From Chloroflexota bacterium (GTDB taxonomy: Bacteria > Chloroflexota > UBA11872 > VXOZ01), in assembly GCA_965221905.1 (NCBI GenBank), contig OZ244922.1, positions 3,168,001 to 3,232,000 on the forward strand: a stretch of 64,000 nt of DNA, in the 5' to 3' direction. The notes under the pieces were generated by a model. That model made no database searches. It was not told the origin of the DNA and worked only from the letters and a program-made list of their open reading frames with translations. The translations under genes were made by a program, and so were the position numbers. Positions 1 to 64,000 of this stretch are shown one piece after another (within the stretch, counting starts at the first letter, position 1; each line of letters begins with the position of its first letter).

Positions 1-4
1 TCTA

Positions 5-256
5 ATGATGACAGAGCCCAATCTCAGGGTTGTGGAGGCGGTGCGGACACTCGCGCAAGAGTACGACACCACGCCCAGCGCTATCGCCTTGGCGTGGGTG
101 CTGGCGAAGCCATTTGTGTCATCCGCCATTATCGGGCCCAAGAATTCGATGCAACTGGAGGACAACCTGGCAGCGGCAGATGTGACACTCGCGCCCGAAG
201 AGGTTGCACAGCTCGATGCAGTCTCCGACTTTGCCCGCAACCACGTACGTTGGTAA
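5..256 (+). CDS. Aldo/keto reductase, C-terminal part (gene starts before the window)
   Basis: TPSAIALAWVL...AIIGPKNSMQLEDNLAAADVTL is the typical AKR C-terminus; frame is open to the window edge. Confidence 0.85.
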   Translation: MMTEPNLRVVEAVRTLAQEYDTTPSAIALAWVLAKPFVSSAIIGPKNSMQLEDNLAAADVTLAPEEVAQLDAVSDFARNHVRW

Positions 257-472
257 GTGCGGCAACGTAGAGTGGTTCGCAACGACATTACGTCCTTCTT
301 CGCGAAATTGCCTTGCTCCGTTCCCGGCTTCAAGCTTATCGTCTTAGCCCGCTGCACAGATTCTTACCGGCTCAAACCTCTTATCGGAATCGTTACGGTG
401 TGTGCCTCGGCAGCGCAATTGGGCTACTCTTAAAGCTATGCAGACTGCTAGCACCACACCGGCGGGCGCGCC

Positions 473-2224
473 GTGAATAGGCTTTTCACGTTACTTGCAA
501 ACAGGACGCGCCTGTTACTCGCGTTCCTCATTTGCTTGGGGGTGCTCTTGGGCGCGCTCCAACTCCACCCGCACCTGGGGCTCTTCAACGACGACGCCGA
601 GTATCTCGTGCTTGGAGAGGCCCTCGCCAGCGGACAGGGTTACACGTGGGCGAACGATCCGCTGCAGCCGCCGCACAACAAATACCCACCGGGATACCCG
701 CTAGCGGTCGCGGGTGTACTGCTGCTTACCGGCCACGCCGACGACGCCAACGGCGGCATCATTCCCGCCAAACTGCTGACTCTCTTGGCCTTTGCGGGGG
801 CACTAGTCCTGTTGTGGTTGCTGTTATCCCGCACGCAGCGCGAGCCGGGATTCGAGCCATTGCTCGCGGTGGGGCTATTCGCCGTCAACCCCTTCGTGCT
901 TGAGTACGCAGTGCAGATCATGTCCGAACTGCCCTACACGTTGCTCTCGCTCCTCGCCCTCTGGGCAGCAACACGCTACGGCCCGGAACGCCATGCCTCA
1001 GCGAGACAAAACCCCCACCCAGACCCGCATACCCACTCAAACATCCAATCCTCTGCACTCCGTCATTCCCGCGAAAGCGGGAATCCACCGTCCGATAGAG
1101 GCGAAAACTCGATTGCCGCGAGCCAAGCCCCACCAATCGCCGCGACCGAACGCACAACGACCCGGCGCCGCATCCCGTGGCGCCAACTCCTGTTGCTCGC
1201 CATTTTGGCAGTGCTCTGCTATTACGTGCGAGGCGTGGGTGCAACTGTGGTGGTCAGTTTGGTACTTTGGCTGCTCCTTCACCGTCAGATGCGCGGAGCC
1301 ATCGTGATCGGAGGTGTGAGTGCGGTGCTCATCGGCCTGTGGCAGGTGCGCAACGCTATTACCTTGCCCGTCACGATCTACTCATATCAGTTCTTCCTGA
1401 AAGACCAAGAGAACTTTTCCGCGGGCACCATTGGATTCACTGATCTCCTTGCGCGCATTGCGAGCAACATGGAGCACTATGTGCTGGCGGGATTCCTGGA
1501 TGTCGATCGGCCCGGACTCGGCATTATCGTTAGTGTGATCGCGGGAGTAGGCTGGCTAATCGCCGCATTCGGCTGGGGCATCCAACTCAGGCGGCAGTTC
1601 TCGCTCGTGGCCGTATACACATTCGTCTACCTGGGCGTCGTGTTCATCTGGTCCTATGCCAGTGGGCGCTTTCTCATCCCAGTCATCCCGTTTCTGGGCT
1701 ACTACGGTCTCATTGGCGGACGCGTACTCTTGGAGCGCGCTTTCGCCCCGCGCGCGACGCAGGGCATCATAGTGACCGGCGTCTCCCTCTTGATCGCCAT
1801 GCTGGTCTTGGCAAACGGTGTGTACATTCGCACCAATGTCGAGCGTTGGAGCAGCGACCCAGCCCAGTACTACCGTTTCGATTCGCAGTGGTCGTCGTAT
1901 ATCCAATCAGCACAGTGGCTCCGGGAGAATCTCAGCCAGGAAGACGTCATCTTGGCGCGGCGCCACTTTGCTATGTATGTGTACAGCAGCCGCTTGACTG
2001 CAAAGTACCGTTACGACACCGACGACTATGAGATAGGCTACTTGCTGAGCGGCACGGCGACCAAGTTTGTGGTGGAAGACGCATTCGCCGGCGCGCGGGG
2101 CGACTTTTCATTGCTGCCGCCGGCATTGGCAGCAATTGACGGCGGTCTGGAGCTCGTCTACACCACGCCCCGCGATCCTCCCGTCCGTGTGTGGCGTCTG
2201 GAGCGACCTCCAGGCGCAAGATGA
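473..2224 (+). CDS. GT-C fold integral-membrane glycosyltransferase (ArnT/PMT-like)
   Basis: DDAEY in first loop, KYPPGYP, MSELPY and RFLIP motifs, many TM segments. Confidence 0.7.
   Translation: MNRLFTLLANRTRLLLAFLICLGVLLGALQLHPHLGLFNDDAEYLVLGEALASGQGYTWANDPLQPPHNKYPPGYPLAVAGVLLLTGHADDANGGIIPAKLLTLLAFAGALVLLWLLLSRTQREPGFEPLLAVGLFAVNPFVLEYAVQIMSELPYTLLSLLALWAATRYGPERHASARQNPHPDPHTHSNIQSSALRHSRESGNPPSDRGENSIAASQAPPIAATERTTTRRRIPWRQLLLLAILAVLCYYVRGVGATVVVSLVLWLLLHRQMRGAIVIGGVSAVLIGLWQVRNAITLPVTIYSYQFFLKDQENFSAGTIGFTDLLARIASNMEHYVLAGFLDVDRPGLGIIVSVIAGVGWLIAAFGWGIQLRRQFSLVAVYTFVYLGVVFIWSYASGRFLIPVIPFLGYYGLIGGRVLLERAFAPRATQGIIVTGVSLLIAMLVLANGVYIRTNVERWSSDPAQYYRFDSQWSSYIQSAQWLRENLSQEDVILARRHFAMYVYSSRLTAKYRYDTDDYEIGYLLSGTATKFVVEDAFAGARGDFSLLPPALAAIDGGLELVYTTPRDPPVRVWRLERPPGAR
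1061..1087. repeat. Half REP/RPE-like palindrome (GTCATTCC family) inside the glycosyltransferase ORF
   Basis: cgtcattcccgcgaaagcgggaatcca; same family as the intergenic copies at 15083 and 45842. Confidence 0.8.
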
Positions 2225-2328
2225 AGAATCATTCGGATATCTCGTAGGATGCCTACGCTCCCGAAAGCAGCCTATCAGTCACAGGGCGGCCGGACGTTAA
2301 AGGACATCAGTCGGGACGATTGAAAACG

Positions 2329-3258
2329 TCAATCGGGGCGACTGAAGATGTCAATGAAAAAGGCGGCGACGCGCTCGACGTATGCGTCGCCAAGCACTTG
2401 ATGTGAGCGGACGTGGCCGGCGTCCGGTACAATCAAAATCTCCTTTGGCCCCTCTGCAGCCAGATAGAGTTGGTAGGCATCTTGCACGAAGACGACGTCG
2501 TCTTCCGTACCGTGAATGATCAGAATAGGGCAGGGCGCGATCTGCTTGATCCGAGCCAACGGTTGTACGACGCCGAGCACCTCATTCAGTCCCACACCGG
2601 CAAACCGGCTTGCAAACCATACCGTCGGTGTGCGAAATACAGACGGCGGCAGATTGGCAATTCTGCGAAAGCCGTGGTCTATAGCTCCTTTGAGTGTCGC
2701 GAACGCGCTGTCGGTCACTAAGGCGCGGACCCCACGCCCCTCCTTGATCGTGAGGAGCGCCGTCGCAGCACCCATTGAAACACCGTACACGCCGATGCGG
2801 TCCGGGTCCACGTCGCGGCGCGAGCGGAGGTATTCCAGCGCTCCCAGCACGTCCCGCTGCTCCCACAGCCCCAGTGTCGTCGCATCTCCTTCGCTCATCC
2901 CATGTCCGCGAAAATCAAGTAGAAGGCACTGTAGATCCTGCGCGAACAGGTCGTAAGCCAGGTGCACCAATCCGAAGTGATTTGTGCCAAAGCCATGGAG
3001 CATCAGCAAGGTACCGCGGGGCCGCGGATGCGCGAGAAACCAACCGGCGAGCCGCGTGCCGTCGGTAGCCGGGAAGGCCAGCGGTTCTAGCGCAGGCTCC
3101 GCTGCGGGCAGTTCATCGAGCCGCCAGCTACGGTTAGGGTGAATGAGGTTATTCCCTGTGCGCGCAGATATTCTTAGCACCGTGCCGACCGCTACAATTG
3201 CGACCAAGCCGACAACCACGATTATCTGAATGTAAAGGCCGGTTAACGCTTGAAGCAC
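2329..3258 (-). CDS. Membrane-anchored alpha/beta hydrolase
   Basis: N-terminal TM, LHGF, DFRGHG, GVSMG nucleophile elbow, HGTEDD, AGH. Confidence 0.9.
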   Translation of the reverse strand: MLQALTGLYIQIIVVVGLVAIVAVGTVLRISARTGNNLIHPNRSWRLDELPAAEPALEPLAFPATDGTRLAGWFLAHPRPRGTLLMLHGFGTNHFGLVHLAYDLFAQDLQCLLLDFRGHGMSEGDATTLGLWEQRDVLGALEYLRSRRDVDPDRIGVYGVSMGAATALLTIKEGRGVRALVTDSAFATLKGAIDHGFRRIANLPPSVFRTPTVWFASRFAGVGLNEVLGVVQPLARIKQIAPCPILIIHGTEDDVVFVQDAYQLYLAAEGPKEILIVPDAGHVRSHQVLGDAYVERVAAFFIDIFSRPD

Positions 3259-3552
3259 GCTCTTCTACTCTCTTCACTCAGACTTTCAAATTCATCGTAT
3301 CAGTAATCTTTGCTTCGTCGCTTGCGGCTGCCTGGGAGACCAGACAGTCTCCCAGTGAAGAGGCATGCAATGGGAAAACGAGAGAGTGCGAATTGGACGG
3401 ATGAATTGGTGTCATGTCAACTGCCGGCATAGTGGGCGCCGCAACGGGGAAGTCGATTGAGCCGAGATCGAGGGCAACTCTGCATGGGCGTATCGGCACG
3501 CCGCGCCACCTGCCAAGCAAGCAATGTCGGCGCGTGATATTCAGCATCACAC

Positions 3553-3580
3553 GTAGGGGCACGACAGGTCGTGCCCCTAC
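3553..3580. repeat. GTAG-type REP palindrome
   Basis: gtaggggcacgacaggtcgtgcccctac; copies at 13752, 20723, 47649. Confidence 0.85.
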
Positions 3581-3675
3581 GGTGGCAGACCCAGCACAAT
3601 TGGGAGCGGAAGGGATCGGAGGCGCTGCTCGGACGTACTTGACGCTCCCCTATGGCGGGGATATGATTAAGCAGG

Positions 3676-3747
3676 TGGGGCGTCGCCAAGCGGTAAGGCA
3701 CGGGCCTTTGGAGCCCGCATACGTAGGTTCGAATCCTACCGCCCCAG
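3676..3747 (+). tRNA. tRNA-Gln(TTG), CCA not encoded
   Basis: Acceptor tggggcg/cgcccca, anticodon arm cgggc-ctTTGga-gcccg, T loop ggttcgaatcc. Confidence 0.95.
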
Positions 3748-3899
3748 CCGCGAGTATGCGAGCGGCGCAAAAGGAGGAAGGGTGTAGGCGGATTGCGCGT
3801 CCGTAGGACGACAGACTGCGTCCGTAGGACGACAGCAACGCTAAGCGACACGAATCCGGCACATGCTGCCGGGGCGTGGTACGCGCTGCCTTCTAACCC

Positions 3900-5306
3900 A
3901 TGACAGAGAGCGACCCGGACCCTCACCAATCCACTGCCGCTATCATCTTGGCTACCGGCCAATCAGAGCGGATGCAGTCTCAACGCGCTACGGTCTTGCA
4001 TGCGCTTGCCGGTCGCCCCATGGCTGTATACCCTGCGCAATCAGCGCGTAAAGCTGGCTGTTCTCCCCTGGTAGCAGCCTGTACTGCTGACACTGTTCAG
4101 TTGCAGGACTTCTTTGGCCCCGCAACTACCTGTGCGCTCCCGACGGACGTGAACCGGCTGGAAGCGGCAGTCGCCGCGATACCGGATACCCGCAGTTCGC
4201 TCTTGGTTGTCTCGGGCGCCATGCCGCTCCTCTCCCATGAGACGATGTCTCGTCTCATTCAGTGCCGGCAAGAGACCTCCGCTCCGGTTGTATTGCTTTC
4301 AAATCCGCACCCAGACCCCACGTACGGTGGTTGCGGCATCATTCGCGACTCCACCGGTCGAGTCCGATGTGTGCTTGCGGATGAAGACCCGAGCGTTGGG
4401 GACGCTCCGTTGGAAATCGTCAGCACCGGCGTGGCGTGCGTAGCGCGTGCATGGCTTTGGGAACACCGCAGCGCCGTGCAGGCGCAAGACGAACTCTTTG
4501 TCGCTTCCCTTCTGGCGCTTGCCATAGCCGAGGGAATCCCTGTGGAAACAGTGTGCCTTACGGGCGCGGCAGTCGAATTGCTCCAAATCAGGGACCGTGC
4601 AGACTTGGCCCTCGCCGAGAGTACGCTGCGCAAACGGATACGCGCGCGGGCGATGCGCGGCGGCGTAACCCTGGTAGACCCGGCGACGACCTGGATCGAT
4701 GACACGGTGACGTTCGGGCAGGACATTACGGTATTGCCGAACTGTCACCTGTACGGCGATTCTGCCGTAGGAGACAACTGTACGATCGGGCCCGGTACCC
4801 GTCTGCAGGACACACGCCTCGCGGCTAATGTAACCGCTATGGAGTCGGTGCTGGAGGGCGCGGAAGTCAGCGAAAACGTGCGCATCGGCCCTTTCGCCCA
4901 CCTGCGGCCGGGGACAGTGATCGGCCACGATGTGGAAATCGGCAACTACGCCGAACTCAAGAATACCCGGGTTAGTCCCGGCGCTAAGATACACCACGTG
5001 GGCTACCTAGGTGATACAGTAGTCGGAAACAACGCAAACATTGGCGCCGGCGCCATCACATGCAACTATGACGGTGCGGTGAAGCATGAGACCGAGATAG
5101 GAGACGGCGCTTTTGTGGGCAGCGGCACGTTGCTGGTAGCGCCGGTGCGGGTGGGCAGCAATGCGATGACGGGTGCGGGTTCCGTGGTCACGCGGGATGT
5201 GCCTCCGTCGGTGAAAGCCTATGGCGTGCCGGCACGCGTGCGGGGGATGCGCGCGCTGCCTGCGGAAGACGAGCAGCCGCTACCGGACGAAAAGCGTGGC
5301 GCATGA
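3900..5306 (+). CDS. glmU: GlmU-like protein; acetyltransferase LbH domain intact, uridyltransferase domain divergent
   Basis: IGPFAHLRP, IGNYAELK, HVGYLGD, NIGAGAITCNYDG; located next to tRNA-Gln. Confidence 0.88.
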   Translation: MTESDPDPHQSTAAIILATGQSERMQSQRATVLHALAGRPMAVYPAQSARKAGCSPLVAACTADTVQLQDFFGPATTCALPTDVNRLEAAVAAIPDTRSSLLVVSGAMPLLSHETMSRLIQCRQETSAPVVLLSNPHPDPTYGGCGIIRDSTGRVRCVLADEDPSVGDAPLEIVSTGVACVARAWLWEHRSAVQAQDELFVASLLALAIAEGIPVETVCLTGAAVELLQIRDRADLALAESTLRKRIRARAMRGGVTLVDPATTWIDDTVTFGQDITVLPNCHLYGDSAVGDNCTIGPGTRLQDTRLAANVTAMESVLEGAEVSENVRIGPFAHLRPGTVIGHDVEIGNYAELKNTRVSPGAKIHHVGYLGDTVVGNNANIGAGAITCNYDGAVKHETEIGDGAFVGSGTLLVAPVRVGSNAMTGAGSVVTRDVPPSVKAYGVPARVRGMRALPAEDEQPLPDEKRGA

Positions 5307-5396
5307 AAGACTAACGGTCAGAGGTGTGTTTTAGAGACGTACTCGTTTGCGTCCAGGGGTGGTACGGCAGGAAGGGTGTGCTTTAGTAAGGAGTAA

Positions 5397-6713
5397 TTGA
5401 TTTTGGATCCGTCAAGTTGGGGTCAGATTCTCGGCATTCTTATCCTAACGCTATTCAACGGGTTCTTTGCAGCGACAGAAACCTCGGTTATTTCCGTAAG
5501 CCGCGCGCGCATCCAGCAACTGGCGGATGAGGGCGTTAGAAACGCGCGCATCGTTAAGGGCTTTCACCAGAATATCGAGCGATTCCTCACGACTATCCAG
5601 ATCGCGATCACGACGGTCGGGTTCCTCGCGTCCGCTATTGGCGCAGTGAGCTTCTCGGACGACCTGGGTCGCGTCATCGGCAACGACCTGATCGCCCTCA
5701 TTTTGATCACGATGACGATTGCCTTCGTCAGCATTGTCTTGGGCGAAATCGTGCCCAAGACAATGGCTATCACCCATGCCGAGCGCTTTGCCTTGCTCTC
5801 GGCACGGGTGATATTGGTCACACAATCGGCCTTTCATCCGCTCGTCTGGCTAATTTCCCACGCGAGCAATCTCATCACGCACCGCTTTGGACGCGAGGCG
5901 CTGACTGCGGTGCCCACGGTCACGGAAGAAGAGATCAAGCTGATGGTGGACACCGGCGGCAAGGAGGGAGTGATCGAAGAAGGCGAGCGCGAGATGATCC
6001 ACGGCGTGTTTGAACTGGGCGAGTTGACCGTCGGTGACATCATGTCTCCCCGTGTCGATATCGTGACCTTGGAGGGTGACAGCACACTGTCCGATGCTAT
6101 CCGCACTTCCTCTGAACATGGCTATTCCCGCATCCCGGTCTATGAAGAGACGATTGACAACATAAAGGGGGTAGTTTATGTCAAGGACATGCTCCCCTAT
6201 GTGGAAGCGGACAAGCTCGATACGCTCGTGCGTGACGTGATGCGTGAGCCGTACTTCGTGCCTGAATCGAAAAAGCTAAGCGACTTCTTGCAGGAGATGC
6301 AGCAGAAGCGAGTGCACGCCGCGATTTGCGTTGACGAGTTCGGCGGCGTTGCCGGCCTCGTGACCATTGAAGACGTGCTTGAAGAGATCGTGGGGGAGAT
6401 TCAGGACGAGCACGACGCGGAAGAACCGCGCGTCGAAATGGTGAATGATTTGGAAGCCGTGGTGGACCCAACGGTCAGCATGCACGACTTGAATGATATA
6501 CTCGGCATCAGCCTTGAGAATGAAGAGGTGGATACCCTGGGCGGAGTGATCTTTGCGCACCTCGGCCGCATGGCTGACGAGGGAGATGAACTCAAATTCG
6601 ATGGCGTTACGGTCTCAGTGTTAACCGTCGAAGGTACGCGCATCAAGAAAGTTCTCGTGCGCAAGGAGCCGCGCTCAGGACAGGATCAAGAAGGCGCTGA
6701 GACGAATGATTGA
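5397..6713 (+). CDS. Hemolysin/CNNM (DUF21)-CBS-CorC family protein
   Basis: NGFFAATE, GEIVPK, MSPRVD, GYSRIPVY, DEFGGVAGLVTIEDVLEEIVGEI. Confidence 0.93.
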   Translation: MILDPSSWGQILGILILTLFNGFFAATETSVISVSRARIQQLADEGVRNARIVKGFHQNIERFLTTIQIAITTVGFLASAIGAVSFSDDLGRVIGNDLIALILITMTIAFVSIVLGEIVPKTMAITHAERFALLSARVILVTQSAFHPLVWLISHASNLITHRFGREALTAVPTVTEEEIKLMVDTGGKEGVIEEGEREMIHGVFELGELTVGDIMSPRVDIVTLEGDSTLSDAIRTSSEHGYSRIPVYEETIDNIKGVVYVKDMLPYVEADKLDTLVRDVMREPYFVPESKKLSDFLQEMQQKRVHAAICVDEFGGVAGLVTIEDVLEEIVGEIQDEHDAEEPRVEMVNDLEAVVDPTVSMHDLNDILGISLENEEVDTLGGVIFAHLGRMADEGDELKFDGVTVSVLTVEGTRIKKVLVRKEPRSGQDQEGAETND

Positions 6714-7032
6714 GGCGAGATGGGATAGCCAAGAGCGAATGTATATCCTTTATCCCATCACGAACACGGCCAAACGAAATAAGTGATGTGGGCAAGATTG
6801 CGTGTCCAACTTAAAGGAGCCCACGGTATTGCTGAACCCTTGCGGCTCTGCATTTGAGAAACGCAACAAGGCTGTGAGTGAGACAACTCGCAGCCTTACG
6901 TAATTCAGACAGCAATTGGTAAACGGAGTGCGGTTGAGAGGGACACGAGGCAAACACCAAGCACACCGCTTTACCGCTGTTTGGCATGTGCGTCTGGCGA
7001 TCTCGCTTTTCTGCGATACTTGATGAAGCTCT

Positions 7033-7797
7033 ATGGCGAAAGAACGTACCTACATTGCGGAAGCGCTAGTTCTGCGGCGGTCGGACTTCTTAGAAGCAGA
7101 TAGGCGCCTGACGCTGCTTACGCCCGACCGCGGACGGCTGAACGTGGTCGCCAAAGGGGTGCGCAGGCCGGCAAGCCGCATGGCGGGGCACCTGGAACTC
7201 TTCACGCTCGCCAAGGTGTTTGTAGTGCGACGCCGCAGCCTGGACCTGGTGGTGCAGGCCGAAACCGTGGAAACCTTCCCCCATCTGCGCACCGACCTCA
7301 ACCGCTTGCCATATGCCTATCAAGCCATAGAGACGGCCCATATCCTGGTTGAAGAAGAGGTGGAATCCCACACGGAGTTCATCTTGCTACTAAAGGCCCT
7401 GGGCGCGCTGGCAGCAACCAATGCCTTGCCGCTGGTCTTAGTAGCCTATAAACTACAACTATTGGCAAGTCTTGGGTATCAGGCCCAACTCCAAGAGTGC
7501 GCGCGGTGCGGCAAGCCGCTCTCAGATGACGGCAACCGGGTGCGCCCGGATACCGGTGGCGTGGTGTGCGCGCCCTGCGGTGGAGTCTCCGGCCTGGCGA
7601 TTGCGGTGCGCACGATCAAGTGCCTACGCTGGTTGGCGCGCGAACCCCTGCAGACCGTTGAGCGCCTGCAGGTCGACCCGGCTACAACCGTCCAACTTGA
7701 ACAGACCGCAGATGCGTTTGTGCGCTACATCGCCGAGCAGGACTTGAAAACCGCGCCCTTTATGGAACGTATGCGTGCGCTAAAGACTCAGTCGTGA
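7033..7797 (+). CDS. recO: DNA repair protein RecO
   Basis: EADRRLTLLTPDRG..VAKGVR N-terminus; CxxC...CxxC zinc finger. Confidence 0.93.
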   Translation: MAKERTYIAEALVLRRSDFLEADRRLTLLTPDRGRLNVVAKGVRRPASRMAGHLELFTLAKVFVVRRRSLDLVVQAETVETFPHLRTDLNRLPYAYQAIETAHILVEEEVESHTEFILLLKALGALAATNALPLVLVAYKLQLLASLGYQAQLQECARCGKPLSDDGNRVRPDTGGVVCAPCGGVSGLAIAVRTIKCLRWLAREPLQTVERLQVDPATTVQLEQTADAFVRYIAEQDLKTAPFMERMRALKTQS

Positions 7798-7808
7798 AGG
7801 GAATCACG

Positions 7809-9146
7809 TTGGCAGCAAAATCAGATGTAATGGAAGAAATCGTTAGTTTGTGTAAGCGGCGGGGATTTGTCTATCCCTCCAGCGAAATCTACGGTGGTTT
7901 CGAGAGCTTCTGGGACTACGGGCCGCTGGGGATTGCGCTGAAACGCAATGTGCGCGAGGCCTGGTGGCACAATACCGTCCGTGCGCGAGAGAATGTGGTC
8001 GGCATTGAGACCGGAGTCGTGATGAACCCCAATGTGTGGCGGACAACCGGCCACGCCTCCCACTTTGCCGATACGCTGGTGGAGTGCACGAGTTGCAACC
8101 AACGCTTTCGCGTGGACCATTTGGAAGGCGAAGAGTGTCCCAATTGCGGCGGTGACTTCACTGAGCCCCGCCGCTTCTTGACTATGTTCAAGACGTTCGT
8201 CGGCCCGGTGGAGGATGATTCTGCCGTTGCCTACCTGCGTCCCGAAACCGCCCAGGGCATGTTTGTGAACTTCAAGAACGTGCTCAATACGTCGCGGCTG
8301 CGTCTGCCCTTTGGCATCGCCCAGATCGGCAAGTCATACCGCAACGAGATTACGACCGGAAACTTCATCTTTCGCCAGCGGGAGTTCGAGCAGATGGAGT
8401 TGGAATTCTTCTGCGAGCCCGGCACCGATGACGAGTGGCACGCGTATTGGCTCGAGACTCGGCGCCAATGGTACCTAGCTTACGGCGTGAAAGAAGAAAA
8501 TATACGCTTGCGCCAGCATGGGGATGACGAACTTGCCTTCTATGCCAAGTACTGCTGGGACATCGAATATCAGTTCCCCTTTGGCTGGGGCGAGTTGGAG
8601 GGCATCTCCAACCGCACCGACTACGACCTGCGCAATCACAGCGAAGCCACCGGCCAGGACCTCACCTTCTACGACGAAGAGAAGAAAGAACACATCGTCC
8701 CCTACGTGATCGAGCCCGCCGCCGGAGCGGACCGCGCGCTGCTGACGTTCTTACTCGAAGCCTACGATATAGACGTAGACGCGAAAGGCGATTCACGTGT
8801 CGTGCTGCGGTTCCATCCGTTTCTCGCGCCGATCAAGGCGGCGGTCTTGCCGCTGGTGAAGAAAGGCGGCCTGCCGGACATCGCCAAAGAGATCGTGGCG
8901 GAATTGCAATTGCAATGGGAAGTCTTCTACGACGAAAGCGGCAGCATCGGTCGCCGCTACCGGCGGCAGGACGAGGTAGGTACGCCGTTCGGCATTACGG
9001 TGGACTTTCAAACCAAAGACGACGACACAGTGACCGTGCGCCACCGCGACAGCATGGAGCAGGAACGCGTGCCAATTGCGGAACTCACGGCCTTTATGGC
9101 ACAACACATTCGCCCTGAGCCGAATCCTGAACTGCCTTGCGGTTAA
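7809..9146 (+). CDS. glyQS: Glycine-tRNA ligase, alpha2 (GlyQS) type
   Basis: YLRPETAQG, QIGKSYRNEIT, REFEQMELE, VIEPAAG, SIGRRYRRQDE; TTG start inferred (GTG at 7794 possible). Confidence 0.96.
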   Translation: MAAKSDVMEEIVSLCKRRGFVYPSSEIYGGFESFWDYGPLGIALKRNVREAWWHNTVRARENVVGIETGVVMNPNVWRTTGHASHFADTLVECTSCNQRFRVDHLEGEECPNCGGDFTEPRRFLTMFKTFVGPVEDDSAVAYLRPETAQGMFVNFKNVLNTSRLRLPFGIAQIGKSYRNEITTGNFIFRQREFEQMELEFFCEPGTDDEWHAYWLETRRQWYLAYGVKEENIRLRQHGDDELAFYAKYCWDIEYQFPFGWGELEGISNRTDYDLRNHSEATGQDLTFYDEEKKEHIVPYVIEPAAGADRALLTFLLEAYDIDVDAKGDSRVVLRFHPFLAPIKAAVLPLVKKGGLPDIAKEIVAELQLQWEVFYDESGSIGRRYRRQDEVGTPFGITVDFQTKDDDTVTVRHRDSMEQERVPIAELTAFMAQHIRPEPNPELPCG

Positions 9147-9274
9147 GGGCCCCTCGTGATTCTTTCTGAAGATCTGGCACGCTCGTCGCCTTGCATCTGC
9201 ACTAAAGAGTAGGCTTTAGGCGTATGTTATACTGATATTGACGATAACTCAAAGTAGTTGCTTAAGGTCTGTCT

Positions 9275-9529
9275 ATGGCGATGTTTGATACGCACAAGGC
9301 GATAAAAACCCTTACGGGCACGGGCTTCAATGAATCCCAGGCTGAGGCGCTCGTGGACTTGGTGGGCGCAGAGCGAGGCGAACTCGTTACTAAGTCAGAC
9401 CTCCGGACAGAACTACAGGCGTTGGAATTGCGTATTGAAAAGCGATTTCACCAGTTAACGATTCAGCTTGTTTTGTTGTTTGTCGCGTTAGCAGGTGTGT
9501 TAACCGCACTGGAGCTAATACCGCAATAG
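9275..9529 (+). CDS. Small coiled-coil protein with C-terminal TM (DUF1640/CCDC90-like)
   Basis: FDTHKAIKTL..GF.E.QAEALV...LVTKSDL pattern. Confidence 0.75.
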   Translation: MAMFDTHKAIKTLTGTGFNESQAEALVDLVGAERGELVTKSDLRTELQALELRIEKRFHQLTIQLVLLFVALAGVLTALELIPQ

Positions 9530-9595
9530 CCTCTGGATTCATTTGGCTTCACCCGCGAAGGGCTTGAAGCGAGCAAGACACGTGAACGAGAATCT

Positions 9596-9628
9596 AAAAG
9601 CCCGCTACTGTCGTAGCGGGCTCTTTTT
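9596..9628. terminator. Bidirectional intrinsic terminator
   Basis: aaaagcccgctac-tgtc-gtagcgggctcttttt between convergent genes. Confidence 0.8.
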
Positions 9629-9650
9629 CCTAAAATACGGGCACACTCTT

Positions 9651-10115
9651 TCACCCAGCCTTGAGGCTCTCCGCGTATTCAGAAATGAATGCGTCGACCT
9701 TGTCGCCCTTCAAGTCTCCCGGGCGAAAGTCGCGCAGCGCTTGCACCGCATCCGCCGGCGCGTAGCCTTCGTACTTCACCAAATAACCTGCCAGGACCGT
9801 ACCGGCCCCGCCGAATCCGGAGCCTCAGTGGATGAGGGCTTTGTCGTCGCGCATGGCCGCCGCGTGCAGGGACTCAATGGCGGCATCGAGCGTCGCCAAA
9901 TCGCTGCTGGCGCCATCAAACTGATCGACGGTCATGCCCAGGCGTTCGATGGCGGCCGTATCCGGGTCCTTACTCGACGCGGCGACGATGTGCGTAATGC
10001 CCTGTGCTGCCACCGCGCGCAGTTCCTCCTCGGTATCCGGAAAACCGGAGGCGGCGAACTTGCCTTCCTCGAACCACTTGAAGATCTGTGGCAACGTCTG
10101 TGCATTCTCAGCCAT
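9651..10115 (-). CDS. PTP/dual-specificity-phosphatase-fold protein with in-frame TGA at the catalytic Cys codon (candidate selenoprotein; alternatively a pseudogene)
   Basis: FAASGFP...GITHIV...ALIH-TGA-GSGFGGAGTVLAGYLV...AVQALRDFRPG; frame stays open 57 codons past the TGA at 9827-9825; RBS gaaaggaagg. Confidence 0.75.
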
Positions 10116-10286
10116 AATCCCCTTCCTTTCAATTCAGCAATACAGTAAGACTACAGTACGATTCAAAGCTGCAATACTCTCTCGTTGTAGTGTTGGTGCT
10201 CCTCATGCGGAGCGGTTCAGCCCTGCTACTTTCTCATCGAGGTCCACTTTTGCCTTATCGCATCGTCCTCAGACCGGAGTAAGTCC

Positions 10287-13200
10287 TTAGGCGCGCACCA
10301 CACCGAGGGTAACCGACAAGCCGTTGAGATCCACGACTTCCTGATGAGCCCCGTCGGGAGCAAAGGACGACTCCACACGTACGGATAGCGTTTCCTGAGC
10401 AACGGCCTCACTATGCGTGCGCAGCATCGCCGCGACGTTAGCGCGTCCTTCCGCGCCGTCGGCTACACCGATATAGGTCACGATGCGGTCGGAGAGGTTG
10501 AAGTCAGCCTCGCGCCGCAGATTCTGGACGTGATGAATGAGTTCACGTGCCATGCCTTCCCGCTCGAGGTCCGGCGAAATCTCCGTGTGGAGAGCGACGA
10601 GATACCCTTCTTCAGTTGCCACGCTATAGTCTGCGCGCTCCCGCGCCTGCACGTCCACTTCCTCGGGCCGCAGCTCGATAGGTTGTCCGTCCACTACAAC
10701 CGCGATCGGCTGACCTTCCGCTACCAGTCGCGCGCCGACCTGGGCGTCGCTCTGTCGGAGAGCCGCCGCGATTGCTTTCACCTGCCTCCCATACTTGGGG
10801 CCGAGCAAATTGAAGCGGGGCTTGAGTTCGTACGTTACAAGCTCCTCTTCCGGCCCGACGAAGCGGAGCGACTTCACGTTTAGTTCACTGAGGATGTGGT
10901 CTTGCAGGCGTCCTAGCCCCTCCAGCTCGTCGGCGGTCTTTGCGTGGACCAGCATCTCCGGCAGGGGTTGGCGCACTTTGATCTTGCTGGTGCTGCGCGC
11001 GGCGCGACCCAGGCCTACGATGCGTTGCGCGAGCTCCATGTGGACAAGCAGGTCTTCGTCAATGAGCGATGCGTTGTAGCGCGGCCACTCCGTATGGTGA
11101 ATGCTCTCCGGCGCGGCGCTATCCACCGAGCGCACGAGATTCTGGTAAACCTCTTCACTGAGGAACGGCATGATGGGCGCTATTGTGCGCGTCAGCGTGG
11201 TGAGCACCTCATAGAGTGTGACATATGCCGACATGGTGTCCCGGTCCTGCCCGGACTTCCAATACCGTCGGCGACCTCGCCGCACGTACCACGTGGATAA
11301 CTGCTCGATGAAACTGTTGACCCGCCGTGCAACGCTGTAGGCATCGAACTGCTCCAGGTCGTTGGTTACGTCCCGCACGAGTTTGTGGAGCAGCGCAATA
11401 ATCCAGCGGTCCATCAGCGACCGCACTTCGAGCGGCACACTGACGTTGGTAGGGTCAAAGTCCTCCAAGCGGGCATACGTCACGAAGAAATTATAAATAT
11501 TCCAGAAGAGCAGCAGCCGCCGCTTAACGTCTTGGGCCACCGCGTAGCCAAAATTCAGGTTCTGCTGGGTATTGCTCTCGCAGTACAGCCAGCGCATCAC
11601 GTCCGCGCCCATCTTCTCCACGGCTTCATCGAACCAGATGGCATTGCCGTGGCTCTTGTGCATCGGTTTGCCATGCTCATCATTGACTTTTTCGTAGATG
11701 AGCACGTTGCGGTAAGCACGAACGTCTTCCAAGGTAACGCTCATGAAGGCGAGGGCGTAGAACCAAAGGCGAATCTGCTCGCGCATCTCGCTGATGAAGT
11801 CAGCAGGGAACCAGTTGCCCCACTCGCTGCTGCCCTCCAGGTAGCCGTTCGTGGAAAAGGGCACGATTCCGGCATCCAGCCAGCAGTCGCCGACTTCCGG
11901 GATACGCGCGGTCTCGCCGTTGCACTGCTCGCAGTGGACTTTGATTTCATCGATCCACGGGCGATGGAGTTCCGGCAGCGCGCGCACCTTTGCGGCGTCA
12001 ACTGCCCGCTCTTCAAGCTCCTGCACAGTGCCGACGATTGTGACGTGGTCGCAGCTCTCGCAATGGTAGAATGGCAGCGGCAGGCCCCAGAAGCGCTTGC
12101 GCGAGATGCACCAGTCGCCCATGTTGTTTAGCCAGTCGTCCATGCGCTTCCCACCGTACTCAGGCACCCACTCCACGGTCTGGTTTTCCGCAAGCATACG
12201 CTCGCGGATCTCCTCAGCGGAAATAAACCACTCTTCTACCAGGCGAAAGGCGACTTCCGCCCCGCAGCGCCAGCACACCGGGTAGCGGTGGGTATAGTCC
12301 TCGATGCGGTAGACCAACTCGGCTTTGCCAAGCGCGTCGAAGATCATCTCATTCGTATCGGTTATGCTTCGGCCTGTGAGTGGGCCGAACCCATCGACGT
12401 AGTTGCCGTCGCCGTCAATCGGCACGATGACGTGGAGCCCATATTCCTGCGAAAGCTCGTAGTCTTCCGCGCCGCACCCCGGCGCGATGTGGACGATGCC
12501 GGTGCCCTCTTCCTCGCCCACGTTCTCCCACGCGACCACCTTGGTGAGGAAGTCTTGCTGTACCGGTAAATCGTGCCAGGGCCCTGTGTACTCAAGACCA
12601 ACCAGTTCGGCGCCTTTGAGTTCGCGGACAGCGGTGAGCTTGCCGCGCCCAACGCTCTCTAGCGTGCCTTTCGAGAGGTAGTACGTGTTGCCATCGGCTT
12701 CGGCAGCCACATAGGTCAAGTCGGGATGCACGGCCAGCGCGGTGTTTGCAGCGAGCGTCCACGGCGTAGTCGTCCAGACGAGAATGTACTCGTTCGCGCG
12801 GCCCTTAATCGGAAGCCGCAGCGTGATGCCCGGGTGGGTGACTTCGCGGTAGGTGTCGGTACCAACCAACTCATGCTGCGAGAGGCTGGTGCCGCAGCGG
12901 ATGCACCAGGGCATCGAGCGCCAGCCCTTGTAAAGCCAGCCCTTCTCGTGGCAGCGCTTGAGGAAATACCAAATATGCTCGATATTGGTATCGTCCATGG
13001 TGTAGTACGAGTTGTCCCAGTCCATCCACTGGCCGAGCCGGATGGACTGGTTCGTCTGCACGCTGGAGAAATGCTCCACCCGTTTGCGACACTCGCGGGA
13101 GAAGTTATCGAGGCCGAATTCCTCAATTTCATGCTTAGAATCGAAACCGAGGTCGCGTTCGACCTCGACTTCCAGCCAAAGTCCCTGGCAATCGAAACCG

Positions 13201-13454
13201 TTTTGGTAGCGCTGCACGTAGCCTTGCATGGCTTTAAAGCGCTGGTAGACATCTTTGTAGGTGCGTCCCCACGCGTGGTGAACGCCCATGGGGTTATTGG
13301 CGGTAATGGGGCCGTCAATGAAAGACCAGCGAGGGTTGCCGCTATTCTTCGCGACAAGCTTCTCAAAGGCATCGGTATCCTGCCAGAACTTCAGAATCCG
13401 ATGCTCCATACTGGGAAAGTCGAGGTCTCTACTGACTTCCTTGAACCCGGCCAA
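10287..13454 (-). CDS. ileS: Isoleucine-tRNA ligase, type 2
   Basis: DGPITAN, WTTTPWTL, GTGIVHIAPG, DWCISRKRFWG; long type-2 C-terminus without zinc finger; signatures GVHH and PMHKS. Confidence 0.96.
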   Translation of the reverse strand: MAGFKEVSRDLDFPSMEHRILKFWQDTDAFEKLVAKNSGNPRWSFIDGPITANNPMGVHHAWGRTYKDVYQRFKAMQGYVQRYQNGFDCQGLWLEVEVERDLGFDSKHEIEEFGLDNFSRECRKRVEHFSSVQTNQSIRLGQWMDWDNSYYTMDDTNIEHIWYFLKRCHEKGWLYKGWRSMPWCIRCGTSLSQHELVGTDTYREVTHPGITLRLPIKGRANEYILVWTTTPWTLAANTALAVHPDLTYVAAEADGNTYYLSKGTLESVGRGKLTAVRELKGAELVGLEYTGPWHDLPVQQDFLTKVVAWENVGEEEGTGIVHIAPGCGAEDYELSQEYGLHVIVPIDGDGNYVDGFGPLTGRSITDTNEMIFDALGKAELVYRIEDYTHRYPVCWRCGAEVAFRLVEEWFISAEEIRERMLAENQTVEWVPEYGGKRMDDWLNNMGDWCISRKRFWGLPLPFYHCESCDHVTIVGTVQELEERAVDAAKVRALPELHRPWIDEIKVHCEQCNGETARIPEVGDCWLDAGIVPFSTNGYLEGSSEWGNWFPADFISEMREQIRLWFYALAFMSVTLEDVRAYRNVLIYEKVNDEHGKPMHKSHGNAIWFDEAVEKMGADVMRWLYCESNTQQNLNFGYAVAQDVKRRLLLFWNIYNFFVTYARLEDFDPTNVSVPLEVRSLMDRWIIALLHKLVRDVTNDLEQFDAYSVARRVNSFIEQLSTWYVRRGRRRYWKSGQDRDTMSAYVTLYEVLTTLTRTIAPIMPFLSEEVYQNLVRSVDSAAPESIHHTEWPRYNASLIDEDLLVHMELAQRIVGLGRAARSTSKIKVRQPLPEMLVHAKTADELEGLGRLQDHILSELNVKSLRFVGPEEELVTYELKPRFNLLGPKYGRQVKAIAAALRQSDAQVGARLVAEGQPIAVVVDGQPIELRPEEVDVQARERADYSVATEEGYLVALHTEISPDLEREGMARELIHHVQNLRREADFNLSDRIVTYIGVADGAEGRANVAAMLRTHSEAVAQETLSVRVESSFAPDGAHQEVVDLNGLSVTLGVVRA

Positions 13455-13751
13455 TTCGTGCCTCCTCGATGCCGCAATTGTGCGGCTGGGAATCTATTAG
13501 AATGTTATGTTGCCTTCGGCACTTTGTGATTGAGAAGTTGTCTCTAGGTAATGCTGCTTTAGAAAAGACTGAGAGCGGGTGAAAGTGCAGCGCTGTTGCG
13601 AAGTGCTTCGAGCACGGCACAAAGCGCTGGCAAGCTGCTCCTACCCATGGAATTTTGTCACGGACGTATGCCGGGCGTCAAGCCTGAGCGAGCGTTGGTT
13701 CCTATACTCTCGGTCGGTATCCGATCCTTGCTCATTCAATTGCGCGAGGAT

Positions 13752-13777
13752 GTAGGGGCACGACATGTCGTGCCCCT
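13752..13777. repeat. GTAG-type REP palindrome
   Basis: gtaggggcacgacatgtcgtgcccct. Confidence 0.8.
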
Positions 13778-14179
13778 CCGTGTCAATTTACTCTCGAGGC
13801 GGACAAGTTCAGGGTGGCACGAACCCAAAGCAAAGTGCCTGACAAAATGGACGTGGCAGATTTCGTACAGAGATTTCCTCAAAAGAGAGGAGGAAACCAA
13901 GCCTACTCGTATGCTTTAGAGAGATAGCGGCACAAGGAGTCCCTTTCGCAGAGGGGACGCAGGTTGCAAACCTGCGCTACCGGAGTTGACGGCTATCGCG
14001 GCCTGGGTTGTTCCTACGCAGCGTATATGACAGCATTGGTTCTGTATCCACCTCTCAGCATGCATCGAGGTCCGCGAACCGGAAGTGGCGGACTGCCTAG
14101 GTCGTCCACCACTCCCGCAATCACGTGAGATATGCATCTAAAATTTGAGGAAACTAGACCATTACGCTAATCAGGAGGG

Positions 14180-14950
14180 TTGCTCGTGAGCGAGATTGGG
14201 TTTTCACTGACCGACAAGGTTGCCTTGGTCACCGGCGCCAGCCGCGGCATCGGGCGGGGCATTGCCCGGGCGCTCGCCGAAGCCGGTGCGGACGTGGCGG
14301 GCGTGTCGCGGTCCGCTTCCACCGAGACGCAAGCCCAGGTCGAGGCTGCGGGGCGGCGTTACCTGTCGTTGCAAGCCGATTTGGCGACGGCTTCGGTTGC
14401 CGATCTCAGAGGGCTCGTTGACCAAACGGCGGCGCACTTTGGCCGAATCGACATCTTGGTGAACAATGCCGGTATCACCTGTCGCAAGCCCGCGCTTGAG
14501 CTTACGGAAGAGGATTGGAACACCGTGCTACAGGTGAACCTCCATGCGGTATTCTTCCTCTGCCAGGCCGCGGGACGCTACTTCGTGCCTCAGGGCCGAG
14601 GCAAGATCGTCAACATCGCTTCGCTCATGTCGTTTCAGGGCGGCGTGCACATTGCGCCGTACGTCACGAGCAAGCACGGCGTGGCCGGCATCACCCGCGC
14701 CTTGGCCACGGACTGGGCGCCGCACGGGGTCAACGTCAACGCGATCGCGCCGGGCTACATCGATACCGACATGACAGAAGCTTTGCAGCAGAATCCCGTC
14801 CGTGCTCCCGAAATCAGGAGCCGCATTCCCGCCGGCCGCTGGGGCACAGCAGAGGACATCGGCAAGCTGGCAGTGTATCTCGCCTCAGACGAGTCCGATT
14901 TCATGCACGGCTCGATCGTGCCCATAGACGGCGGCTGGCTGGCGCGGTAG
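14180..14950 (+). CDS. kduD: SDR oxidoreductase, 2-dehydro-3-deoxy-D-gluconate 5-dehydrogenase-like
   Basis: TGASRGIG, NNAG, IASLMSFQGG..YVTSKHG, VDGGWLAR-type end. Confidence 0.8.
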   Translation: MLVSEIGFSLTDKVALVTGASRGIGRGIARALAEAGADVAGVSRSASTETQAQVEAAGRRYLSLQADLATASVADLRGLVDQTAAHFGRIDILVNNAGITCRKPALELTEEDWNTVLQVNLHAVFFLCQAAGRYFVPQGRGKIVNIASLMSFQGGVHIAPYVTSKHGVAGITRALATDWAPHGVNVNAIAPGYIDTDMTEALQQNPVRAPEIRSRIPAGRWGTAEDIGKLAVYLASDESDFMHGSIVPIDGGWLAR

Positions 14951-15081
14951 GTTTCGCTGGCTTGTGTTGGTTATCCGTCACGATGGTGTTGACATTTAGA
15001 CGTCATTCCTGTAAGTGTTGACTAATTCGTTGACAGATTCGTCAATCCAGTTAATGCCCTGGAAAGTTGAGGACGGTCAGC

Positions 15082-15178
15082 TCCGTCATTCCGGCGAAAG
15101 CCGGAATCCATCTTCACTGCACCCCCTAGACCCCGGCCCCGAATCAACCAGAGGGCAGGCTTTGCGCCGGAGTGACGG
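15082..15178. repeat. REP-like inverted-repeat element (GTCATTCC family)
   Basis: ccgtcattccggcgaaagccggaatcca ... gcgccggagtgacgg. Confidence 0.8.
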
Positions 15179-15470
15179 TTTTCGTGCCGCCTACCATGTT
15201 CATCTTTCATGCACGAGCTGTCTCTGCTCGTGACAGAATTACCCATTGGGTAAGGCAGCCGATTGGTAGCCATTTCTTCCTGCCGTTTCATGCTCCCAAT
15301 CTGTCAACGAATTACCTGACGCTTACAATTCCCGCGAGTAGTTGTCTAATAGTCGACTTTCCCGCTTCCGCGGGAACCCATCTTTGCTCGACGCCAGGGC
15401 AAAGGGTGGGGCACTTCCCGATAATCGCGGCTACCGGTGGCTGCGCCGATAGAGATCGCTTCACTGGGAC

Positions 15471-15515
15471 TCTAGATTCCTCGAACTCTGGTTCGCCGCT
15501 GCGCTCAGAATGACA
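15471..15515. repeat. REP-like half element (GTCATT family)
   Basis: tctagattcctcgaactctggttcgccgctgcgctcagaatgaca, near reverse complement of the left arm at 29881. Confidence 0.75.
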
Positions 15516-15556
15516 CGCCAAAGCAACGAACAAAATAAACGAAGTCTCAACAGAAC

Positions 15557-16783
15557 CTAGTCTGTCCATACAACTCCCGCAACGGATACTACGGATCCCG
15601 CCATACCATCGGCGGGACACTGGGCGTAGTCCAGGACGCGGCCGGAAGTAGGGCCAAGCAACTGCAAGGCGGCGTATATGGGCGGGAGGCCGCACACCTT
15701 CTGTTTGTCTTTGCTCTGACGCAGAAGCCCAAGGAATGACTCCGCATCGCCGTGGCACATGGCATCCAGCATCTCACGGTCAAAGCCCTTAAGAACCTCT
15801 TTCTCTTGACGATCCAGAGGCTGCGGGTCGCCAAAGGCCGGACCCATGTGCGCCAGGTCGGCTGCGGCAACGACGAGCACGCGTTTGCCCCCAAGGCCAT
15901 CACTAAGTGCGGCGATACTCTCTGAGAGTTGAGGGCGATCCTGGGGGTGCGCGTCACCTGCCGTGAATGGCAAAAAAGAGCCGCAGAGAATCGGCACTAG
16001 CGCCACGGGATCGCCTTGACGTATGTAGTGCAGCCAAACGGCGGCAAGCTCGATAGAGTGTTCTCGGCGATGGTGGAGCTCCTCGTCGTACAAGGATTTG
16101 TCGCCCCAGGCTGCTTCTAGCCGGTCAACAGCCCCCTGATCCGTCGGTAACGTGCCCCACGGCGTGGCGTAGTCCTGGCGCGTGGGTGTCAGCGTGCCCG
16201 GACTGCCCGCATGATCGGTGCCGAATATAACGACAACGTCTGCTTCCCACACGGCTTGTTGAGCGTGCTGCCAGGTGTGCGCGTAGACAGGCCCGCCGCG
16301 CTCGTAGTCGATGTGCGGGCTCAAGATTCCCCGTATGGCCGACTGATCATACTGAGGATCGGGTGCTACCGCAGCAACGAATCCATCGAGCATAGACGTA
16401 AGTGCGTCAGGATCGGCAGGATACGAGGTCCCGGCGAGTGCAGGCGGGCGAAACGGCGCGTTCCGGTACGCTTCACGGGCATCGTGCCGCGCCGCCTGCA
16501 CACGTTCGCTTTCCAGAATCAGCGCCTCATCAAGTTGCGATATGAGGGATTCGAGCGTCGCGGTCGGCAGCGACATGCCATACCGCACGGAAAGCGCCGC
16601 TTGCATCGCGGCAAGGGTGTGTTCGCCATCACAGAGTTCGAGCACGGGCGCGAGGCCGGCGGGGATAAGGGCAGTGCCCGCGAGCAGTTCATCAGGATCG
16701 CGCAGCGCAAGGCACATATCGCCATTGGCCGTTACCCACTCTGATATGAGCGGTCGTACTTTGGGCTGTGCTAGCGTGGACAT
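15557..16783 (-). CDS. amrB: MEMO1/AmmeMemoRadiSam protein B family with N-terminal extension
   Basis: AGTSYP, SPHIDY, GTDH, HRREHSIE, DLAHMG, VCGLPP; start at MSTLAQ inferred. Confidence 0.88.
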   Translation of the reverse strand: MSTLAQPKVRPLISEWVTANGDMCLALRDPDELLAGTALIPAGLAPVLELCDGEHTLAAMQAALSVRYGMSLPTATLESLISQLDEALILESERVQAARHDAREAYRNAPFRPPALAGTSYPADPDALTSMLDGFVAAVAPDPQYDQSAIRGILSPHIDYERGGPVYAHTWQHAQQAVWEADVVVIFGTDHAGSPGTLTPTRQDYATPWGTLPTDQGAVDRLEAAWGDKSLYDEELHHRREHSIELAAVWLHYIRQGDPVALVPILCGSFLPFTAGDAHPQDRPQLSESIAALSDGLGGKRVLVVAAADLAHMGPAFGDPQPLDRQEKEVLKGFDREMLDAMCHGDAESFLGLLRQSKDKQKVCGLPPIYAALQLLGPTSGRVLDYAQCPADGMAGSVVSVAGVVWTD

Positions 16784-17051
16784 GCACGACACCAGGGCTA
16801 CACGCGATGAATATTGCCAGTGCCCTAGTATAGGGAAGTACAAGCAGGCTGGGCAACCGCTCTGAGCACGCTCAATTCTTCACGCCTCAGCCAGGGCTTG
16901 CTACAATGGGAAGACGCGAACGATCTCGCGGGCTTGGCACGGTGCCACTTGATTGTAAACACTACCAGCTAGGCTTAAATGGGCGATGCTCATCGGATTG
17001 CAGAGCAGATGGCCGTAAGCCGCGAAGAGACGGAATAAGGTACTTGAACTC

Positions 17052-18347
17052 ATGGACCTGCGCTATCACCTAATCACCTACGGGTGCCAGATGAACAAAG
17101 CCGATTCCGAGCGGCTGGGCGGCTCATTGGAGGCGCTGGGGTACACATGGGCGGACGAGCCGGCGCAGGCAGACCTAGTCGTCGTGAATACGTGCGCCGT
17201 ACGCCAGAGCGCAGAAAACCGCGCCCTGGGGCAGCTTGGCTGGCTCACCGGCATGAAGAAGAAAAACCCCCAGCTCTCAATTGCGATGATGGGTTGCATG
17301 GTGGGTGAGGACAGCCTGGAGCGCTTGCAGGCGCGCCTGCCGCAGGTTGACGTCTTCACCAAGCCGGTGGAGTATGAGCCGATCCTGGAATTCGCGCAGC
17401 AGAAGGCCGGCAACCGGGGCATGCTGGACGAGGGCTGCTTAGAGGGATCGCCTCTTGCGATTGGTGGGCCGTGCCGCTGGGTGCCGGTGATTTACGGCTG
17501 CAACATGCGCTGCGCCTTTTGCATCGTGCCGATTCGGCGGGGTGCTGAGCGCAGCCGTCCGATACCGGAGGTCGTGCGCGAGTTGCGTTGGATGGTACGG
17601 CACGGCACGCGGGAAGTCACGCTCTTGGGGCAGACGGTCGACGACTACGGCCGTGACCTGGAAGGACGCCCGGATCTGGCGGACTTGCTCACAGCGTGCA
17701 GCGAAGTACCGGGCTTGGAGCGTATTCGCTTCCTCACCTCGCACCCGCTCTTCATGTCCGACCGCATCATCGAGGCGGTGGGCAGCCTGCCTAACGTCTG
17801 CGAGCACTTCAATATTGCCGTGCAGAGCGGTGATGACATCGTGCTGCGGCGCATGAAACGCGGCTATCCCGCCCGCAGATACGTGGACTTGGTAGCGCGC
17901 ATTCGCGACATCATCCCCCACGCATCCATTGCCACGGATATCATCGTCGGATTCCCCGGTGAATCGGAGCAACAATTCCAGAATTCGCTCGCAATGCTGG
18001 AGCAGCTTGAGCTCGACGTAGTGCACGTAGCCATGTACTCGCCGCGGCCGGGCACTAAAGCCGGCGAGGAGATGGCGGACGACGTGCCGCGCGAGATGAA
18101 ACATCAACGGTTGCTGGCAGTGGAAGCACTGCAGGAACGGATCGTCTCAGCAAAGAATATGCGGCTGCGCGGCCGGACGCTGGACGTGCTGGTGGAGGGT
18201 CAGAAAAACGGCAAGTGGTGGGGCCGCATTCGCACCGACCGCGTGACGTTCTTCACCGATCCCCGCGAGAACCTGGTGGGCCAAATCCTGCCCGTGCGCA
18301 TCGACGACACGACGGCGTACTCGCTGCGCGGCACGGCGGTCGCTTGA
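17052..18347 (+). CDS. miaB: tRNA-i6A37 methylthiotransferase MiaB
   Basis: TYGCQMN, NTCAVR, GCNMRCAFC radical SAM motif, RFLTSHP, TRAM domain. Confidence 0.96.
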   Translation: MDLRYHLITYGCQMNKADSERLGGSLEALGYTWADEPAQADLVVVNTCAVRQSAENRALGQLGWLTGMKKKNPQLSIAMMGCMVGEDSLERLQARLPQVDVFTKPVEYEPILEFAQQKAGNRGMLDEGCLEGSPLAIGGPCRWVPVIYGCNMRCAFCIVPIRRGAERSRPIPEVVRELRWMVRHGTREVTLLGQTVDDYGRDLEGRPDLADLLTACSEVPGLERIRFLTSHPLFMSDRIIEAVGSLPNVCEHFNIAVQSGDDIVLRRMKRGYPARRYVDLVARIRDIIPHASIATDIIVGFPGESEQQFQNSLAMLEQLELDVVHVAMYSPRPGTKAGEEMADDVPREMKHQRLLAVEALQERIVSAKNMRLRGRTLDVLVEGQKNGKWWGRIRTDRVTFFTDPRENLVGQILPVRIDDTTAYSLRGTAVA

Positions 18348-18420
18348 GGGCTTTCCCGGGCGGACAGCGTGCGCTTGATTCAGAGAAAAAGCGCAACCCG
18401 ATACCCATGAAGCAACGCAT

Positions 18421-18453
18421 CCGTTCATACTTCGACAAGCTCAGCACGAACGG
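18421..18453. repeat. REP-like element (CTTCGACAAGCTCAG family)
   Basis: ccgttcatacttcgacaagctcagcacgaacgg. Confidence 0.8.
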
Positions 18454-18565
18454 ACGCGGAATTCCACTAGTCCCGTTGTGAAGCGTAGTCTATCCGCTGG
18501 CAGTTTTGCAGCGGACCTATTGTCTAGGGTCTTCATTCGAACAACGACGAGATCAAGGTAACACA

Positions 18566-19564
18566 ATGAAATTACGGGTGGCGGGTATCGGTGCCGGACG
18601 CCGTGCGCAGGCGCACTATCGCGCGCTCCAGGAAGTCGAAAATGCTGAAGTGGTAGCAATTTGCGACCTGGACGAAGCGCGTGCCCGGGAGGCCGCCGCA
18701 CCCTTTGGCGCGGAGACCTACGCAGACTACCGCGACATGCTCGATACCGAGCAGCCCGACGCCGTCTACATCATCACACCGCCGAATCTGCATGCTGAAC
18801 AGGTGGAATATGCCGCCACGCAGAAGGCAGCGATCTTCGTGGAAAAGCCGGTAGCGCTTAGTGTACTGGACGCCCGCCGTATTCGCATGGCGGTCGAGCA
18901 GGGCGGCGTGCTCTGCTGCGTCGGCTACCAGCAACGTTACGGCAGTCTGGTAACCCGTGCCCGAGAACTCTTGGCAGGGCGCGACTTGGGCCTCGCTCGC
19001 ATTTGGTGGTATCAAGGCGTACCGAAAGTGCCTTGGAATCTTGATTCCGCCCAAGGCGGCGGCCAGATCGTGGAGCAAGCCACGCACCTGCTCGACCTGT
19101 GTCGACTCTTCGGCGGCGAGGTAGACGAGGTCTATGCACAGTTCGGCCGCAGCGCCTGGAAAGACGATGAATCTTTCCAGAATTGGGATGTCTATTCGGG
19201 TGTGTTTGCCTTCAAGACAGGCGCGGTCGGCAGCGTGGCTACCACGTATGCGCTTTTCTTCGGCCTGCCGCAGAGTTCAGGGCTCGATCTCGTTAGCGAG
19301 GAAATGCTGTTGCGCTTTGCGCAGGGAGAACTCCAGGAGATTAGGCCGAATGGGACCGAGGCGCATAAGGCCGAAAGTCCTTCCGCTGAAGTGCGGTTGG
19401 CACAGGCGTTCCTAGAGGCCGTTGAGGCGGACGATCCCTCATTGATCCAGTCGCCTCTCGATGAAGCCCTCAAGACTCTGGCGCTCACCTTCGCCTTCAA
19501 TCGCTCCGCAGCCGAGGGCCGCGCAGTTACCCCCGCCGAGATCGAAGCGGAAATCTTCGCGTAG
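18566..19564 (+). CDS. Gfo/Idh/MocA oxidoreductase
   Basis: GIGAG, EKP, GYQQRY, GGGQIVEQATH. Confidence 0.9.
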   Translation: MKLRVAGIGAGRRAQAHYRALQEVENAEVVAICDLDEARAREAAAPFGAETYADYRDMLDTEQPDAVYIITPPNLHAEQVEYAATQKAAIFVEKPVALSVLDARRIRMAVEQGGVLCCVGYQQRYGSLVTRARELLAGRDLGLARIWWYQGVPKVPWNLDSAQGGGQIVEQATHLLDLCRLFGGEVDEVYAQFGRSAWKDDESFQNWDVYSGVFAFKTGAVGSVATTYALFFGLPQSSGLDLVSEEMLLRFAQGELQEIRPNGTEAHKAESPSAEVRLAQAFLEAVEADDPSLIQSPLDEALKTLALTFAFNRSAAEGRAVTPAEIEAEIFA

Positions 19565-19669
19565 TAGGCATTGGTGGGTGATACGGGTAGGCGGAATTGC
19601 GTGGAATTGCTGAGCCTGCCGCTGTGCATTTCCTCCCGTCACTGAGAAACTTGAGGGGCAACAGACCCG

Positions 19670-20677
19670 ATGCGTGATGCGAAAACCTACCACTTTCCCG
19701 CTACGCTGTTCGATCCGGAGACTGCGCACGTTGTGCTGGAGCCGCTGGAGGCGGGGAACGGTCATTGGGTCGGCGCGCCTTGTGTAATCTACCTCCCTGA
19801 CGAAAAGGCGTTCTATCTCTACTACCGGCGGCGGCGTCCGCGCGGTCAGGAGCCTGATCGCGGCTTTGCGTGCTTCGTGACGCGCAGTGAGGATGGTAAG
19901 CACTTCGAGACTATCTGGTCGGCGTCCAAGCACGAGTTCGGTGACTCACCCTCCGTTGAGAAAAGCAGCTTGGTGAGGAATGCCGACGGGCGCTTTCTGC
20001 TCTTCGTCTCGTTCGTGGATAGTGCGGATCACCGCTGGCGCATCGACGTGCTGGAAGCCGATACACCGGCGCAGTTCGATCCGGCATCGCGCCGACCGGT
20101 GCTCACGGCGGCGGACATTCACGCTGAAGGTGTGAAAGACCCCTACGTCATCAACGTGGGCGGGCTATGGCACATGATTGCAAGCTATGCGCCCGCTCCC
20201 GTCTTGGTAGATGACCCGGCGCGTGAAGCGATGCATGCCACAGCCGACGTCTATAACACCGGCATTGCAAAGTCGAGCACGGGCCTGGCGGTGAGCGCCG
20301 ACGGCCGGAACTGGGAGTGGCAGGGCGACATCTTTGCACCCCGCGACCGGGGCTGGGATAGCTACTGCAGCCGCATCTCTTCCCTCGTGCGGGTGGGCCA
20401 GCAGTGGCTCGCGTTCTACGACGGTTCAGCCGATGTCTCGCAGAACTACGAGGAGCAAAGCGGCTTGGCGCTGTCCGCCGACGTTCGCAACTTTGTTCGT
20501 CTGAGCGTGAACGGGCCGGTGGTGCAATCGCGCGGCGGCTCACGTTCGGTGCGCTATGTAGACGTGGTGCCGGTGGGAGAAAAACTCTACTTCTATTACG
20601 AGTGCGCCCGCGCCGACGGTGCCCATGATCTTCGGCTGAGTATCCTGCCGCGCGATGTCTTCTGCCCCAAATGCTAG
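19670..20677 (+). CDS. Beta-propeller glycoside hydrolase-like protein (GH32/43/130 superfamily)
   Basis: Repeated SxDG blades, KDPYV, RYVD. Confidence 0.55.
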   Translation: MRDAKTYHFPATLFDPETAHVVLEPLEAGNGHWVGAPCVIYLPDEKAFYLYYRRRRPRGQEPDRGFACFVTRSEDGKHFETIWSASKHEFGDSPSVEKSSLVRNADGRFLLFVSFVDSADHRWRIDVLEADTPAQFDPASRRPVLTAADIHAEGVKDPYVINVGGLWHMIASYAPAPVLVDDPAREAMHATADVYNTGIAKSSTGLAVSADGRNWEWQGDIFAPRDRGWDSYCSRISSLVRVGQQWLAFYDGSADVSQNYEEQSGLALSADVRNFVRLSVNGPVVQSRGGSRSVRYVDVVPVGEKLYFYYECARADGAHDLRLSILPRDVFCPKC

Positions 20678-20722
20678 AAGGCCAGACGGACTCCGTCACA
20701 CCGGACTCGCTGCGACGACAGC

Positions 20723-20750
20723 GTAGGGGCACGACATGTCGTGCCCCTAC
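20723..20750. repeat. GTAG-type REP palindrome
   Basis: gtaggggcacgacatgtcgtgcccctac. Confidence 0.85.
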
Positions 20751-20827
20751 GCGCCATGCATGACTATGCAACCCGCATTCGTTCATCCGTTGTGGGGCGG
20801 AACTAACCGTGCTACTATTTTGAAGCC

Positions 20828-21310
20828 ATGAATTCAGTTCCAATTTGGCGCTACATTGCCGTGGGCGTTGCCGGCGGTACGCTGTCCGGTCTCGCCGGTG
20901 TGGGCGGTGGTGTCGTTATCGTTCCCTTGATTACTGCCTACCTGGCTTTATCGCAGCGCCAGGCCCACGCGGTTAGCCTGGGCGCCATCGTGCCCACGGC
21001 GATTGCCTCTGCCTTAATCTATTCCTTGTGGCCCCGTGACGAGCCGCCTGGCAACGAAGTGCCAGCGTACATTGCCGGGGCCGGTTTCATGATCAGCGCC
21101 GTCATCGCGGCTCCGATCGGCGTGCGCATCTCACACCGCATCAATCAAAAGCAATTGCGCCGTCTCTTTGCCATCTTGCTCACGGCGGTCGGTCTCCGCA
21201 TGTTCTTGCAGCACCCGATGATCGGCAATGCGATCTTGATTGCCGGCCTCGTCTTGATGGTAATCATGGCGATTTGGAGCCTGGTATTGCAACGGGAGGA
21301 GACGGAATGA
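20828..21310 (+). CDS. Half-size TauE/SafE (TSUP) transporter
   Basis: SGLAGVGGGVVIVP, AHAVSL. Confidence 0.85.
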   Translation: MNSVPIWRYIAVGVAGGTLSGLAGVGGGVVIVPLITAYLALSQRQAHAVSLGAIVPTAIASALIYSLWPRDEPPGNEVPAYIAGAGFMISAVIAAPIGVRISHRINQKQLRRLFAILLTAVGLRMFLQHPMIGNAILIAGLVLMVIMAIWSLVLQREETE

Positions 21311-21750
21311 CCCTCGACCCCGAAATCGGCGTATTCCTCTTAAGTCTCTTCATTGGCTTTGGGGTCGGTCTGGTGAGCGGCACCATGGGGGTGGGCGGCG
21401 GTATCATCATGGTACCGGCGGCCGTACTTATTCTGGGATACGGCCAGCACATCGGACAGGGTATTTCGCTGGTAGTGATGATTCCCACCACGCTGGCCGG
21501 CGCCATAACCCACTACCGCATGAAGAACCTGGAACTGAGGCCCGTGCTGCTCATCGCGATTGGCGCGGTTGCCGCCGGATTGTTGGCTGCTCTAGTTGCG
21601 CAACAGCTCTCGCAGGCAACGCTGCAGCGCGTCTTCAGTATCTGGGTGCTCTATTCCGCCATCCGCGCCTGGGGTGTCAATGACTGGATAATGCGCCGCT
21701 TCTTCGCTCGTGCGCCTGAGGAAACCCCTGAAGAACCCCCGGAAGAGTGA
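21307..21750 (+). CDS. Half-size TauE/SafE (TSUP) transporter
   Basis: SGTMGVGGGIIMVP, QGISL; ATGA overlap with the upstream gene. Confidence 0.85.
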   Translation: MTLDPEIGVFLLSLFIGFGVGLVSGTMGVGGGIIMVPAAVLILGYGQHIGQGISLVVMIPTTLAGAITHYRMKNLELRPVLLIAIGAVAAGLLAALVAQQLSQATLQRVFSIWVLYSAIRAWGVNDWIMRRFFARAPEETPEEPPEE

Positions 21751-21813
21751 GCAGTGAGAACGCACAGGGTGGCGCATAGAGCACTCTCTTGATGCGGCTC
21801 GCGCCTACTTCAA

Positions 21814-21897
21814 CGTTCGCCCTGAGCTTGTCGAAGGGTGACACGTGCAAACACACCGCTCTTGCCGTTCATGCTTCGACAAGCTCAGCACGAACGG
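21814..21897. repeat. Paired inverted REP element (CTTCGACAAGCTCAG family)
   Basis: cgttcgccctgagcttgtcgaaggg ... ccgttcatgcttcgacaagctcagcacgaacgg. Confidence 0.85.
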
Positions 21898-22011
21898 GTT
21901 GGGTAGTCTCAGCCCCGTTGCAATCGGTACTACTTCGAAAAAACGCTTTACTGGGCGGAATGTTGTCCAGCAAGGCAAAAAGAAGAAGATAGCCCTGCCC
22001 TATTTAGGAGC

Positions 22012-22851
22012 TTACTCAAGCCCCAGCAGCGTCAGGCTCTCCCGGTGAATGATCTCCTCGATTACGTTGTCCGGTACACGCGGCAGCGCCGTGCCTGCCA
22101 CGAGCGCGTTCGCGTTGCGTAGCCCGGCCATCGTGTCGGCGGCACTGAAGAGCGGGAAGTCCGTGCCGAAGAGCACCTTATGCGCCGCGCCGTATTCAAC
22201 GGCGGTCATGAGGGCGTTATAAAACTGCCAGGGACGGGGGTAAAGGCCGCTGATGTCGGTGTAGACATTGGGGTGCTTGCGCACTACCGAGACCGTTTCC
22301 CCGATCCCGGGGTGCCCCATATGCGCCACGATGATCTTCAGGTCCGGGAAGCGAATCGCGACCTCATCCACCTGCCAGGGTTGGGCAAACCTGAGCGGCG
22401 CTTTGCGGACGAATGTCGTCCCTTGGTGCCACATGATGGGAATGCTTAGCGCGTCGGCTTTGGCGAACATGGCGAGCGCTCCATTGGAAAGCGGGTCGTA
22501 TCCCTGGTAGATGGGGCCGATCTTGAGGCCGCGCAGCCCGAGCTGCTTGACCGCATGCTCTAGCTGGTCGGGCGCTGCCGGATCGTTGGCGTCAACGCTG
22601 GCAAAACCGATCACGTTCCCGCCGGCTCCGCGCACGTAGTCAGCCACGTATTCATTGGGCACAACGATACCGCTATACCGGGCGTTGAGCGGAAAGACGA
22701 TGATGGCGTCTACGCCGGCGACGGCTTGCCGGTGCACCTCAGGCGGCGCGTGAATGGTGTGGTCTTTCCACGATGCATCGAGATCGGCCTTGAACTCGTC
22801 GCTAAGGTGTAGCGACGAATCTACCATGTGCGAGTGTACGTCTACAATCAT
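22012..22851 (-). CDS. Amidohydrolase_2 family metallo-hydrolase
   Basis: DVHSH, GLKI, WHQG, AHMG, FGTDFP. Confidence 0.9.
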   Translation of the reverse strand: MIVDVHSHMVDSSLHLSDEFKADLDASWKDHTIHAPPEVHRQAVAGVDAIIVFPLNARYSGIVVPNEYVADYVRGAGGNVIGFASVDANDPAAPDQLEHAVKQLGLRGLKIGPIYQGYDPLSNGALAMFAKADALSIPIMWHQGTTFVRKAPLRFAQPWQVDEVAIRFPDLKIIVAHMGHPGIGETVSVVRKHPNVYTDISGLYPRPWQFYNALMTAVEYGAAHKVLFGTDFPLFSAADTMAGLRNANALVAGTALPRVPDNVIEEIIHRESLTLLGLE

Positions 22852-23138
22852 GCTACCTACCATTCTCAAGTGTGGCGACGTGTGTGCGTGTCCGCTGCTT
22901 ACGTAGCACTAGAATACCACGCGCTAGGAAGCGATACGCAGGAGAGATTGCCTGGTTAGTCGTAGCCGAGGCTTGAAAACGAGGGCGCTACAACGTAGTA
23001 TGGAGATTACAGATAGCGGCCACCAAGCGGTCGCTTTCTTAATTTGGCACCGTCGACTCTGAACGGACGGCAACGGTCCCGCACGAGAGAGTCGTTACCA
23101 AGCCGTCGCGCGATTATGAGCAGGATTCAACTCAATTC

Positions 23139-24806
23139 ATGAACAGAGAATCGGCACGGACGCACATTTGCGGGCTCCTGGTGCAAGCACTCGGCGTGGC
23201 GCAGCAGCAGAATAAGCTGCCGCCGCTGGCGAATACCGACGTGACCGTTGAGTACGCCCCGCCGGAGAAGGCCGACTACGCGTCAAATCTCGCTTTGCGT
23301 CTCTCACGCGCCGTGCGCATGCCGCCCATGCAAGTTGCCGAGGTGATTGTGGCGGCGCTGCCGGAGAGCCCATACCTTGGAGAGATCAACGCGGCCCCGC
23401 CGGGGTTCATCAACTTCCATCTGGATGAGACGTGGCTGGCGCGGCAGGTACAGGAAATCGTGGATCTGGGTGAAGCCTACGGCAACTGCGACGTGGGGGC
23501 CGGCGCTGCGCTTCAGATCGAGTTTGGCAGCGCCAATCCTACCGGCCCGCTGACTATTGGCAGCGGACGCAACATCGTGCTTGGCGACACGCTGGCGCGC
23601 GTGCTGGAGGCTGCGAACTACGCCGTGCAGCGGGAGTACTACGTGAACGACGTTGGCAGCCAGATGGATACCTTTGCCCGTACGCTGCTGGCGCGCTACC
23701 AACAACTACACGGCACCGATGCCCACGTGCCTCCCGACGGCTACGCCGGAGAGTACATGGTGGACCTTGCCGCTCAGATCAATGAAGAATTGGGAAACGC
23801 CCTGCTCCAGTTGCCGGAGGGCGAGGCACTACAGAAGCTGCACGAGCGCGGCCTTGTCCTCATGTTGGCATCGATTCGCGAGGATTGTGCGCTGATGGGT
23901 GTGCAGTTCGACGAGTGGCTCTCCCAAGCCTGGTTGGAAGATGAAGGCCGGGTTCAAGCAGCCATCGATACGCTGCGCGAACACGGGCGCGTGGCCGAGC
24001 GGGAAGGCGCGACCTGGTTCGTTTCGAGCGACGTCGACGAAGACAAAGATAACGTGCTCGTGCGCAGCAACGGCGAACCCACGTACTTTGCCGCCGATAT
24101 CGCCTACCATGCCTACAAGCTGGAACGGGGCTACACCAGTCTCATCGACGTTTGGGGCGCGGACCATCACGGCCACGCGCCGCGTGTAAAAGCGTCGCTG
24201 GCGGCCCTCGGGCACGACCCGGAACAGCTTACGATCCTCCTCTATCAGCTTGTGCGGGTGATACGGGGCGGTGAAGAGGTGCGCATGTCCAAGCGCACCG
24301 GTGACGTAGTAACCGTGCGTGAGGTGGTCGAAGAGGTAGGGGTAGACGCGAGCCGCTACTTCCTGGTCGCGCGGTCGCCGGATACCGCCATGACCTTCGA
24401 CCTGGACTTGGCGCAGGAGCAGTCGGACGAGAATCCGGTGTACTACATCCAGTATGCCCACGCGCGCACGGCGAGTATTTTAAAACGCGCGCGGCAAGAC
24501 GGCATCGATCTTGGTGGCGCCGACCTCGACCTCTTGCAGCATCCGGCGGAGATTGCACTGCTGCGCCTGATGATTCGCTTACCGGAACTCGTAGAAGACG
24601 TCGCCATGCAGCATGCGCCGCACCGGCTGGCGTTCTTTGCCCAAGAGTTGGCGGCGCTCTTCCACGCCTTCTATCGCGATTGCCGCGTGATAGACTCCGA
24701 CAACCTGGCACTCTCGCATGCCCGCCTGCAACTCGTGCTTGCAGCCAAGCTTGTGCTGGCGCGCTGCCTGAGCTTGATGGGAATGTCCGCCCCGGACCAC
24801 ATGTAG
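23139..24806 (+). CDS. argS: Arginine-tRNA ligase
   Basis: SANPTGPL, EYYVND, TYFAADIAYH, WGADHHG, MSKRTG, YYIQYAHAR. Confidence 0.96.
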   Translation: MNRESARTHICGLLVQALGVAQQQNKLPPLANTDVTVEYAPPEKADYASNLALRLSRAVRMPPMQVAEVIVAALPESPYLGEINAAPPGFINFHLDETWLARQVQEIVDLGEAYGNCDVGAGAALQIEFGSANPTGPLTIGSGRNIVLGDTLARVLEAANYAVQREYYVNDVGSQMDTFARTLLARYQQLHGTDAHVPPDGYAGEYMVDLAAQINEELGNALLQLPEGEALQKLHERGLVLMLASIREDCALMGVQFDEWLSQAWLEDEGRVQAAIDTLREHGRVAEREGATWFVSSDVDEDKDNVLVRSNGEPTYFAADIAYHAYKLERGYTSLIDVWGADHHGHAPRVKASLAALGHDPEQLTILLYQLVRVIRGGEEVRMSKRTGDVVTVREVVEEVGVDASRYFLVARSPDTAMTFDLDLAQEQSDENPVYYIQYAHARTASILKRARQDGIDLGGADLDLLQHPAEIALLRLMIRLPELVEDVAMQHAPHRLAFFAQELAALFHAFYRDCRVIDSDNLALSHARLQLVLAAKLVLARCLSLMGMSAPDHM

Positions 24807-24960
24807 GTTTTCAAGTAAGCCACCGCTGACGCCCTTTCTCTTTGCAGCTTCTCGCAGGGTATCTTTCTTGCTCTTGGACATCTGTGAGTGCCGAGTTGTG
24901 AGACGGTTCGGCAGTGCCTTTCGATTTTTCTTCAGAGAGAGTGCCATCCCGCACTTTCAT

Positions 24961-25104
24961 CCGTTCACCCTAAGCGCCAAACCCGTTCACCCTAAGCTTG
25001 CCTGTCCTGAGCTTGTCGAAGGGTCGAAGGGCAAAGCGTGGCGGTACCTTAGCCGCAGTACGTACGCACTAACGTTCATGCTTCGACAGGCTCAGCACGA
25101 ACGG
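24961..25104. repeat. Composite/nested REP element (CTTCGACAAGCTCAG family)
   Basis: ccgttcaccctaagc duplicated; cctgtcctgagcttgtcgaagggtcgaaggg ... cttcgacaggctcagcacgaacgg. Confidence 0.8.
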
Positions 25105-25213
25105 AAAGATGAGCGTGCATATTGGAATGCGAATTAATGGCTCTCTTGCCGTAGGACAGAGACTAATCCCACGCTTCGTGGCGTGAAAAGCAAACACCAT
25201 CTCAGGCAAGATC

Positions 25214-26356
25214 TTAGGCGACCTCCTCGAGCACGGCGGCCACGTGCCAAAAGAGATTCCACACCTCGCGCACGAAGATGAGCCGGTTGGCGTCATTCGT
25301 GGGATAGAGGTGCGCAAAGAGGACAAATGACCGAAACACCACGGTCGTGTGTTCTTTGGCAGCCTCCGCAAGGAGAAGAGACTCACTAAAAGGCAGGTAG
25401 GCGTCGGCGTGGTCGTGGGCGACGTACAGCCGAGCGCGCACGTCCTGCATGGCGGCAGAGGGCGAAATTTCTTGCAGCCAACCCACGAGCGCCGGATCCC
25501 TCGCCAGAATCTGCTGGGTGCGGTGGGGGTCTTTATTCTCGTAGAGAGCGAGCAGGGTTCGACCTCGCTGTGAAAGCCTTTTCGGCGGCTCACCCTCGCC
25601 CGCGAGCGCGACACGGAGCTGCGCTCGTTCAGTCTCATTCTCAACGGTAGCCAGCAGCGCATTCTGAAACAGGCTGGAGGCAAGCGGGTCCGGTACCCAA
25701 GATTCAGTCTTGCCACGCACGACCACTTGCTGCGTGGTCACCGCACTGAGCACACTTGCCGCGTCGAAATAGCCCCCAAAGCTATGCACAAACGCCACGT
25801 CGTCGCGGACTCGGGGATCTGCCGCCGCCCGCAGCGCCAGGCCCGCCCCCACCGAAAACCCCAGAATGCCGATGCGCTCGCGGTCAACCTCCGACCGTTC
25901 CCGCAAGTGAAGTAGCGCCTGTACGATACCCTCGATCTCAATGGGGTCGATAATGCCCGCTTCCATACGGTGCGATTGGTGGACGAGTACCACCATGCCT
26001 TGTCGCGCCAAACCGCGCACGAGCGCCTGAGCATATGGATCGTCCGCCGGGGACGCGATACCCAAGTAAATGAGAATCGCGCCATACGGGCCTTCGCCCT
26101 CCGGCAAATAGAGATCGCCAACTAACGCTGAGTCTGTGCCGCTGTACACGGTTCGTTCTTGGCGAATGGGATTGCCAATGGTCTCAAGCGGCTTGATGGG
26201 AATCTGCGGCAGCACTTCGGTAAGCAGCAGCGCCGACTTCAAAATGGAGCGCTCCTGAGCAGCGCTAAGACAGCTAGTGAGTAACAGGCCGAAGACCAGC
26301 AGGAGGAGGATAGATGGACGGAGAATTCGCATCGGATTGATCGGCATCGCTTGCAA
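25214..26356 (-). CDS. Exported alpha/beta hydrolase-fold protein (possible lipoprotein)
   Basis: Signal-like LLLTSC, DLYLP, GFSVG elbow, late D and H; exact start uncertain. Confidence 0.7.
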   Translation of the reverse strand: MQAMPINPMRILRPSILLLLVFGLLLTSCLSAAQERSILKSALLLTEVLPQIPIKPLETIGNPIRQERTVYSGTDSALVGDLYLPEGEGPYGAILIYLGIASPADDPYAQALVRGLARQGMVVLVHQSHRMEAGIIDPIEIEGIVQALLHLRERSEVDRERIGILGFSVGAGLALRAAADPRVRDDVAFVHSFGGYFDAASVLSAVTTQQVVVRGKTESWVPDPLASSLFQNALLATVENETERAQLRVALAGEGEPPKRLSQRGRTLLALYENKDPHRTQQILARDPALVGWLQEISPSAAMQDVRARLYVAHDHADAYLPFSESLLLAEAAKEHTTVVFRSFVLFAHLYPTNDANRLIFVREVWNLFWHVAAVLEEVA

Positions 26357-26458
26357 TCAAGTCTCGAAGGTTGGACTATGATAGCCGTTCCGTCTTCATT
26401 GTATGTCAATCAAAGGCTAGGGGACACACGCGCGATTTGTCAGCGGCCGGAGGCCTTT

Positions 26459-26514
26459 CCGTTCGGCCTTCGACCCTTCGACAAACTCAGGACAGGCAGG
26501 CTCAGACCGAACGG
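26459..26514. repeat. Nested REP element (CTTCGACAAGCTCAG family)
   Basis: ccgttcggccttcgacccttcgacaaactcaggacaggcaggctcagaccgaacgg. Confidence 0.8.
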
Positions 26515-26720
26515 AACAATGTCCGTCCAGTCGGATGGTGTCGCACGCGTGCCGGCTAAATTCCAATTCTCAGTGCAAACAGAAATCCTAGTCAGGGTGC
26601 TCACCGAATTATGCTGCCTTAGCGTTTGCAAGCGTAGGAGCCGCGGCCCTTCCATACTTGACCGGCAGGGCCTCTTCGCCTATACTCAGATTAAGTTGCC
26701 TGTGTCCTCAAGGCAGGCGT

Positions 26721-26797
26721 GGCGCATTCGTCTAGAGGCCAAGGACACCGCCCTCTCAAGGCGGAGATCACGGGTTCGAATCCCGTATGCGCTACCA
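26721..26797 (+). tRNA. tRNA-Glu(CTC)
   Basis: Acceptor ggcgcat/atgcgct, anticodon arm ccgcc-ctCTCaa-ggcgg, T loop ggttcgaatcc, CCA encoded. Confidence 0.96.
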
Positions 26798-27005
26798 AAC
26801 AGGGCTTTGTGGGAGCGTAGCATGCGACCCTAGCGGTAGTAAACAATGCCGGTTGACTGGGCATGATTAGACTGGAGAGATTGCTCATGGGCAGTGGGGT
26901 ATTTGAGCCAAAGGAAGACGTGCAAAGAGCTTGATCGGTTTGCGTTGCTGCGTTTGGCTGCATGCGCGGCAATCGCTTGTAAAGACCGCAAAGAGTGCAT
27001 TGGGG

Positions 27006-27041
27006 CCGCTTTCGTCAGGTGATGAGAGCGGGTTTTTTGTT
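27006..27041 (+). terminator. Intrinsic terminator-like hairpin upstream of valS
   Basis: ccgctttcgtca-gg-tgatgagagcgg followed by gttttttgtt. Confidence 0.7.
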
Positions 27042-27103
27042 GCTCAATAATGAGAGTCTTGACGCGAAACGAATAAGTGATGACGAGAAAGGATAGCGCG
27101 AGG

Positions 27104-29800
<2,697 letters not shown>

Positions 29801-29880
29801 AAATGAGTATCAAGAATCAACAATAACCCGTGGCGGAATTAGTAGATATAGGCTTGAAGCTTTTGCGAGGCAGCGGTTCT

Positions 29881-29972
29881 TGTCATTCCGAGCGTAGCGG
29901 CGAACCAGAGTTCGAGGAATCTAGAAAGCTCCTGACTCTAGATTCCTCGTCGCTGCGCTCCTCGGAATGACA
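29881..29972. repeat. REP-like inverted-repeat element (GTCATTCC family)
   Basis: tgtcattccgagcgtagcg...gaggaatctaga / tctagattcctc...ctcggaatgaca. Confidence 0.85.
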
Positions 29973-30111
29973 GTTTGAGAATCTGGCTTTGGCCTGGGTA
30001 CGGCCACGTGTCTTGCATGTGACCCATGTATGCCTAAATCTACTAATTCCCACCCGTGGTTGAATGGACTCTTGATTATCAGACTCAATTTTCAGCCTTC
30101 GACAAGCTCAG

Positions 30112-30203
30112 GCCGAACGTGTTGGGACTGCCGAACGGGGGTCGGGACTGCCGAACGTGTTTGGGGTGCCGAACTGATTGGGAGTGCCGAACGGTTTGGG
30201 AGG
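30112..30203 (+). repeat. Degenerate tandem repeat, 5 x 18-20 bp
   Basis: Units starting gccgaac at 30112, 30130, 30150, 30168, 30186. Confidence 0.8.
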
Positions 30204-30428
30204 ACCAAAGGGGTAGGTGGCAGCTACGAGTAGCCTTTCTCCCCTAAGCCTGGGATAATCTGAATGGTTCGGGCCCATTGCCAGTGCGTTTGGCACAGGT
30301 GGCAAATCTGGGCTACGTTGCGAAGAACATAGTAAATTCAATTGGGCAATAGATACTTTCTTAGCATGTCTGCAACGGACGCAAGAGCATCAATTGCTCC
30401 CAAAAAGAATGAGGATGAGAATCTTTCG

Positions 30429-31145
30429 ATGATTACGTTAGTTTGGAACGACATAGCGGCCACGCAGCTTATCACGGCCGCGCAGGAAGCAAAGCGCTTG
30501 GCGGATGGGGCAACGGATAAGGAAGGGGCACAGAGCTGGGCGCGTGCCGCGATAGCGGCCGCTGTGGCGCTCGACCCCGCTGAATGCGATCTCGCACCCT
30601 TTCAGACGTTCGCCGCTGCCTTGGTCGCCGTGGGCGACGAGCAGCTCGTAAAGGACGCCGCCGAGGCGCTAACAAGACACCCGAAGGCGCTGTTCGCTCT
30701 TGCCGCCGCCGCCCGGGAAAATAAATGGGAAGACCTTGCGAATGTGACAATGGCGCGGTGCCTTGCGCAAACGGGAGCTTCGTCCTGGCCGGACGAGTTT
30801 TCGTATCAGCAAGCTTGGAAGCAGGAGTACGAGGAGCAACTGGTCGGCACATTGCTGAAAGTTTGGAAGAAGCGCGCCTCGCGCACCGTGGCGAAGGACG
30901 CGGTAGCACTCGCTGCGAAGTCCGATGATCTTGACGCCAAGCAGGTAGAAGACTCGCTCAAAGCGCTACTTACACCGGCAGACTTGTGGCCGCGGCCGAT
31001 CCAAAGACGTAGGCCGGCGCGCGGTAGGCAGGCCTCGTCCGGTCGTCCCCGCAGTGGCGGCCGCCGACCGGCAGCCGCTGGTCGTTCCCAGCAGCCTTCC
31101 CGCTCGCAGACGGCGCGGAAGCCTGAAGGCGGCGAGGCAAACTAG
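30429..31145 (+). CDS. Hypothetical helical protein with Arg-rich disordered C-terminal tail
   Basis: Ala-rich ORF with genome-like codon use; start inferred. Confidence 0.6.
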   Translation: MITLVWNDIAATQLITAAQEAKRLADGATDKEGAQSWARAAIAAAVALDPAECDLAPFQTFAAALVAVGDEQLVKDAAEALTRHPKALFALAAAARENKWEDLANVTMARCLAQTGASSWPDEFSYQQAWKQEYEEQLVGTLLKVWKKRASRTVAKDAVALAAKSDDLDAKQVEDSLKALLTPADLWPRPIQRRRPARGRQASSGRPRSGGRRPAAAGRSQQPSRSQTARKPEGGEAN

Positions 31146-31353
31146 CCCTATAGGGCGCATGTTGTGTTCACTTGCGCGGTGGCCGAATGCTGCTCCAGCC
31201 TACACGAGCGGGGACGCCTTCACGCCACCAGCGTTGGTTTCAGACTGACGGTACTTGACGATTCTTAGATTTCAGGAGCGGCACCAGACCTGCTGCTTGG
31301 CTTTGTCACGAATAGCATGATCCCGTCACAGGTCTCAGTCCACTACTTGCCTC

Positions 31354-32151
31354 ATGGCGAATGTCATTACGCTCACCACTGACTTTGGGACTGCCGACGG
31401 GTTCGTGGGCGCGATGAAGGGCGTGATACTGAGCCTGGCGCCCCACGCAACCGTCATAGACATCACACATGGTATCCCGCCACATGACATTCGGGCGGGT
31501 ACGTTTGCGCTCGAGACGGCGCTGCCCTTCTTTCCACAAAACGCAATCCACGTCGTCGTTGTGGACCCGGGCGTGGGCAGTGAGCGCGCGGCCATTCTCG
31601 TCGAGACTGAGCGGGGCCGGTTTCTGGCCCCTGACAACGGGGTGCTGACGAGCGTTGTACCGCACGATAGTTCCGCCCACGTTTACTCACTGGACAAACC
31701 CAATTACTGGCGGCGGCAGGTGAGCGCGACCTTCCACGGGCGCGACGTCTTTGCGCCGGTAGCGGCGCACCTCGTGCGGGGTGTCCGGCCCGCTTTGCTG
31801 GGGACACCGCGTGCCGAAATGGTGCGCCTTCCATGGCCGCAGCCGCACCAGTGCGGAGATGAAATCAGGGGTGAAGTAATCCACGTCGATCGTTTTGGGA
31901 ACTTGATTACGAACGTGCGGTTAGAGGACCTCGGCCCGGAACCCCAGCACGCTCGATTTCGCATTCGTGACAATACGGTGTGCGGCATCACGCCGCACTA
32001 CGCTGCCGGCAATGGCATTATAGTGGTCGTGAATAGCGGCGGGCGCATCGAAGTCGCCTTTCCCAATACGAGCGCGGCACGCGCGCTGAATATGGACGTT
32101 GGCGAAGAGATTTTCGTGACCCCTGCACACTTGGAACATGAAGAAGAGTAG
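31354..32151 (+). CDS. SAM hydroxide adenosyltransferase / SAM-dependent halogenase family (DUF62)
   Basis: ITLTTDFG, VVDPGVGS, APDNG, STFHGRD-like ATFHGRDVFAP, DRFGNLITN. Confidence 0.92.
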   Translation: MANVITLTTDFGTADGFVGAMKGVILSLAPHATVIDITHGIPPHDIRAGTFALETALPFFPQNAIHVVVVDPGVGSERAAILVETERGRFLAPDNGVLTSVVPHDSSAHVYSLDKPNYWRRQVSATFHGRDVFAPVAAHLVRGVRPALLGTPRAEMVRLPWPQPHQCGDEIRGEVIHVDRFGNLITNVRLEDLGPEPQHARFRIRDNTVCGITPHYAAGNGIIVVVNSGGRIEVAFPNTSAARALNMDVGEEIFVTPAHLEHEEE

Positions 32152-32193
32152 CGGTGCGCGGCGGTTAGACGGACTTGTAGAAGGAGGCAGCAC

Positions 32194-32934
32194 ATGGGCA
32201 CGCTCATGCCGGAACGCACCAAAGCGCTGACAGAGAGCAGCGACGCATTCTTGGCGTACCTCGCTGACTGGTACGCCGGTCTGGAACCGCTCGACGTGAA
32301 AGCTGATTGGGCCGCGAACGGGATCGCGGCGAAAAATGTCGCCGTGCTTGTCGTGGACATGGTCAACGGTTTCTGTCATGCAGGCCCCTTGGCGGGGGAG
32401 CGGGTGAAGGCGCTCATTCCACCGGTGCGGGCTGCGATTGAGCGCTGTTACGCCCTTGGCGTGCGCCACTTCCTGCTGCCGCAAGACACCCATCAACCCG
32501 ACGCCTTGGAGTTTGCGCAGTTCGGTCCGCACTGCGTGGCGGGCGAGAGCGAATCCGATACCGTACCCGAACTCGCCGGCTCGCCTGCCGCCGCTGCCTT
32601 TACGGTCGTGGAAAAAAACTCTCTGCACCCGGCATACGGCACCGGGCTTGCGGATTGGCTCGACCGGCATCCTGAGGTACGGTACTTTCTCGTCATTGGC
32701 GACTTCACCGACCTCTGCGTCTACCAAACGGCAATGTACCTGCGTCTCGCGGCCAATTCCGCCCAGCGCGATTGTCAGGTGGTGGTACCGGAGAATTGCG
32801 TGCAGACCTACGATCTGCCTGTTGCTCCCGCCCAAAGCATTGGCGCAATGCCGCACGACGGCGATCTGCTGCACCTTGTCTTTCTCTATCACATGGCGCT
32901 GAACGGTGTGCGCATCGTAAAAGCAGTAGAATAA
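32194..32934 (+). CDS. Isochorismatase/nicotinamidase-family cysteine hydrolase
   Basis: VVDMVNGF, QDTH, PHC, EKN, TDLCV. Confidence 0.88.
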   Translation: MGTLMPERTKALTESSDAFLAYLADWYAGLEPLDVKADWAANGIAAKNVAVLVVDMVNGFCHAGPLAGERVKALIPPVRAAIERCYALGVRHFLLPQDTHQPDALEFAQFGPHCVAGESESDTVPELAGSPAAAAFTVVEKNSLHPAYGTGLADWLDRHPEVRYFLVIGDFTDLCVYQTAMYLRLAANSAQRDCQVVVPENCVQTYDLPVAPAQSIGAMPHDGDLLHLVFLYHMALNGVRIVKAVE

Positions 32935-32996
32935 CACCACATGGTCTTGCGCTCACTCTGGAGACCTTTGCATAACCCTTGCCGAGGCGAGAAAGT

Positions 32997-33291
32997 CCCC
33001 TCTCCCGGCGGGAGAGGGTTAGGGTGAGGGGGAATCCCCGCAATCAGGGCCATTTTCACCAATTTTGCACACTTACGTATAGGTCTTAGAGGTTGAAAGG
33101 ACAGGATAAGCAGGAATCCCCTCACCCCGGTCTATACACTCCCCATGGAGAGGGAGTAATTCTTGCGCCTCTGGCGGAAGCTACACAAAGGTCTCCGCTG
33201 GGAGAAGGATGGGATGAGGGTGAGGATGACTTAACAGCAAGCCAACGCCAACTTCCCGCGCCCCTTGGATTCCGGCGCACGCCGGAATGAC
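32997..33291. repeat. Cluster of CCCTCTCCC/GGGAGAGGG palindromes plus a GTCATTCC half element
   Basis: cccctctcccggcgggagagggttagggtgagggg; cccctcacccc...ggagaggg; ggattccggcgcacgccggaatgacg. Confidence 0.75.
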
Positions 33292-33371
33292 GTGGGCTAT
33301 TCCGAGAATTCCTGAAGGGCGAGAATTGTCTCCCACAGCGTTCAAAAGGAAATTGAGAGGAAATAGCTACC

Positions 33372-34280
33372 GTGAAACTTGTGCAATACTATGATGTCGA
33401 TCAGAGCATTCGTGTCGGCGTGGTGCAAAACGAGCAGGTCGTCGACATCACCGATCCGGCCCAAGACCTGACGACAACGCTTGATTTCGTTGACGAGGCC
33501 CGCCGGCAGCGGCGGTCGCTGGATGACGTAATCGCGGACCGGGTTGCCGAGGCGTCAGGCGGCGCGCACGCGTACGAAGAACTCCTGGAGCCGGGCGAAC
33601 CGAGGCTCACCATGCCCCTCTTCCCGCCGCAGGTCTGGGGCTGCGGCGTCACGTATCGCCGCAGTGCTGAGTTTCGCGATGGCGATATGGAAGGGCCGAT
33701 CGGAATTTACGATAAGGTGTACCGGTCGGATCGGCCGGAGATATTCTACAAAGGCGATACCCTGCACTGCGCGGGGCCGAATGAGCCAATCGGCATCCGC
33801 GTCGATTCCACGTTTACGGCGCCGGAACCGGAGCTGGCCTATGTGCTGGGCTACAATAACGAGATCATTGGGTATACGATCTGCGACGACGTTTCGGCCT
33901 GGGACATCGAGCGCGAGAATCCTCTCTACCTCCCGCAGTCCAAGATCTTCCTGGGGTGTACGGCCCTAGGGCCTACGCTGGTGACGGCCGGCGAACTCAC
34001 GGACCCGTATCACTTGGAGATTACGGCCCGCATTCGCCGCAACGGTGCAGTGATATTCGAGGGTTCGGCAAATACGGACCAGATTCGTCACCCCTTCGAG
34101 ACCCTTACCGCATATCTCGTTCGCAATAACCCGGTGCCGGTAGGCACGGTAGTGAGCACCGGCACGGGCATCATCGTGACCGAGGAAGCCGCATTGCGCG
34201 AGGGCGACGTTGTGGAGATCGAGATTGACGAAATCGGGCTGCTTTCCACACCTGTGCGCCAACTGACCGCTAAGGACTAG
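33372..34280 (+). CDS. Fumarylacetoacetate hydrolase family protein (2-keto-3-deoxy-pentonate dehydratase-like)
   Basis: WGCGVTY, RPEIFYK, PEPEL, DDVSAWDIERENPLYLPQSK, TGTG. Confidence 0.88.
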   Translation: MKLVQYYDVDQSIRVGVVQNEQVVDITDPAQDLTTTLDFVDEARRQRRSLDDVIADRVAEASGGAHAYEELLEPGEPRLTMPLFPPQVWGCGVTYRRSAEFRDGDMEGPIGIYDKVYRSDRPEIFYKGDTLHCAGPNEPIGIRVDSTFTAPEPELAYVLGYNNEIIGYTICDDVSAWDIERENPLYLPQSKIFLGCTALGPTLVTAGELTDPYHLEITARIRRNGAVIFEGSANTDQIRHPFETLTAYLVRNNPVPVGTVVSTGTGIIVTEEAALREGDVVEIEIDEIGLLSTPVRQLTAKD

Positions 34281-34454
34281 GCTTCTTCAGATCATCAAGA
34301 ATGAGCAGCCCCTGTTGCTGTGAAGACAGTTAATGGACCGGTCGTCATTCCCGCTTGTGCGGAATTGACGAGCTATTTTCCGCTGGCTGACACGAGCACA
34401 ACTGGGGTCAAGTGCGAGTGAGATAGCGATAGGCAGTTTAGAGCAAGTAACGTC

Positions 34455-35153
34455 ATGAGCACCACACTCGCACCGACGATCGGCACGTATCAGGAAAAAT
34501 CACTGCACGCGGCGCTCAAGGCTTGGTACGCCGCGCCCGGCGATAGAACGGAACAGCCCGTAGACGGCTACGTGGCGGACCTGGTACGCGGCGACGAACT
34601 CATCGAGATTCAGACTCGGAACTTCGGCGCGCTGAAGCGCAAGCTCGCCATCCTTCTGCAGAGTCACACGGTGCGCCTGGTGCATCCAATCCCCACGCAG
34701 AAGTGGATCGTGCGGCTGGACCGGGACGGGACAACCGTGCTCAGCCGCCGCCGCTCGCCGAAGCGCGGCAGTGTCTTCGACGTTTTCGACGAGCTTGTGA
34801 GCATTCCCCGCCTCGTCGCTAATCCGCAGTTCTCGCTGGAGGTATTGCTCGTTGAGGTTGAGGAAACGCGCTGCCACGACGGCCGCGGCAGTTGGCGGCG
34901 GCGCGGCTGGAGCATCCACGATCAGATTCTCGTCGGCGTAGAGTCGCAACACCGCTTCAGTGGTCCCGCAGACTTTGCCGCCCTCTTGCCCGCGACACTG
35001 CCGGAACCGTTTACGAGCAGCGAGCTTGCCGCCAGCCTTGGTCTGCGCCACGCAAAAGGCCAAAAGATCGCCTACTGCCTGCGCCACATGGGAGCCATCC
35101 ACATTGTCGGCAAGCAGGTTAACGCTTACCGATATGAGCGGTCATCCCTGTAG
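34455..35153 (+). CDS. Conserved hypothetical protein, putative PD-(D/E)xK nuclease fold with C-terminal HTH
   Basis: EKSLHAALK, ADLV...IEIQT. Confidence 0.6.
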   Translation: MSTTLAPTIGTYQEKSLHAALKAWYAAPGDRTEQPVDGYVADLVRGDELIEIQTRNFGALKRKLAILLQSHTVRLVHPIPTQKWIVRLDRDGTTVLSRRRSPKRGSVFDVFDELVSIPRLVANPQFSLEVLLVEVEETRCHDGRGSWRRRGWSIHDQILVGVESQHRFSGPADFAALLPATLPEPFTSSELAASLGLRHAKGQKIAYCLRHMGAIHIVGKQVNAYRYERSSL

Positions 35154-35207
35154 CCGCTATTCTAGGCAAAGTGCCGCGGCCAGGAATCGCAGAATACCAA
35201 AGTCACG

Positions 35208-35304
35208 CAGCAGCTACATCCACGTATGGGTGGATGTAGCTGCTGCTCGCGCCTGCAACACAAAAAGAGAAGGAAGGCTGCTTTCACGCGTGGCCTTCCT
35301 TCTC
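35208..35304. terminator. Two hairpins between convergent genes (probable terminators)
   Basis: gcagcagctacatccac/gtggatgtagctgctgc and aaaaagagaaggaaggc/gccttccttctct. Confidence 0.65.
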
Positions 35305-35331
35305 TATTGCTTTCTTTGTGAAGGTAGTCAG

Positions 35332-36399
35332 CTACCCCAGCGGGAACGTCACCGGCGCGGGCGAAATCTTGCCGGCCTTCTGAATGCCGACGGCGATTTC
35401 CAGCGCGTGGCGCGCCTCGTCGCCAGTGATGGCCGGCGGGCGGTTCTCGTGGATCGCCTGCACCATGTCTTCCACTTGAACCTTATGGCCGTTCCAACCT
35501 TTGACCGTGGGGTCGGCGGCAGCGGTCATGCGCGCGGAGTAGCCGGACTTCATCTCCTGCTCCTCCTCTTCTTCCCGGTCGCCCTGGATGCGCCAGGTTT
35601 CGACACCGGCGTTGGTCAGGCAGATGCTGCCCTTCTCGCCAAAGAAGTGGAAGTTGTGGTCGAGGCCGGGATAGGCCGACGTGGTGAAGACCATGTTACC
35701 GAACGCGCCGCTGGCAAAGCGCGTGTTCACCACGGCCAGGTCTTCCGTCTCGATATCGTGGGTAAAGGTGCCAATCTGGGCCGTCAGCGATTCCACGGGG
35801 CCCATGATCCACTGGAGCAGATCGATGCTGTGGATGCCTTGGTTCATGGAGGCGCCGCCGCCATCAAACTTGAACGTGCCGCGCCAACTGACCGGACCCC
35901 CGCCGGAAAAATACTCCGACGTGCGCAGCCAGTAGAGCTGCACGTCGGCGTAGAAGACGCGTCCCAAACGGCCGGAGGCAATGGTCTCTTTCACTTTGGC
36001 ATAGAGCGGATGGAGGCGCGATTGAAAGATCGCCGCCAGCTTTACGTTGTTCTCGCGGCATGCCGCGATGAGCGCGTCCGCCTTTTCAAGGGTTACGTCC
36101 AGCGGCTTCTCGCAAATCACGTGCTTGCCAGCTTCCGCGACTTGGATACCCAGTTCGGCGTGGGTGCCGGTGGGCGTGCAAATGTTGACCACTTGCACCG
36201 TATCGTCGGCCAGCAGCTCCGCCACGGAACCATAAGCCGTGACGTTATGCTTCCCCGCGAGGCCCACGGCGAATTGCGGCTCCATATCGGCGATGCCGAT
36301 CAACTGCGCACCCGCGGCGTCCTTGATCGCCTGCGTGTGGGAACCGGCTATGCCCCCGGCGCCAATCACGCCAAAGCCAATGTCCTGTTGTGTCGCCAT
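35332..36399 (-). CDS. Gfo/Idh/MocA oxidoreductase
   Basis: IGAGGIA, CEKP, DGGGASMNQGIHSID. Confidence 0.92.
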   Translation of the reverse strand: MATQQDIGFGVIGAGGIAGSHTQAIKDAAGAQLIGIADMEPQFAVGLAGKHNVTAYGSVAELLADDTVQVVNICTPTGTHAELGIQVAEAGKHVICEKPLDVTLEKADALIAACRENNVKLAAIFQSRLHPLYAKVKETIASGRLGRVFYADVQLYWLRTSEYFSGGGPVSWRGTFKFDGGGASMNQGIHSIDLLQWIMGPVESLTAQIGTFTHDIETEDLAVVNTRFASGAFGNMVFTTSAYPGLDHNFHFFGEKGSICLTNAGVETWRIQGDREEEEEQEMKSGYSARMTAAADPTVKGWNGHKVQVEDMVQAIHENRPPAITGDEARHALEIAVGIQKAGKISPAPVTFPLG

Positions 36400-36685
36400 C
36401 TCGTACCGTCCTCCTTCTGCTCGCTCACGTTTAGCATTCTTCGCCCCGCCCTCGCCATTATCGTCGGGCAAAGCTTGCACACTACATGCTATCCCTAACT
36501 CACCTCGACGTATCGTCCGGTGCTTCGATCCTTCGACAAGCTCAGCACATGCAAGCTAGGACACACAAGCCCAGCACAAATTGTCTCTTTCCCCTTGCCG
36601 TTCGCCCCCGTATCGAGGTACGGGGCAGGCTCTGAGCCTGTCGCAGGGCATCTCTACTCGCAAAGCCGCTAATGCAAAACATACA

Positions 36686-37987
36686 CTACGCCACTTCCGA
36701 ATGCTGTACGTCTACTGTCAGCGTACTATCGCGATGGGGACCGACACCCACCATGCAGATTCTAACGCCGCCGGCCAATTCGCTAATGCGTTCCAAGTAC
36801 GCCTGAGCGTTGGGTGGAAGCTCGTGCCACATGCGCGCGCCGGTGGTTGGCTCCTGCCAACCGGGCATTTCTTCATAAATGGGCCGCGCGCGGGCCATCA
36901 CCCGTGTGTCCGGCACCGTCTCGTGGCGTGTGCCGTCCACGTCATAGGCAACGCAGACCTTGAGCGTCGGTAGTTGGTCGAGCACGTCAATCTTGGTGAC
37001 GGCAATCGACGAGAAGCCGCAGAGTTCGGCGGCATAGCGCACGGCCACGGCATCGAACCAGCCGCAGCGGCGGGGCCGTCCGGTAGTAGCGCCGTATTCC
37101 TCGCCAACTTCCCGCAGGGTCTCGCCCATCTCGCCGGTAAGCTCCGTCGGCACCGGGCCTTCGCCGACCGCCGTGGTGTAGGCTTTCACCACACCGATGA
37201 TGTTCTTAATCTTATGCGGCGGCACACCTGCGCCGGTGGCACTGCCGCCAGCGATTGGCGACGAGGACGTGACGTATGGGTAGATGCCCCAATCAATATC
37301 ACGCAGCGCGCCAAGCTGGCCCTCCAGGAGAATTGTCCTATCCTCTTGCAACGCCCGCTGCACCATCGGATGGGTATTCCTAATGTACGGCGTAAGCTCT
37401 TTGCCCCACGCCACTAGCTGTTCGAGTATATCCGCATATGAAAGCGGATCGTGGTCGTATACTCGCGTGAGGAGGCGATTCTTAACCGCCAAAATGTGGC
37501 GCAAGTATTCGCGCAGGTGCGTCGCATCGGTAAGATCGCCAATGCGCAACCCCACGCGCGCCGCCTTGTCCGTATAGCAGGGCCCAATGCCGCGTTTGGT
37601 GGTGCCCTGCGCGTTCTTACCGCGCGCCTCTTCCTCCAAGCCGTCGAGCAGCACGTGATACGGCATCACCACCTGCGCCCGCTCCGATATGTGCACGCGG
37701 CTGGGCGGAGTCTCCACACCGGCGTCATTCAGCAACTTCATCTCTGTGAGGACTGACTGCGGATTGATAGCCATGCCGGCGCCGAGCACGTTATGCACGT
37801 GGGGGTAGAATACCCCACAGGGAAGGAGATGCAGCGCGAACTTGCCATGGTTGTTGACAACAGTATGGCCTGCGTTGTCCCCGCCCTGGTAGCGAATCAC
37901 CATGTGGGCCTGCGAAGCCAATACGTCTACTACGCGCCCCTTGCCCTCATCTCCCCACTGGGCTCCAACCACGGCTGTAACTGGCAT
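36686..37987 (-). CDS. purA: Adenylosuccinate synthetase
   Basis: GAQWGDEGKG, NAGHT, GTTKRGIGP, GATTGRPRRCGWFD. Confidence 0.97.
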   Translation of the reverse strand: MPVTAVVGAQWGDEGKGRVVDVLASQAHMVIRYQGGDNAGHTVVNNHGKFALHLLPCGVFYPHVHNVLGAGMAINPQSVLTEMKLLNDAGVETPPSRVHISERAQVVMPYHVLLDGLEEEARGKNAQGTTKRGIGPCYTDKAARVGLRIGDLTDATHLREYLRHILAVKNRLLTRVYDHDPLSYADILEQLVAWGKELTPYIRNTHPMVQRALQEDRTILLEGQLGALRDIDWGIYPYVTSSSPIAGGSATGAGVPPHKIKNIIGVVKAYTTAVGEGPVPTELTGEMGETLREVGEEYGATTGRPRRCGWFDAVAVRYAAELCGFSSIAVTKIDVLDQLPTLKVCVAYDVDGTRHETVPDTRVMARARPIYEEMPGWQEPTTGARMWHELPPNAQAYLERISELAGGVRICMVGVGPHRDSTLTVDVQHSEVA

Positions 37988-38151
37988 GGATGCCTCCCTC
38001 AACACAAGCTAAACCAAGCCCTCAGTCTAGCAGAAATACCGTACCCCGGCATCACCGGCGTGATGCGCCATTGCTCATGATACCCTATGCCCGCGCGCCG
38101 GACAAACCACGTGCATAGATCGGAGCACTTGGCCTCAAGAGTAATTGACAG

Positions 38152-38769
38152 TTAGTGTTTGTCCGTTGCCAATCTGTCTCCCGGACTTTCGTGCGTAGCA
38201 TCCAACGAGACAGCCAGCAGCAATCCGCCAATGAGCAAGAAAGCGCCCAGCGCCATTACGGGTATAGAAATCAAACCGAACTCGCGCACCCACATGGCGT
38301 TGCAGGGAGCTTCCGCGCTGCAGCTTGTCGCCTGTTGCAGGCTGGGCACTCGTTGCACCAGCGCATGGTAGAACGCGAGAGCCGCGCCGATGCCGGCCAG
38401 CGGCAGCGCGTACCAGCGCACGGCGCGATCATCGCGGAGAGCGCCGATGCCAAGGACGATGACCAGCGGATACATAGCGATGCGCTGCAGCCAACAGAGC
38501 GTGCAGGGCGGAAAGTGGGAAACCTCGGAGAGGTACAGGCTCCCGAGGGTCGCCACCAGGGACACGATCCACGCCAGGCCGAGCGCAGAATCTTGGACGT
38601 GGGCCCACAAACGCGCCGAGGGACTCAAGGGCAAAGAGGGCTCAGTTCGCGCCAGGAAATGCCACAATCCTACGACGGCAAGCAGCGCAACGACCGCATA
38701 GGCGAACAACGTAAGCAGCGCAAGAGCTTGGGGTACGGTCCACACGTCGTATGGCGCTCCTTCATCCAA
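38152..38769 (-). CDS. Disulfide bond formation protein, DsbB/BdbC family
   Basis: GSLYLSE..PCTLCWLQRIAMYP, second Cys pair, SIPVMAL. Confidence 0.9.
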   Translation of the reverse strand: MDEGAPYDVWTVPQALALLTLFAYAVVALLAVVGLWHFLARTEPSLPLSPSARLWAHVQDSALGLAWIVSLVATLGSLYLSEVSHFPPCTLCWLQRIAMYPLVIVLGIGALRDDRAVRWYALPLAGIGAALAFYHALVQRVPSLQQATSCSAEAPCNAMWVREFGLISIPVMALGAFLLIGGLLLAVSLDATHESPGDRLATDKH

Positions 38770-38848
38770 CCGGAGTACGTCACATTAGCCGCTTCCCGCC
38801 GCCAACCGCCGTGGCAGTCCTCAAAGGCTTCCAGCCGGATTCGGACTC

Positions 38849-40078
38849 TTATGTCGACACCATTGTCCGTTTTTCAACGGGGTGCACGGCCAAGCGGCCC
38901 ACGGGCGGCAGCGAGTCTCCAATTAGCGGCAGGGCATAGTCGCGGAATGATTCAGACGGCATGTTGCCGTCCTTATTGATGAAGGCGCGGGGTACACAAT
39001 TCTCGGCGTTGGCTACTGCCGCCAGAGGCGCTGTACCGGTCGTTGATTGGTAAGGATCGTTACTCGTGCGCTCCAGGGTGATCATGACGCCGCCGGCCCC
39101 GCCAATCGCCTCCTGCACTGCTGCCCGGCCGACCGTATAGGCCTCTTCGCGATCCACCGTGGAGGCAGCAACCATCGAAGACCGTTGCAAGGTGCCGGGT
39201 CGATTTGCCCGCGCCTTTATCCCCAACCGTTCCCGCACACGCCGCGCCAGGTAGTTGGCACTCCCCGCGACAATGATGTGGCCGAAGGAATCGGAGTTCA
39301 CGGTAGCCTCGGAGAGTCCCACAATCTCGCCCTCTGCCGTCTTCAACATCTCCGCCACCGCCACCGTGGCAAACCCAAATTTCACAAAACAGCGCGAGAC
39401 ATCATCGAGAAAGCGCTCTTCGCTAAACGGGACCTCAGGCAGATACACCAAGTGCGGGGGATCGATCTCGTCCGCTTTGCCCAAACAGCTCGCAGCGGTC
39501 AGCCATCCGGCATGACGCCCCATGCTCTCGTAGAGCGCGACCCTATCGTAGCCTGCCATTGCCTCGACATCCCGTCCCATGTCGCGCACTGACAAGGCGC
39601 AGTAGCGAGCGGCGCTGCCGTAGCCTGGGGAGTGGTCGGTGTACATAAGATCGTTGTCTATGGTCTTCGGCACGCCGATCACGCAGAGTTCGTAGCCCTC
39701 GCGCTCGGCCATGTCGGCGATGCGCTGGCTCGTATCCATTGAGTCATTGCCGCCGTTGTAGAGGAAATACCGGATGTTGTGGGCGCGAAACACCTCGAGG
39801 ATGCGCGTGTAGTCGTCCGGCCGCAGTTTGCGGCGGCAGGAACCCAAAGCGGCAGCCGGCGTATGCTTGATGCGCTCCAGCAGTTCCTCGCTCACCCCTC
39901 CCAAGTCCATCAAGTCTTCCTTCAACAAGCCTTCAACGCCGTGCCGCAAGCCATAGATATTCTCAATGGCAGCATGCTTGCCCGCCTCATGCAACACGCC
40001 CACCAGGGTTGCATTGATGACAGCGGTAGGCCCTCCCGATTGACCCACTGCCAAATTGCCGCGCAGAGTGGAAGGCAT
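38849..40078 (-). CDS. PfkA-family phosphofructokinase, probably PPi-dependent
   Basis: QSGGPT, GGNDS, PKTIDND, MGRHAGW. Confidence 0.9.
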   Translation of the reverse strand: MPSTLRGNLAVGQSGGPTAVINATLVGVLHEAGKHAAIENIYGLRHGVEGLLKEDLMDLGGVSEELLERIKHTPAAALGSCRRKLRPDDYTRILEVFRAHNIRYFLYNGGNDSMDTSQRIADMAEREGYELCVIGVPKTIDNDLMYTDHSPGYGSAARYCALSVRDMGRDVEAMAGYDRVALYESMGRHAGWLTAASCLGKADEIDPPHLVYLPEVPFSEERFLDDVSRCFVKFGFATVAVAEMLKTAEGEIVGLSEATVNSDSFGHIIVAGSANYLARRVRERLGIKARANRPGTLQRSSMVAASTVDREEAYTVGRAAVQEAIGGAGGVMITLERTSNDPYQSTTGTAPLAAVANAENCVPRAFINKDGNMPSESFRDYALPLIGDSLPPVGRLAVHPVEKRTMVST

Positions 40079-40102
40079 GGAAGATTTCTTACTCCTCTCG
40101 TA

Positions 40103-41143
40103 TCACGCAAGTGCGTACTTTGTCAACATATCGATATTTTGATCGCGATATCGAGGCAATCTGCCCAAGGCGTCGTCTGCGCTGATGCCGTGGTGAATAA
40201 TCTCACTGATAACCGTGCCCACTGCCAGAGGGTCATCCTGCCCAGGATAGAGCACGTTGCGTCCCACCATAGCCCCGCGCACGTTCGGACCGCCGCTCAA
40301 GCCGCGGGCAAACTCGCGAATCGTCGGTTCGGGATCATTATGCGACGCGCCGCCAAGCATCAAGAGCGGCATGGTCGTCGCCCGCACCACGCGCTCGTAG
40401 TCCTCACACACGGGAATCTTCAGCCACGTGCGCGCCGTATTGCCGCCCAAACCCGACAGCACGCCGATCTGCTTGAGCAGTTCGATGGGGTCCTTGACCG
40501 GTTGGTAACCGTTTTCCGTCCGCTTGACCGGCAGCGGCTCCAGGAAACTCGGCAGGCCCATCGCGCTCAGTTCGCTGACCGCCTCCGCTATATACATGAG
40601 AGTCTTGCCGGAACCCGGCTCATTTGGATCGAGACGCCACAGCACCTTGGCTCCATCCAGGTTCGCCTCGGCGATACCTTCGGCGGTGTAGGCGCTCATA
40701 TCGTCATCCATCTCGAAGACCGTGTTTGAAAGCCCGGAGCGGTTCATCGAACCCAGCAAGACCTTGCCATCCAAGAAGCTCGGTCCGCCGCCCTGCTTTA
40801 CGAGGTAATTGACGATGAAAACGTCGTCTAGAACGTCCGGTGTGGCCATGAGGCCGTCAACCAAGTCACCCATCAACGGCCGCAGCACGCGGCCCAAGTA
40901 CGTATGGCGGTCCGTCATTCCCAATGGGTCGGTGGGCGTGGCGGTGGACATGCGGGCGGGATGATCCGCCGCCAAGATGACGAGTTTGCCGTCCGGCGCT
41001 AACTGCCGGCGTCGCTTGCGCGAGCGCTGCTCCAAGGCCACGATTTCGGGCTTGTCCACCCGTACGTCAGTGATGCGCCAAAACACGTCTTCGGGGAAAA
41101 ATCGATCGAGATTAAATTCGTACGTACGCGACGCCTCTGCCAT
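40103..41143 (-). CDS. Class I aldolase-like TIM barrel (Cgl0159/LacD-like)
   Basis: ILAADHPAR, GSMNRSGL, WLKIP, LMLGG, GRNVLYP. Confidence 0.75.
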   Translation of the reverse strand: MAEASRTYEFNLDRFFPEDVFWRITDVRVDKPEIVALEQRSRKRRRQLAPDGKLVILAADHPARMSTATPTDPLGMTDRHTYLGRVLRPLMGDLVDGLMATPDVLDDVFIVNYLVKQGGGPSFLDGKVLLGSMNRSGLSNTVFEMDDDMSAYTAEGIAEANLDGAKVLWRLDPNEPGSGKTLMYIAEAVSELSAMGLPSFLEPLPVKRTENGYQPVKDPIELLKQIGVLSGLGGNTARTWLKIPVCEDYERVVRATTMPLLMLGGASHNDPEPTIREFARGLSGGPNVRGAMVGRNVLYPGQDDPLAVGTVISEIIHHGISADDALGRLPRYRDQNIDMLTKYALA

Positions 41144-41457
41144 GTAGTGCCTCCGGTGACAATCGTGCAGTGTGCATGCCCGCACTCCATCTTATACCAA
41201 TTCAATTTGCCTACGCTACACATTGCATATAGCGCAGCATTACCATTCGTCGTTACTCTGTGTACGGAAGGAAAACTCCCGTTCCAAATTCGGAGATTGG
41301 CAGAATGCCGGTTAGGTCAATTGCCAGGACAGTATGCGGCAATCATGGTTCGCGTGAATAACCGGCAAAGAAAGCATATCATGGTCTATTGGGTGCAAGT
41401 CCTCGATCAGCAAGGAACAGTGCCGGCCCATTTGTAAGGAATAAGAGAAAGTCCTAG

Positions 41458-41877
41458 ATGCCTGATAGCTCTAGTCCGCAGCCCCACGTGCCCGCTGAAA
41501 CCAAAGGACGGCACAAGACCATCGCCGTCGTTGCCGGGGAATGGCACCTGCGAGCACTCGTCCGCGCTGCCATTGAGAACAAGCGCACGAGCGTTGTCGA
41601 GGCGTCGTCTTTGCAAGCACTGAACGCGCTGGCCCACGACGAACGTCTTGCCCTTGTAATTCTGGATGCCGACCTCGCGCCTGACAACACGGTGCCTGAT
41701 TATGCCCCGCTCTTTTGTGACCCCGTGTTCGCGGCCATACCGCTAATCGTTCTCACCGACCGCACCGCGCGTGACGTTACGGCACTCACCGGCGCAAGTC
41801 AGCAGGTTCGCACGCTCTACAAGCACTTCAGCCCCTTCGAACTCCTAAACATCGTGTACACGCTCACGGGCTATTAA
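41458..41877 (+). CDS. Stand-alone, degenerate response-regulator receiver domain
   Basis: LVILDADL, IPLIVLT, KHFSPFEL; acidic pocket reads AGE. Confidence 0.65.
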   Translation: MPDSSSPQPHVPAETKGRHKTIAVVAGEWHLRALVRAAIENKRTSVVEASSLQALNALAHDERLALVILDADLAPDNTVPDYAPLFCDPVFAAIPLIVLTDRTARDVTALTGASQQVRTLYKHFSPFELLNIVYTLTGY

Positions 41878-42107
41878 ACTCCCGACTGGGGTTTAAGGCT
41901 GTTGGCAGTGCTTGTTCGCTACAACTGGAAGCTTCTTCGACATCCTAATCCCAAAAGTAGGAACTTGACTGTGCGGGCCGTTCCAATCTCGTTGCAGGCG
42001 AGACAGGGGTATGCCATGCTAGACGCACGAGCGGCATTGAGTCACTCGTGCTGGCGGAAGCAGTGACAGGGATAGTCCAGCGGCCTTTCACGTGCAAGGA
42101 ATAAGAC

Positions 42108-42992
42108 ATGCAGAACTTTCGCGTTACCGCAGTCTCGTTGCGCAGCCGACCGGCGTCGCCGCAGGAGAACCTCGACCATCACGCCGCCTGGGTTGCGCGC
42201 GCCAAGGCGGACGATCCCGATCTCATCTGCTTTCCTGAGCTCGGCCTGACCGGCTACTCCATCACTTCAGCCATTTGGGATTCATCCGAACCGGTGCCGG
42301 GGACTTCCACCCAGGCGCTCGTCGATCTGGCGCGCACGCACAACGTTATGCTGGCCGCCGGCATTGCCGAGAACGACCGCGACATCGTCTATAACACCTA
42401 CGTTATTGTCGGGCCGGACGGGTACATCGGCAAGTCGCGCAAGATCCACATCCCACCGGCGGAGGTGGGCTATTGGCGCGGCGGCGGCATTCCACCGGTG
42501 ATCGACATTGGCCCCGCCAAAGTCGGGGTCAACATTTGCTTCGACAACTGGCTGCCGGAGTCCGGCCGCATGGTAGCGCTCCAAGGCGCTGAGGTGATTC
42601 TCGCTCCGTACGTGTGGTCTGTCGGCGACTGGAGCGACCCGCCCGACCATGTCAGCCGCAACCGCGCGTGGAAAGACTACGCCGGGCGCACGTTTCCGGC
42701 ACGAGCCATCGATAACGGCGTCTTTCTCGTTGCCATTAATGCCTGCGGTCCCGCTCCCGACAGCGAAAGACCGTACTACGGCAATCCCATGGTCATGATC
42801 TACAATCCGCTGGGCCAACTGGTGGCGGCTTCACCGGACGAGGCCGGTGACGAGGTAATGGTCACCGCCGATCTCGACATGCAACTCCTCGCCGAGCGGC
42901 GTTCGCAGGGCGTATTCCATCCCCGCTTCCGGCGGCCGGAGCTTTACGGCCTCCTGGCGGAAGGCGACATCGGCCCGCAAGACCCGCGCTAA
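42108..42992 (+). CDS. Carbon-nitrogen hydrolase (nitrilase superfamily)
   Basis: FPE, RKIH, ICFD triad, RAIDN, RRPELY. Confidence 0.92.
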   Translation: MQNFRVTAVSLRSRPASPQENLDHHAAWVARAKADDPDLICFPELGLTGYSITSAIWDSSEPVPGTSTQALVDLARTHNVMLAAGIAENDRDIVYNTYVIVGPDGYIGKSRKIHIPPAEVGYWRGGGIPPVIDIGPAKVGVNICFDNWLPESGRMVALQGAEVILAPYVWSVGDWSDPPDHVSRNRAWKDYAGRTFPARAIDNGVFLVAINACGPAPDSERPYYGNPMVMIYNPLGQLVAASPDEAGDEVMVTADLDMQLLAERRSQGVFHPRFRRPELYGLLAEGDIGPQDPR

Positions 42993-43144
42993 CTGGGGCA
43001 GACTCTCCCCCCTCGCACGTGCGTGCGTGTGATCTCTTCTAACTCCGAGTAAAACATTCGCCGTTTCAAGCGGAGGCTAGCCTATTTGCAGTCAATCCTC
43101 CCGCTTGCGAACCATAGAAAGTACAACCACGGACAACACTCCCG

Positions 43145-43453
43145 GTAGCGTAGGTTTGTAACCTGCGCCCACATGGTGGGAGGCAGTCCCTGTGAGCGCC
43201 TGGCCCTCATTCTTTAACGCTACGATAGTTCCCCCTCACCCCGGCCCTCTCCCTCGATGGAGAGGGGGCAATACGCGGACGAGAAAAGTGAACACGTGGC
43301 ATTTCCTAATTGCGCGAAACTGCTTGGTGCAAGCTCCCGCGCTACGATCTCTTTCTTTCATGCAACTAAGAGGAGCGGGGGACAAGTCCCCGCGCTACAT
43401 TCCTCCTAGCAGTCCCAATGCCGCTCCAAGCGGGGGGTAAGCCCCCGCGCTAC
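43145..43453. repeat. REP cluster upstream of dop (GTAG/CTAC REPs and a CCCTCTCCC element)
   Basis: gtagcgtaggtttgtaacctgcgc; cccctcaccccggccctctccc..ggagagggg; three copies ending cccgcgctac at 43345, 43398, 43453. Confidence 0.75.
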
Positions 43454-43583
43454 GGTCCGTCTTGCAGCCCCTCGCGCGAGACCCTACGCAATTCACTTTA
43501 CACACCGGACACCCGCCTGCACCATCGTGGCGCACTGCGGCTTGCTATACTAGATTCCACAAGCGTAAAGGCAGGAATTATTC

Positions 43584-45098
43584 ATGAATCGCCCGGTAGG
43601 CATTGAGACCGAGTATGGCATGCTCTGCGCCAGCAGCACGCAAGCAGTGGACTTTGCCTATGAAGCAGCCATGCTCGTGCGCAGCGCGCCGCTGGAAGAA
43701 TGCTTTCGCGGCTGGGACTACACTGCCGAGGACCCGCGCTTAGACCTGCGTGGGTCACGCGTCGACCGCCTCGACCAAGACCCACACGACCTGCGCGACA
43801 GCAACGCTAAGAGCAAGCAACTCTCCCGACAGGAACTCCTTGCCGACACCGTGCTTGCCAACGGCGCGCGCTTCTACAACGACCACAACCATCCCGAGTA
43901 CTGCACGGACGCCTGTCTTTCGCTCCACGACCTCGTTGCCCAGGACAAGGCCGGTGAACGCGTGGTCTTTCGTGCCCAGCAGGCGCGGAACGCCGCCATC
44001 GGGAATGACTCGCACGTGCGCCTTGTGAAGAACAACTCCGACTACCACGGGCGCAGCTACGGCTGCCACGAGAACTATCTGGTGAAGCGCGCCGTGCCAT
44101 TGAATTACCTGGTTGCGGCCTGCATTCCCTTCTTCGTCACCCGTCAGATCTACGCGGGCGCGGGCAAAGCAGCGATTGAGTCGGCAGCTGGCCGCGCGGG
44201 CGGCTTTCAAATTAGCCAGCGGGCAGACTTCTTCGAAACCGAAGTCGGCATCAACACTACGACCAAGCGTCCGATTTTCAATACGCGCGATGAGCCCCAT
44301 GCCGATCCGCAGAAATACCGCCGCTTGCACGTCATCATCGGCGATGCCAATTGCTCTGAGTACGCCACGGCACTCCGCGTGGGAACCACGGCCCTAATGC
44401 TCGATCTGGTAGAAGAGGGTCTTGCGCCTCGTCTGCAACTCCGGCATCCGGTGCAAGCGCTCCAGACCGTCTCTCGCGACCTCGAACTGAAGCAACCCCT
44501 CGCGTTGGCTGACGGCACGACTATGCGCGCCATTGACATCCAACGCCACTACTGGGAAGCCGCGCAGCGCTACCGAGAGAGGGACGCCGAGACAACTTGG
44601 GTGCTCGACGAGTGGGGCGCCGTGCTCGACCTGCTCGAAGCGAACCCAACCCAACTGCGCGACCGTCTCGACTGGGTGGCAAAGCTGGCGCTTTTCGCTC
44701 AAGTCAGCGGCGGCACGAGTATCGATTGGGAAGACCCGGCGGTGCTCAGGCTCGATTTGGCCTACCATCTCATCGATCCCGACTTAAGTCTCTATCATAT
44801 GCTGACGCGCGCCGGTCGGATGCGGCGTGTCGTGACGGATGCGGCCGTTGCACAGGCGGAAACAACGGCCCCTGCAGGCACGCGCGCAGGTGTACGCGCC
44901 GCTTGCCTTGCCAAGTTTGCCGAGCACATTACGGAAATGGAATGGGGATCGATTACGTTTCAACACAATGGATCAGCTTTCACTCTGCCGCTCCCCGAAT
45001 TGTGGGGAGCATCTGTCGATAGCCAACAACAGATGCTCGATTCTTGTCAATCTATCGAGGAGCTCCGCCAAGCAGTGCGCCAAGGAGGTGACACGTGA
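43584..45098 (+). CDS. dop: Dop-type deamidase/depupylase (PafA/Dop family)
   Basis: GIETEYG, Dop loop WDYTAEDPRLDLRG, NGARFYNDHNHPEY, KNNSD..GRSYGCHENY, NTRDEPHAD, RRLHVIIGD. Confidence 0.9.
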   Translation: MNRPVGIETEYGMLCASSTQAVDFAYEAAMLVRSAPLEECFRGWDYTAEDPRLDLRGSRVDRLDQDPHDLRDSNAKSKQLSRQELLADTVLANGARFYNDHNHPEYCTDACLSLHDLVAQDKAGERVVFRAQQARNAAIGNDSHVRLVKNNSDYHGRSYGCHENYLVKRAVPLNYLVAACIPFFVTRQIYAGAGKAAIESAAGRAGGFQISQRADFFETEVGINTTTKRPIFNTRDEPHADPQKYRRLHVIIGDANCSEYATALRVGTTALMLDLVEEGLAPRLQLRHPVQALQTVSRDLELKQPLALADGTTMRAIDIQRHYWEAAQRYRERDAETTWVLDEWGAVLDLLEANPTQLRDRLDWVAKLALFAQVSGGTSIDWEDPAVLRLDLAYHLIDPDLSLYHMLTRAGRMRRVVTDAAVAQAETTAPAGTRAGVRAACLAKFAEHITEMEWGSITFQHNGSAFTLPLPELWGASVDSQQQMLDSCQSIEELRQAVRQGGDT

Positions 45099-45319
45099 CC
45101 TGGTATGCTGGAGACAAGCCGCAGACGGAATGTCCCTCCCGCAAAGCGCGGGTAGACTCCGAGCGGCAAAGCTTCCGTCCCGCTGTGGCGGGTACCGAGG
45201 TGCCCACGGAAACGCCTACGAAGGCTCCGGAGAAGACCGAAACCGACGATCTTGACGAAGAAATCAAGCGCATTATTCGCGAGGTGCCCGATCCCACACC
45301 TCAGCCCGGCGGAGAGTAG
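45095..45319 (+). CDS. Prokaryotic ubiquitin-like modifier candidate (Pup/UBact analogue) ending in GGE
   Basis: 74 aa, P/T/E-rich, ends DDLDEEIKRIIREVPDPTPQPGGE; RBS AAGGAGGT at 45082-45089; GTGA overlap with the dop stop. Confidence 0.85.
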   Translation: MTWYAGDKPQTECPSRKARVDSERQSFRPAVAGTEVPTETPTKAPEKTETDDLDEEIKRIIREVPDPTPQPGGE

Positions 45320-45797
45320 CTAAGACCCATTCAGTTGCGCACAATAGACGCACACCACAGAGTCGTCGTAGCCCTTTATATAGTTTGCCCCTCATGAATC
45401 CTGCAGAAATGGCTTACGGGACGAGTGATCGGCCCAGTGGCTTGCGTCCCTGGCCGATACCTGAGTCACAATCCAAGCTTCAAGCCCTATCGCTAAACGT
45501 AATCACCTCATGTATGGCAAAGGATCCGTACCTCTAGCGCTACCACCGAAACCGATACCGTCACAGCGCCGGCACCCACCGCCGTGGCAACAGGCAAGAG
45601 CAGGGCGTCGAAACATCCAATGGAATTGCAGTGCTGGATATTTCGCCGACAGCATGGGAATATGGAACGGCAAGAACTGATGCCCATATATCGGTTGCCT
45701 TAGCCATTAGATAGCGCAGTCACGAGCCGTGACTCCTCAAGTACTAAATTCGAACGTGGCGGGCGGAACGTAAATCTTCACTCCAGCGAAGAACCTA

Positions 45798-45869
45798 CCC
45801 CGTATCGAGTACGGGCAGAAGTCCAGCGGCTGCGGCGAAGATGGATTCCCGCTTTCGCGGTAATGACGG
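45798..45869. repeat. REP-like remnants upstream of pafA
   Basis: ccccgtatcgagtacggg and tggattcccgctttcgcggtaatgacgg. Confidence 0.7.
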
Positions 45870-45954
45870 CGTTGAACGTGTTCTAATTGCAATAGATGCG
45901 AACCGGATTTACGAAACTGTCAACGAATTAGTCAGCTCTTTCAGGATTGCCAGC

Positions 45955-47463
45955 ATGGAAGATGCACTCTTTGGCACCGAAATCGAATACGGCTGTGTGG
46001 GTAGCGTACAACCGGTGCGGGCGGCAGTGTTGGTTAAGGATGCCATCTTTCGCGGGTGCAGGCACGGCCTCATCGATCCCCCGCCTCGCGAGTGGGGCGA
46101 AGTGCCGGGAAACGGCGGCTTTCTCTTCAACGGTGGGCGCATGTACTTAGACCTCGGCCACCTGGAGCACGCCACCGCCGAGTGCCGCACTCTAACGGAT
46201 ATCGTCGCCCACGAGCGGGCCGGTGAGAACATCGTCAATCAAGCCGTCCAAGTTGCCGGACTCAAATCTCAGGCCTACTTCGTCAAGAACAACACAGATT
46301 ACTTCGGCAATACGTATGGCTACCACGAGAATTACTGCATCCGCCAGAGTCCCTATGACAGCGGTCTGGTAGACGGCATGCTCCCGTTTCTCGTCACCCG
46401 CCAAATCTATGCGGGAGCCGGCTGCCTGCTGCCCCGCGGCGATGACACCCCGGCAGCCTTTTCTCTCTCCCAGCGCGCGCAATTCGTGACAATTGACGTT
46501 AGTCACCGGGTACGCTTTGGCGGCAGACCCATCATCAATTTGCGCGACGAGCCGCTTGCGGATCGGCGGTTCCGTCGCCTGCACGTCATCGTCGGCGACG
46601 TGAATCGCTCGGAGTACGCGACCGCGCTGAAAATCGGCTCCACTGCGCTAGTTGCCCAACTGCTGGAGCAAGGGTGGAACCCGCAGCTTATGCTTGCCGA
46701 CCCCGTGCGCGACTTGCGCCGCATTGCCGCAACCACCGGCGGCAAGTGGACCGTAGGCACGGTGGATGATGAGTACATTCCCGCCATCGAGGTGCAACGC
46801 CGCTATTTGCGCGAAGCCGAGCACCGCTTTGCGGGCCGGGACGCGGATACGGAATGGACTCTTGAAAACTGGGCCTGGGTGCTCGACGAACTCGAGCGCG
46901 ATCCGGCGCGCCTCGACGGCTATCTGGACTGGGTGACCAAACATGAGCAGATCAAGCGTTATGCCGGCACCGATAAGGCGTGGACCGACCCGGACTTGGT
47001 GAAGCTCGATCTCTCCTATCACCAAATAGACCCGTCGGTGAGTCTCTTCGATATTCTTGCAAAGCGGCACCGGAACCTCTACTGGGCGGATAGCGACGCC
47101 GTCTACACGGCCGAGGCGCACGCGCCGTCCGATACCCGCGCCCACGGTCGCAGCCTGGCACTGCGCGCGCTTGCCGCCGCCGGCGCGGATACGGCCATCC
47201 CTTGGCAAGATTTGAGAACCAATCTGGAAAACCTCATGTGGGACCGCCGTTTCTTCTTTCTCGCCTACGACTACGTGGACGATTGGCAAGACGTGGCCGC
47301 GAACAATAGCTGGGACGTTATTCCCTACGTGCTGGACTGGAAAGCCATCGCCGCGCACGGCCGGGTGCTGGAAATGCCGAACCCATTCGCTACGTACGAC
47401 GACGAGGCGCAACAGTTTGGGGAAAGCATCCGGCACATCTTCGAGGAAGAGGAAGCAGATTGA
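45955..47463 (+). CDS. pafA: PafA-type Pup/UBact protein ligase
   Basis: GTEIEYG, FLFNGGRMYLDLGHLEHATAEC, KNNTD..GNTYGYHENY, RPIINLRDEP, RRLHVIVGD; no WDY Dop loop. Confidence 0.88.
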   Translation: MEDALFGTEIEYGCVGSVQPVRAAVLVKDAIFRGCRHGLIDPPPREWGEVPGNGGFLFNGGRMYLDLGHLEHATAECRTLTDIVAHERAGENIVNQAVQVAGLKSQAYFVKNNTDYFGNTYGYHENYCIRQSPYDSGLVDGMLPFLVTRQIYAGAGCLLPRGDDTPAAFSLSQRAQFVTIDVSHRVRFGGRPIINLRDEPLADRRFRRLHVIVGDVNRSEYATALKIGSTALVAQLLEQGWNPQLMLADPVRDLRRIAATTGGKWTVGTVDDEYIPAIEVQRRYLREAEHRFAGRDADTEWTLENWAWVLDELERDPARLDGYLDWVTKHEQIKRYAGTDKAWTDPDLVKLDLSYHQIDPSVSLFDILAKRHRNLYWADSDAVYTAEAHAPSDTRAHGRSLALRALAAAGADTAIPWQDLRTNLENLMWDRRFFFLAYDYVDDWQDVAANNSWDVIPYVLDWKAIAAHGRVLEMPNPFATYDDEAQQFGESIRHIFEEEEAD

Positions 47464-47648
47464 CTGTAGTGTTCACTGCGTGTAATACGCGCAATTGCCT
47501 TTCATACTTCGACAGGCTCAGCACGAACAGCATGGTGATTAGCACTATAGTCCGTCGCCTGAGAACGTAGCGCGAGAGCTTGTCCCTTGCTCCGATCTAC
47601 TACCGGAAAGCAATCGTTCCATTACGGCTATTCAGTCTGTCAAACGCG

Positions 47649-47676
47649 GTAGGGGCACGGCATGCCGTGCCCCTAC
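47649..47676. repeat. GTAG-type REP palindrome
   Basis: gtaggggcacggcatgccgtgcccctac. Confidence 0.85.
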
Positions 47677-47708
47677 GTTCATATCAGTGAATGCCTGCCG
47701 CGAGGCGG

Positions 47709-49145
47709 CTACGTCTTCCGCCGCCACAACGTTCCGCTAGCCGAATCCTCCAGCGAAATGCCTAATGCCGCCAACTCATCCCGCACCTTGTCCGCCAGCG
47801 CAAACTGCTTCTCCTGCCGCAGATCGGCCCGCAATTCCACGAGAAGATCGATGAACCCTCCGGCATCGCCGTCACCGGTCGCCATCTCCAACTCCAAGAC
47901 CTCTTGCAGGTCGATGCCCAAGATGTCGGCCAGTGTCACCAGCGTTTCCTGGGCGGCCTGCAGTGTCGAGGGTTGCGCCACGGCTCCCAGGCGGTTGATC
48001 TCGCGCACAAGTTCGTAGAGCTGCCCCATTGCGCCGGCAGAGTTGAAGTCGCTATCCATGGCGGCAAAGAAGCCGGATTCCGCCTGCTGCGTTGCCCGAG
48101 CAAGCTCTGCGTCCGTGCTGGCGACTTCAGCATCCGTGCTGCCGTCACCGCTGCTCTGCACGCGCAAAGCGCCGGTAAAACGCGCCATTCCGGCCCGTGC
48201 CTGCTCAAGACTTTCCGGCGTATACGTGAGGGGCGAACGGTAGTGGACAGAGAGTAGGTAGAGCCGCAGCACCGGGCCGCTGTACTCGTCGAGGATGTCT
48301 TCGATGGTAATGAAGTTGCCGAGCGAATGCGCCATCTTTTGGCCGTTGATGGTAAGCAGGCCGGTGTGCAGCCAATACTTCGTAAACGGACTCTTCCCCG
48401 TGAACGCCTCGCTCTGCGCGATCTCATTCTCATGGTGGGGAAAGATGAGGTCGGCGCCGCCGCCGTGAATATCGATCTGCTCGCCCAGGGTCTCGTAGAT
48501 CATCGTGCTGCACTCGATGTGCCAGCCCGGTCGCCCCTGCCCCCAGGGGCTCTGCCACCAGGGCTCGCCGGGTTTCGCCGGCTTCCACAGGGCAAAGTCG
48601 CGCGGGTCGCGCTTACCCGGATCATCGTCAACGCGCCCCGAGGCCCCCGCCTGGATGCCGCTATCCTCAGTGCGAGTGGAGAGCGCGCCGTACTGCGAAA
48701 AACCGGAAACGGAAAAGTAGACCGCATCGTCGGCTGCGTAGGCAGCCCCCTTCTCGATCAACCCCTCGATCATCGCGATGATCTGCGGCAAAGTCTCCGT
48801 GACCTTGGGAAAGTCGTGCGCCCGCAAGACATTCAGATTTCCCATCACCGCGTCGTAGGCGTCCGTGTATTTCTGCGCCACTACATCGGCCGTAACTCCC
48901 TCACGCTCAGCCGCCGCGATGATCTTATCGTCAACGTCGGTGATATTCTGCACGTGCTGCACCTCGTACCCGCAGTACACAAGGTAGCGCCGGATCATAT
49001 CCATCGCCACAAAAAGGCGGGCATGGCCGACGTGCGGCTCGCGCTTGGGCGTCATGCCGCAGACGTACATCTTGACCTGCTTGCCGTCCAGGGCTGTGAA
49101 CGGCTCTCTTCGGCTGCCGAGCGTATTGGAAATGCTAAGCGTCAC
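47709..49145 (-). CDS. cysS: Cysteine-tRNA ligase
   Basis: [42 protein letters not shown]; GTG start overlapping the end of cysE. Confidence 0.96.
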
Positions 49146-49824
49146 GGCACCTCTCCAGCGTCTCCTCGTGCTCGGCTGAAGCCCCATCATCCTCGAAGCG
49201 TGCCAGCCGCGCTTCCAGGTCTGCCACGCGTTTCTGCAACGCGTAGAGCGCTTCGGCCATTGGATCGGGCTGCACCACCCGCGCGCTCTCGCCCGTTTGC
49301 GGATCGCGCATGGCCACCACGTGTCCCGGCACGCCCACCACCGTGGCATGCGGCGGCACATCGTTCACAACGACGGCCCCCGCGCCAATAACACAGTCTT
49401 CACCGATCATCACCGGCCCCAAGATTTTCGCTCCCGCGCCTACCACGACGTTATCGCCCAAGGTAGGATGACGCTTGCCGGAATGCAGCGTCTGCGCCCC
49501 CAAAGTCACTCCCTGGTACAGTGTGACGTTTTCGCCGATTTCCGCGGTCTCGCCGATTACGACACCCATGCCGTGGTCGATGAAGAGCCCTGGGCCCAGT
49601 TGGGCCGCCGGGTGAATCTCGATGCCGGTGAGAAAGCGGGCAACGTGGGAGAGAAAGCGCGGAACCACAGGAATGTCCGCTTGCCACAGCGCGTGGGTCA
49701 TGCGATAGAACCAAATCGCGTGCACGCCCGGATAGGCCAAGATGATTTCGATTACGTTGCGCGCGGCAGGATCGCGTTCGAGCGTTACACGTATGTCCTG
49801 CCGCAGCGTATGAAGAATGCTCAT
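49135..49824 (-). CDS. cysE: Serine O-acetyltransferase
   Basis: [33 protein letters not shown]. Confidence 0.96.
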
Positions 49825-49911
49825 TAGAAATACCCTCGTTACATCACTGCGCTTCTATCGACTAAGATTGCGCGTGGTGAGCTTGTGCTCGCGCGCAATC
49901 ACACAGGGCCC

Positions 49912-50502
49912 CTAGCGGGGCGGAATACACGCGCAGTCTTGCAGCGAGGGATCGTGCATCAGAAGCGCCACAGCGTGCACACCGATGCCGTGACCGGCGC
50001 CGATCGCGTCTAGTCCTTCGGTGGTTGTGGACTTTATGCCTACGGTCACTGCCGCCACTCCAAGCGTTCGGGCAATGTTGGCCTGCATCTTGGGAATAAA
50101 GCCCGCAAGCCGAGGCCTTTGCGCCAGAATTGCACTGTCTACATTTATCACACGCCACTGTCGTTCAGCCAGTAGCTTACGCACACTGCCCAACAATTGC
50201 AAGCTATCGGCGCCCTCGTATCGCGGATCTTCCGCGGGAAACTGGCGTCCGATGTCGGGCAGCCCCGCGGCTCCGAGCAGCGCATCGATGATGGCATGCA
50301 CCAGCACGTCGGCGTCGGAGTGCCCCGCAAGACCTTGATCGTGGGGGACGTGTACACCGCCAAGAATCAGGGGACGGCTAGGAGCAAGGCGGTGAATGTC
50401 GTAGCCGATACCGATGCGAAGCGCGGGGGCCGCGGGTGCTAATGCTGCGGCCTCTCCCTCATCTTGAACGGCAGGCGGCGTATCGGTTTGCGCTGCCTCC
50501 AC
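49912..50502 (-). CDS. ispF: 2-C-methyl-D-erythritol 2,4-cyclodiphosphate synthase
   Basis: RIGIGYDIH, GHSDADV, DIGRQFP, KSTTTE; start inferred. Confidence 0.95.
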   Translation of the reverse strand: MEAAQTDTPPAVQDEGEAAALAPAAPALRIGIGYDIHRLAPSRPLILGGVHVPHDQGLAGHSDADVLVHAIIDALLGAAGLPDIGRQFPAEDPRYEGADSLQLLGSVRKLLAERQWRVINVDSAILAQRPRLAGFIPKMQANIARTLGVAAVTVGIKSTTTEGLDAIGAGHGIGVHAVALLMHDPSLQDCACIPPR

Positions 50503-51224
50503 TACGCGCCTCCATCGCTGCGCTGCGTGCGCACACTTCTGTGCGCACGCCATTGAGCGAATGCCAAGTCCGTTGGCGTGGTGATTTTCATATTACCATA
50601 GTCCCCCGGCACGACGTGGACAGGCGCGCCGGTAGCCTCCACCACGGCCGCGTCATCGGTGAACGCGGCGAGGTGCGCATGGTGCTCCTTGTACGCGCAT
50701 TCCAGCAGTGCGCGCGTGAAGACTTGGGGAGTCTGTATGGCGCGCAAGGCGCTGCGCGGTAGCGTCTCGCGTGCAATATCGTTCGTATCAACACGCTTGA
50801 TGGTGTCGGCGCACGGTATCCCAGGCACCGCCGCGCCGTGCTGCCGCGCGGCAGCAAGCAAGCGCGCAATTAGCTCCGGGGTCACGAACGGCCGCGCGGC
50901 GTCGTGCACGGCCACGTAAGCTGCCGGAGTGTCATCCAGCGCCTGGAGACCGTTCGCCACCGAGTGGCTCCGGCTCGTCCCGCCCGCGCAGACTGCATGC
51001 ACTTTACACCAGGAGCGCTTCCGGGCAAGCTCCCGGCAGAATCCGACGCGCTCCTCGGCCACGACGAGTATGATCGTGCTAACCGCCGCTGACGACTCAA
51101 AGACTTCCACCGTGGCGGCAAGCACCGACCGTCCGCCCAGTGGCGCATAGAGCTTGTCGTGGCCCTGCATGCGGCTGCTACTACCGCCACCCACAACAAT
51201 CGCCGCCAAGCTGGTATTCCTCAC
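50502..51224 (-). CDS. ispD: 2-C-methyl-D-erythritol 4-phosphate cytidylyltransferase
   Basis: VHDAARPF, QTPQ, TDDA, NMKITTPTD. Confidence 0.95.
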   Translation of the reverse strand: MRNTSLAAIVVGGGSSSRMQGHDKLYAPLGGRSVLAATVEVFESSAAVSTIILVVAEERVGFCRELARKRSWCKVHAVCAGGTSRSHSVANGLQALDDTPAAYVAVHDAARPFVTPELIARLLAAARQHGAAVPGIPCADTIKRVDTNDIARETLPRSALRAIQTPQVFTRALLECAYKEHHAHLAAFTDDAAVVEATGAPVHVVPGDYGNMKITTPTDLAFAQWRAHRSVRTQRSDGGA

Positions 51225-51479
51225 ACGCGCAGGCCTCCTTCAGGGAGCCTTATAACGCCCGCAAAAGTCCGCTCACAGTGAGCCCACTTGTTCTTAGCAC
51301 GTCGTAGCGTCTAATCATGAACGAACATCCCTTGACCCTTTTGACACGCTCAGAGACTGCCGTGTACTCGATACGAGGGGCGGACGGGATGGAAGTGCTC
51401 GACAGCATCTTTGCAAACACCCTCCTGCAGCGTGTGCGCTTGCTCTGCCGGACTCTCGGCACGGTATCACGTCCACTCC

Positions 51480-52928
51480 TCATTGCCGGCGCACAGCGGC
51501 TTCCTCTGTGCCTTCGCGAGCGCCTCCATCATCGCCCTTGCGGCTCGCTCCCTGCGCTTTTCCCAGGGCGAGACGGATAGACTGTCGCACACTCTCAGCG
51601 CGGGAGAGGTCGAGGCCGTCCTCGCCAAGCGATGCAAGCGCGCCGGTGCGCGGCAAGAGCACCCGGTTGTACCCCCGACGCGCCGCCTCCAGGACTCGTT
51701 CTTCCAACTTAAAGACGCTCCGCAGCTCACCTGCCAACCCGACTTCTCCAATCGAGACCATATCACCCGGCAGAGCGACGTCAACGACGCTGGATGCGAT
51801 TGCCAAACAGACTGCGAGGTCTACGGCGGGTTCGTCCAATTCCAGGCCGCCGACCACGTTCACATAGACGTCCTGGTCGGCCAAGCGTAAGCCCGCGCGC
51901 TTGGTGAGCACCGCAATCAGCATGTGCAGGCGGCTCTGATCGAATCCGTTCGCCATGCGTCGCGGTACCGCCAGCGGACTGTACGTCACCAACGCCTGCA
52001 CCTCGACGAGGAGCGGACGAGAACCCTCGAGCGGCACGGCAATGGCAGACCCCGGTAGTGGTTCCCGCTCTGCCAGAAACGCTGCCGAAGGGTTGGAAAC
52101 TTCCGCCAAGCCCCGCTCCTGCATGGCGAATATGCCCACTTCGTTCGTAGACCCAAAGCGATTCTTCGTGGCTTTCAGAATGCGGTAGTTGTGGTGCTGA
52201 TCTCCGTCCAAGGCCAACACCGTATCTACCATGTGCTCCAGCGTCTTCGGCCCGGCCACAGTGCCCTCCTTGGTCACGTGGCCGACCAAGAAAAGCGTGA
52301 CTCCCGTCTGTTTGGCCAGCGCGACCAACTGGGAAGCGCATTCTCGTACCTGTCCGATACTGCCCGGTACCCCCGATAGCTCCGCGCTAACCAGCGTTTG
52401 AATTGAATCGATGATCACCAGGCCGGGACGCACCTGCGCAATTGCATCCAGGATTCCCTCTAGACCAATCTCGGCGAGGACGTAAAGCTCCTGCGGGTCG
52501 AGACCGAGCCGTGACGCGCGAATGCGGATCTGTGCCGCGCTCTCCTCCCCCGACACATAGAGCACAGGCCGGTCGGCGTGCTCCAACGCTACTGCAAACT
52601 GGAGCAAGAGCGTAGACTTTCCGATTCCGGGGTCGCCGGAGAGCAGCACCGCGCTCCCCGGCACTAAGCCGCCGCCCAAGACGCGATGGAGTTCACCGAT
52701 CGGCACCGGAATGCGGATGAGATCGCTGGCAGGAATGTCTTGGAGTTTCCGCGCTTGCAGAGCGGCGGTGGGCGAGCGCACGCCGGAACGCCTTGCACCC
52801 GCGGCTCCCTCCCTCTGCACATTTTCGACAAAGCTATTCCAGGCCTGGCAAGAGGGGCACTGCCCCGCCCATTTCGGGGACTCTGAACCGCACTGCTGAC
52901 AAACGAAAACGCTCTTAGCCTTACTCAC
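51480..52928 (-). CDS. radA: DNA repair protein RadA/Sms
   Basis: CxxC..CxxC, GDPGIGKST, KNRFG. Confidence 0.97.
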   Translation of the reverse strand: MSKAKSVFVCQQCGSESPKWAGQCPSCQAWNSFVENVQREGAAGARRSGVRSPTAALQARKLQDIPASDLIRIPVPIGELHRVLGGGLVPGSAVLLSGDPGIGKSTLLLQFAVALEHADRPVLYVSGEESAAQIRIRASRLGLDPQELYVLAEIGLEGILDAIAQVRPGLVIIDSIQTLVSAELSGVPGSIGQVRECASQLVALAKQTGVTLFLVGHVTKEGTVAGPKTLEHMVDTVLALDGDQHHNYRILKATKNRFGSTNEVGIFAMQERGLAEVSNPSAAFLAEREPLPGSAIAVPLEGSRPLLVEVQALVTYSPLAVPRRMANGFDQSRLHMLIAVLTKRAGLRLADQDVYVNVVGGLELDEPAVDLAVCLAIASSVVDVALPGDMVSIGEVGLAGELRSVFKLEERVLEAARRGYNRVLLPRTGALASLGEDGLDLSRAESVRQSIRLALGKAQGASRKGDDGGAREGTEEAAVRRQ

Positions 52929-53072
52929 GAGCGACCCTCTCCGTGGCGGTTCTGTCCTGCTCTTATCGAACCTGCGCGTTCCATTCAGGGCCTACACGTG
53001 TATTGTATAGCGAATGCGCTGCCGGCACTCCCAGCGGACACCTTTGCGAAATCCTCGCCGAGGCCAGAGAGA

Positions 53073-53138
53073 CCCCTCTCCAAATGGAGAACTTTGCGAA
53101 ACCCCTTCCACCGTGACGGGGGAAGGCTGGGATGGGAG
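53073..53138. repeat. CCCTCTCCC-family palindromic remnants
   Basis: cccctctccaaatggaga ... ccccttccaccgtgacgggggaaggctgggatggg. Confidence 0.55.
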
Positions 53139-53321
53139 TGCAAGACAGCTTCGCGGCAAGCTATCGCACACAACCCACTCACCTCTGGATACCGGTACGT
53201 GATACAGGGCAGGCATTTCGCCGCAATGACGGCGTTATTCAAAGTCTCCAGCGGTAGAAACGCAAACAGCCCAGCAATTTGCCGGGCCGTTCTTCATCGA
53301 ACATAAATCGAATTCTTCGAT

Positions 53322-55787
53322 CTACGCCTGCTCCACCAACATGCGCACTTCCAAGCGCAATACCTCACCGTCACGGTCTACCGTAATGATATCCCCCGCG
53401 TGGAAATTCTCCGCCAGCAGGCCTTCTGCGAGCTCATTCTCAATCAAGTTTTGGATTACGCGCCGCAGGGGTCGCGCGCCATTATCGGGATCATAGCCTT
53501 GTTCTACCAACAATTCTTTGGCATCGCCGGTGACTTCCAGCGTAATCTCATGCTCGGTGAGGCGTGCCTGCACCTCAGCCAGTTGAATGTCTACGATACT
53601 TATGATGTCTTCTTTTAACAAGTGGCGGAAAACTACCACGCTGTCCACGCGATTCAGGAACTCAGGACGGAACGTCTTCTTGATCTCCGCCATCACGCGT
53701 TCCCGCATTTCCTTGTAAAACTGCCCCTCAGTGCGGAGATCTTCGGACTCCAACCTGAAGCCAATCGCGGCGTCACGCTTAATCAGGTGCGCGCCAACAT
53801 TCGAAGTCATGATGAGGATCGTGTTTCTGAAATCTACCGTGCGGCCCCTGCCGTCGGTTAGCCGCCCGTCTTCCATGATTTGGAGCAGCACGTTGAAGAC
53901 ATCCGGGTGGGCCTTTTCGATCTCGTCCAGGAGCACTACCGAGTAACTGCGCCGCCGCACCGCTTCGGTGAGTTGGCCGCCCTCTTCATAGCCCACGTAG
54001 CCGGGCGGAGCGCCGACCAATCGGGATATCGTATGCTTCTCCATATACTCCGACATATCAAGCCGGACCATGGCGTCGCTGCTGCCAAACATAAACTCTG
54101 CCAGTGCCCGCGCAAGGTACGTCTTGCCGGACCCCGTGGGCCCGACGAAGATGAAAGAGCCTATGGGTCGCTTCGGGTCCTTGAGACCGGCACGCGCGCG
54201 TCGCACCGCCTTGGATACGTTGCTGATGGCCTCTTCCTGGCTGACCACACTTCGGTGTAAGTTCTCCTCCATGTGGAGCAGTCGTTCAGATTCCTCTTGG
54301 GCGATGCGGGTCACCGGGATGCCCGTCCACATGGAGACCACGGTCGCCACGTCTTCTTTCGTGACATTCGGCCACTTCTCTTCTTCGTTCGGCCAGTCCG
54401 ATTCGAGGTCTTCGATCTTCTTGCGCAATTCCGATTCTTTCTCGCCGAGTCCAACCGCCTCGTCATACTGGCGGCTCTCGATGGCGTCTTCTTTCTCGCG
54501 CACGATCCCGTCGAGGTCCTTCACCGCGTTGCGCAGCGCATTGGAGGTGTTTGCCTGCTGGATACGAACGCGTGAAGCCGCTTCATCGATCAAGTCGATT
54601 GCCTTATCAGGCAAGAAGCGATCGGTCACGTAGCGACCCGACATCTCCGCAGCCACTTTAACGGCTTCATCGGTAATATGCGCCTTATGGTGCTCCTCAT
54701 AGCGTTCTTTGACGCCCTGAAGCACCGCAATGGTCTCCTCAATGTCAAGTTCCCGTACGTGCACAGGTTGGAAGCGACGCTCTAGCGCAGCGTCACGCTC
54801 GATATACTTGCGGTATTCGTCCAGCGTGGTGGCGCCGATGCATTGCAATTCTCCCCGCGCCAAGGTGGGTTTGAGGATATTGGCGGCGTCCACCGCACCT
54901 TCCGCTGCGCCGGCTCCCACAAGCGTATGCAGCTCATCGATAAAGAGCATGCAATCGCCAGAGCCACGGATCTCCTCGAGAATCTTCTTAAGCCGCTCTT
55001 CGAACTCGCCGCGATACTTCGTACCGGCCACCAATGCGCCGATATCCAAAGTAAGCAGCCGCTTTCCAAGCAAGGTTTCCGGCACGTCGCCGGCAATGAC
55101 CCGCTGCGCCAGCCCTTCCACGATTGCCGTTTTGCCGACGCCCGGTTCTCCGATAAGGGCCGGATTGTTCTTGGTGCGGCGCGAAAGTATCTGCACCACA
55201 CGCTCGATTTCCTGCTCGCGACCAATAACCGGATCAAGCTTATCCCCACGCGCCGCGGCCGTGAGATCAATGCCCATCTGGTCGATCAATGGGGTGCGTG
55301 AGGTTGATTGGCGTCCGCTACTATCCTGGGTGAGGCGTGAAGGTTGCTGGCTCACCGATTGGATGACCTTCTGCCGCACTTTTTCCAGGCTCACGCCCAG
55401 GCTTTCCAGGACGCCGGCCGCAATCCCTTCACCCTCTCGAACCAGGCCGAGCAGCAGGTGCTCGGTGCCAATGTAGTTATGTCCCAGCCGACGCGCTTCC
55501 TCAACCGCAAGCTCAATGACCTTCTTCGCGCGGGGTGTCAGGCTGATCTCACCAACGTTGACGCGCTCTCCCCGACCGATGATGAACTCCACGGCGCTGC
55601 GCACCTTGGTAATGTCCACACCCATGTCGTAGAGGACTTTTGCCGCTATTCCCTCGCCCTCGCGCACAAGGCCCAACAACAGGTGCTCGGTGCCAATGTA
55701 GTTATGGTTGAAGCGGTTTGCTTCTTCCCGAGCAAGCATGAGAACTTGCTTCGCCCGTTCCGTATACTTGTCGTAGAGAGGACTCAC
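53322..55787 (-). CDS. clpC: ATP-dependent Clp protease ATP-binding subunit ClpC
   Basis: Two Clp-N repeats, [11 protein letters not shown]-like M domain, [11 protein letters not shown] ClpP-binding loop. Confidence 0.97.
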
Positions 55788-55789
55788 AA

Positions 55790-56461
55790 CTACTCTCCTT
55801 GGCTCACCGCTTGTCTAACCTGTTGCCGCATTCTTTGCAGATTCATGCCCACACCTTGCAAGATACTCGCTGCAATACCCTCACCCTCGCGCACGAGGCC
55901 AAGGAGCAAGTGCCCGGTGCCAACGTTGGCGTGTCCCAGCCGACGCGCCTCTTCAGCCGCAAGCTCAAGTGCCTTCCGAGCGCCCGGTGTGAAGCCGATC
56001 TTGTCGCCTTCAACATGCTCCCCTCGTATAACCGCAAGCACCACGCTGCGCACTTTGGAGAGGTCCACTCCCAGGCTTTCCAAGATGCCTACCGCAATTC
56101 CATCACCTTCACCGACCAGGCCGAGCAGAAAATGCTCCGTGTCAATATGCTCGTGACCCAACCGACGGGCCTCCTCAACTGCCAGCTCGATGACCTTCTT
56201 TGCGCGCGGTGTCAGGCTGATGTCCCCTGCCTCCGCGCCCTCGCCCCGACCAATGATAAACTCCACCGCACTGCGCGTCTTGGTGAGATCCACACCCATT
56301 TCGTGGAGGATTTTTGCCGCTATGCCCTCACCTTCGCGCACAAGCCCAAGCAGCAAGTGCTCGGTGCCGATGTAATTGTGGTCGAACCGACCAGCCTCTT
56401 CCCGGGCAAGCATGAGAACCCGCTTTGCTCGTTCCGTAATCTTGTCGAACGGGGGACTCAC
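55790..56461 (-). CDS. Stand-alone Clp N-terminal domain protein (three Clp repeats), paralog of the ClpC N-domain
   Basis: [22 protein letters not shown] mirrors Clp[23 protein letters not shown]; RBS gaggag; TAG ends 2 nt before the clpC GTG. Confidence 0.88.
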   Translation of the reverse strand: MSPPFDKITERAKRVLMLAREEAGRFDHNYIGTEHLLLGLVREGEGIAAKILHEMGVDLTKTRSAVEFIIGRGEGAEAGDISLTPRAKKVIELAVEEARRLGHEHIDTEHFLLGLVGEGDGIAVGILESLGVDLSKVRSVVLAVIRGEHVEGDKIGFTPGARKALELAAEEARRLGHANVGTGHLLLGLVREGEGIAASILQGVGMNLQRMRQQVRQAVSQGE

Positions 56462-56543
56462 GACAATTCTCCTCGGATCCACTGTCGCAGGCTACGGTAC
56501 ACGCTTCACGGCTTCGCGTCCGATCAGAAGGGCGGCCTGCCCG

Positions 56544-57746
56544 CTAGCTCTCCAAGTCTCCTTGCTCATCTTCAGATTCGACTTGCGCTGTATCTTCCTC
56601 CACTCCTGCTTGGTCCATCGCGGTAGCCAGCTTCTCTTCTAGGTCAATAGGAGACAACCGCATCCGGTGACGCTGGGGATCGGCACTGAGTACCCGGAAT
56701 GTGAGCTCTTGCCCTTCTTCCAGAAAATCACGGCCTTCCGGAGACATCTCGGAATTGTGCGCCAATCCCTCGACACCGTCTTCGACACGCACGAACGCGC
56801 CAAACGGTGCTATCTTTATGACAACCCCAGGCACCTCTCTGCCCACCGGATACCGCTCCTCAATTCCTTCCCAAGGATCCTTCTGCGTGCGCTTGATGGA
56901 AAGACCGATCTTCTTGCTCTCGTGATCCAAGCTAAGGACACAGACCTCCACTCGTTCACCGACTCCCAGCACCTCACTTGGGTCTTCCACCCGGCTCCAG
57001 GAGATTTCAGAAATGTGGACCAAGCCGTCTGCGCCTCCCAAGTCCACGAAAGCGCCGAAGCTGCAGAGGTTACTGACTACGCCTTCCCGTGTCTGCCCAA
57101 CTTCAAGCTCTGTAAGCAACTGCTCCCGTTGGTGAGCACGCATCTCACGCTCTGCTAGGCGCTCAGAAAGGATCAGCCGATTGCGGCGGCGGTCTACTTC
57201 GATGATTTTCAACTTTAGCGACCGGCCGATTAGCTCGGAGAGGCGGGCCAGCAGGTCTTCTTCGCTCGCGTCGCGGTTCGGCGGCCGTTCCAGCGAAACG
57301 AGTTGGGAACTTGGCACGAACCCACGCAGCCCGATATCCACGATGACGCCGCCTTTATTGGCGTCGATAACGGACGTCTCAAGGATTTCGCCGTTGTTGT
57401 AGCGCTCTTCGATCTCTCGCCAGGAGCGCTCTGCCATTGCCCGCCGAATGGAAAGCAACGCATGTCCTTCAGCAGTCTCCGGGTTGACGACGTACACCAG
57501 CACCTTCTCACCAATGCTCATATCGACCGCTTCGTCCATCCGTGCTAGTTCCCTGCCGGAGACGATACCTTCTGCCTTGAGACCGATATCCACCATGATT
57601 TCGTCCGCGGCAGCCTGCACCACGACGCCCTCAACCACGTCGCCGCGCCGTACCGTGCGAATGGAGCTCTCAATTGCCCCCATCAGGGACTCCATCGTCA
57701 TTGGCTCTTCAGTCGTTGGTAATTCTTGCGTTAGTGATTCTTGCAC
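56544..57746 (-). CDS. rpsA: 30S ribosomal protein S1 (four S1 domains)
   Basis: VDIGLKAEG, NKGG, RGFVPSSQ, FGAFVDLGGADGLVHISE. Confidence 0.92.
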   Translation of the reverse strand: MQESLTQELPTTEEPMTMESLMGAIESSIRTVRRGDVVEGVVVQAAADEIMVDIGLKAEGIVSGRELARMDEAVDMSIGEKVLVYVVNPETAEGHALLSIRRAMAERSWREIEERYNNGEILETSVIDANKGGVIVDIGLRGFVPSSQLVSLERPPNRDASEEDLLARLSELIGRSLKLKIIEVDRRRNRLILSERLAEREMRAHQREQLLTELEVGQTREGVVSNLCSFGAFVDLGGADGLVHISEISWSRVEDPSEVLGVGERVEVCVLSLDHESKKIGLSIKRTQKDPWEGIEERYPVGREVPGVVIKIAPFGAFVRVEDGVEGLAHNSEMSPEGRDFLEEGQELTFRVLSADPQRHRMRLSPIDLEEKLATAMDQAGVEEDTAQVESEDEQGDLES

Positions 57747-57937
57747 TGGCTACCCTTAACCTTTTCACGCGTTACCTTATCCCACATAGCCACAATCCGG
57801 CTCATACAGTCTGTGTGGCCTGGCACCATTATAGTCACTGTCAGCCGCAAAAGTAAAGAACGGCGCGCCCGCCTATCCGCGCCCATCGCCCTTCTGGTAT
57901 GCTGAGAATAGACAGCCGCTACCGAGGAGAACTGCAC

Positions 57938-58264
57938 ATGTCAATGAAGATGCTGCGGCAGATGCAGCAAAAGATGACGAAAATTCAGGAAGAACTAGGT
58001 CATGAGACGGTTGAGAGCACCGCGGGCGGCGGGGCAGTGAAGGTCGTGATGACCGGCCATCAAAAAGTTTACGCTATCGAGATCCTTCCCGATGTGCTCG
58101 AGTCTGCCGTTACGCCGGAGGGCGAGGTAGACGAAGAGGTCGTGGTCATGTTGCAGGACCTGCTGGTCGCCGCTGTCAATGACGCCGTGAACAAGTCGCA
58201 AGAGCTTGCCAACCGTCGGCTTTCGGCAGTTACTGGCGGCATGAATATCCCCGGTCTTACCTAG
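57938..58264 (+). CDS. ybaB: Nucleoid-associated protein YbaB/EbfC
   Basis: STAGGGAVKV, MLQDLLVAAVNDA, TGGMNIPGL; upstream of recR. Confidence 0.93.
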   Translation: MSMKMLRQMQQKMTKIQEELGHETVESTAGGGAVKVVMTGHQKVYAIEILPDVLESAVTPEGEVDEEVVVMLQDLLVAAVNDAVNKSQELANRRLSAVTGGMNIPGLT

Positions 58265-58301
58265 TCCCACCGTAATTCTCACCCAAGGAGTCAGCCTAGC
58301 G

Positions 58302-58910
58302 ATGGCACGGATGAGCCTGCCCGCACCAGTAGCGCGGCTCATCGAGGAGCTATCCAGACTGCCCGGCATCGGCCCACGCACGGCGCAACGACTCGCGTTC
58401 TACCTCCTGCGCTCGTCACCGGACCTTGCCCGCAACCTCTCTACGGCTCTCGTAAACCTGCGTGACCAGACGGTATGGTGCTCTCGCTGCTTTAACCTTA
58501 GCGAGCGCGATCCTTGCCCTATCTGTCAGGACCCGGACCGCGAACAAGACCGAATCTGCGTCGTTGAGGAACCGCTCGATCTCCTGGCAATCGAACGCAC
58601 CGGCCTCTATGCCGGTCTCTACCACGTTCTCCATGGTTCACTCTCGCCGTTGGAAGGCCGCAATGTGGAAGACGTGAAGATTGCCGAACTCATCGAGCGG
58701 CTGCGGGCGCATCCGGTGGAGGAGTTGATCCTCGCGATGGACGCCGACCATGAGGGCGATACCACCGCAAGCTATGTGGCACAGGTTTCCGCCTCTTTCG
58801 CTACGCGCATTACACGCCTCGCGCGCGGCCTGCCGACCGGTGCAGACCTGGAATATGCTGACGAGAGCACCATTGCCAGCGCCTTGCAAGGGCGACAGGA
58901 CAGCACGTAA
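58302..58910 (+). CDS. recR: Recombination mediator RecR
   Basis: LPGIGPRTAQR, C4 zinc finger, YHVLHG, RLARGLP. Confidence 0.96.
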   Translation: MARMSLPAPVARLIEELSRLPGIGPRTAQRLAFYLLRSSPDLARNLSTALVNLRDQTVWCSRCFNLSERDPCPICQDPDREQDRICVVEEPLDLLAIERTGLYAGLYHVLHGSLSPLEGRNVEDVKIAELIERLRAHPVEELILAMDADHEGDTTASYVAQVSASFATRITRLARGLPTGADLEYADESTIASALQGRQDST

Positions 58911-58913
58911 CCC

Positions 58914-59702
58914 ATGCCCCGCCGCGATCCGAACCGCGTTTGGGAGCTTTTACGCCGCTACCGGGCGCTTGCCACTCGTTTCCCCCGATTTGCCTTGACC
59001 GAAATTGGCGCAGTGGAGCGATTTGGCCTCCGTTTTCCAATATTCGCCGGCACGGTAGGGCACGGCCCTCGGAGCGCCATCATCCTCGCCGGCACCCACG
59101 GCGATGAGATTGCCGGACCGCTTGCACTCCTTGAATTCTGGGAGAATGAAGCCAATCATGCCCTCACGCAGCACATCCGCTTCACCTTCTTGCCCCTCAT
59201 AAACCCCATCGGCTTTGCGCGGGGTATACGCGGCAACGGTGTGGTAGACCTCAACCGCCACTTCCAACGGCCCACGGCCCAACCCGAAAACGAAATCGTG
59301 CTGGGTTTCTTCCGCCGGCGGCAAGCAGAGCTTCTTATCTCCCTGCATGAAGACGTGTCCGCACAATGCTTCTACATGTATGAGAGCGGAGTTAGAGACC
59401 GGGCGCTGTTTGCGCAGATCGTCGCCGATGACGTCGCCCTGCTGGATGCATTGGAGTCGCAGGGGCACGCCGTGTGCGCGGGCGACCACGTGGACGGTAA
59501 CTACAATCGCAGCGGGCTCGTGGTGTCCAACCCCGGAACCGCCCGCGCCAGCCGCTCCGGCGCTCTGGAACCGACGCTCCGGCGGCACGGCGTCATTCAG
59601 CGTGTGGTGGGATTTGAGACACCGGGTCTGCTCCCTCTCACCGAACGTATCCGGCAACAGCAGATTGCGCTTCACCACGTGCTGCAGTCGTTCTTGGTGT
59701 AG
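58914..59702 (+). CDS. M14 family metallopeptidase / succinylglutamate desuccinylase-like
   Basis: GTHGDE, NPIG, DLNR, SLHED, FET. Confidence 0.85.
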   Translation: MPRRDPNRVWELLRRYRALATRFPRFALTEIGAVERFGLRFPIFAGTVGHGPRSAIILAGTHGDEIAGPLALLEFWENEANHALTQHIRFTFLPLINPIGFARGIRGNGVVDLNRHFQRPTAQPENEIVLGFFRRRQAELLISLHEDVSAQCFYMYESGVRDRALFAQIVADDVALLDALESQGHAVCAGDHVDGNYNRSGLVVSNPGTARASRSGALEPTLRRHGVIQRVVGFETPGLLPLTERIRQQQIALHHVLQSFLV

Positions 59703-59997
59703 ACCGCTTAATTGCTGATCCCGCCCCGGCAGCAGGTCCTGCTCGTCCCGGGAATTGGGTGAGAAAGTCTATGGCGCGTAGTAGGGCAATTGTGCGTTCG
59801 GGGACTGCAATACTGAGGAAGTCGCCCACACGGTGCCGCGAAAGTGGGGGTTCGTCAAAATCCCGGCAGCAGCGCAGGGCATTTGCTGCAGTAGCAGGGC
59901 ACTTGCTGCGGCAGCATAGCAAGTGCTGCAGTAATCGGAATGCTTCGCCGCTACCCAATTCGTTTGATATCCGGGCGAAGCTCGGTAGCTATGTTTA

Positions 59998-60025
59998 AAC
60001 AAAGAAGCGCCCTTCAAGGCGCTTC
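59998..60025 (-). terminator. Terminator downstream of tRNA-Cys
   Basis: Minus strand gaagcgcc-ttgaag-ggcgcttc followed by tttgttt. Confidence 0.75.
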
Positions 60026-60065
60026 CGGGCACGGTTCAGGGTATCTGTGCGCTAGCAATCATTGC

Positions 60066-60140
60066 TGGAGGCGACGAGCGGAATCGAACCGCTGTATAAG
60101 GGTTTTGCAGACCCTCGCCTTACCACTTGGCTACGTCGCC
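60066..60140 (-). tRNA. tRNA-Cys(GCA)
   Basis: ggcgacg...agggt-ctGCAaa-accct...ggttcgattcc...cgtcgcc-t-cca. Confidence 0.96.
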
Positions 60141-60256
60141 GCTCTGGAATCGAAGAGAATTTTCGCATCTCTGGCTAGCTTAAAGTATAGCCTTGGGAAT
60201 ACAGCGAGTCAAAAGCAAAAACGTGCTATGCTGCCTGCTGGGGGTAGACACGCATC

Positions 60257-61012
60257 GTGCAAGATTGGTACCAACGACTCCAGTTCGACCGCCTCATAGT
60301 CCTCAGCGCGATTGCCACGGCAGGCGTTCTGCTCACGTTGCGCGCGACCATGCCGCTGCTGGCAATTGCCGTCGTAGTCCTGCTCGGTGTCGTCACTGCG
60401 GCATTACGTCAAGTAGTTTCAGCCCGCGGCGATGACTCCGGTTGGATGGTGGCGCCGCTCTTGCTCACGTTAGCCAGTTCGCTCTTTTGGCGAGCTATTC
60501 CCGACGAACGCGCCACCCTGATTGGAAGCGCGCTGTTCGGCATCTTCTTTCTGTTCACGATCGTGGACTATCACCAGAATCGCTTTGGCCTTGCCACGCG
60601 ATTCGCAACGTGGCCCAATCAAGCAATCGTCTACATCACCCTCTTCATGCTCTTCGCAACACTCAGTTCGTGGGGCCTGCATGTGGCATTGCATTCCGCG
60701 CTTGTCGCGATTACTGCGTTTGCTGCAAGCATATCTATTCTATTCCGCGAGGGCCTGCCACGGGCCGCCACCCAAACGTATAGCTTGTTGATTGCGTTGG
60801 TCGCGGGGGAAGTAACCTGGGCGCTCATCTACTGGCCTCTGCCGATGTTTCAGGAGGCGCTTGCTCTCTTGCTGCACACTCACGTGGTGCTGGGGCTGGC
60901 ACGCGCGCACCATGCCAAGAAACTCGGCTTCGCGGCGGTCTTCGAATTTGGAACCGTGAGCGCCATCACTGCGGCCCTGCTCCTCTGGACGACTCTTAGC
61001 CCGCTAGGCTAA
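60257..61012 (+). CDS. Multi-pass membrane protein (DUF5656-like)
   Basis: About 8 hydrophobic segments; GEVTWALIYWPL motif. Confidence 0.65.
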   Translation: MQDWYQRLQFDRLIVLSAIATAGVLLTLRATMPLLAIAVVVLLGVVTAALRQVVSARGDDSGWMVAPLLLTLASSLFWRAIPDERATLIGSALFGIFFLFTIVDYHQNRFGLATRFATWPNQAIVYITLFMLFATLSSWGLHVALHSALVAITAFAASISILFREGLPRAATQTYSLLIALVAGEVTWALIYWPLPMFQEALALLLHTHVVLGLARAHHAKKLGFAAVFEFGTVSAITAALLLWTTLSPLG

Positions 61013-62003
61013 TGCGCGGCCGTACCTCGCCCACTCGTACCCCGGCGGTATTGAAGACCACAGGCGAGTGCAACTCGCGCAGACGATCATGTTGTTCGGG
61101 GCTGATGACCTTTAGCGCTTGCAAGAACTCCGGCACCAAGACAGGGTGCGCCCGCGCGTCGCCGTCCTCGATCTTGACTGCAATGCCCCAGCCTTGGGAC
61201 AAGGCGCCCGCGCAAAACAGGCCTTCAGCGCCACTCTTTGACACCACGTTGTCGCCCGCCACGCGCATGAGGTTCGTGGTAAAGCCATTGGTGCCCGATA
61301 CCATCTCCGGATAGGCCCGCATCGCACGCGAAATTCGCATCGCCGCAGCCTCGCGCTCCGCCGCGAGCCCTATGGGATTGGCAAGAACTGCAAATGCGCG
61401 CGCAATTTTCCGCAACGGAATGGCGAACACAGGCGCATTGCATCCGTCTACGGCAACATAAACGTCGTCCGGCAGCACACCGGATACTTCCGCCAAGACA
61501 CGGCGAAGACGGACCTGCGCCGGATGCTCCGGTGCCGTATATCCTTCAATCTGCCATCCGGCATGTTGGCAGAGCGCAAGCATGCTGGCATGTTTGCCTG
61601 AGCAATTATTATGTATCTTGCGCGGAGACTCACCGGCACGGATCAGCGCCTCCGCGCTTGGCGCATGGGTCGGCGCATGCGTGCCGCACGCGAGCGCTGT
61701 TTCGTCTAGTCCGATCTTCTGCAAAATGCTCTGCACAGCGGACACGTGGTACGGCTCGCCAAAGTGGGATGCGCATGTCACCGCAACCTCTCGGTCGCTC
61801 AAGCCAAAGCGTTCCGCAGCACCGCTCTCTACCATTGCCAGCGCTTGAATCGGTTTTGCCGACGAGCGGAGAAATGTCACGCGCTCCTGATCGCCGGCCG
61901 AGTAGTGTACGCTCCCTGCGGCATCCACCACAACAGCGTGCGCCCGATGCACGCTCTCAACGAGAGCGCCGCGCGTGACCTCGATCTGCATGGAATCAGA
62001 CAT
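60996..62003 (-). CDS. L-asparaginase II family (Rhizobium AnsA type)
   Basis: RGALVESVH, RSSAKPIQ, CASH, NNCSGKH, DGC, KSGAEG, KIEDG. Confidence 0.93.
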   Translation of the reverse strand: MSDSMQIEVTRGALVESVHRAHAVVVDAAGSVHYSAGDQERVTFLRSSAKPIQALAMVESGAAERFGLSDREVAVTCASHFGEPYHVSAVQSILQKIGLDETALACGTHAPTHAPSAEALIRAGESPRKIHNNCSGKHASMLALCQHAGWQIEGYTAPEHPAQVRLRRVLAEVSGVLPDDVYVAVDGCNAPVFAIPLRKIARAFAVLANPIGLAAEREAAAMRISRAMRAYPEMVSGTNGFTTNLMRVAGDNVVSKSGAEGLFCAGALSQGWGIAVKIEDGDARAHPVLVPEFLQALKVISPEQHDRLRELHSPVVFNTAGVRVGEVRPRISLAG

Positions 62004-62159
62004 AAACCTCTCTCATCTCCTTTCCAGCGGGTGCCAGCCTACTATAGAATAGCGGTAGCATGGCTAGGCTGTGCATGCCCGCAGTTTGGTCGTGCGCGGA
62101 CAATTCTTATCCGTGACTATACGTGACATCTCCTTAGTATGCTAGAGGAGGCCGCAACC

Positions 62160-63350
62160 ATGGATCGTCTCAATATCGCTCTCGTCGGCGCCGGACGACG
62201 GGGCGCAGGCGCGCACGCTCCGGTTATCAGCGCGCTGGACGACGTGTTTAACTTCGTTGCCGTATGCGACGCCACGGAGGAACGGGCACAGGAGGTCGCG
62301 GCCCGCTATGGCTGTAAAGCCTATACCTCAGCACGCGACCTCATCGAGCACGAAACACTCGACATTGCCGACATTGTCGTGCCTGGGAACGCGCACCACG
62401 CGCTAAGCTGTTTCTTTTCCACACACGGCATTCACCAAATCGTGGAGACTGCCATCGCGGTCACGTTGCCCTTGGCCGATCTCATGATCGAGACTGCCCG
62501 GCAGCATCGTGTGAAGCTGGAAGTGGCGGAGAATTACTATCGCCAGCCACTCATGCGTTTGAGGCAGGCGGTCATCGACTCCGGCGCCATCGGCGATGTC
62601 AGCCGCATCTACCGCATCTTCGAGGAGGGCGGTTATCACGGCATGAGCCTCTTGCGTATCTGGGCCGGCGCAGACCCTACGGCAATCATGGGCGTCTCCC
62701 ACACCAGCCCTATCGTCCCTATCAAAGACCGTATGCTGCGACACCAAGAGAGCGAGAAGCTATCGATTGGAGTCATCGACTTTGCCAACGGGGTAACGGC
62801 GCTCTCCGCGTATTCCAACGTCATACACGCGCGGTCGCTCGGCCGCGGCGCGTTTCGCTGCTCGCAAATTGACGGCACCCACGGCACTATCGTGGGTGAT
62901 GAAGTCCATACCGTGCCTGCTGACGAACTGCTCACCGGCGCCCAAAGCTCTCCGGTGCTGCCGCAGCGCATAACCAGTGAACGGGACGGCATCGAAGTCC
63001 TGGAACGCCTCGAAGTAACGCTTCCCGACCGGCGCATCGCCTGGGAAAACCCCTTCCGCCGATATCCCTTAACCGAGAACCAGGTGCAGGTAGCCGACGA
63101 ATTGCTCAGTATCGCTACGGCGGTGCGCGAGGATGCTGAGCCGGCGTATGGCGCGCCTGCCGCGCGCCTCGACCAGGAGATGGACATCGCAACGCTGGAA
63201 TCCGGCGGCAAGGATCGCACAACGATTCCCTTGCCACTGCGGCAGCCAACGCAGCACGAAGAGCGCCTCCATGAAAGCTTCATGGAAAAGTATGCCTGCG
63301 AGCCAACGGACGTAGATAAGCTCGTGGACACGTTCTTTCCCCGTGGCTAA
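62160..63350 (+). CDS. Gfo/Idh/MocA oxidoreductase
   Basis: VGAGRRG, VETAIA in place of EKP, VAENY, YHGMS. Confidence 0.85.
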   Translation: MDRLNIALVGAGRRGAGAHAPVISALDDVFNFVAVCDATEERAQEVAARYGCKAYTSARDLIEHETLDIADIVVPGNAHHALSCFFSTHGIHQIVETAIAVTLPLADLMIETARQHRVKLEVAENYYRQPLMRLRQAVIDSGAIGDVSRIYRIFEEGGYHGMSLLRIWAGADPTAIMGVSHTSPIVPIKDRMLRHQESEKLSIGVIDFANGVTALSAYSNVIHARSLGRGAFRCSQIDGTHGTIVGDEVHTVPADELLTGAQSSPVLPQRITSERDGIEVLERLEVTLPDRRIAWENPFRRYPLTENQVQVADELLSIATAVREDAEPAYGAPAARLDQEMDIATLESGGKDRTTIPLPLRQPTQHEERLHESFMEKYACEPTDVDKLVDTFFPRG

Positions 63351-63435
63351 GCCGAGGCTGCAGACTCTAAAGCAAGGGTCGCACGTCATAATAAACATCA
63401 TCAGGCCTACGCATAGAGCGTGAAAGGAAGTTGCT

Positions 63436-63771
63436 ATGAAACAGCCGGTAGTGATTTCGTGGGACGAAGCACGTAAACGCGTACACGAGCGCGGCTTCTC
63501 CCTGCCCTTCGTAGGCGAGCAAGCCGGCGCGGAGGTGCTGCAGCTCCATCTCTCGTCAATCAACCCGGGCGAGGCAGCGCACCCACCGCACGAGCACGGC
63601 GGCGAAGAGATCATGTTTCTCATATCCGGCAGCGGTATGGCAACGCTCGGCGAGGACGAACACTCCATGGAAGCGATGGCCGCGCTCTTCGCGCCTGAGG
63701 GTACGCGCCACGGTTTGCGCAATAGCGGTGACGTGCCGATCACCTATCTGGTAATTCGCACAAGCGAGTAG
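63436..63771 (+). CDS. Cupin domain protein
   Basis: HPPHEH..EE, HGLRN. Confidence 0.9.
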   Translation: MKQPVVISWDEARKRVHERGFSLPFVGEQAGAEVLQLHLSSINPGEAAHPPHEHGGEEIMFLISGSGMATLGEDEHSMEAMAALFAPEGTRHGLRNSGDVPITYLVIRTSE

Positions 63772-64000
63772 CACGCTGTACCCACACCGGCGCGTGAAAG
63801 GAGCGCTGGAGCGCCTGCAGCGTGCTTATGGGTTTCCCCGCACCTAACCTCGCCGCCTGGTAAACTCTCGGGCAATCCACTTCTTGCGAGTCGATTGCAA
63901 AGGTGTCGGCAAGAATCGCGGAACAGAGCCAGCCGCCTTCGCTTTACCTAACTACCTGCTAATCCAAGAGGGATCTAACCTCTGAATTGGCAGGCTAGTC

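What the first reader, a model, noticed from the sequence alone, without database searches (positions are those of the whole stretch)
43584..47463. Ubiquitin-like tagging locus (dop - small GGE protein - pafA) with no proteasome or ARC genes alongside
Seen: co-oriented Dop-type and PafA-type genes with intact catalytic motifs flank a 74-aa ORF ending in GGE that is translationally coupled to dop. Established: actinobacterial Pup loci run arc-dop-pup-prcB-prcA-pafA, UBact loci also sit with proteasome genes, and corynebacteria pupylate without a proteasome but keep ARC. Here the prcB-prcA slot holds about 635 bp with no ORF of 60 aa or more, and the arc slot holds a REP cluster and a nitrilase-family gene. 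Inference: a divergent, possibly proteasome-independent conjugation system in a probable Chloroflexota genome, a lineage not classically associated with pupylation.
Basis: partly seen in the sequence, partly recalled or inferred. Interest (0 to 1): 0.9.

Follow-up and report, generated by a model that had tools for sequence, protein, structure and literature searches.

The report
Proteasome-free Pup-like protein tagging module
An uncultured Chloroflexota bacterium carries a compact three-gene set (tag remover, small tag protein, tag ligase) related to bacterial ubiquitin-like tagging, but with an unclassified tag and no proteasome or partner unfoldase anywhere in its complete genome.

Summary
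Window 43584-47463 holds three co-oriented genes: a Dop-type gene, a 74-aa ORF ending PQPGGE, and a PafA-type gene. The small ORF starts at a GTG that overlaps the dop stop (GTGA).

The small ORF is a real gene. All 54 related loci plus the window end in RIIRE[VIM]PDPTPQPGG[E/Q]. Thirteen residues are invariant despite 2-4 synonymous codons each.

The tag matches neither the Pup nor the UBact models, even at E<=10. A UBact from a relative, G017, is recognised by the same scans.

The complete 3.52-Mb genome has no proteasome-family match. It has no ARC/Mpa, no proteasomal-ATPase OB domain and no Cdc48 homologue.

In the class, 89 of 98 genomes carry the tag. Only G017 has an arc-dop-UBact-prcB-prcA-pafA locus.

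In trees, each enzyme forms its own clade beside the UBact-type enzymes, not inside the canonical actinobacterial clades.

A complex model supports tag-ligase binding (0.83 against a best control of 0.00).

The 635-bp "slot" is not a proteasome remnant. It is a lineage-specific spacer that is partly a dispersed repeat.

Verdict: a new variant of Pup/UBact-type tagging, apparently uncoupled from the proteasome and ARC. What happens to tagged proteins is unknown.

The parts
43584..45098 (+). Dop-type gene (504 aa): predicted tag-removing isopeptidase and Gln-to-Glu deamidase
   Evidence: PF03136 522 bits. TIGR03688 Dop 455 bits (cut-off 492.3) against PafA 363. It aligns end to end (residues 1-502) with Acidothermus Dop 5lrt at 382 bits, including the Dop-loop region at about residues 40-87. 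GIETEYG and YNDHNHPEY are kept. It sits in a class-specific clade (SH-aLRT 100) sister to UBact-type Dops (99).
45082..45088 (+). Shine-Dalgarno-like AAGGAGG, six bases before the tag's GTG start and inside the end of dop
   Evidence: Read directly. The GTG at 45095 and the dop stop TGA at 45096-45098 overlap as GTGA.
45095..45319 (+). Small tag protein (74 aa). It has a variable Pro/Thr/Glu-rich N-terminal half, an acidic helix-like DDLDEEIKRIIRE, and the tail VPDPTPQPGGE.
   Evidence: 23 homologous clusters, all unnamed and without Pfam domains. The tail is invariant in 54 loci plus the window, with synonymous codon turnover. One copy in each of 89 of 98 class genomes. No Pup or UBact model hit at E<=10. 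Predicted to bind the PafA-type enzyme through the last 26 residues or so.
45320..45954 (.). 635-bp spacer. The first ~300 bp are unique. About 45620-45950 is a dispersed repeat with a 33-bp REP-type core at 45837-45869.
   Evidence: blastn against the own genome gives 16-87 hits per bin in the second half and only the self hit in the first half. No Rfam match at E<=1. No proteasome remnant by tblastn. Spacer length varies from 6 to 734 bp among 54 loci.
45955..47463 (+). PafA-type gene (502 aa from ATG 45955; the 540-aa frame from 45841 is an artefact of the repeat): predicted tag ligase
   Evidence: PF03136 359 bits. TIGR03686 PafA 291 bits against Dop 257, both below cut-off. C. glutamicum PafA 4b0t 216 bits against Dop 212. 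No Dop-loop. It reads YLDLGHLEHATAEC, with the PafA-like L before the catalytic Asp, an xG after it, and ATAE. E9, E11, H124, E125, R191, N195, R197, E199, D215 and N217 are invariant in 54 relatives. Its class-specific clade groups with UBact-type PafAs, apart from canonical PafA.
43100..43460 (.). REP-like repeat cluster upstream of dop (context, not part of the module)
   Evidence: Up to 74 genome hits per 30-bp bin. Hairpin-forming ...CCCGCGCTAC... units are visible.
42108..42992 (+). Carbon-nitrogen hydrolase (nitrilase superfamily) gene. It is a neighbour only, and is not conserved next to the module.
   Evidence: PF00795 145 bits. No neighbour family is shared by more than 13 of 54 loci.

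Best explanation
The locus is a self-contained three-gene module for reversible, Pup/UBact-style tagging of proteins on lysine. It uses a previously unclassified, intrinsically disordered tag and works without a 20S proteasome or an ARC/Mpa unfoldase.

Proposed mechanism, all inferred from homology:
1. The PafA-type enzyme binds the conserved tail of the tag (helix DLDEEIKRIIRE plus PDPTPQPGGE).
2. It activates the gamma-carboxylate of the terminal Glu with ATP.
3. It joins that carboxylate to substrate lysines.
4. The Dop-type enzyme removes the tag again. In species whose tag ends in Gln (10 of 54 loci) it first deamidates Gln to Glu.

The part of Pup that binds Mpa has no conserved counterpart here. 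Only the enzyme-binding tail is conserved.

I therefore think the mark most likely acts as a reversible regulatory or steric modification read by something other than a proteasome. Hand-over to Lon, ClpXP or FtsH is the main alternative.

The module most likely descends from a UBact-proteasome locus like the one in the class member G017, after loss of arc and prcBA and rapid change of the tag. This is inference.
For: Shown here:
- Both enzymes are full-length Pup_ligase members with the active-site motifs intact.
- They split as expected. ORF1 has the Dop-loop and D-H-x-H. ORF2 has no loop and has L-D-x-G ... ATAE. These are discriminators named in passages of PMC7947786.
- The tag is under strong purifying selection. 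Thirteen residues are invariant across 55 sequences with 2-4 synonymous codons each, while Dop identity falls to 44%.
- Termini are Glu in 44 of 54 loci and Gln in 10 of 54, the same dichotomy as in Pup.
- The dop-tag-pafA order holds in 52 of 54 loci; two are cut by contig ends. No other conserved neighbour exists.
- One tag copy in each of 89 of 98 class genomes.
- Of the 9 genomes without a tag hit: G017 has UBact; 5 also lack Pup_ligase; 3 are broken by contig ends or an N run between the enzymes.
- The own genome is one contig and 99.64% complete. It has 0 PF00227 matches. The best ARC hit, 153 bits, is FtsH. There is no OB-domain hit above cut-off and no Cdc48 hit above cut-off. tblastn with G017 PrcA and PrcB gives best E values of 0.13 and 1.5.
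- In the class, PF00227 matches 12 of 98 genomes, and only G017 has a paired, strong locus. An ARC-like hit at E<=1e-50 occurs in 1 of 41 genomes.
- Complex model of the PafA-type enzyme plus the 50-aa tag tail plus ATP and Mg: score 0.83, best of 3 controls 0.00. That mark was reached by 58 of 80 solved complexes and 2 of 110 mismatched pairs. Partner pLDDT is at least 60, and the runs agree in at least 71% of contacts. Tag residues 25-50 touch enzyme residues 11-21, 66-69, 108-124 and 332-371. A PafA-Pup complex is solved (4bjr), so the pass may partly reflect likeness to it.
- Weak support: contigs from metatranscriptome libraries of two studies bridge the dop end and the tag, 44873-45297 and 44921-45610. 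DNA carry-over is not excluded.
Against: - No biochemical evidence exists for conjugation, removal or deamidation.
- Both enzymes score below NCBIfam's equivalog cut-offs.
- ORF2 is almost equidistant from solved PafA and Dop (216 against 212 bits). Its HLEH replaces the usual HPEY in this genome, although the class consensus keeps HLEY.
- Homology of the tag to Pup or UBact is not demonstrable: hhalign probability 0.5%.
- 10 of the 89 tag-bearing genomes have a single weak proteasome-family gene of 22-46 bits. G000 does not, but some proteasome-like partner in some members cannot be ruled out.
- An unrecognised reader or unfoldase could exist.
- The complex model may score high from memory of the solved PafA-Pup complex.
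Confidence: 0.72

Rival explanations
1. It is still a degradation tag, but delivers substrates to another ATP-dependent protease of the cell (Lon, ClpXP or FtsH) instead of ARC plus 20S.
For: The genome encodes ClpP with an adjacent ClpX-like AAA gene, two Lon proteins, one FtsH and one FtsH-like protein. The tag keeps a long, variable, disordered N-terminal half. In Pup this region is the threading end; that role is recalled knowledge, not from a call.
Against: No such protease gene is linked to the module in any of 54 loci. The N-terminal half shows no conserved degron-like motif. There is no precedent in the papers I could search.
Confidence: 0.25
2. The module is a decaying relic of a UBact/Pup-proteasome locus and no longer functions.
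For: The proteasome and ARC partners are gone. Both enzymes fall below equivalog cut-offs.
Against: The frames are intact in 52 of 54 loci across at least 17 genera, and the tag tail is invariant with synonymous turnover. The catalytic residues are invariant in 54 PafA-type sequences. RNA-library contigs cover all three genes.
Confidence: 0.04
3. The enzymes act on something other than proteins (a small molecule or a cell-envelope amine), or the small ORF is a cofactor or peptide precursor rather than a protein tag.
For: [quoted passage not shown] The nearest clade to the PafA-type enzyme lacks the RPIINxRDEP motif (consensus of A4), which shows functional drift in this part of the family. The tag tail is unusually rigid in sequence.
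Against: The ends are GG[E/Q] with both Glu and Gln forms. A Dop-type partner with its loop is present. The tail is predicted to dock in the canonical groove with its last residues at the active-site strand.
Confidence: 0.08
4. A proteasome or ARC is present but was missed, because it is too divergent or unassembled.
For: Absence by model search is never absolute. 11 other class genomes carry single weak PF00227 genes.
Against: G000 is a single 3.52-Mb contig and 99.64% complete. In the control genomes PF00227 rings for E. coli, B. subtilis and the archaeal proteasomes. Six-frame tblastn with the same-class G017 proteins finds nothing. 86 of 98 class genomes have no match.
Confidence: 0.03

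Closest known systems
UBact system (Dop, UBact, PafA with ARC and 20S), as found here in the same-class genome G017 and, by record names, in Armatimonadota and Verrucomicrobiota relatives
   Same: The gene order dop-tag-pafA is the same. The class Dop clade is sister to UBact-type Dops (SH-aLRT 99). The class PafA clade shares a starred branch (99) with UBact-type PafAs. The tag is short, disordered and ends in G-E/Q. A helix followed by a (V)DP.T-like turn is loosely similar, but not significantly so.
   Different: The tag is not recognised by NF033388 or PF20513, although G017's UBact scores 77 and 79 bits. The end is PQPGG[E/Q] rather than ...RQRSGE. No arc, prcB or prcA is at the locus or in the genome.
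Actinobacterial Pup-proteasome system (Pup, PafA, Dop, Mpa/ARC, PrcBA)
   Same: The enzyme superfamily is the same (PF03136). ORF1 aligns over its full length with solved Dop, including the Dop-loop. The terminus is GG[E/Q], with both Glu and Gln forms. An acidic DDL.E.I motif precedes the tail.
   Different: No PF05639 Pup match at E<=10. The enzymes lie outside the canonical clades whose members pass TIGR03686 and TIGR03688. The second Pup helix is replaced by a Pro-rich PDPTPQP. There is no Mpa/ARC and no 20S.
Proteasome-less pupylation of Corynebacterium glutamicum
   Same: Tagging without 20S subunits. A non-degradative outcome (ferritin disassembly) is documented (passages of PMC8223512).
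   Different: C. glutamicum is among the control genomes that ring for the ARC model and for Pup_ligase, and it is not among those that ring for PF00227. According to the review its pupylation works with unfolding. The Chloroflexota module has no ARC at all and a different tag.

Membership tests
Pup_ligase superfamily (PF03136; carboxylate-amine ligase fold) | Match over Pfam's gathering score, and conserved N-terminal G.E.EYG and HENY motifs | tested here: met
   522 and 359 bits against a cut-off of 25. The motifs are seen.
Canonical Dop (TIGR03688 equivalog) | Score at or above the curated cut-off of 492.3 bits | tested here: not met
   455.4 bits. The match is full-length and includes the Dop-loop, so the protein is Dop-like but outside the equivalog.
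Canonical PafA (TIGR03686 equivalog) | Score at or above the curated cut-off of 551.3 bits | tested here: not met
   290.9 bits. Members of the canonical clade, P0283 and P0317, score 693 and 598.
Pup (PF05639) | Match to the Pup model | tested here: not met
   No match in six frames of the genome at E<=10. No match for three tags at E<=10. HMMER's filters drop most matches above about 0.1.
Pup (PF05639) | C-terminal Gly-Gly-Glu/Gln | tested here: met
   GGE in 44 and GGQ in 10 of 54 loci; GGE in the window.
UBact (NF033388 / PF20513) | Match to the UBact models | tested here: not met
   No hits for the window tag or two relatives at E<=10. The G017 UBact control scores 77.3 and 79.3 bits. hhalign of the tag profile against G017 UBact gives probability 0.5%.
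Pup-proteasome / UBact-proteasome system | 20S alpha and beta subunits in the genome | tested here: not met
   0 PF00227 matches in the complete genome. tblastn best E values 0.13 and 1.5. 86 of 98 class genomes have no match.
Pup-proteasome / UBact-proteasome system | ARC/Mpa-type AAA ATPase with OB domains | tested here: not met
   The best TIGR03689 hit is 153 bits, which is FtsH. PF16450 best hit is 12.7 bits, E 0.435. An ARC-like hit at E<=1e-50 occurs in 1 of 41 relatives, G017.
Pup/UBact-type conjugation (function) | ATP-dependent isopeptide ligation of the tag to lysines, and its reversal | not testable with these tools
   Only a complex model is available: 0.83 against a best control of 0.00.

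The most novel reading that the evidence does not exclude
This is a third family of disordered bacterial ubiquitin-like tags, after Pup and UBact. It is fixed across an uncultured Chloroflexota class. It is the first case in which Pup-type ligase and deligase chemistry is natively uncoupled from both the proteasome and its ARC unfoldase. If so, it is a pure reversible signalling modification, or it has an entirely new reader.
Probability: 0.45. Interest if true: 0.8.

Novelty: new variant of a known kind. Interest (0 to 1): 0.7.

Why it matters
Pupylation is usually presented as a route to the bacterial proteasome. Even the known proteasome-less case, Corynebacterium, keeps the ARC unfoldase.

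Here the ligase, the deligase and a strongly constrained tag have been kept across a whole bacterial class: 89 of 98 genomes and at least 17 genera. Proteasome and ARC are missing from the window's genome, and only one class genome (G017) has them at its tagging locus.

This asks what such a tag is for once degradation is removed, and it makes the question testable with three small genes. It gives a natural system for studying the enzyme-binding part of a Pup-like tag in isolation. It documents how a UBact-type system can be remodelled.

It may also offer a compact orthogonal ligase-tag pair for proximity labelling, as PafA and Pup are already used (title and abstract of bioRxiv 10.1101/2024.01.09.574788, seen in the listing).

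Tried and rejected
Remnant of prcBA in the spacer: rejected. tblastn with G017 PrcA and PrcB against the whole genome gave no hit in the spacer. The second half of the spacer is a dispersed repeat.

RNA element in the spacer or upstream: no Rfam match at E<=1. The promoter scan found 0 sites. No terminator-like site lies between the tag and pafA.

Homology of the tag to UBact: hhalign is not significant, so I do not claim it.

ESM Atlas look-alikes of the tag: no usable hit.

Conserved neighbours that might be a reader: none is shared by more than 13 of 54 loci.

Genomic context for the PafA sister clade: a metagenome scan with alignment A4 used family-wide patterns. It returned 80 loci that are only 29-37% identical to the query. 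These are generic Pup_ligase loci, not the sister clade, and I did not analyse them.

Labels therefore rest on NCBI names shown and on NCBIfam scores of 10 chosen proteins.

RNA libraries: parts of the stretch have no contig cover in some runs. I draw nothing from that. The depth spike at 45726-45882 is the repeat.

Rows dropped before the trees:
- Of the 383 stored proteins numbered P0024 and above, plus 7 window and G017 sequences, only those of 430-640 aa were kept, giving 352.
- These were clustered at 62% identity to 157 representatives.
- All 157 went into FastTree.
- I hand-picked 69 of the 157 to represent each clade for the IQ-TREE 'quick' run.
- No careful bootstrap run or AU test was done, and the tree is unrooted.

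In one search my filter (ORF under 200 aa ending G[EQ]) found the tail in 18 of 20 loci. L007 has UBact. L020 was missed because its open frame is long; one search finds that tag.

Literature: searches found no paper on a Chloroflexota Pup-like system. Only the held open-access library was searched. The original UBact paper and Iyer et al. 2008 were not seen and are recalled. For PMC7203096 only the first 300,000 characters are held. Supplements of PMC7947786, including its alignments, could not be seen and may list further phyla.

Full report
THE OBSERVATION. Three co-oriented ORFs lie on the + strand of the window:
- 43584-45098 (504 aa);
- 45095-45319 (74 aa, ending PDPTPQPGGE);
- 45841-47463 (540 aa).

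The GTG start of the small ORF overlaps the TGA stop of the first gene (GTGA at 45095-45098). An AAGGAGG lies six bases upstream. Both large ORFs are Pup_ligase family proteins, at 522 and 359 bits.

The third gene most likely starts at ATG 45955 (MEDALFGTEIEYG). An alignment of 54 relatives starts there. The 5' extension of the long frame runs through a 33-bp repeat core (45837-45869) that occurs many times in the genome.

Upstream lie a carbon-nitrogen hydrolase gene and REP-like repeats.

Record titles of near-identical loci read 'MAG: Chloroflexota bacterium'.

THE ENZYMES. ORF1 scores 455 bits on NCBIfam's Dop model and 363 on PafA. ORF2 scores 291 on PafA and 257 on Dop. All four scores are under the equivalog cut-offs.

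ORF1 aligns end to end with the solved Acidothermus Dop at 382 bits. The alignment includes the stretch that corresponds to the Dop-loop. GIETEYG and YNDHNHPEY are kept.

ORF2 lacks that loop. It is almost equidistant from solved C. glutamicum PafA (216 bits) and Dop (212 bits).

Passages of Hecht et al. 2020 (PMC7947786) name features that separate the two enzymes:
- the Dop-loop;
- the alpha-loop;
- the residues around the catalytic Asp (Dop V-D-H-A against PafA L-D-V-G-S);
- S-A-P against A-T-A after the EY.

ORF1 reads N-D-H-N-H-P-E-Y with a loop, which is Dop-like. ORF2 reads L-D-L-G-H-L-E-H-A-T-A-E without a loop, which is PafA-like but one residue shorter.

In 54 PafA-type relatives these residues are invariant: E9, E11, H124, E125, R191, N195, R197, E199, D215 and N217.

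So the assignment of remover/deamidase to ORF1 and ligase to ORF2 is well supported by sequence. It is not tested.

THE TAG. The public protein collection holds 23 clusters of homologues, all unnamed and without a Pfam domain.

A scan of one genome per species (185,579 species) with the tag alignment returned 54 loci. All carry Chloroflexota, Chloroflexi or Thermoflexus titles. The scan used two peptide patterns, so it cannot show absence elsewhere.

Every one of the 54 loci encodes a small ORF ending RIIRE[VIM]PDPTPQPGG[E/Q]. The end is Glu in 44 and Gln in 10.

Across 55 sequences, 13 tail residues are invariant although each uses 2-4 synonymous codons. Meanwhile Dop identity to the window falls to 44%. 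The N-terminal half is variable and rich in Pro, Thr and Glu. This is the signature of a translated, strongly constrained gene.

The tag is not recognised by the Pup model in six frames of the genome at E<=10. It is not recognised by any Pfam or NCBIfam model at E<=10. In the same calls the small ORF of relative G017 scores 77 and 79 bits on the two UBact models. A profile comparison with that UBact is not significant, at probability 0.5%.

WHAT IS MISSING. The window's genome is one 3.52-Mb contig and 99.64% complete.
- The proteasome family model rings in E. coli, B. subtilis and the archaeal control genomes. It finds nothing here.
- The best hits of the ARC model (153 bits and below) are FtsH, an FtsH-like protein and a ClpX-like protein next to ClpP.
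- The proteasomal-ATPase OB domain is not found (12.7 bits).
- No Cdc48 family protein passes its cut-off.
- tblastn with the same-class G017 PrcA, PrcB and ARC finds only E values of 0.13 and 1.5 and the FtsH AAA core.

The cell does have ClpP, two Lon proteins and FtsH.

DISTRIBUTION. In a sample of 401 Chloroflexota genomes, Pup_ligase passes its cut-off in 43. All 43 belong to the window's class, where 43 of the 46 sampled class members have it. It passes in none of the 355 genomes from other classes.

Of the 98 genomes held for the class, 89 have exactly one tag match. The nine without break down as follows:
- G017 has UBact instead.
- Five also lack Pup_ligase: G031, G244, G362, G423 and G431.
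- Three have the module broken by contig ends or an N run.

Proteasome-family matches occur in 12 of the 98. Only G017 has a strong pair, inside an arc-dop-UBact-prcB-prcA-pafA locus. The other 11 have a single weak gene of 22-46 bits. In the close relative G005 this gene sits in a 1.4-kb insert that the window's genome lacks.

An ARC-like match at E<=1e-50 is seen in 1 of 41 relatives, G017.

Within +-8 kb of the tag, none of the 54 loci has ARC, PrcA or PrcB. No other neighbour is conserved in more than 13 loci. The conserved unit is therefore just the three genes.

THE 'SLOT'. The tag-to-pafA spacer ranges from 6 to 734 bp over the 54 loci. It is 27 bp or less in 23 of them. Within the window's genus (15 loci) it is 24-27 bp in two and 245-673 bp in 13.

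In the window, about 45620-45950 is a dispersed repeat with 16-87 genome hits. The first ~300 bp are unique. The spacer is a recent, lineage-specific insertion zone, not the grave of prcBA.

PHYLOGENY. From the two homologue searches and the representative search I kept 352 sequences of 430-640 aa. I clustered them to 157 and built a FastTree. I then ran an IQ-TREE 'quick' tree (LG+C20 PMSF) on 69 hand-picked rows.

The Dop side:
- The class Dop clade (SH-aLRT 100) is sister (99) to a clade that holds G017's Dop and proteins that NCBI names from Armatimonadota, Chthonomonadaceae, Fimbriimonadales, Acetothermia and Chthoniobacterales.
- Both sit in a Dop superclade (98) with canonical Dops. One of these, P0380, passes TIGR03688.

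The PafA side:
- The class PafA clade (86) joins an unnamed sister clade (together 99).
- It shares a starred branch (99) with G017's PafA, G017's paralogues and other unnamed PafA-like proteins.
- This group stands apart from the canonical PafA clade (99). Two canonical members, P0283 and P0317, pass TIGR03686.

At 50% clustering the class PafA clade has essentially one full-length representative (606 bits). The next full-length hits score 334 and 285 bits.

So neither enzyme nests in a described clade. The closest kin are UBact-type. The tree is unrooted and lacks bootstraps. Calling the outside clade 'UBact-type' rests on G017's verified locus and on recalled knowledge of where UBact occurs.

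BINDING AND EXPRESSION. The complex model used the PafA-type enzyme (54-row alignment), the last 50 residues of the tag (16 rows), and ATP and Mg.
- It scored 0.83, with a best of three controls of 0.00.
- That mark was reached by 58 of 80 solved complexes and 2 of 110 mismatched pairs.
- Partner pLDDT is at least 60, and the runs agree in at least 71% of contacts.
- The calibration held no riding ligands and used other alignments.
- The touching tag residues are 25-50, that is the helix and the tail.
- On the enzyme they are the N-terminal active-site strand (11-21), the Asp loop (66-69), residues 108-124 and helices 332-371.

A PafA-Pup complex is solved (4bjr), so part of the score may be memory of that likeness.

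Eight metatranscriptome runs from two studies hold 17-36% of the sampled words of the stretch. Contigs that are 95-99% identical bridge the dop end and the tag, at 44873-45297 and 44921-45610, and cover parts of all three genes. Contigs cannot show strand or exclude DNA, so this is only a hint of expression.

MECHANISM. What is shown: the genes, their conservation, their family membership, and the absence of the usual partners.

What is inferred:
- ATP-dependent ligation of the terminal Glu to lysines by the PafA-type enzyme.
- Removal, and Gln deamidation, by the Dop-type enzyme.
- A fate for tagged proteins that does not involve a proteasome or ARC.

Only the enzyme-binding tail of the tag is conserved. 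Nothing resembling a conserved unfoldase-binding segment remains. I therefore favour a reversible regulatory or steric mark (about 0.45) over delivery to Lon, Clp or FtsH (about 0.25).

The simplest history is descent from a UBact-proteasome locus like G017's, with loss of arc and prcBA and fast divergence of the tag. Independent transfer is not excluded.

NOVELTY. Pfam (2025) and NCBIfam (June 2026) have no model for the tag. No source names it. NCBI names the enzymes only 'proteasome accessory factor PafA2 family protein'.

Passages of Hecht et al. 2020 list Actinobacteria and Nitrospirae. [quoted passage not shown] They do not list Chloroflexi.

Seven full-text searches found nothing on a Chloroflexota system. 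Only the held open-access library was searched.

The review PMC8223512 (passages) describes proteasome-less pupylation in C. glutamicum, together with unfolding. It calls other proteasome-independent roles an open question.

I rate this a new variant of a known kind.

LIMITS.
- No experiment has been done.
- The organisms are uncultured.
- Taxon labels of outside clades are sparse.
- Supplements were closed.

Noticed in passing
L087 (G017:C2:54000-72000) 7490-14680, minus strand; also L088, L089, L090: G017 is the one class member with a full arc-dop-UBact-prcB-prcA-pafA locus: ARC 453 bits, PrcB 138, PrcA 71, UBact 77-79 bits. It also carries three extra PafA-like paralogues on other contigs (492, 527 and 492 aa). 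These cluster with its locus PafA in the tree.
   Followed up: partly
L028 1492-2280 (G005), and 10 other class genomes listed: Single, weak proteasome-family genes (22-46 bits, about 250-320 aa) occur without a partner subunit and away from the tagging module. In G005 the gene sits with a 154-aa ORF in a ~1.4-kb insert between an ornithine cyclodeaminase gene and an HD-domain gene. In the window's genome those two genes are about 140 bp apart, at roughly C1:559314-559454.
   Followed up: partly
window 45837-45869, and about 45620-45950: A 33-bp REP-type core (it translates to ...SRFRGNDG...) is found at over 90% identity at dozens of genome sites. A ~310-bp dispersed repeat has at least 15 copies at 66-75% identity. 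Together they create a false 38-codon 5' extension of pafA. They also cause a depth spike of thousands-fold in RNA-library contigs.
   Followed up: partly
window 47224-47460 (PafA-type residues ~424-502): The PafA-type enzymes of the class share a C-terminal extension that does not align to solved PafA. It has W462 and P477 invariant. Its consensus ...VLELPDPF..Y... (MPNPF in the window) resembles the tag's E[VI]PDPT. It could be a tag-mimicking, self-docking segment. This was not tested.
   Followed up: no
proteins P0279, P0282, P0271, P0293, P0335, P0311, P0315, P0375 (alignment A4): This is the nearest clade to the class PafA-type enzymes. It has GGTEIQLG instead of G.E.EYG and lacks the RPIINxRDEP motif in its consensus. 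P0279 scores only about 155 bits on the PafA and Dop models. It is a possibly non-catalytic or re-purposed branch of the family, and its context is unknown.
   Followed up: partly
window 41458-41877 +: A 139-aa ORF with a weak receiver-domain match (PF00072 18 bits, below cut-off) lies upstream of the nitrilase-family gene. It is not conserved next to the module.
   Followed up: no
window 47709-52928, minus strand: Downstream are housekeeping-looking ORFs on the other strand. I judged them from their translations only: cysteinyl-tRNA synthetase-like, serine acetyltransferase-like, IspF-like, IspD-like and RadA-like. No family scan was run on them.
   Followed up: no

Follow-up and report, generated by a model that had tools for sequence, protein, structure and literature searches.

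A candidate third family of Pup/UBact-type protein tags, encoded between Dop-like and PafA-like enzymes in a class of Chloroflexota

The locus analyzed here raises the question of what is encoded by a short open reading frame (ORF) that lies between genes for two Pup_ligase-family enzymes, and whether its product should be considered a Pup, a UBact or a member of a family of its own. To our knowledge, Pup and UBact are the only catalogued families of such bacterial tags, and both are regarded as proteasome degrons; UBact was reportedly described in 2017, in Gram-negative bacteria and candidate phyla. The window (the whole stretch of DNA that was analyzed, 64,000 nucleotides) belongs to a 3.52-Mb, 99.6%-complete genome in a single contig, whose only two Pup_ligase genes are the ones in this cassette. 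The short gene was missed by standard annotation, and no source goes beyond “hypothetical protein” in naming it. The features of the locus are the following:

43584..45098, + strand: Dop-like enzyme of 504 aa (Pfam Pup_ligase, 522.3 bits), predicted de-conjugase and, where the tag ends in Gln, also predicted deamidase
45082..45089, + strand: Shine-Dalgarno sequence AAGGAGGT, 5 nt upstream of the modifier GTG, read directly from the sequence
45095..45319, + strand: 74-aa modifier P0001, with a variable N-terminal half, a Pro/Glu/Thr-rich linker, a single helix and a Pro-rich tail with a GGE end
45242..45316, + strand: conserved, predicted enzyme-binding segment (residues 50–74), comprising a predicted helix TDDLDEEIKRII followed by REVPDPTPQPGGE with the predicted reactive terminal Glu, as judged from near-invariant columns, the AF2 helix at residues 50–61 and the modelled interface
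45622..45949, no strand assigned: one copy of an approximately 300-bp dispersed repeat, with a 35-bp core near 45834-45870, between the modifier and PafA-like genes
45955..47463, + strand: PafA-like ligase of 502 aa (Pfam Pup_ligase, 358.9 bits), with its ATG at 45955 inferred from related loci

The modifier gene and its conservation

The initial annotation had proposed a small ORF with a strong ribosome-binding site, and the coordinates, the translation and the Shine-Dalgarno sequence were all confirmed: the ORF runs for 74 codons from a GTG start to a TAG stop, and its translation (with GTG read as Met) ends in ...DDLDEEIKRIIREVPDPTPQPGGE. The first four nucleotides of the ORF (GTGA) also contain the TGA stop of the Dop-like gene, an overlap which suggests that the two genes may be translationally coupled. 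Metatranscriptome contigs from 2 studies cover the locus in part, and one of them contains the whole modifier ORF together with the 3′ end of the Dop-like gene; because DNA carry-over is possible, we count this as weak evidence. A look-up of the tag in the ESM Atlas gave no usable match.

Several searches show that the modifier is no random ORF. With a word-seeded search, 23 of 24 candidate proteins scored at E ≤ 10, and a profile search of 1.84 billion representatives yielded 21 clusters at E ≤ 0.001, and in all 21 clusters P[DG]P[TAK]PQPGG[EQ] forms the very C-terminus. These searches for the tag family covered Chloroflexota genomes and anonymous protein clusters. Using a six-frame profile search, exactly one copy of the tag was found in 89 out of 98 genomes of the Chloroflexota class. 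The family members range from 55 to 100 residues and end in G[EQ]. Conservation of the tail in orthologous loci had been put forward by the initial annotation as a check on its proposal, and indeed the GG[EQ] tail is invariant (26 of 26 members), with a terminal residue that is always either E or Q (22 E and 5 Q in 27 loci). The longer tail RIIRE[IV]P[DG]PTPQPGG[EQ] is retained despite saturating synonymous change. Of the last 40 codon columns in 16 genus-level sequences, 27 show synonymous variation alone, 11 include a change of residue and 2 do not vary at all; at the class level (n = 27 sequences), the last 16 codon columns divide into 12 with synonymous variation only, 4 that change the residue and none that are invariant. 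The tag gene is coding and under purifying selection, and the tail is among the most constrained parts of the protein. The N-terminal half is the least conserved part in the profile alignment, and between this half and the tail a Pro/Glu/Thr-rich stretch, TEAPxKPxExPTE, is conserved on the N-terminal side of the helix.

The order Dop-tag-PafA was found in 15 of 15 genus-level loci and in all 11 loci sampled from four further families within the class, and all three genes are intact in each of these 26 loci. Around the cassette, no conserved fourth gene (ATPase, protease or reader) was found in 8 class loci from four families; nitrilase-family and receiver-like genes lie upstream and are conserved only near the genus level. 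In four genomes of one genus (G358, G350, G402 and G403), “open_frame_aa” values of 568–628 hinted at a fusion of the Dop-like gene and the tag gene. This was rejected for G358, the only flagged genome that was inspected, in which an in-frame stop separates the two genes; an in-frame stop also lies between them in G035, from the same genus (frame of 58 aa).

The downstream gene required a correction of its start. The listed ORF (45841-47463) begins within the dispersed repeat, which has 46 matches in this genome, and in 13 of 15 related loci the homologous sequence does not begin until residues 30–39 of the listed ORF; the PafA-like gene therefore most likely starts at ATG 45955. The repeat is no part of the system, and creates a false N-terminal extension of the PafA ORF. 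Across related loci, the spacer that separates the modifier gene from the PafA-like gene is between about 20 and about 670 bp long. In the window, this spacer holds no inverted repeats, and a search of positions 41000-48000 against Rfam gave nothing at E ≤ 1.

Relation to Pup and UBact

The initial annotation had held that the modifier looks like neither Pup nor UBact, which is supported by the HMM searches: the Pup (PF05639) and UBact (PF20513) HMMs gave no match at E ≤ 10 for any of 26 tag members (P0001 and 25 relatives), and no NCBIfam model, including that of Pup (TIGR03687), matched P0001 at E ≤ 10. Six-frame searches for Pup found none in this genome at E ≤ 10 and none in 5 genomes of the class at E ≤ 1. 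When the UBact HMM was run in six frames over the 98 class genomes, none of the 89 tag copies was found at E ≤ 0.01, and a single genome, G366, passed the PF20513 cut-off of 27.8 bits (with 79.1 bits); the only UBact matches in the genome studied here are spurious and lie outside the cassette, among them one of 18.2 bits that is antisense within a 529-aa gene. A search of PDB chains with the family profile returned no Pup chain at E ≤ 10. Its matches were three 16S rRNA methyltransferases (E about 0.3), which were hit through a chance IEKIIHEIPNPT stretch and are irrelevant. Comparing profiles with hhalign, we obtained E-values of 0.31 for the tag against UBact, 0.04 for the tag against Pup (over 8 columns only) and 0.23 for UBact against Pup, so that the similarity of the tag to either family is as weak as that between the two families themselves.

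Position by position, the three families agree only at −5 (Q), −2 (G) and −1 (E/Q), and the first two of these positions are invariant in each family (26/26 tags, 40/40 UBacts, 19/19 Pups). Pro is invariant at −4, −6, −8 and −10 in the tag, and Pup and UBact have no Pro at those positions. At −7, where Pup and UBact have an invariant Tyr, the tag has Thr, and it lacks the Phe that is invariant at −11 in Pup.

One alternative is that the tag is a fast-evolving UBact (or Pup) orthologue, whose constraint was relaxed after loss of the proteasome and Mpa to the point that the HMMs are blind to it. The tag does fill the slot of UBact between Dop and PafA, and G366, a genome of the same class, carries a UBact cluster. 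The best hhalign segment against UBact, which pairs TDDLDEEIKR with TKELLRRMRR, lies 15 residues from the C-terminus in both families, and the three common tail positions also fit such an origin. The enzymes point in the same direction. In a phylogenetic tree, the Dop-like and PafA-like enzymes fall in the Dop and PafA halves, respectively, and form clades of their own that are sister to or nested among UBact-type enzymes: the new-type Dop shares a clade with 7 UBact-type Dops (89/98), with a further UBact-type clade falling outside this group, and the new-type PafA is sister to UBact-type PafA (joint clade 98/96). UBact-type enzymes are the nearest relatives and Pup-type enzymes are more distant, with one Pup-type genome sampled; the suggestion of the initial annotation that the neighboring enzymes resemble UBact-associated ones holds in this tree. 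Taken as common descent, this alternative is compatible with a separate tag family. Taken as family membership, it fails on the HMM and profile comparisons above, on the median net charge of the last 30 residues (−5 in the tag versus +6 in UBact), on the absence from the tag of the invariant UBact motifs RYRQR and MRRVD, and on the tail, which is not relaxed but highly constrained. In addition, the enzymes of G366 lie inside the UBact-type clades rather than beside the new clade. We therefore regard it as unlikely that the tag is simply a diverged orthologue, and think that it is probably an offshoot of the UBact-type lineage and no new kind of modifier. In the broad definition that follows Iyer et al. 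(2008; PMC2588565), a Pup-type modifier is a small tag of 50–90 residues that ends in G[EQ] and whose gene is linked to genes for carboxylate-amine ligases of the PafA/Dop family, and the tag agrees with this in size, in its G[EQ] end and in its cassette with two Pup_ligase genes. Of the proposal of a candidate new ubiquitin-like family, the new sequence family stands; the tag remains within the known Pup/UBact kind, and is “ubiquitin-like” by function only.

The two enzymes and the predicted tagging cycle

The Dop-like protein scores 455.4 bits with the Dop model TIGR03688 (equivalog cut-off 492.3) versus 362.6 bits with the PafA model TIGR03686, and the PafA-like protein scores 290.9 bits with TIGR03686 (far below the equivalog cut-off of 551.3) versus 256.8 bits with TIGR03688; because both proteins stay below the NCBI equivalog cut-offs for both models, their activities could have shifted. 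The Dop-like protein can be aligned over its full length with a Dop of known structure (5lrt, 382.5 bits); the alignment takes in the Dop-loop region and its Trp, and pairs D100/H101 with D94/H95 of that structure. The best PDB match of the PafA-like protein is PafA 4b0t (216 bits); its D66 aligns with D64 of Corynebacterium glutamicum PafA, and the Dop-loop is absent from it. The sequence motifs picked out earlier in the two neighbors are present as well (...ARFYNDHNHPEY in the Dop-like and VPGNGGFLFNGGR in the PafA-like protein). The mechanism of Pup and its binding through two helices are described in a published account (PMC8599861), which also names the Dop-loop as the hallmark of Dop.

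The scores below the equivalog cut-offs, and a tail unlike that of every tag shown to be conjugated, would also fit a small protein that is never conjugated, acting as a regulatory or pseudo-substrate peptide in the groove of either enzyme or of both, or a cassette that is a decaying relic. We consider this very improbable: the catalytic Asp residues have been retained along with the Trp of the Dop-loop, the protein never ends in anything but E or Q, purifying selection on the tail is strong, the three genes are intact in all 26 loci, and it would be hard to explain why ligase-type and hydrolase-type paralogues are both kept if there were no conjugation cycle.

With AlphaFold2 (AF2), the tag was modelled with a single helix at residues 50–61 and nothing after it; the low confidence of this model is what one would expect if the protein is disordered. 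The four Pro in the last ten residues rule out a second helix of the Pup type in the tag, and together with the change of Tyr to Thr at −7 they indicate that the binding mode is not simply that of Pup. This fits the initial reading of one helix, with the second replaced by a Pro-rich stretch. Modelling the PafA-like protein with residues 30–74 of the tag, a further check named in the initial annotation, gave an ipSAE of 0.77 (0.77, 0.77 and 0.79 in three runs) against 0.01 for the best of 3 controls, passing a mark that 58 of 80 solved complexes, and 2 of 110 mismatched pairs, also reach. Between runs, at least 79% of contacts are the same, and the pLDDT of the partner is at least 65. In the model, the interface includes residues 66–69 of the ligase, around the predicted catalytic D66, and residues 49, 53, 56–57, 60–61 and 63–74 of the tag, with the tail placed at the active site. 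The model thus supports binding of the tag by the ligase, although its pass may reflect likeness rather than independent evidence, because a Pup-PafA complex has been solved (4bjr).

On this evidence, the product of the ORF is probably an intrinsically disordered tag of the Pup/UBact kind, from a third, uncatalogued family. [quoted passage not shown] The conjugation chemistry, the binding mode and the fate of tagged proteins are what we infer by analogy: the PafA-like ligase would bind the last ~25 residues of the tag, first as an amphipathic helix DDLDEEIKRIIRE and then as an extended P-x-P-x-P-x-P strand, and the Dop-like enzyme would take the tag off again, deamidating it first in lineages in which it ends in Gln. 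The initial annotation had argued that the terminal Glu makes deamidation unnecessary. This stands for the genome studied here, but not for the family, in which 5 of 27 loci end in Gln, so that the family as a whole would still need a deamidase.

Proteasome content, significance and known systems

The genome contains no match to the Proteasome family (PF00227), and its best match to the Mpa/ARC model TIGR03689 reaches 153 bits over the AAA core only, against a cut-off of 505 that C. glutamicum passes in the same search. An Mpa-type ATPase is absent from all 6 tag-bearing genomes tested (this one and 5 others), and a Proteasome-family gene from 5 of those 6 (this one and 4 others); among the 89 tag-bearing genomes, 10 have a lone weak Proteasome-family match elsewhere in the genome. 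Lacking an Mpa/ARC-type ATPase and, for the most part, 20S genes, this genome and the relatives tested cannot use the tag as a proteasome degron. G366 has the canonical cluster Mpa-Dop-UBact-PrcB-PrcA-PafA.

The tag might still be conjugated as a degradation signal for another AAA+ machine, such as ClpC, ClpX, Lon or FtsH. We know of no demonstrated general role of Pup other than degradation, the system is kept in 89 of 98 class genomes, the TEAPxKPxExPTE stretch could be a docking element, and the genome has AAA+ proteins, including a ClpC-like gene at 53322-55787 and FtsH-like matches to the AAA core. Against this, the cassette has no AAA+ gene or protease linked to it, either in the window or in 8 loci of the class, and the ClpC-like gene sits in an ordinary radA-ispDF-cysES neighborhood. 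Moreover, Mpa engages the N-terminal half of Pup, which in the tag is the least conserved half. We judge degradation by such a machine to be doubtful, and a reversible mark that is independent of the proteasome, either regulatory or read by another factor, to be the most likely role of the tag. Somewhat more tentative than the assignment of the tag itself, although still a realistic possibility, is the wider proposal that a Pup-type cycle runs across a whole Chloroflexota class without a proteasome or Mpa-type unfoldase, with the enzyme-binding region rebuilt as a helix plus a polyproline-like strand.

A literature search, limited to main texts other than the original UBact paper, found no description of such tagging in Chloroflexota or sponge symbionts. 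If a class-wide cycle without a proteasome or Mpa-type unfoldase is real, gamma-glutamyl-lysine tagging would have a conserved non-proteasomal function in its own right. Given the strong selection in genomes without a proteasome or Mpa unfoldase, a non-degradative role of such tagging is directly testable here, and G366, with its canonical UBact-proteasome cluster in the same class, provides a natural comparison. The replacement of helix 2 and the invariant Tyr by alternating prolines predicts, from the sequence, a different seating in the enzyme groove. The changed binding segment may give a specificity distinct from that of Pup/PafA, which would be useful for proximity-labelling tools: the ligase-tag pair may be orthogonal to both Pup/PafA and UBact, and could then offer a second channel for PafA-based proximity labelling.

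Among known systems, pupylation without 20S genes occurs in Corynebacterium and bifidobacteria, which implies roles beyond proteasomal degradation. The system described here likewise keeps Pup-type tagging without 20S genes; those bacteria, however, retain canonical Pup and the ARC/Mpa ATPase, whereas here the ATPase is also missing and the tag itself has changed. With the Pup of Actinobacteria, which works with PafA, Dop and an Mpa/ARC ATPase and usually with a 20S proteasome, the tag shares an acidic and disordered character, a GG[EQ] end, Q at −5, an acidic amphipathic helix that resembles Pup helix 1, and a two-enzyme logic in which the catalytic residues align with those of solved Dop and PafA. 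Pup occupies the PafA/Dop groove with two helices from its last ~27 residues; the tag differs in the second helix, in place of which it has P-x-P-x-P-x-P, with the Phe at −11 and the Tyr at −7 missing. With UBact, it shares its place in the locus, as a small disordered protein whose gene immediately follows that of a Dop homologue and precedes that of a PafA homologue, as well as the G-[EQ] end and Q at −5. UBact is basic, however, with an invariant MRRVD...RYRQR[ST]G[EQ], whereas the tag is acidic, with RIIRE[IV]PDPTPQPGG[EQ], and the two have no HMM or profile-profile similarity; at the very end, UBact has R-[ST]-G-[EQ] after RYRQ, and the new tag T-P-Q-P-G-G-[EQ]. The loci differ as well. 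The stretch from Dop to PafA that contains UBact also contains prcB/prcA, and Mpa lies upstream; the new tag occupies the same slot without prcB, prcA or Mpa. In long metagenome loci with UBact, of which 22 of 34 extend as far as a PafA gene, a gap of ~1.5–3 kb separates UBact from PafA, and in the cluster of G366 this gap holds two Proteasome-family genes, while in the new loci the PafA-like gene follows directly. Overall, we regard the tag as a new family at the level of sequence, and the system as one of a known kind in a form that does without the proteasome.

The tag gene and its surroundings

Between a Dop-like and a PafA-like gene, the window encodes a 74-residue protein (the tag) that is quite probably a conjugatable modifier similar in kind to Pup and UBact, whose own sequence family is uncatalogued. 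The elements of this cassette are as follows.

43584–45098, + strand: Dop-like gene
45082–45089, + strand: Shine-Dalgarno sequence AAGGAGGT, five bases 5' of the GTG
45095–45319, + strand: tag ORF, read from the sequence, with GTG start, 74 codons and TAG stop
45622–45949 (core about 45834–45870): copy of a dispersed repeat, in the 635-bp spacer from the tag to the PafA-like gene
45955 (probable ATG start) to 47463: PafA-like gene

The TGA stop of the 504-codon upstream gene and the tag GTG share four bases (GTGA), which is the usual sign of translational coupling, and the product ends in ...TETDDLDEEIKRIIREVPDPTPQPGGE, as the initial annotation had read it. No source searched gave this protein a name beyond "hypothetical protein". 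A word-seeded search returned 23 related proteins at E ≤ 10 among 24 candidates; the relatives are nearly all exactly 74 residues long, with a variable N-terminal half and an almost invariant stretch of about 40 residues at the end. In a search of 1.84 billion cluster representatives, 21 clusters matched the tag profile at E ≤ 0.001, and the tail singled out in the initial annotation proved to be conserved, P[DG]P[TAK]PQPGG[EQ] forming the C-terminal end in 21/21. Among the last 40 codon columns of 16 genus-level sequences, 27 varied only synonymously, 2 were invariant and 11 changed the residue; for the last 16 columns of 27 sequences from the whole class, the corresponding numbers were 12 synonymous-only and 4 residue-changing, with none invariant at the DNA level. 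The tail codons thus vary mostly synonymously throughout the class, and therefore selection at the protein level holds the tail; the tag is a real gene under strong selection. Two studies with four metatranscriptome runs between them yielded contigs that match the locus at 90–99% identity, and one contig (44921–45610) includes the entire tag ORF along with the final part of the Dop-like gene. As such libraries can contain DNA, this is only a hint of expression.

A search with the spacer gave 46 matches in its own genome, about 19 of which span roughly 300 bp at 66–75% identity, and a 35-bp core recurs in many copies. Over 45794–45923, contigs from RNA libraries are hundreds of times deeper than on either side. 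The MDSRFRGNDG... with which the listed ORF 45841–47463 begins is a false start created by the repeat. Elsewhere in the class, the tag was listed within open frames of 568–628 aa in four genomes belonging to a single genus (G358, G350, G402 and G403), which hinted at a Dop-tag fusion. This was rejected for G358, where both genes share a frame with a stop codon between them; the check covered G358 and a further genome of that genus, G035 (frame listed as 58 aa), which likewise has Dop and tag in frame with a stop between.

Relationship to Pup and UBact

The initial annotation had placed the modifier outside both Pup and UBact, and the profile searches bear this out: the tag protein and 25 diverse relatives gave no match at E ≤ 10 to the Pup (PF05639) or UBact (PF20513) models, and the tag protein itself had none in NCBIfam. 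In six-frame searches, the Pup model found nothing in the tag's own genome at E ≤ 10, nor in five class genomes at E ≤ 1, and the UBact model recovered 0/89 tag copies at E ≤ 0.01. Weak UBact matches in the own genome lie away from the tag, the best being antisense inside a large gene, and were dismissed. Among PDB chains, the tag family profile matched no Pup chain at E ≤ 10. For direct comparison, we aligned 26 sequences of the new family, 43 of UBact (seeded with the bona fide UBact of G366, a genome of the same class) and 19 of Pup (seeded with the pup gene of a Nonomuraea record). With hhalign, the new family scored E 0.31 against UBact and E 0.04 (8 columns) against Pup, and UBact scored E 0.23 against Pup, the Pup profile being shallow, as its sequences are 77–94% identical to the first. 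The new family is therefore as far from UBact and Pup as these are from each other, and by the yardstick that separates Pup from UBact we assign the tag to a third family. The best segment shared with UBact, TDDLDEEIKR against TKELLRRMRR, ends 15 residues from the C-terminus in both and, though not significant, is compatible with distant common descent.

C-terminal features of the three families (positions counted from the C-terminus; new family n = 26, UBact n = 40, Pup n = 19)
Position −1: new family 22 E, 4 Q; UBact 23 E, 17 Q; Pup 6 E, 13 Q
Position −2: G, invariant in all three
Position −5: Q, invariant in all three
Position −7: new family Thr in 24/26; UBact and Pup Tyr, invariant
Pro at −4, −6, −8 and −10: new family 26/26 at each; UBact none; Pup none
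Median net charge of the last 30 residues: new family −5; UBact +6; Pup −8

An AF2 model of the free tag has a single helix at residues 50–61 and none after it, at a low confidence (pLDDT 61) that would be expected of a disordered protein. Together with the invariant prolines, this agrees with the earlier description of one amphipathic helix and a Q-x-GGE tail, with a Pro-rich stretch in place of the second helix.

The two enzymes and a modelled complex

Both neighbours belong to the Pup_ligase family (522.3 bits for the upstream and 358.9 bits for the downstream gene). The upstream product scores higher as Dop (TIGR03688, 455.4 bits) than as PafA (362.6 bits), and the downstream product higher as PafA (290.9 bits) than as Dop (256.8 bits), all four scores being below the NCBI equivalog cut-offs. 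The Dop-like protein aligns end to end with the solved Dop 5lrt (382.5 bits), an alignment that takes in the Dop-loop region, its conserved Trp and the counterparts of D94/H95; this loop is the hallmark that tells Dop from PafA (PMC8599861). The PafA-like protein has no Dop-loop, and its D66 aligns with D64 of Corynebacterium glutamicum PafA, which carries a mutation in the solved complex with Pup (PMC8599861). Dop-like proteins of the class end in tails containing Gly-Gly: QGGDT here (45080–45098), and ...KGG or ...EGG in another genus (locus L031, 7483–7509; L039 and L040). In the actinobacterial Dop that served for comparison, the last residues are ...TGGE, similar to the end of the tag.

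In a tree of 47 rows chosen from 84 (IQ-TREE, LG+G4; ultrafast bootstrap/SH-aLRT), which included one Pup-type genome only and was rooted only by paralogue and midpoint, the Dops and the PafAs of the new type were each monophyletic (100/100). New-type PafA was sister to UBact-type PafA (99/94) in a joint clade (98/96) excluding Pup-type PafA, and new-type Dop formed a group with 7 UBact-type Dops (89/98) that left a second UBact-type clade (99/99) outside. A quick tree of all 84 rows, likewise with one Pup-type genome and this rooting, recovered the same monophyly and the PafA grouping (97), its Dop half being unresolved. That the tag is "just" a drifted UBact is acceptable as a statement of ancestry, but it fails as a claim of family membership. 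The enzymes of G366 are placed within UBact-type clades, where they are not the sequences closest to the new clade, so the data do not demonstrate descent from the cluster of that genome.

We also predicted a complex of the PafA-like protein (17-row alignment) with tag residues 30–74 (26-row alignment). The median score was 0.77 (runs 0.77, 0.77 and 0.79), a mark reached by 58/80 solved complexes and 2/110 mismatched pairs; the best of three controls scored 0.01. Contacts agreed to at least 79% between runs, and partner pLDDT was at least 65. The confident part of the modelled interface comprises one helix face of the tag (residues 49, 53, 56–57 and 60–61) and all of 63–74, and on the ligase residues 11, 13–17, 20–21, 66–69 (around the catalytic D66), 108, 115–122 and 332–371. 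Because the Pup-PafA complex has been solved, the score may partly reflect likeness to it, and the model supports, but does not show, that the PafA-like protein binds the tag.

Genomic distribution and a possible role

Pup_ligase genes occur in 44 of 401 Chloroflexota genomes sampled across the phylum, and the 43 above the cut-off all belong to the window's own class (43/43). Within this class, the family profile, searched in six frames, detected the tag as a single copy in 89/98 genomes, representing 17/20 genera. The fifteen related loci all belong to genomes of uncultured Chloroflexota. Dop-like, tag and PafA-like genes follow one another in this order in 15/15 genus-level loci and in 11/11 loci of four other families. 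The flanking genes vary from family to family. Upstream of the Dop-like gene lie a receiver-domain-like gene (41458–41877; weak Pfam match) and a nitrilase-superfamily C-N hydrolase gene (42108–42992), detected by tblastn in 6/15 and 10/15 genus-level loci, respectively. None of the 11 loci of the other families yielded the hydrolase, and therefore the linkage of these upstream genes looks local. Downstream, on the minus strand (47709–55787), are ordinary housekeeping genes: cysS, a serine-acetyltransferase-like gene, ispF, ispD, a radA-like gene and a ClpC-type AAA+ chaperone gene.

The window's own genome, a single contig of 3.52 Mb that is 99.6% complete, contains no Proteasome-family match, and its best match to the Mpa/ARC model reaches 153 bits (cut-off 505) over the AAA core only; four further tag-bearing genomes from four families gave the same result for both. 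Across the class, 12/98 genomes have a Proteasome-family match of some kind, with a clustered pair in G366 alone. Ten tag-bearing genomes (G450, G451, G350, G230, G206, G161, G116, G238, G422 and G433) have a single weak match elsewhere (22–46 bits, none paired), and in G350, the only one with coordinates compared, about 67 kb separate it from the cassette. Around the cassette, 8 loci showed neither a linked ATPase or protease nor any other fourth gene that is conserved.

The PafA-like enzyme would ligate the tag via its terminal Glu and the Dop-like enzyme would take it off again and, in lineages where the gene encodes a terminal Gln (5/27 loci), would deamidate it as well. We infer this chemistry because the catalytic residues are conserved and the end is strictly Glu or Gln. 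Reading of the tag by another AAA+ protease is a plausible alternative, though the less probable one. The ClpC-like gene lies 6 kb from the cassette, and no evidence of its linkage was seen. Given no Mpa, no 20S and no linked reader, we lean towards the tag being a reversible, proteasome-independent mark.

Our search of the full-text literature, excluding supplementary files and the original UBact paper, found no description of such a tag in Chloroflexota, and it is possible that the tag is listed in that paper or its supplements. The groups named in the 2008 pupylation survey include nitrospirae, deltaproteobacteria, planctomycetes and verrucomicrobia, Chloroflexi not being among them (PMC2588565). 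G366, the sole genome sampled of its family, does not have the new tag and carries in one row an Mpa-like ATPase (453 bits), Dop, UBact (79.1 bits, cut-off 27.8), two Proteasome-family genes and PafA; two more PafA-like paralogues are located on other contigs of this genome, and a third Proteasome-family gene lies outside the cluster (L032–L034, C14). Whereas this canonical UBact cluster includes the Mpa-like ATPase and the Proteasome-family pair, the tested tag-bearing genomes are without them. The tag shares Gln at −5, Gly at −2 and Glu/Gln at −1 with both Pup and UBact, but lacks the Tyr at −7 that is invariant in both, and differs from the basic UBact (+6) in its charge of −5. Specific to the tag system are its Pro-rich tail and its class-wide retention without unfoldase or proteasome in the tested genomes.
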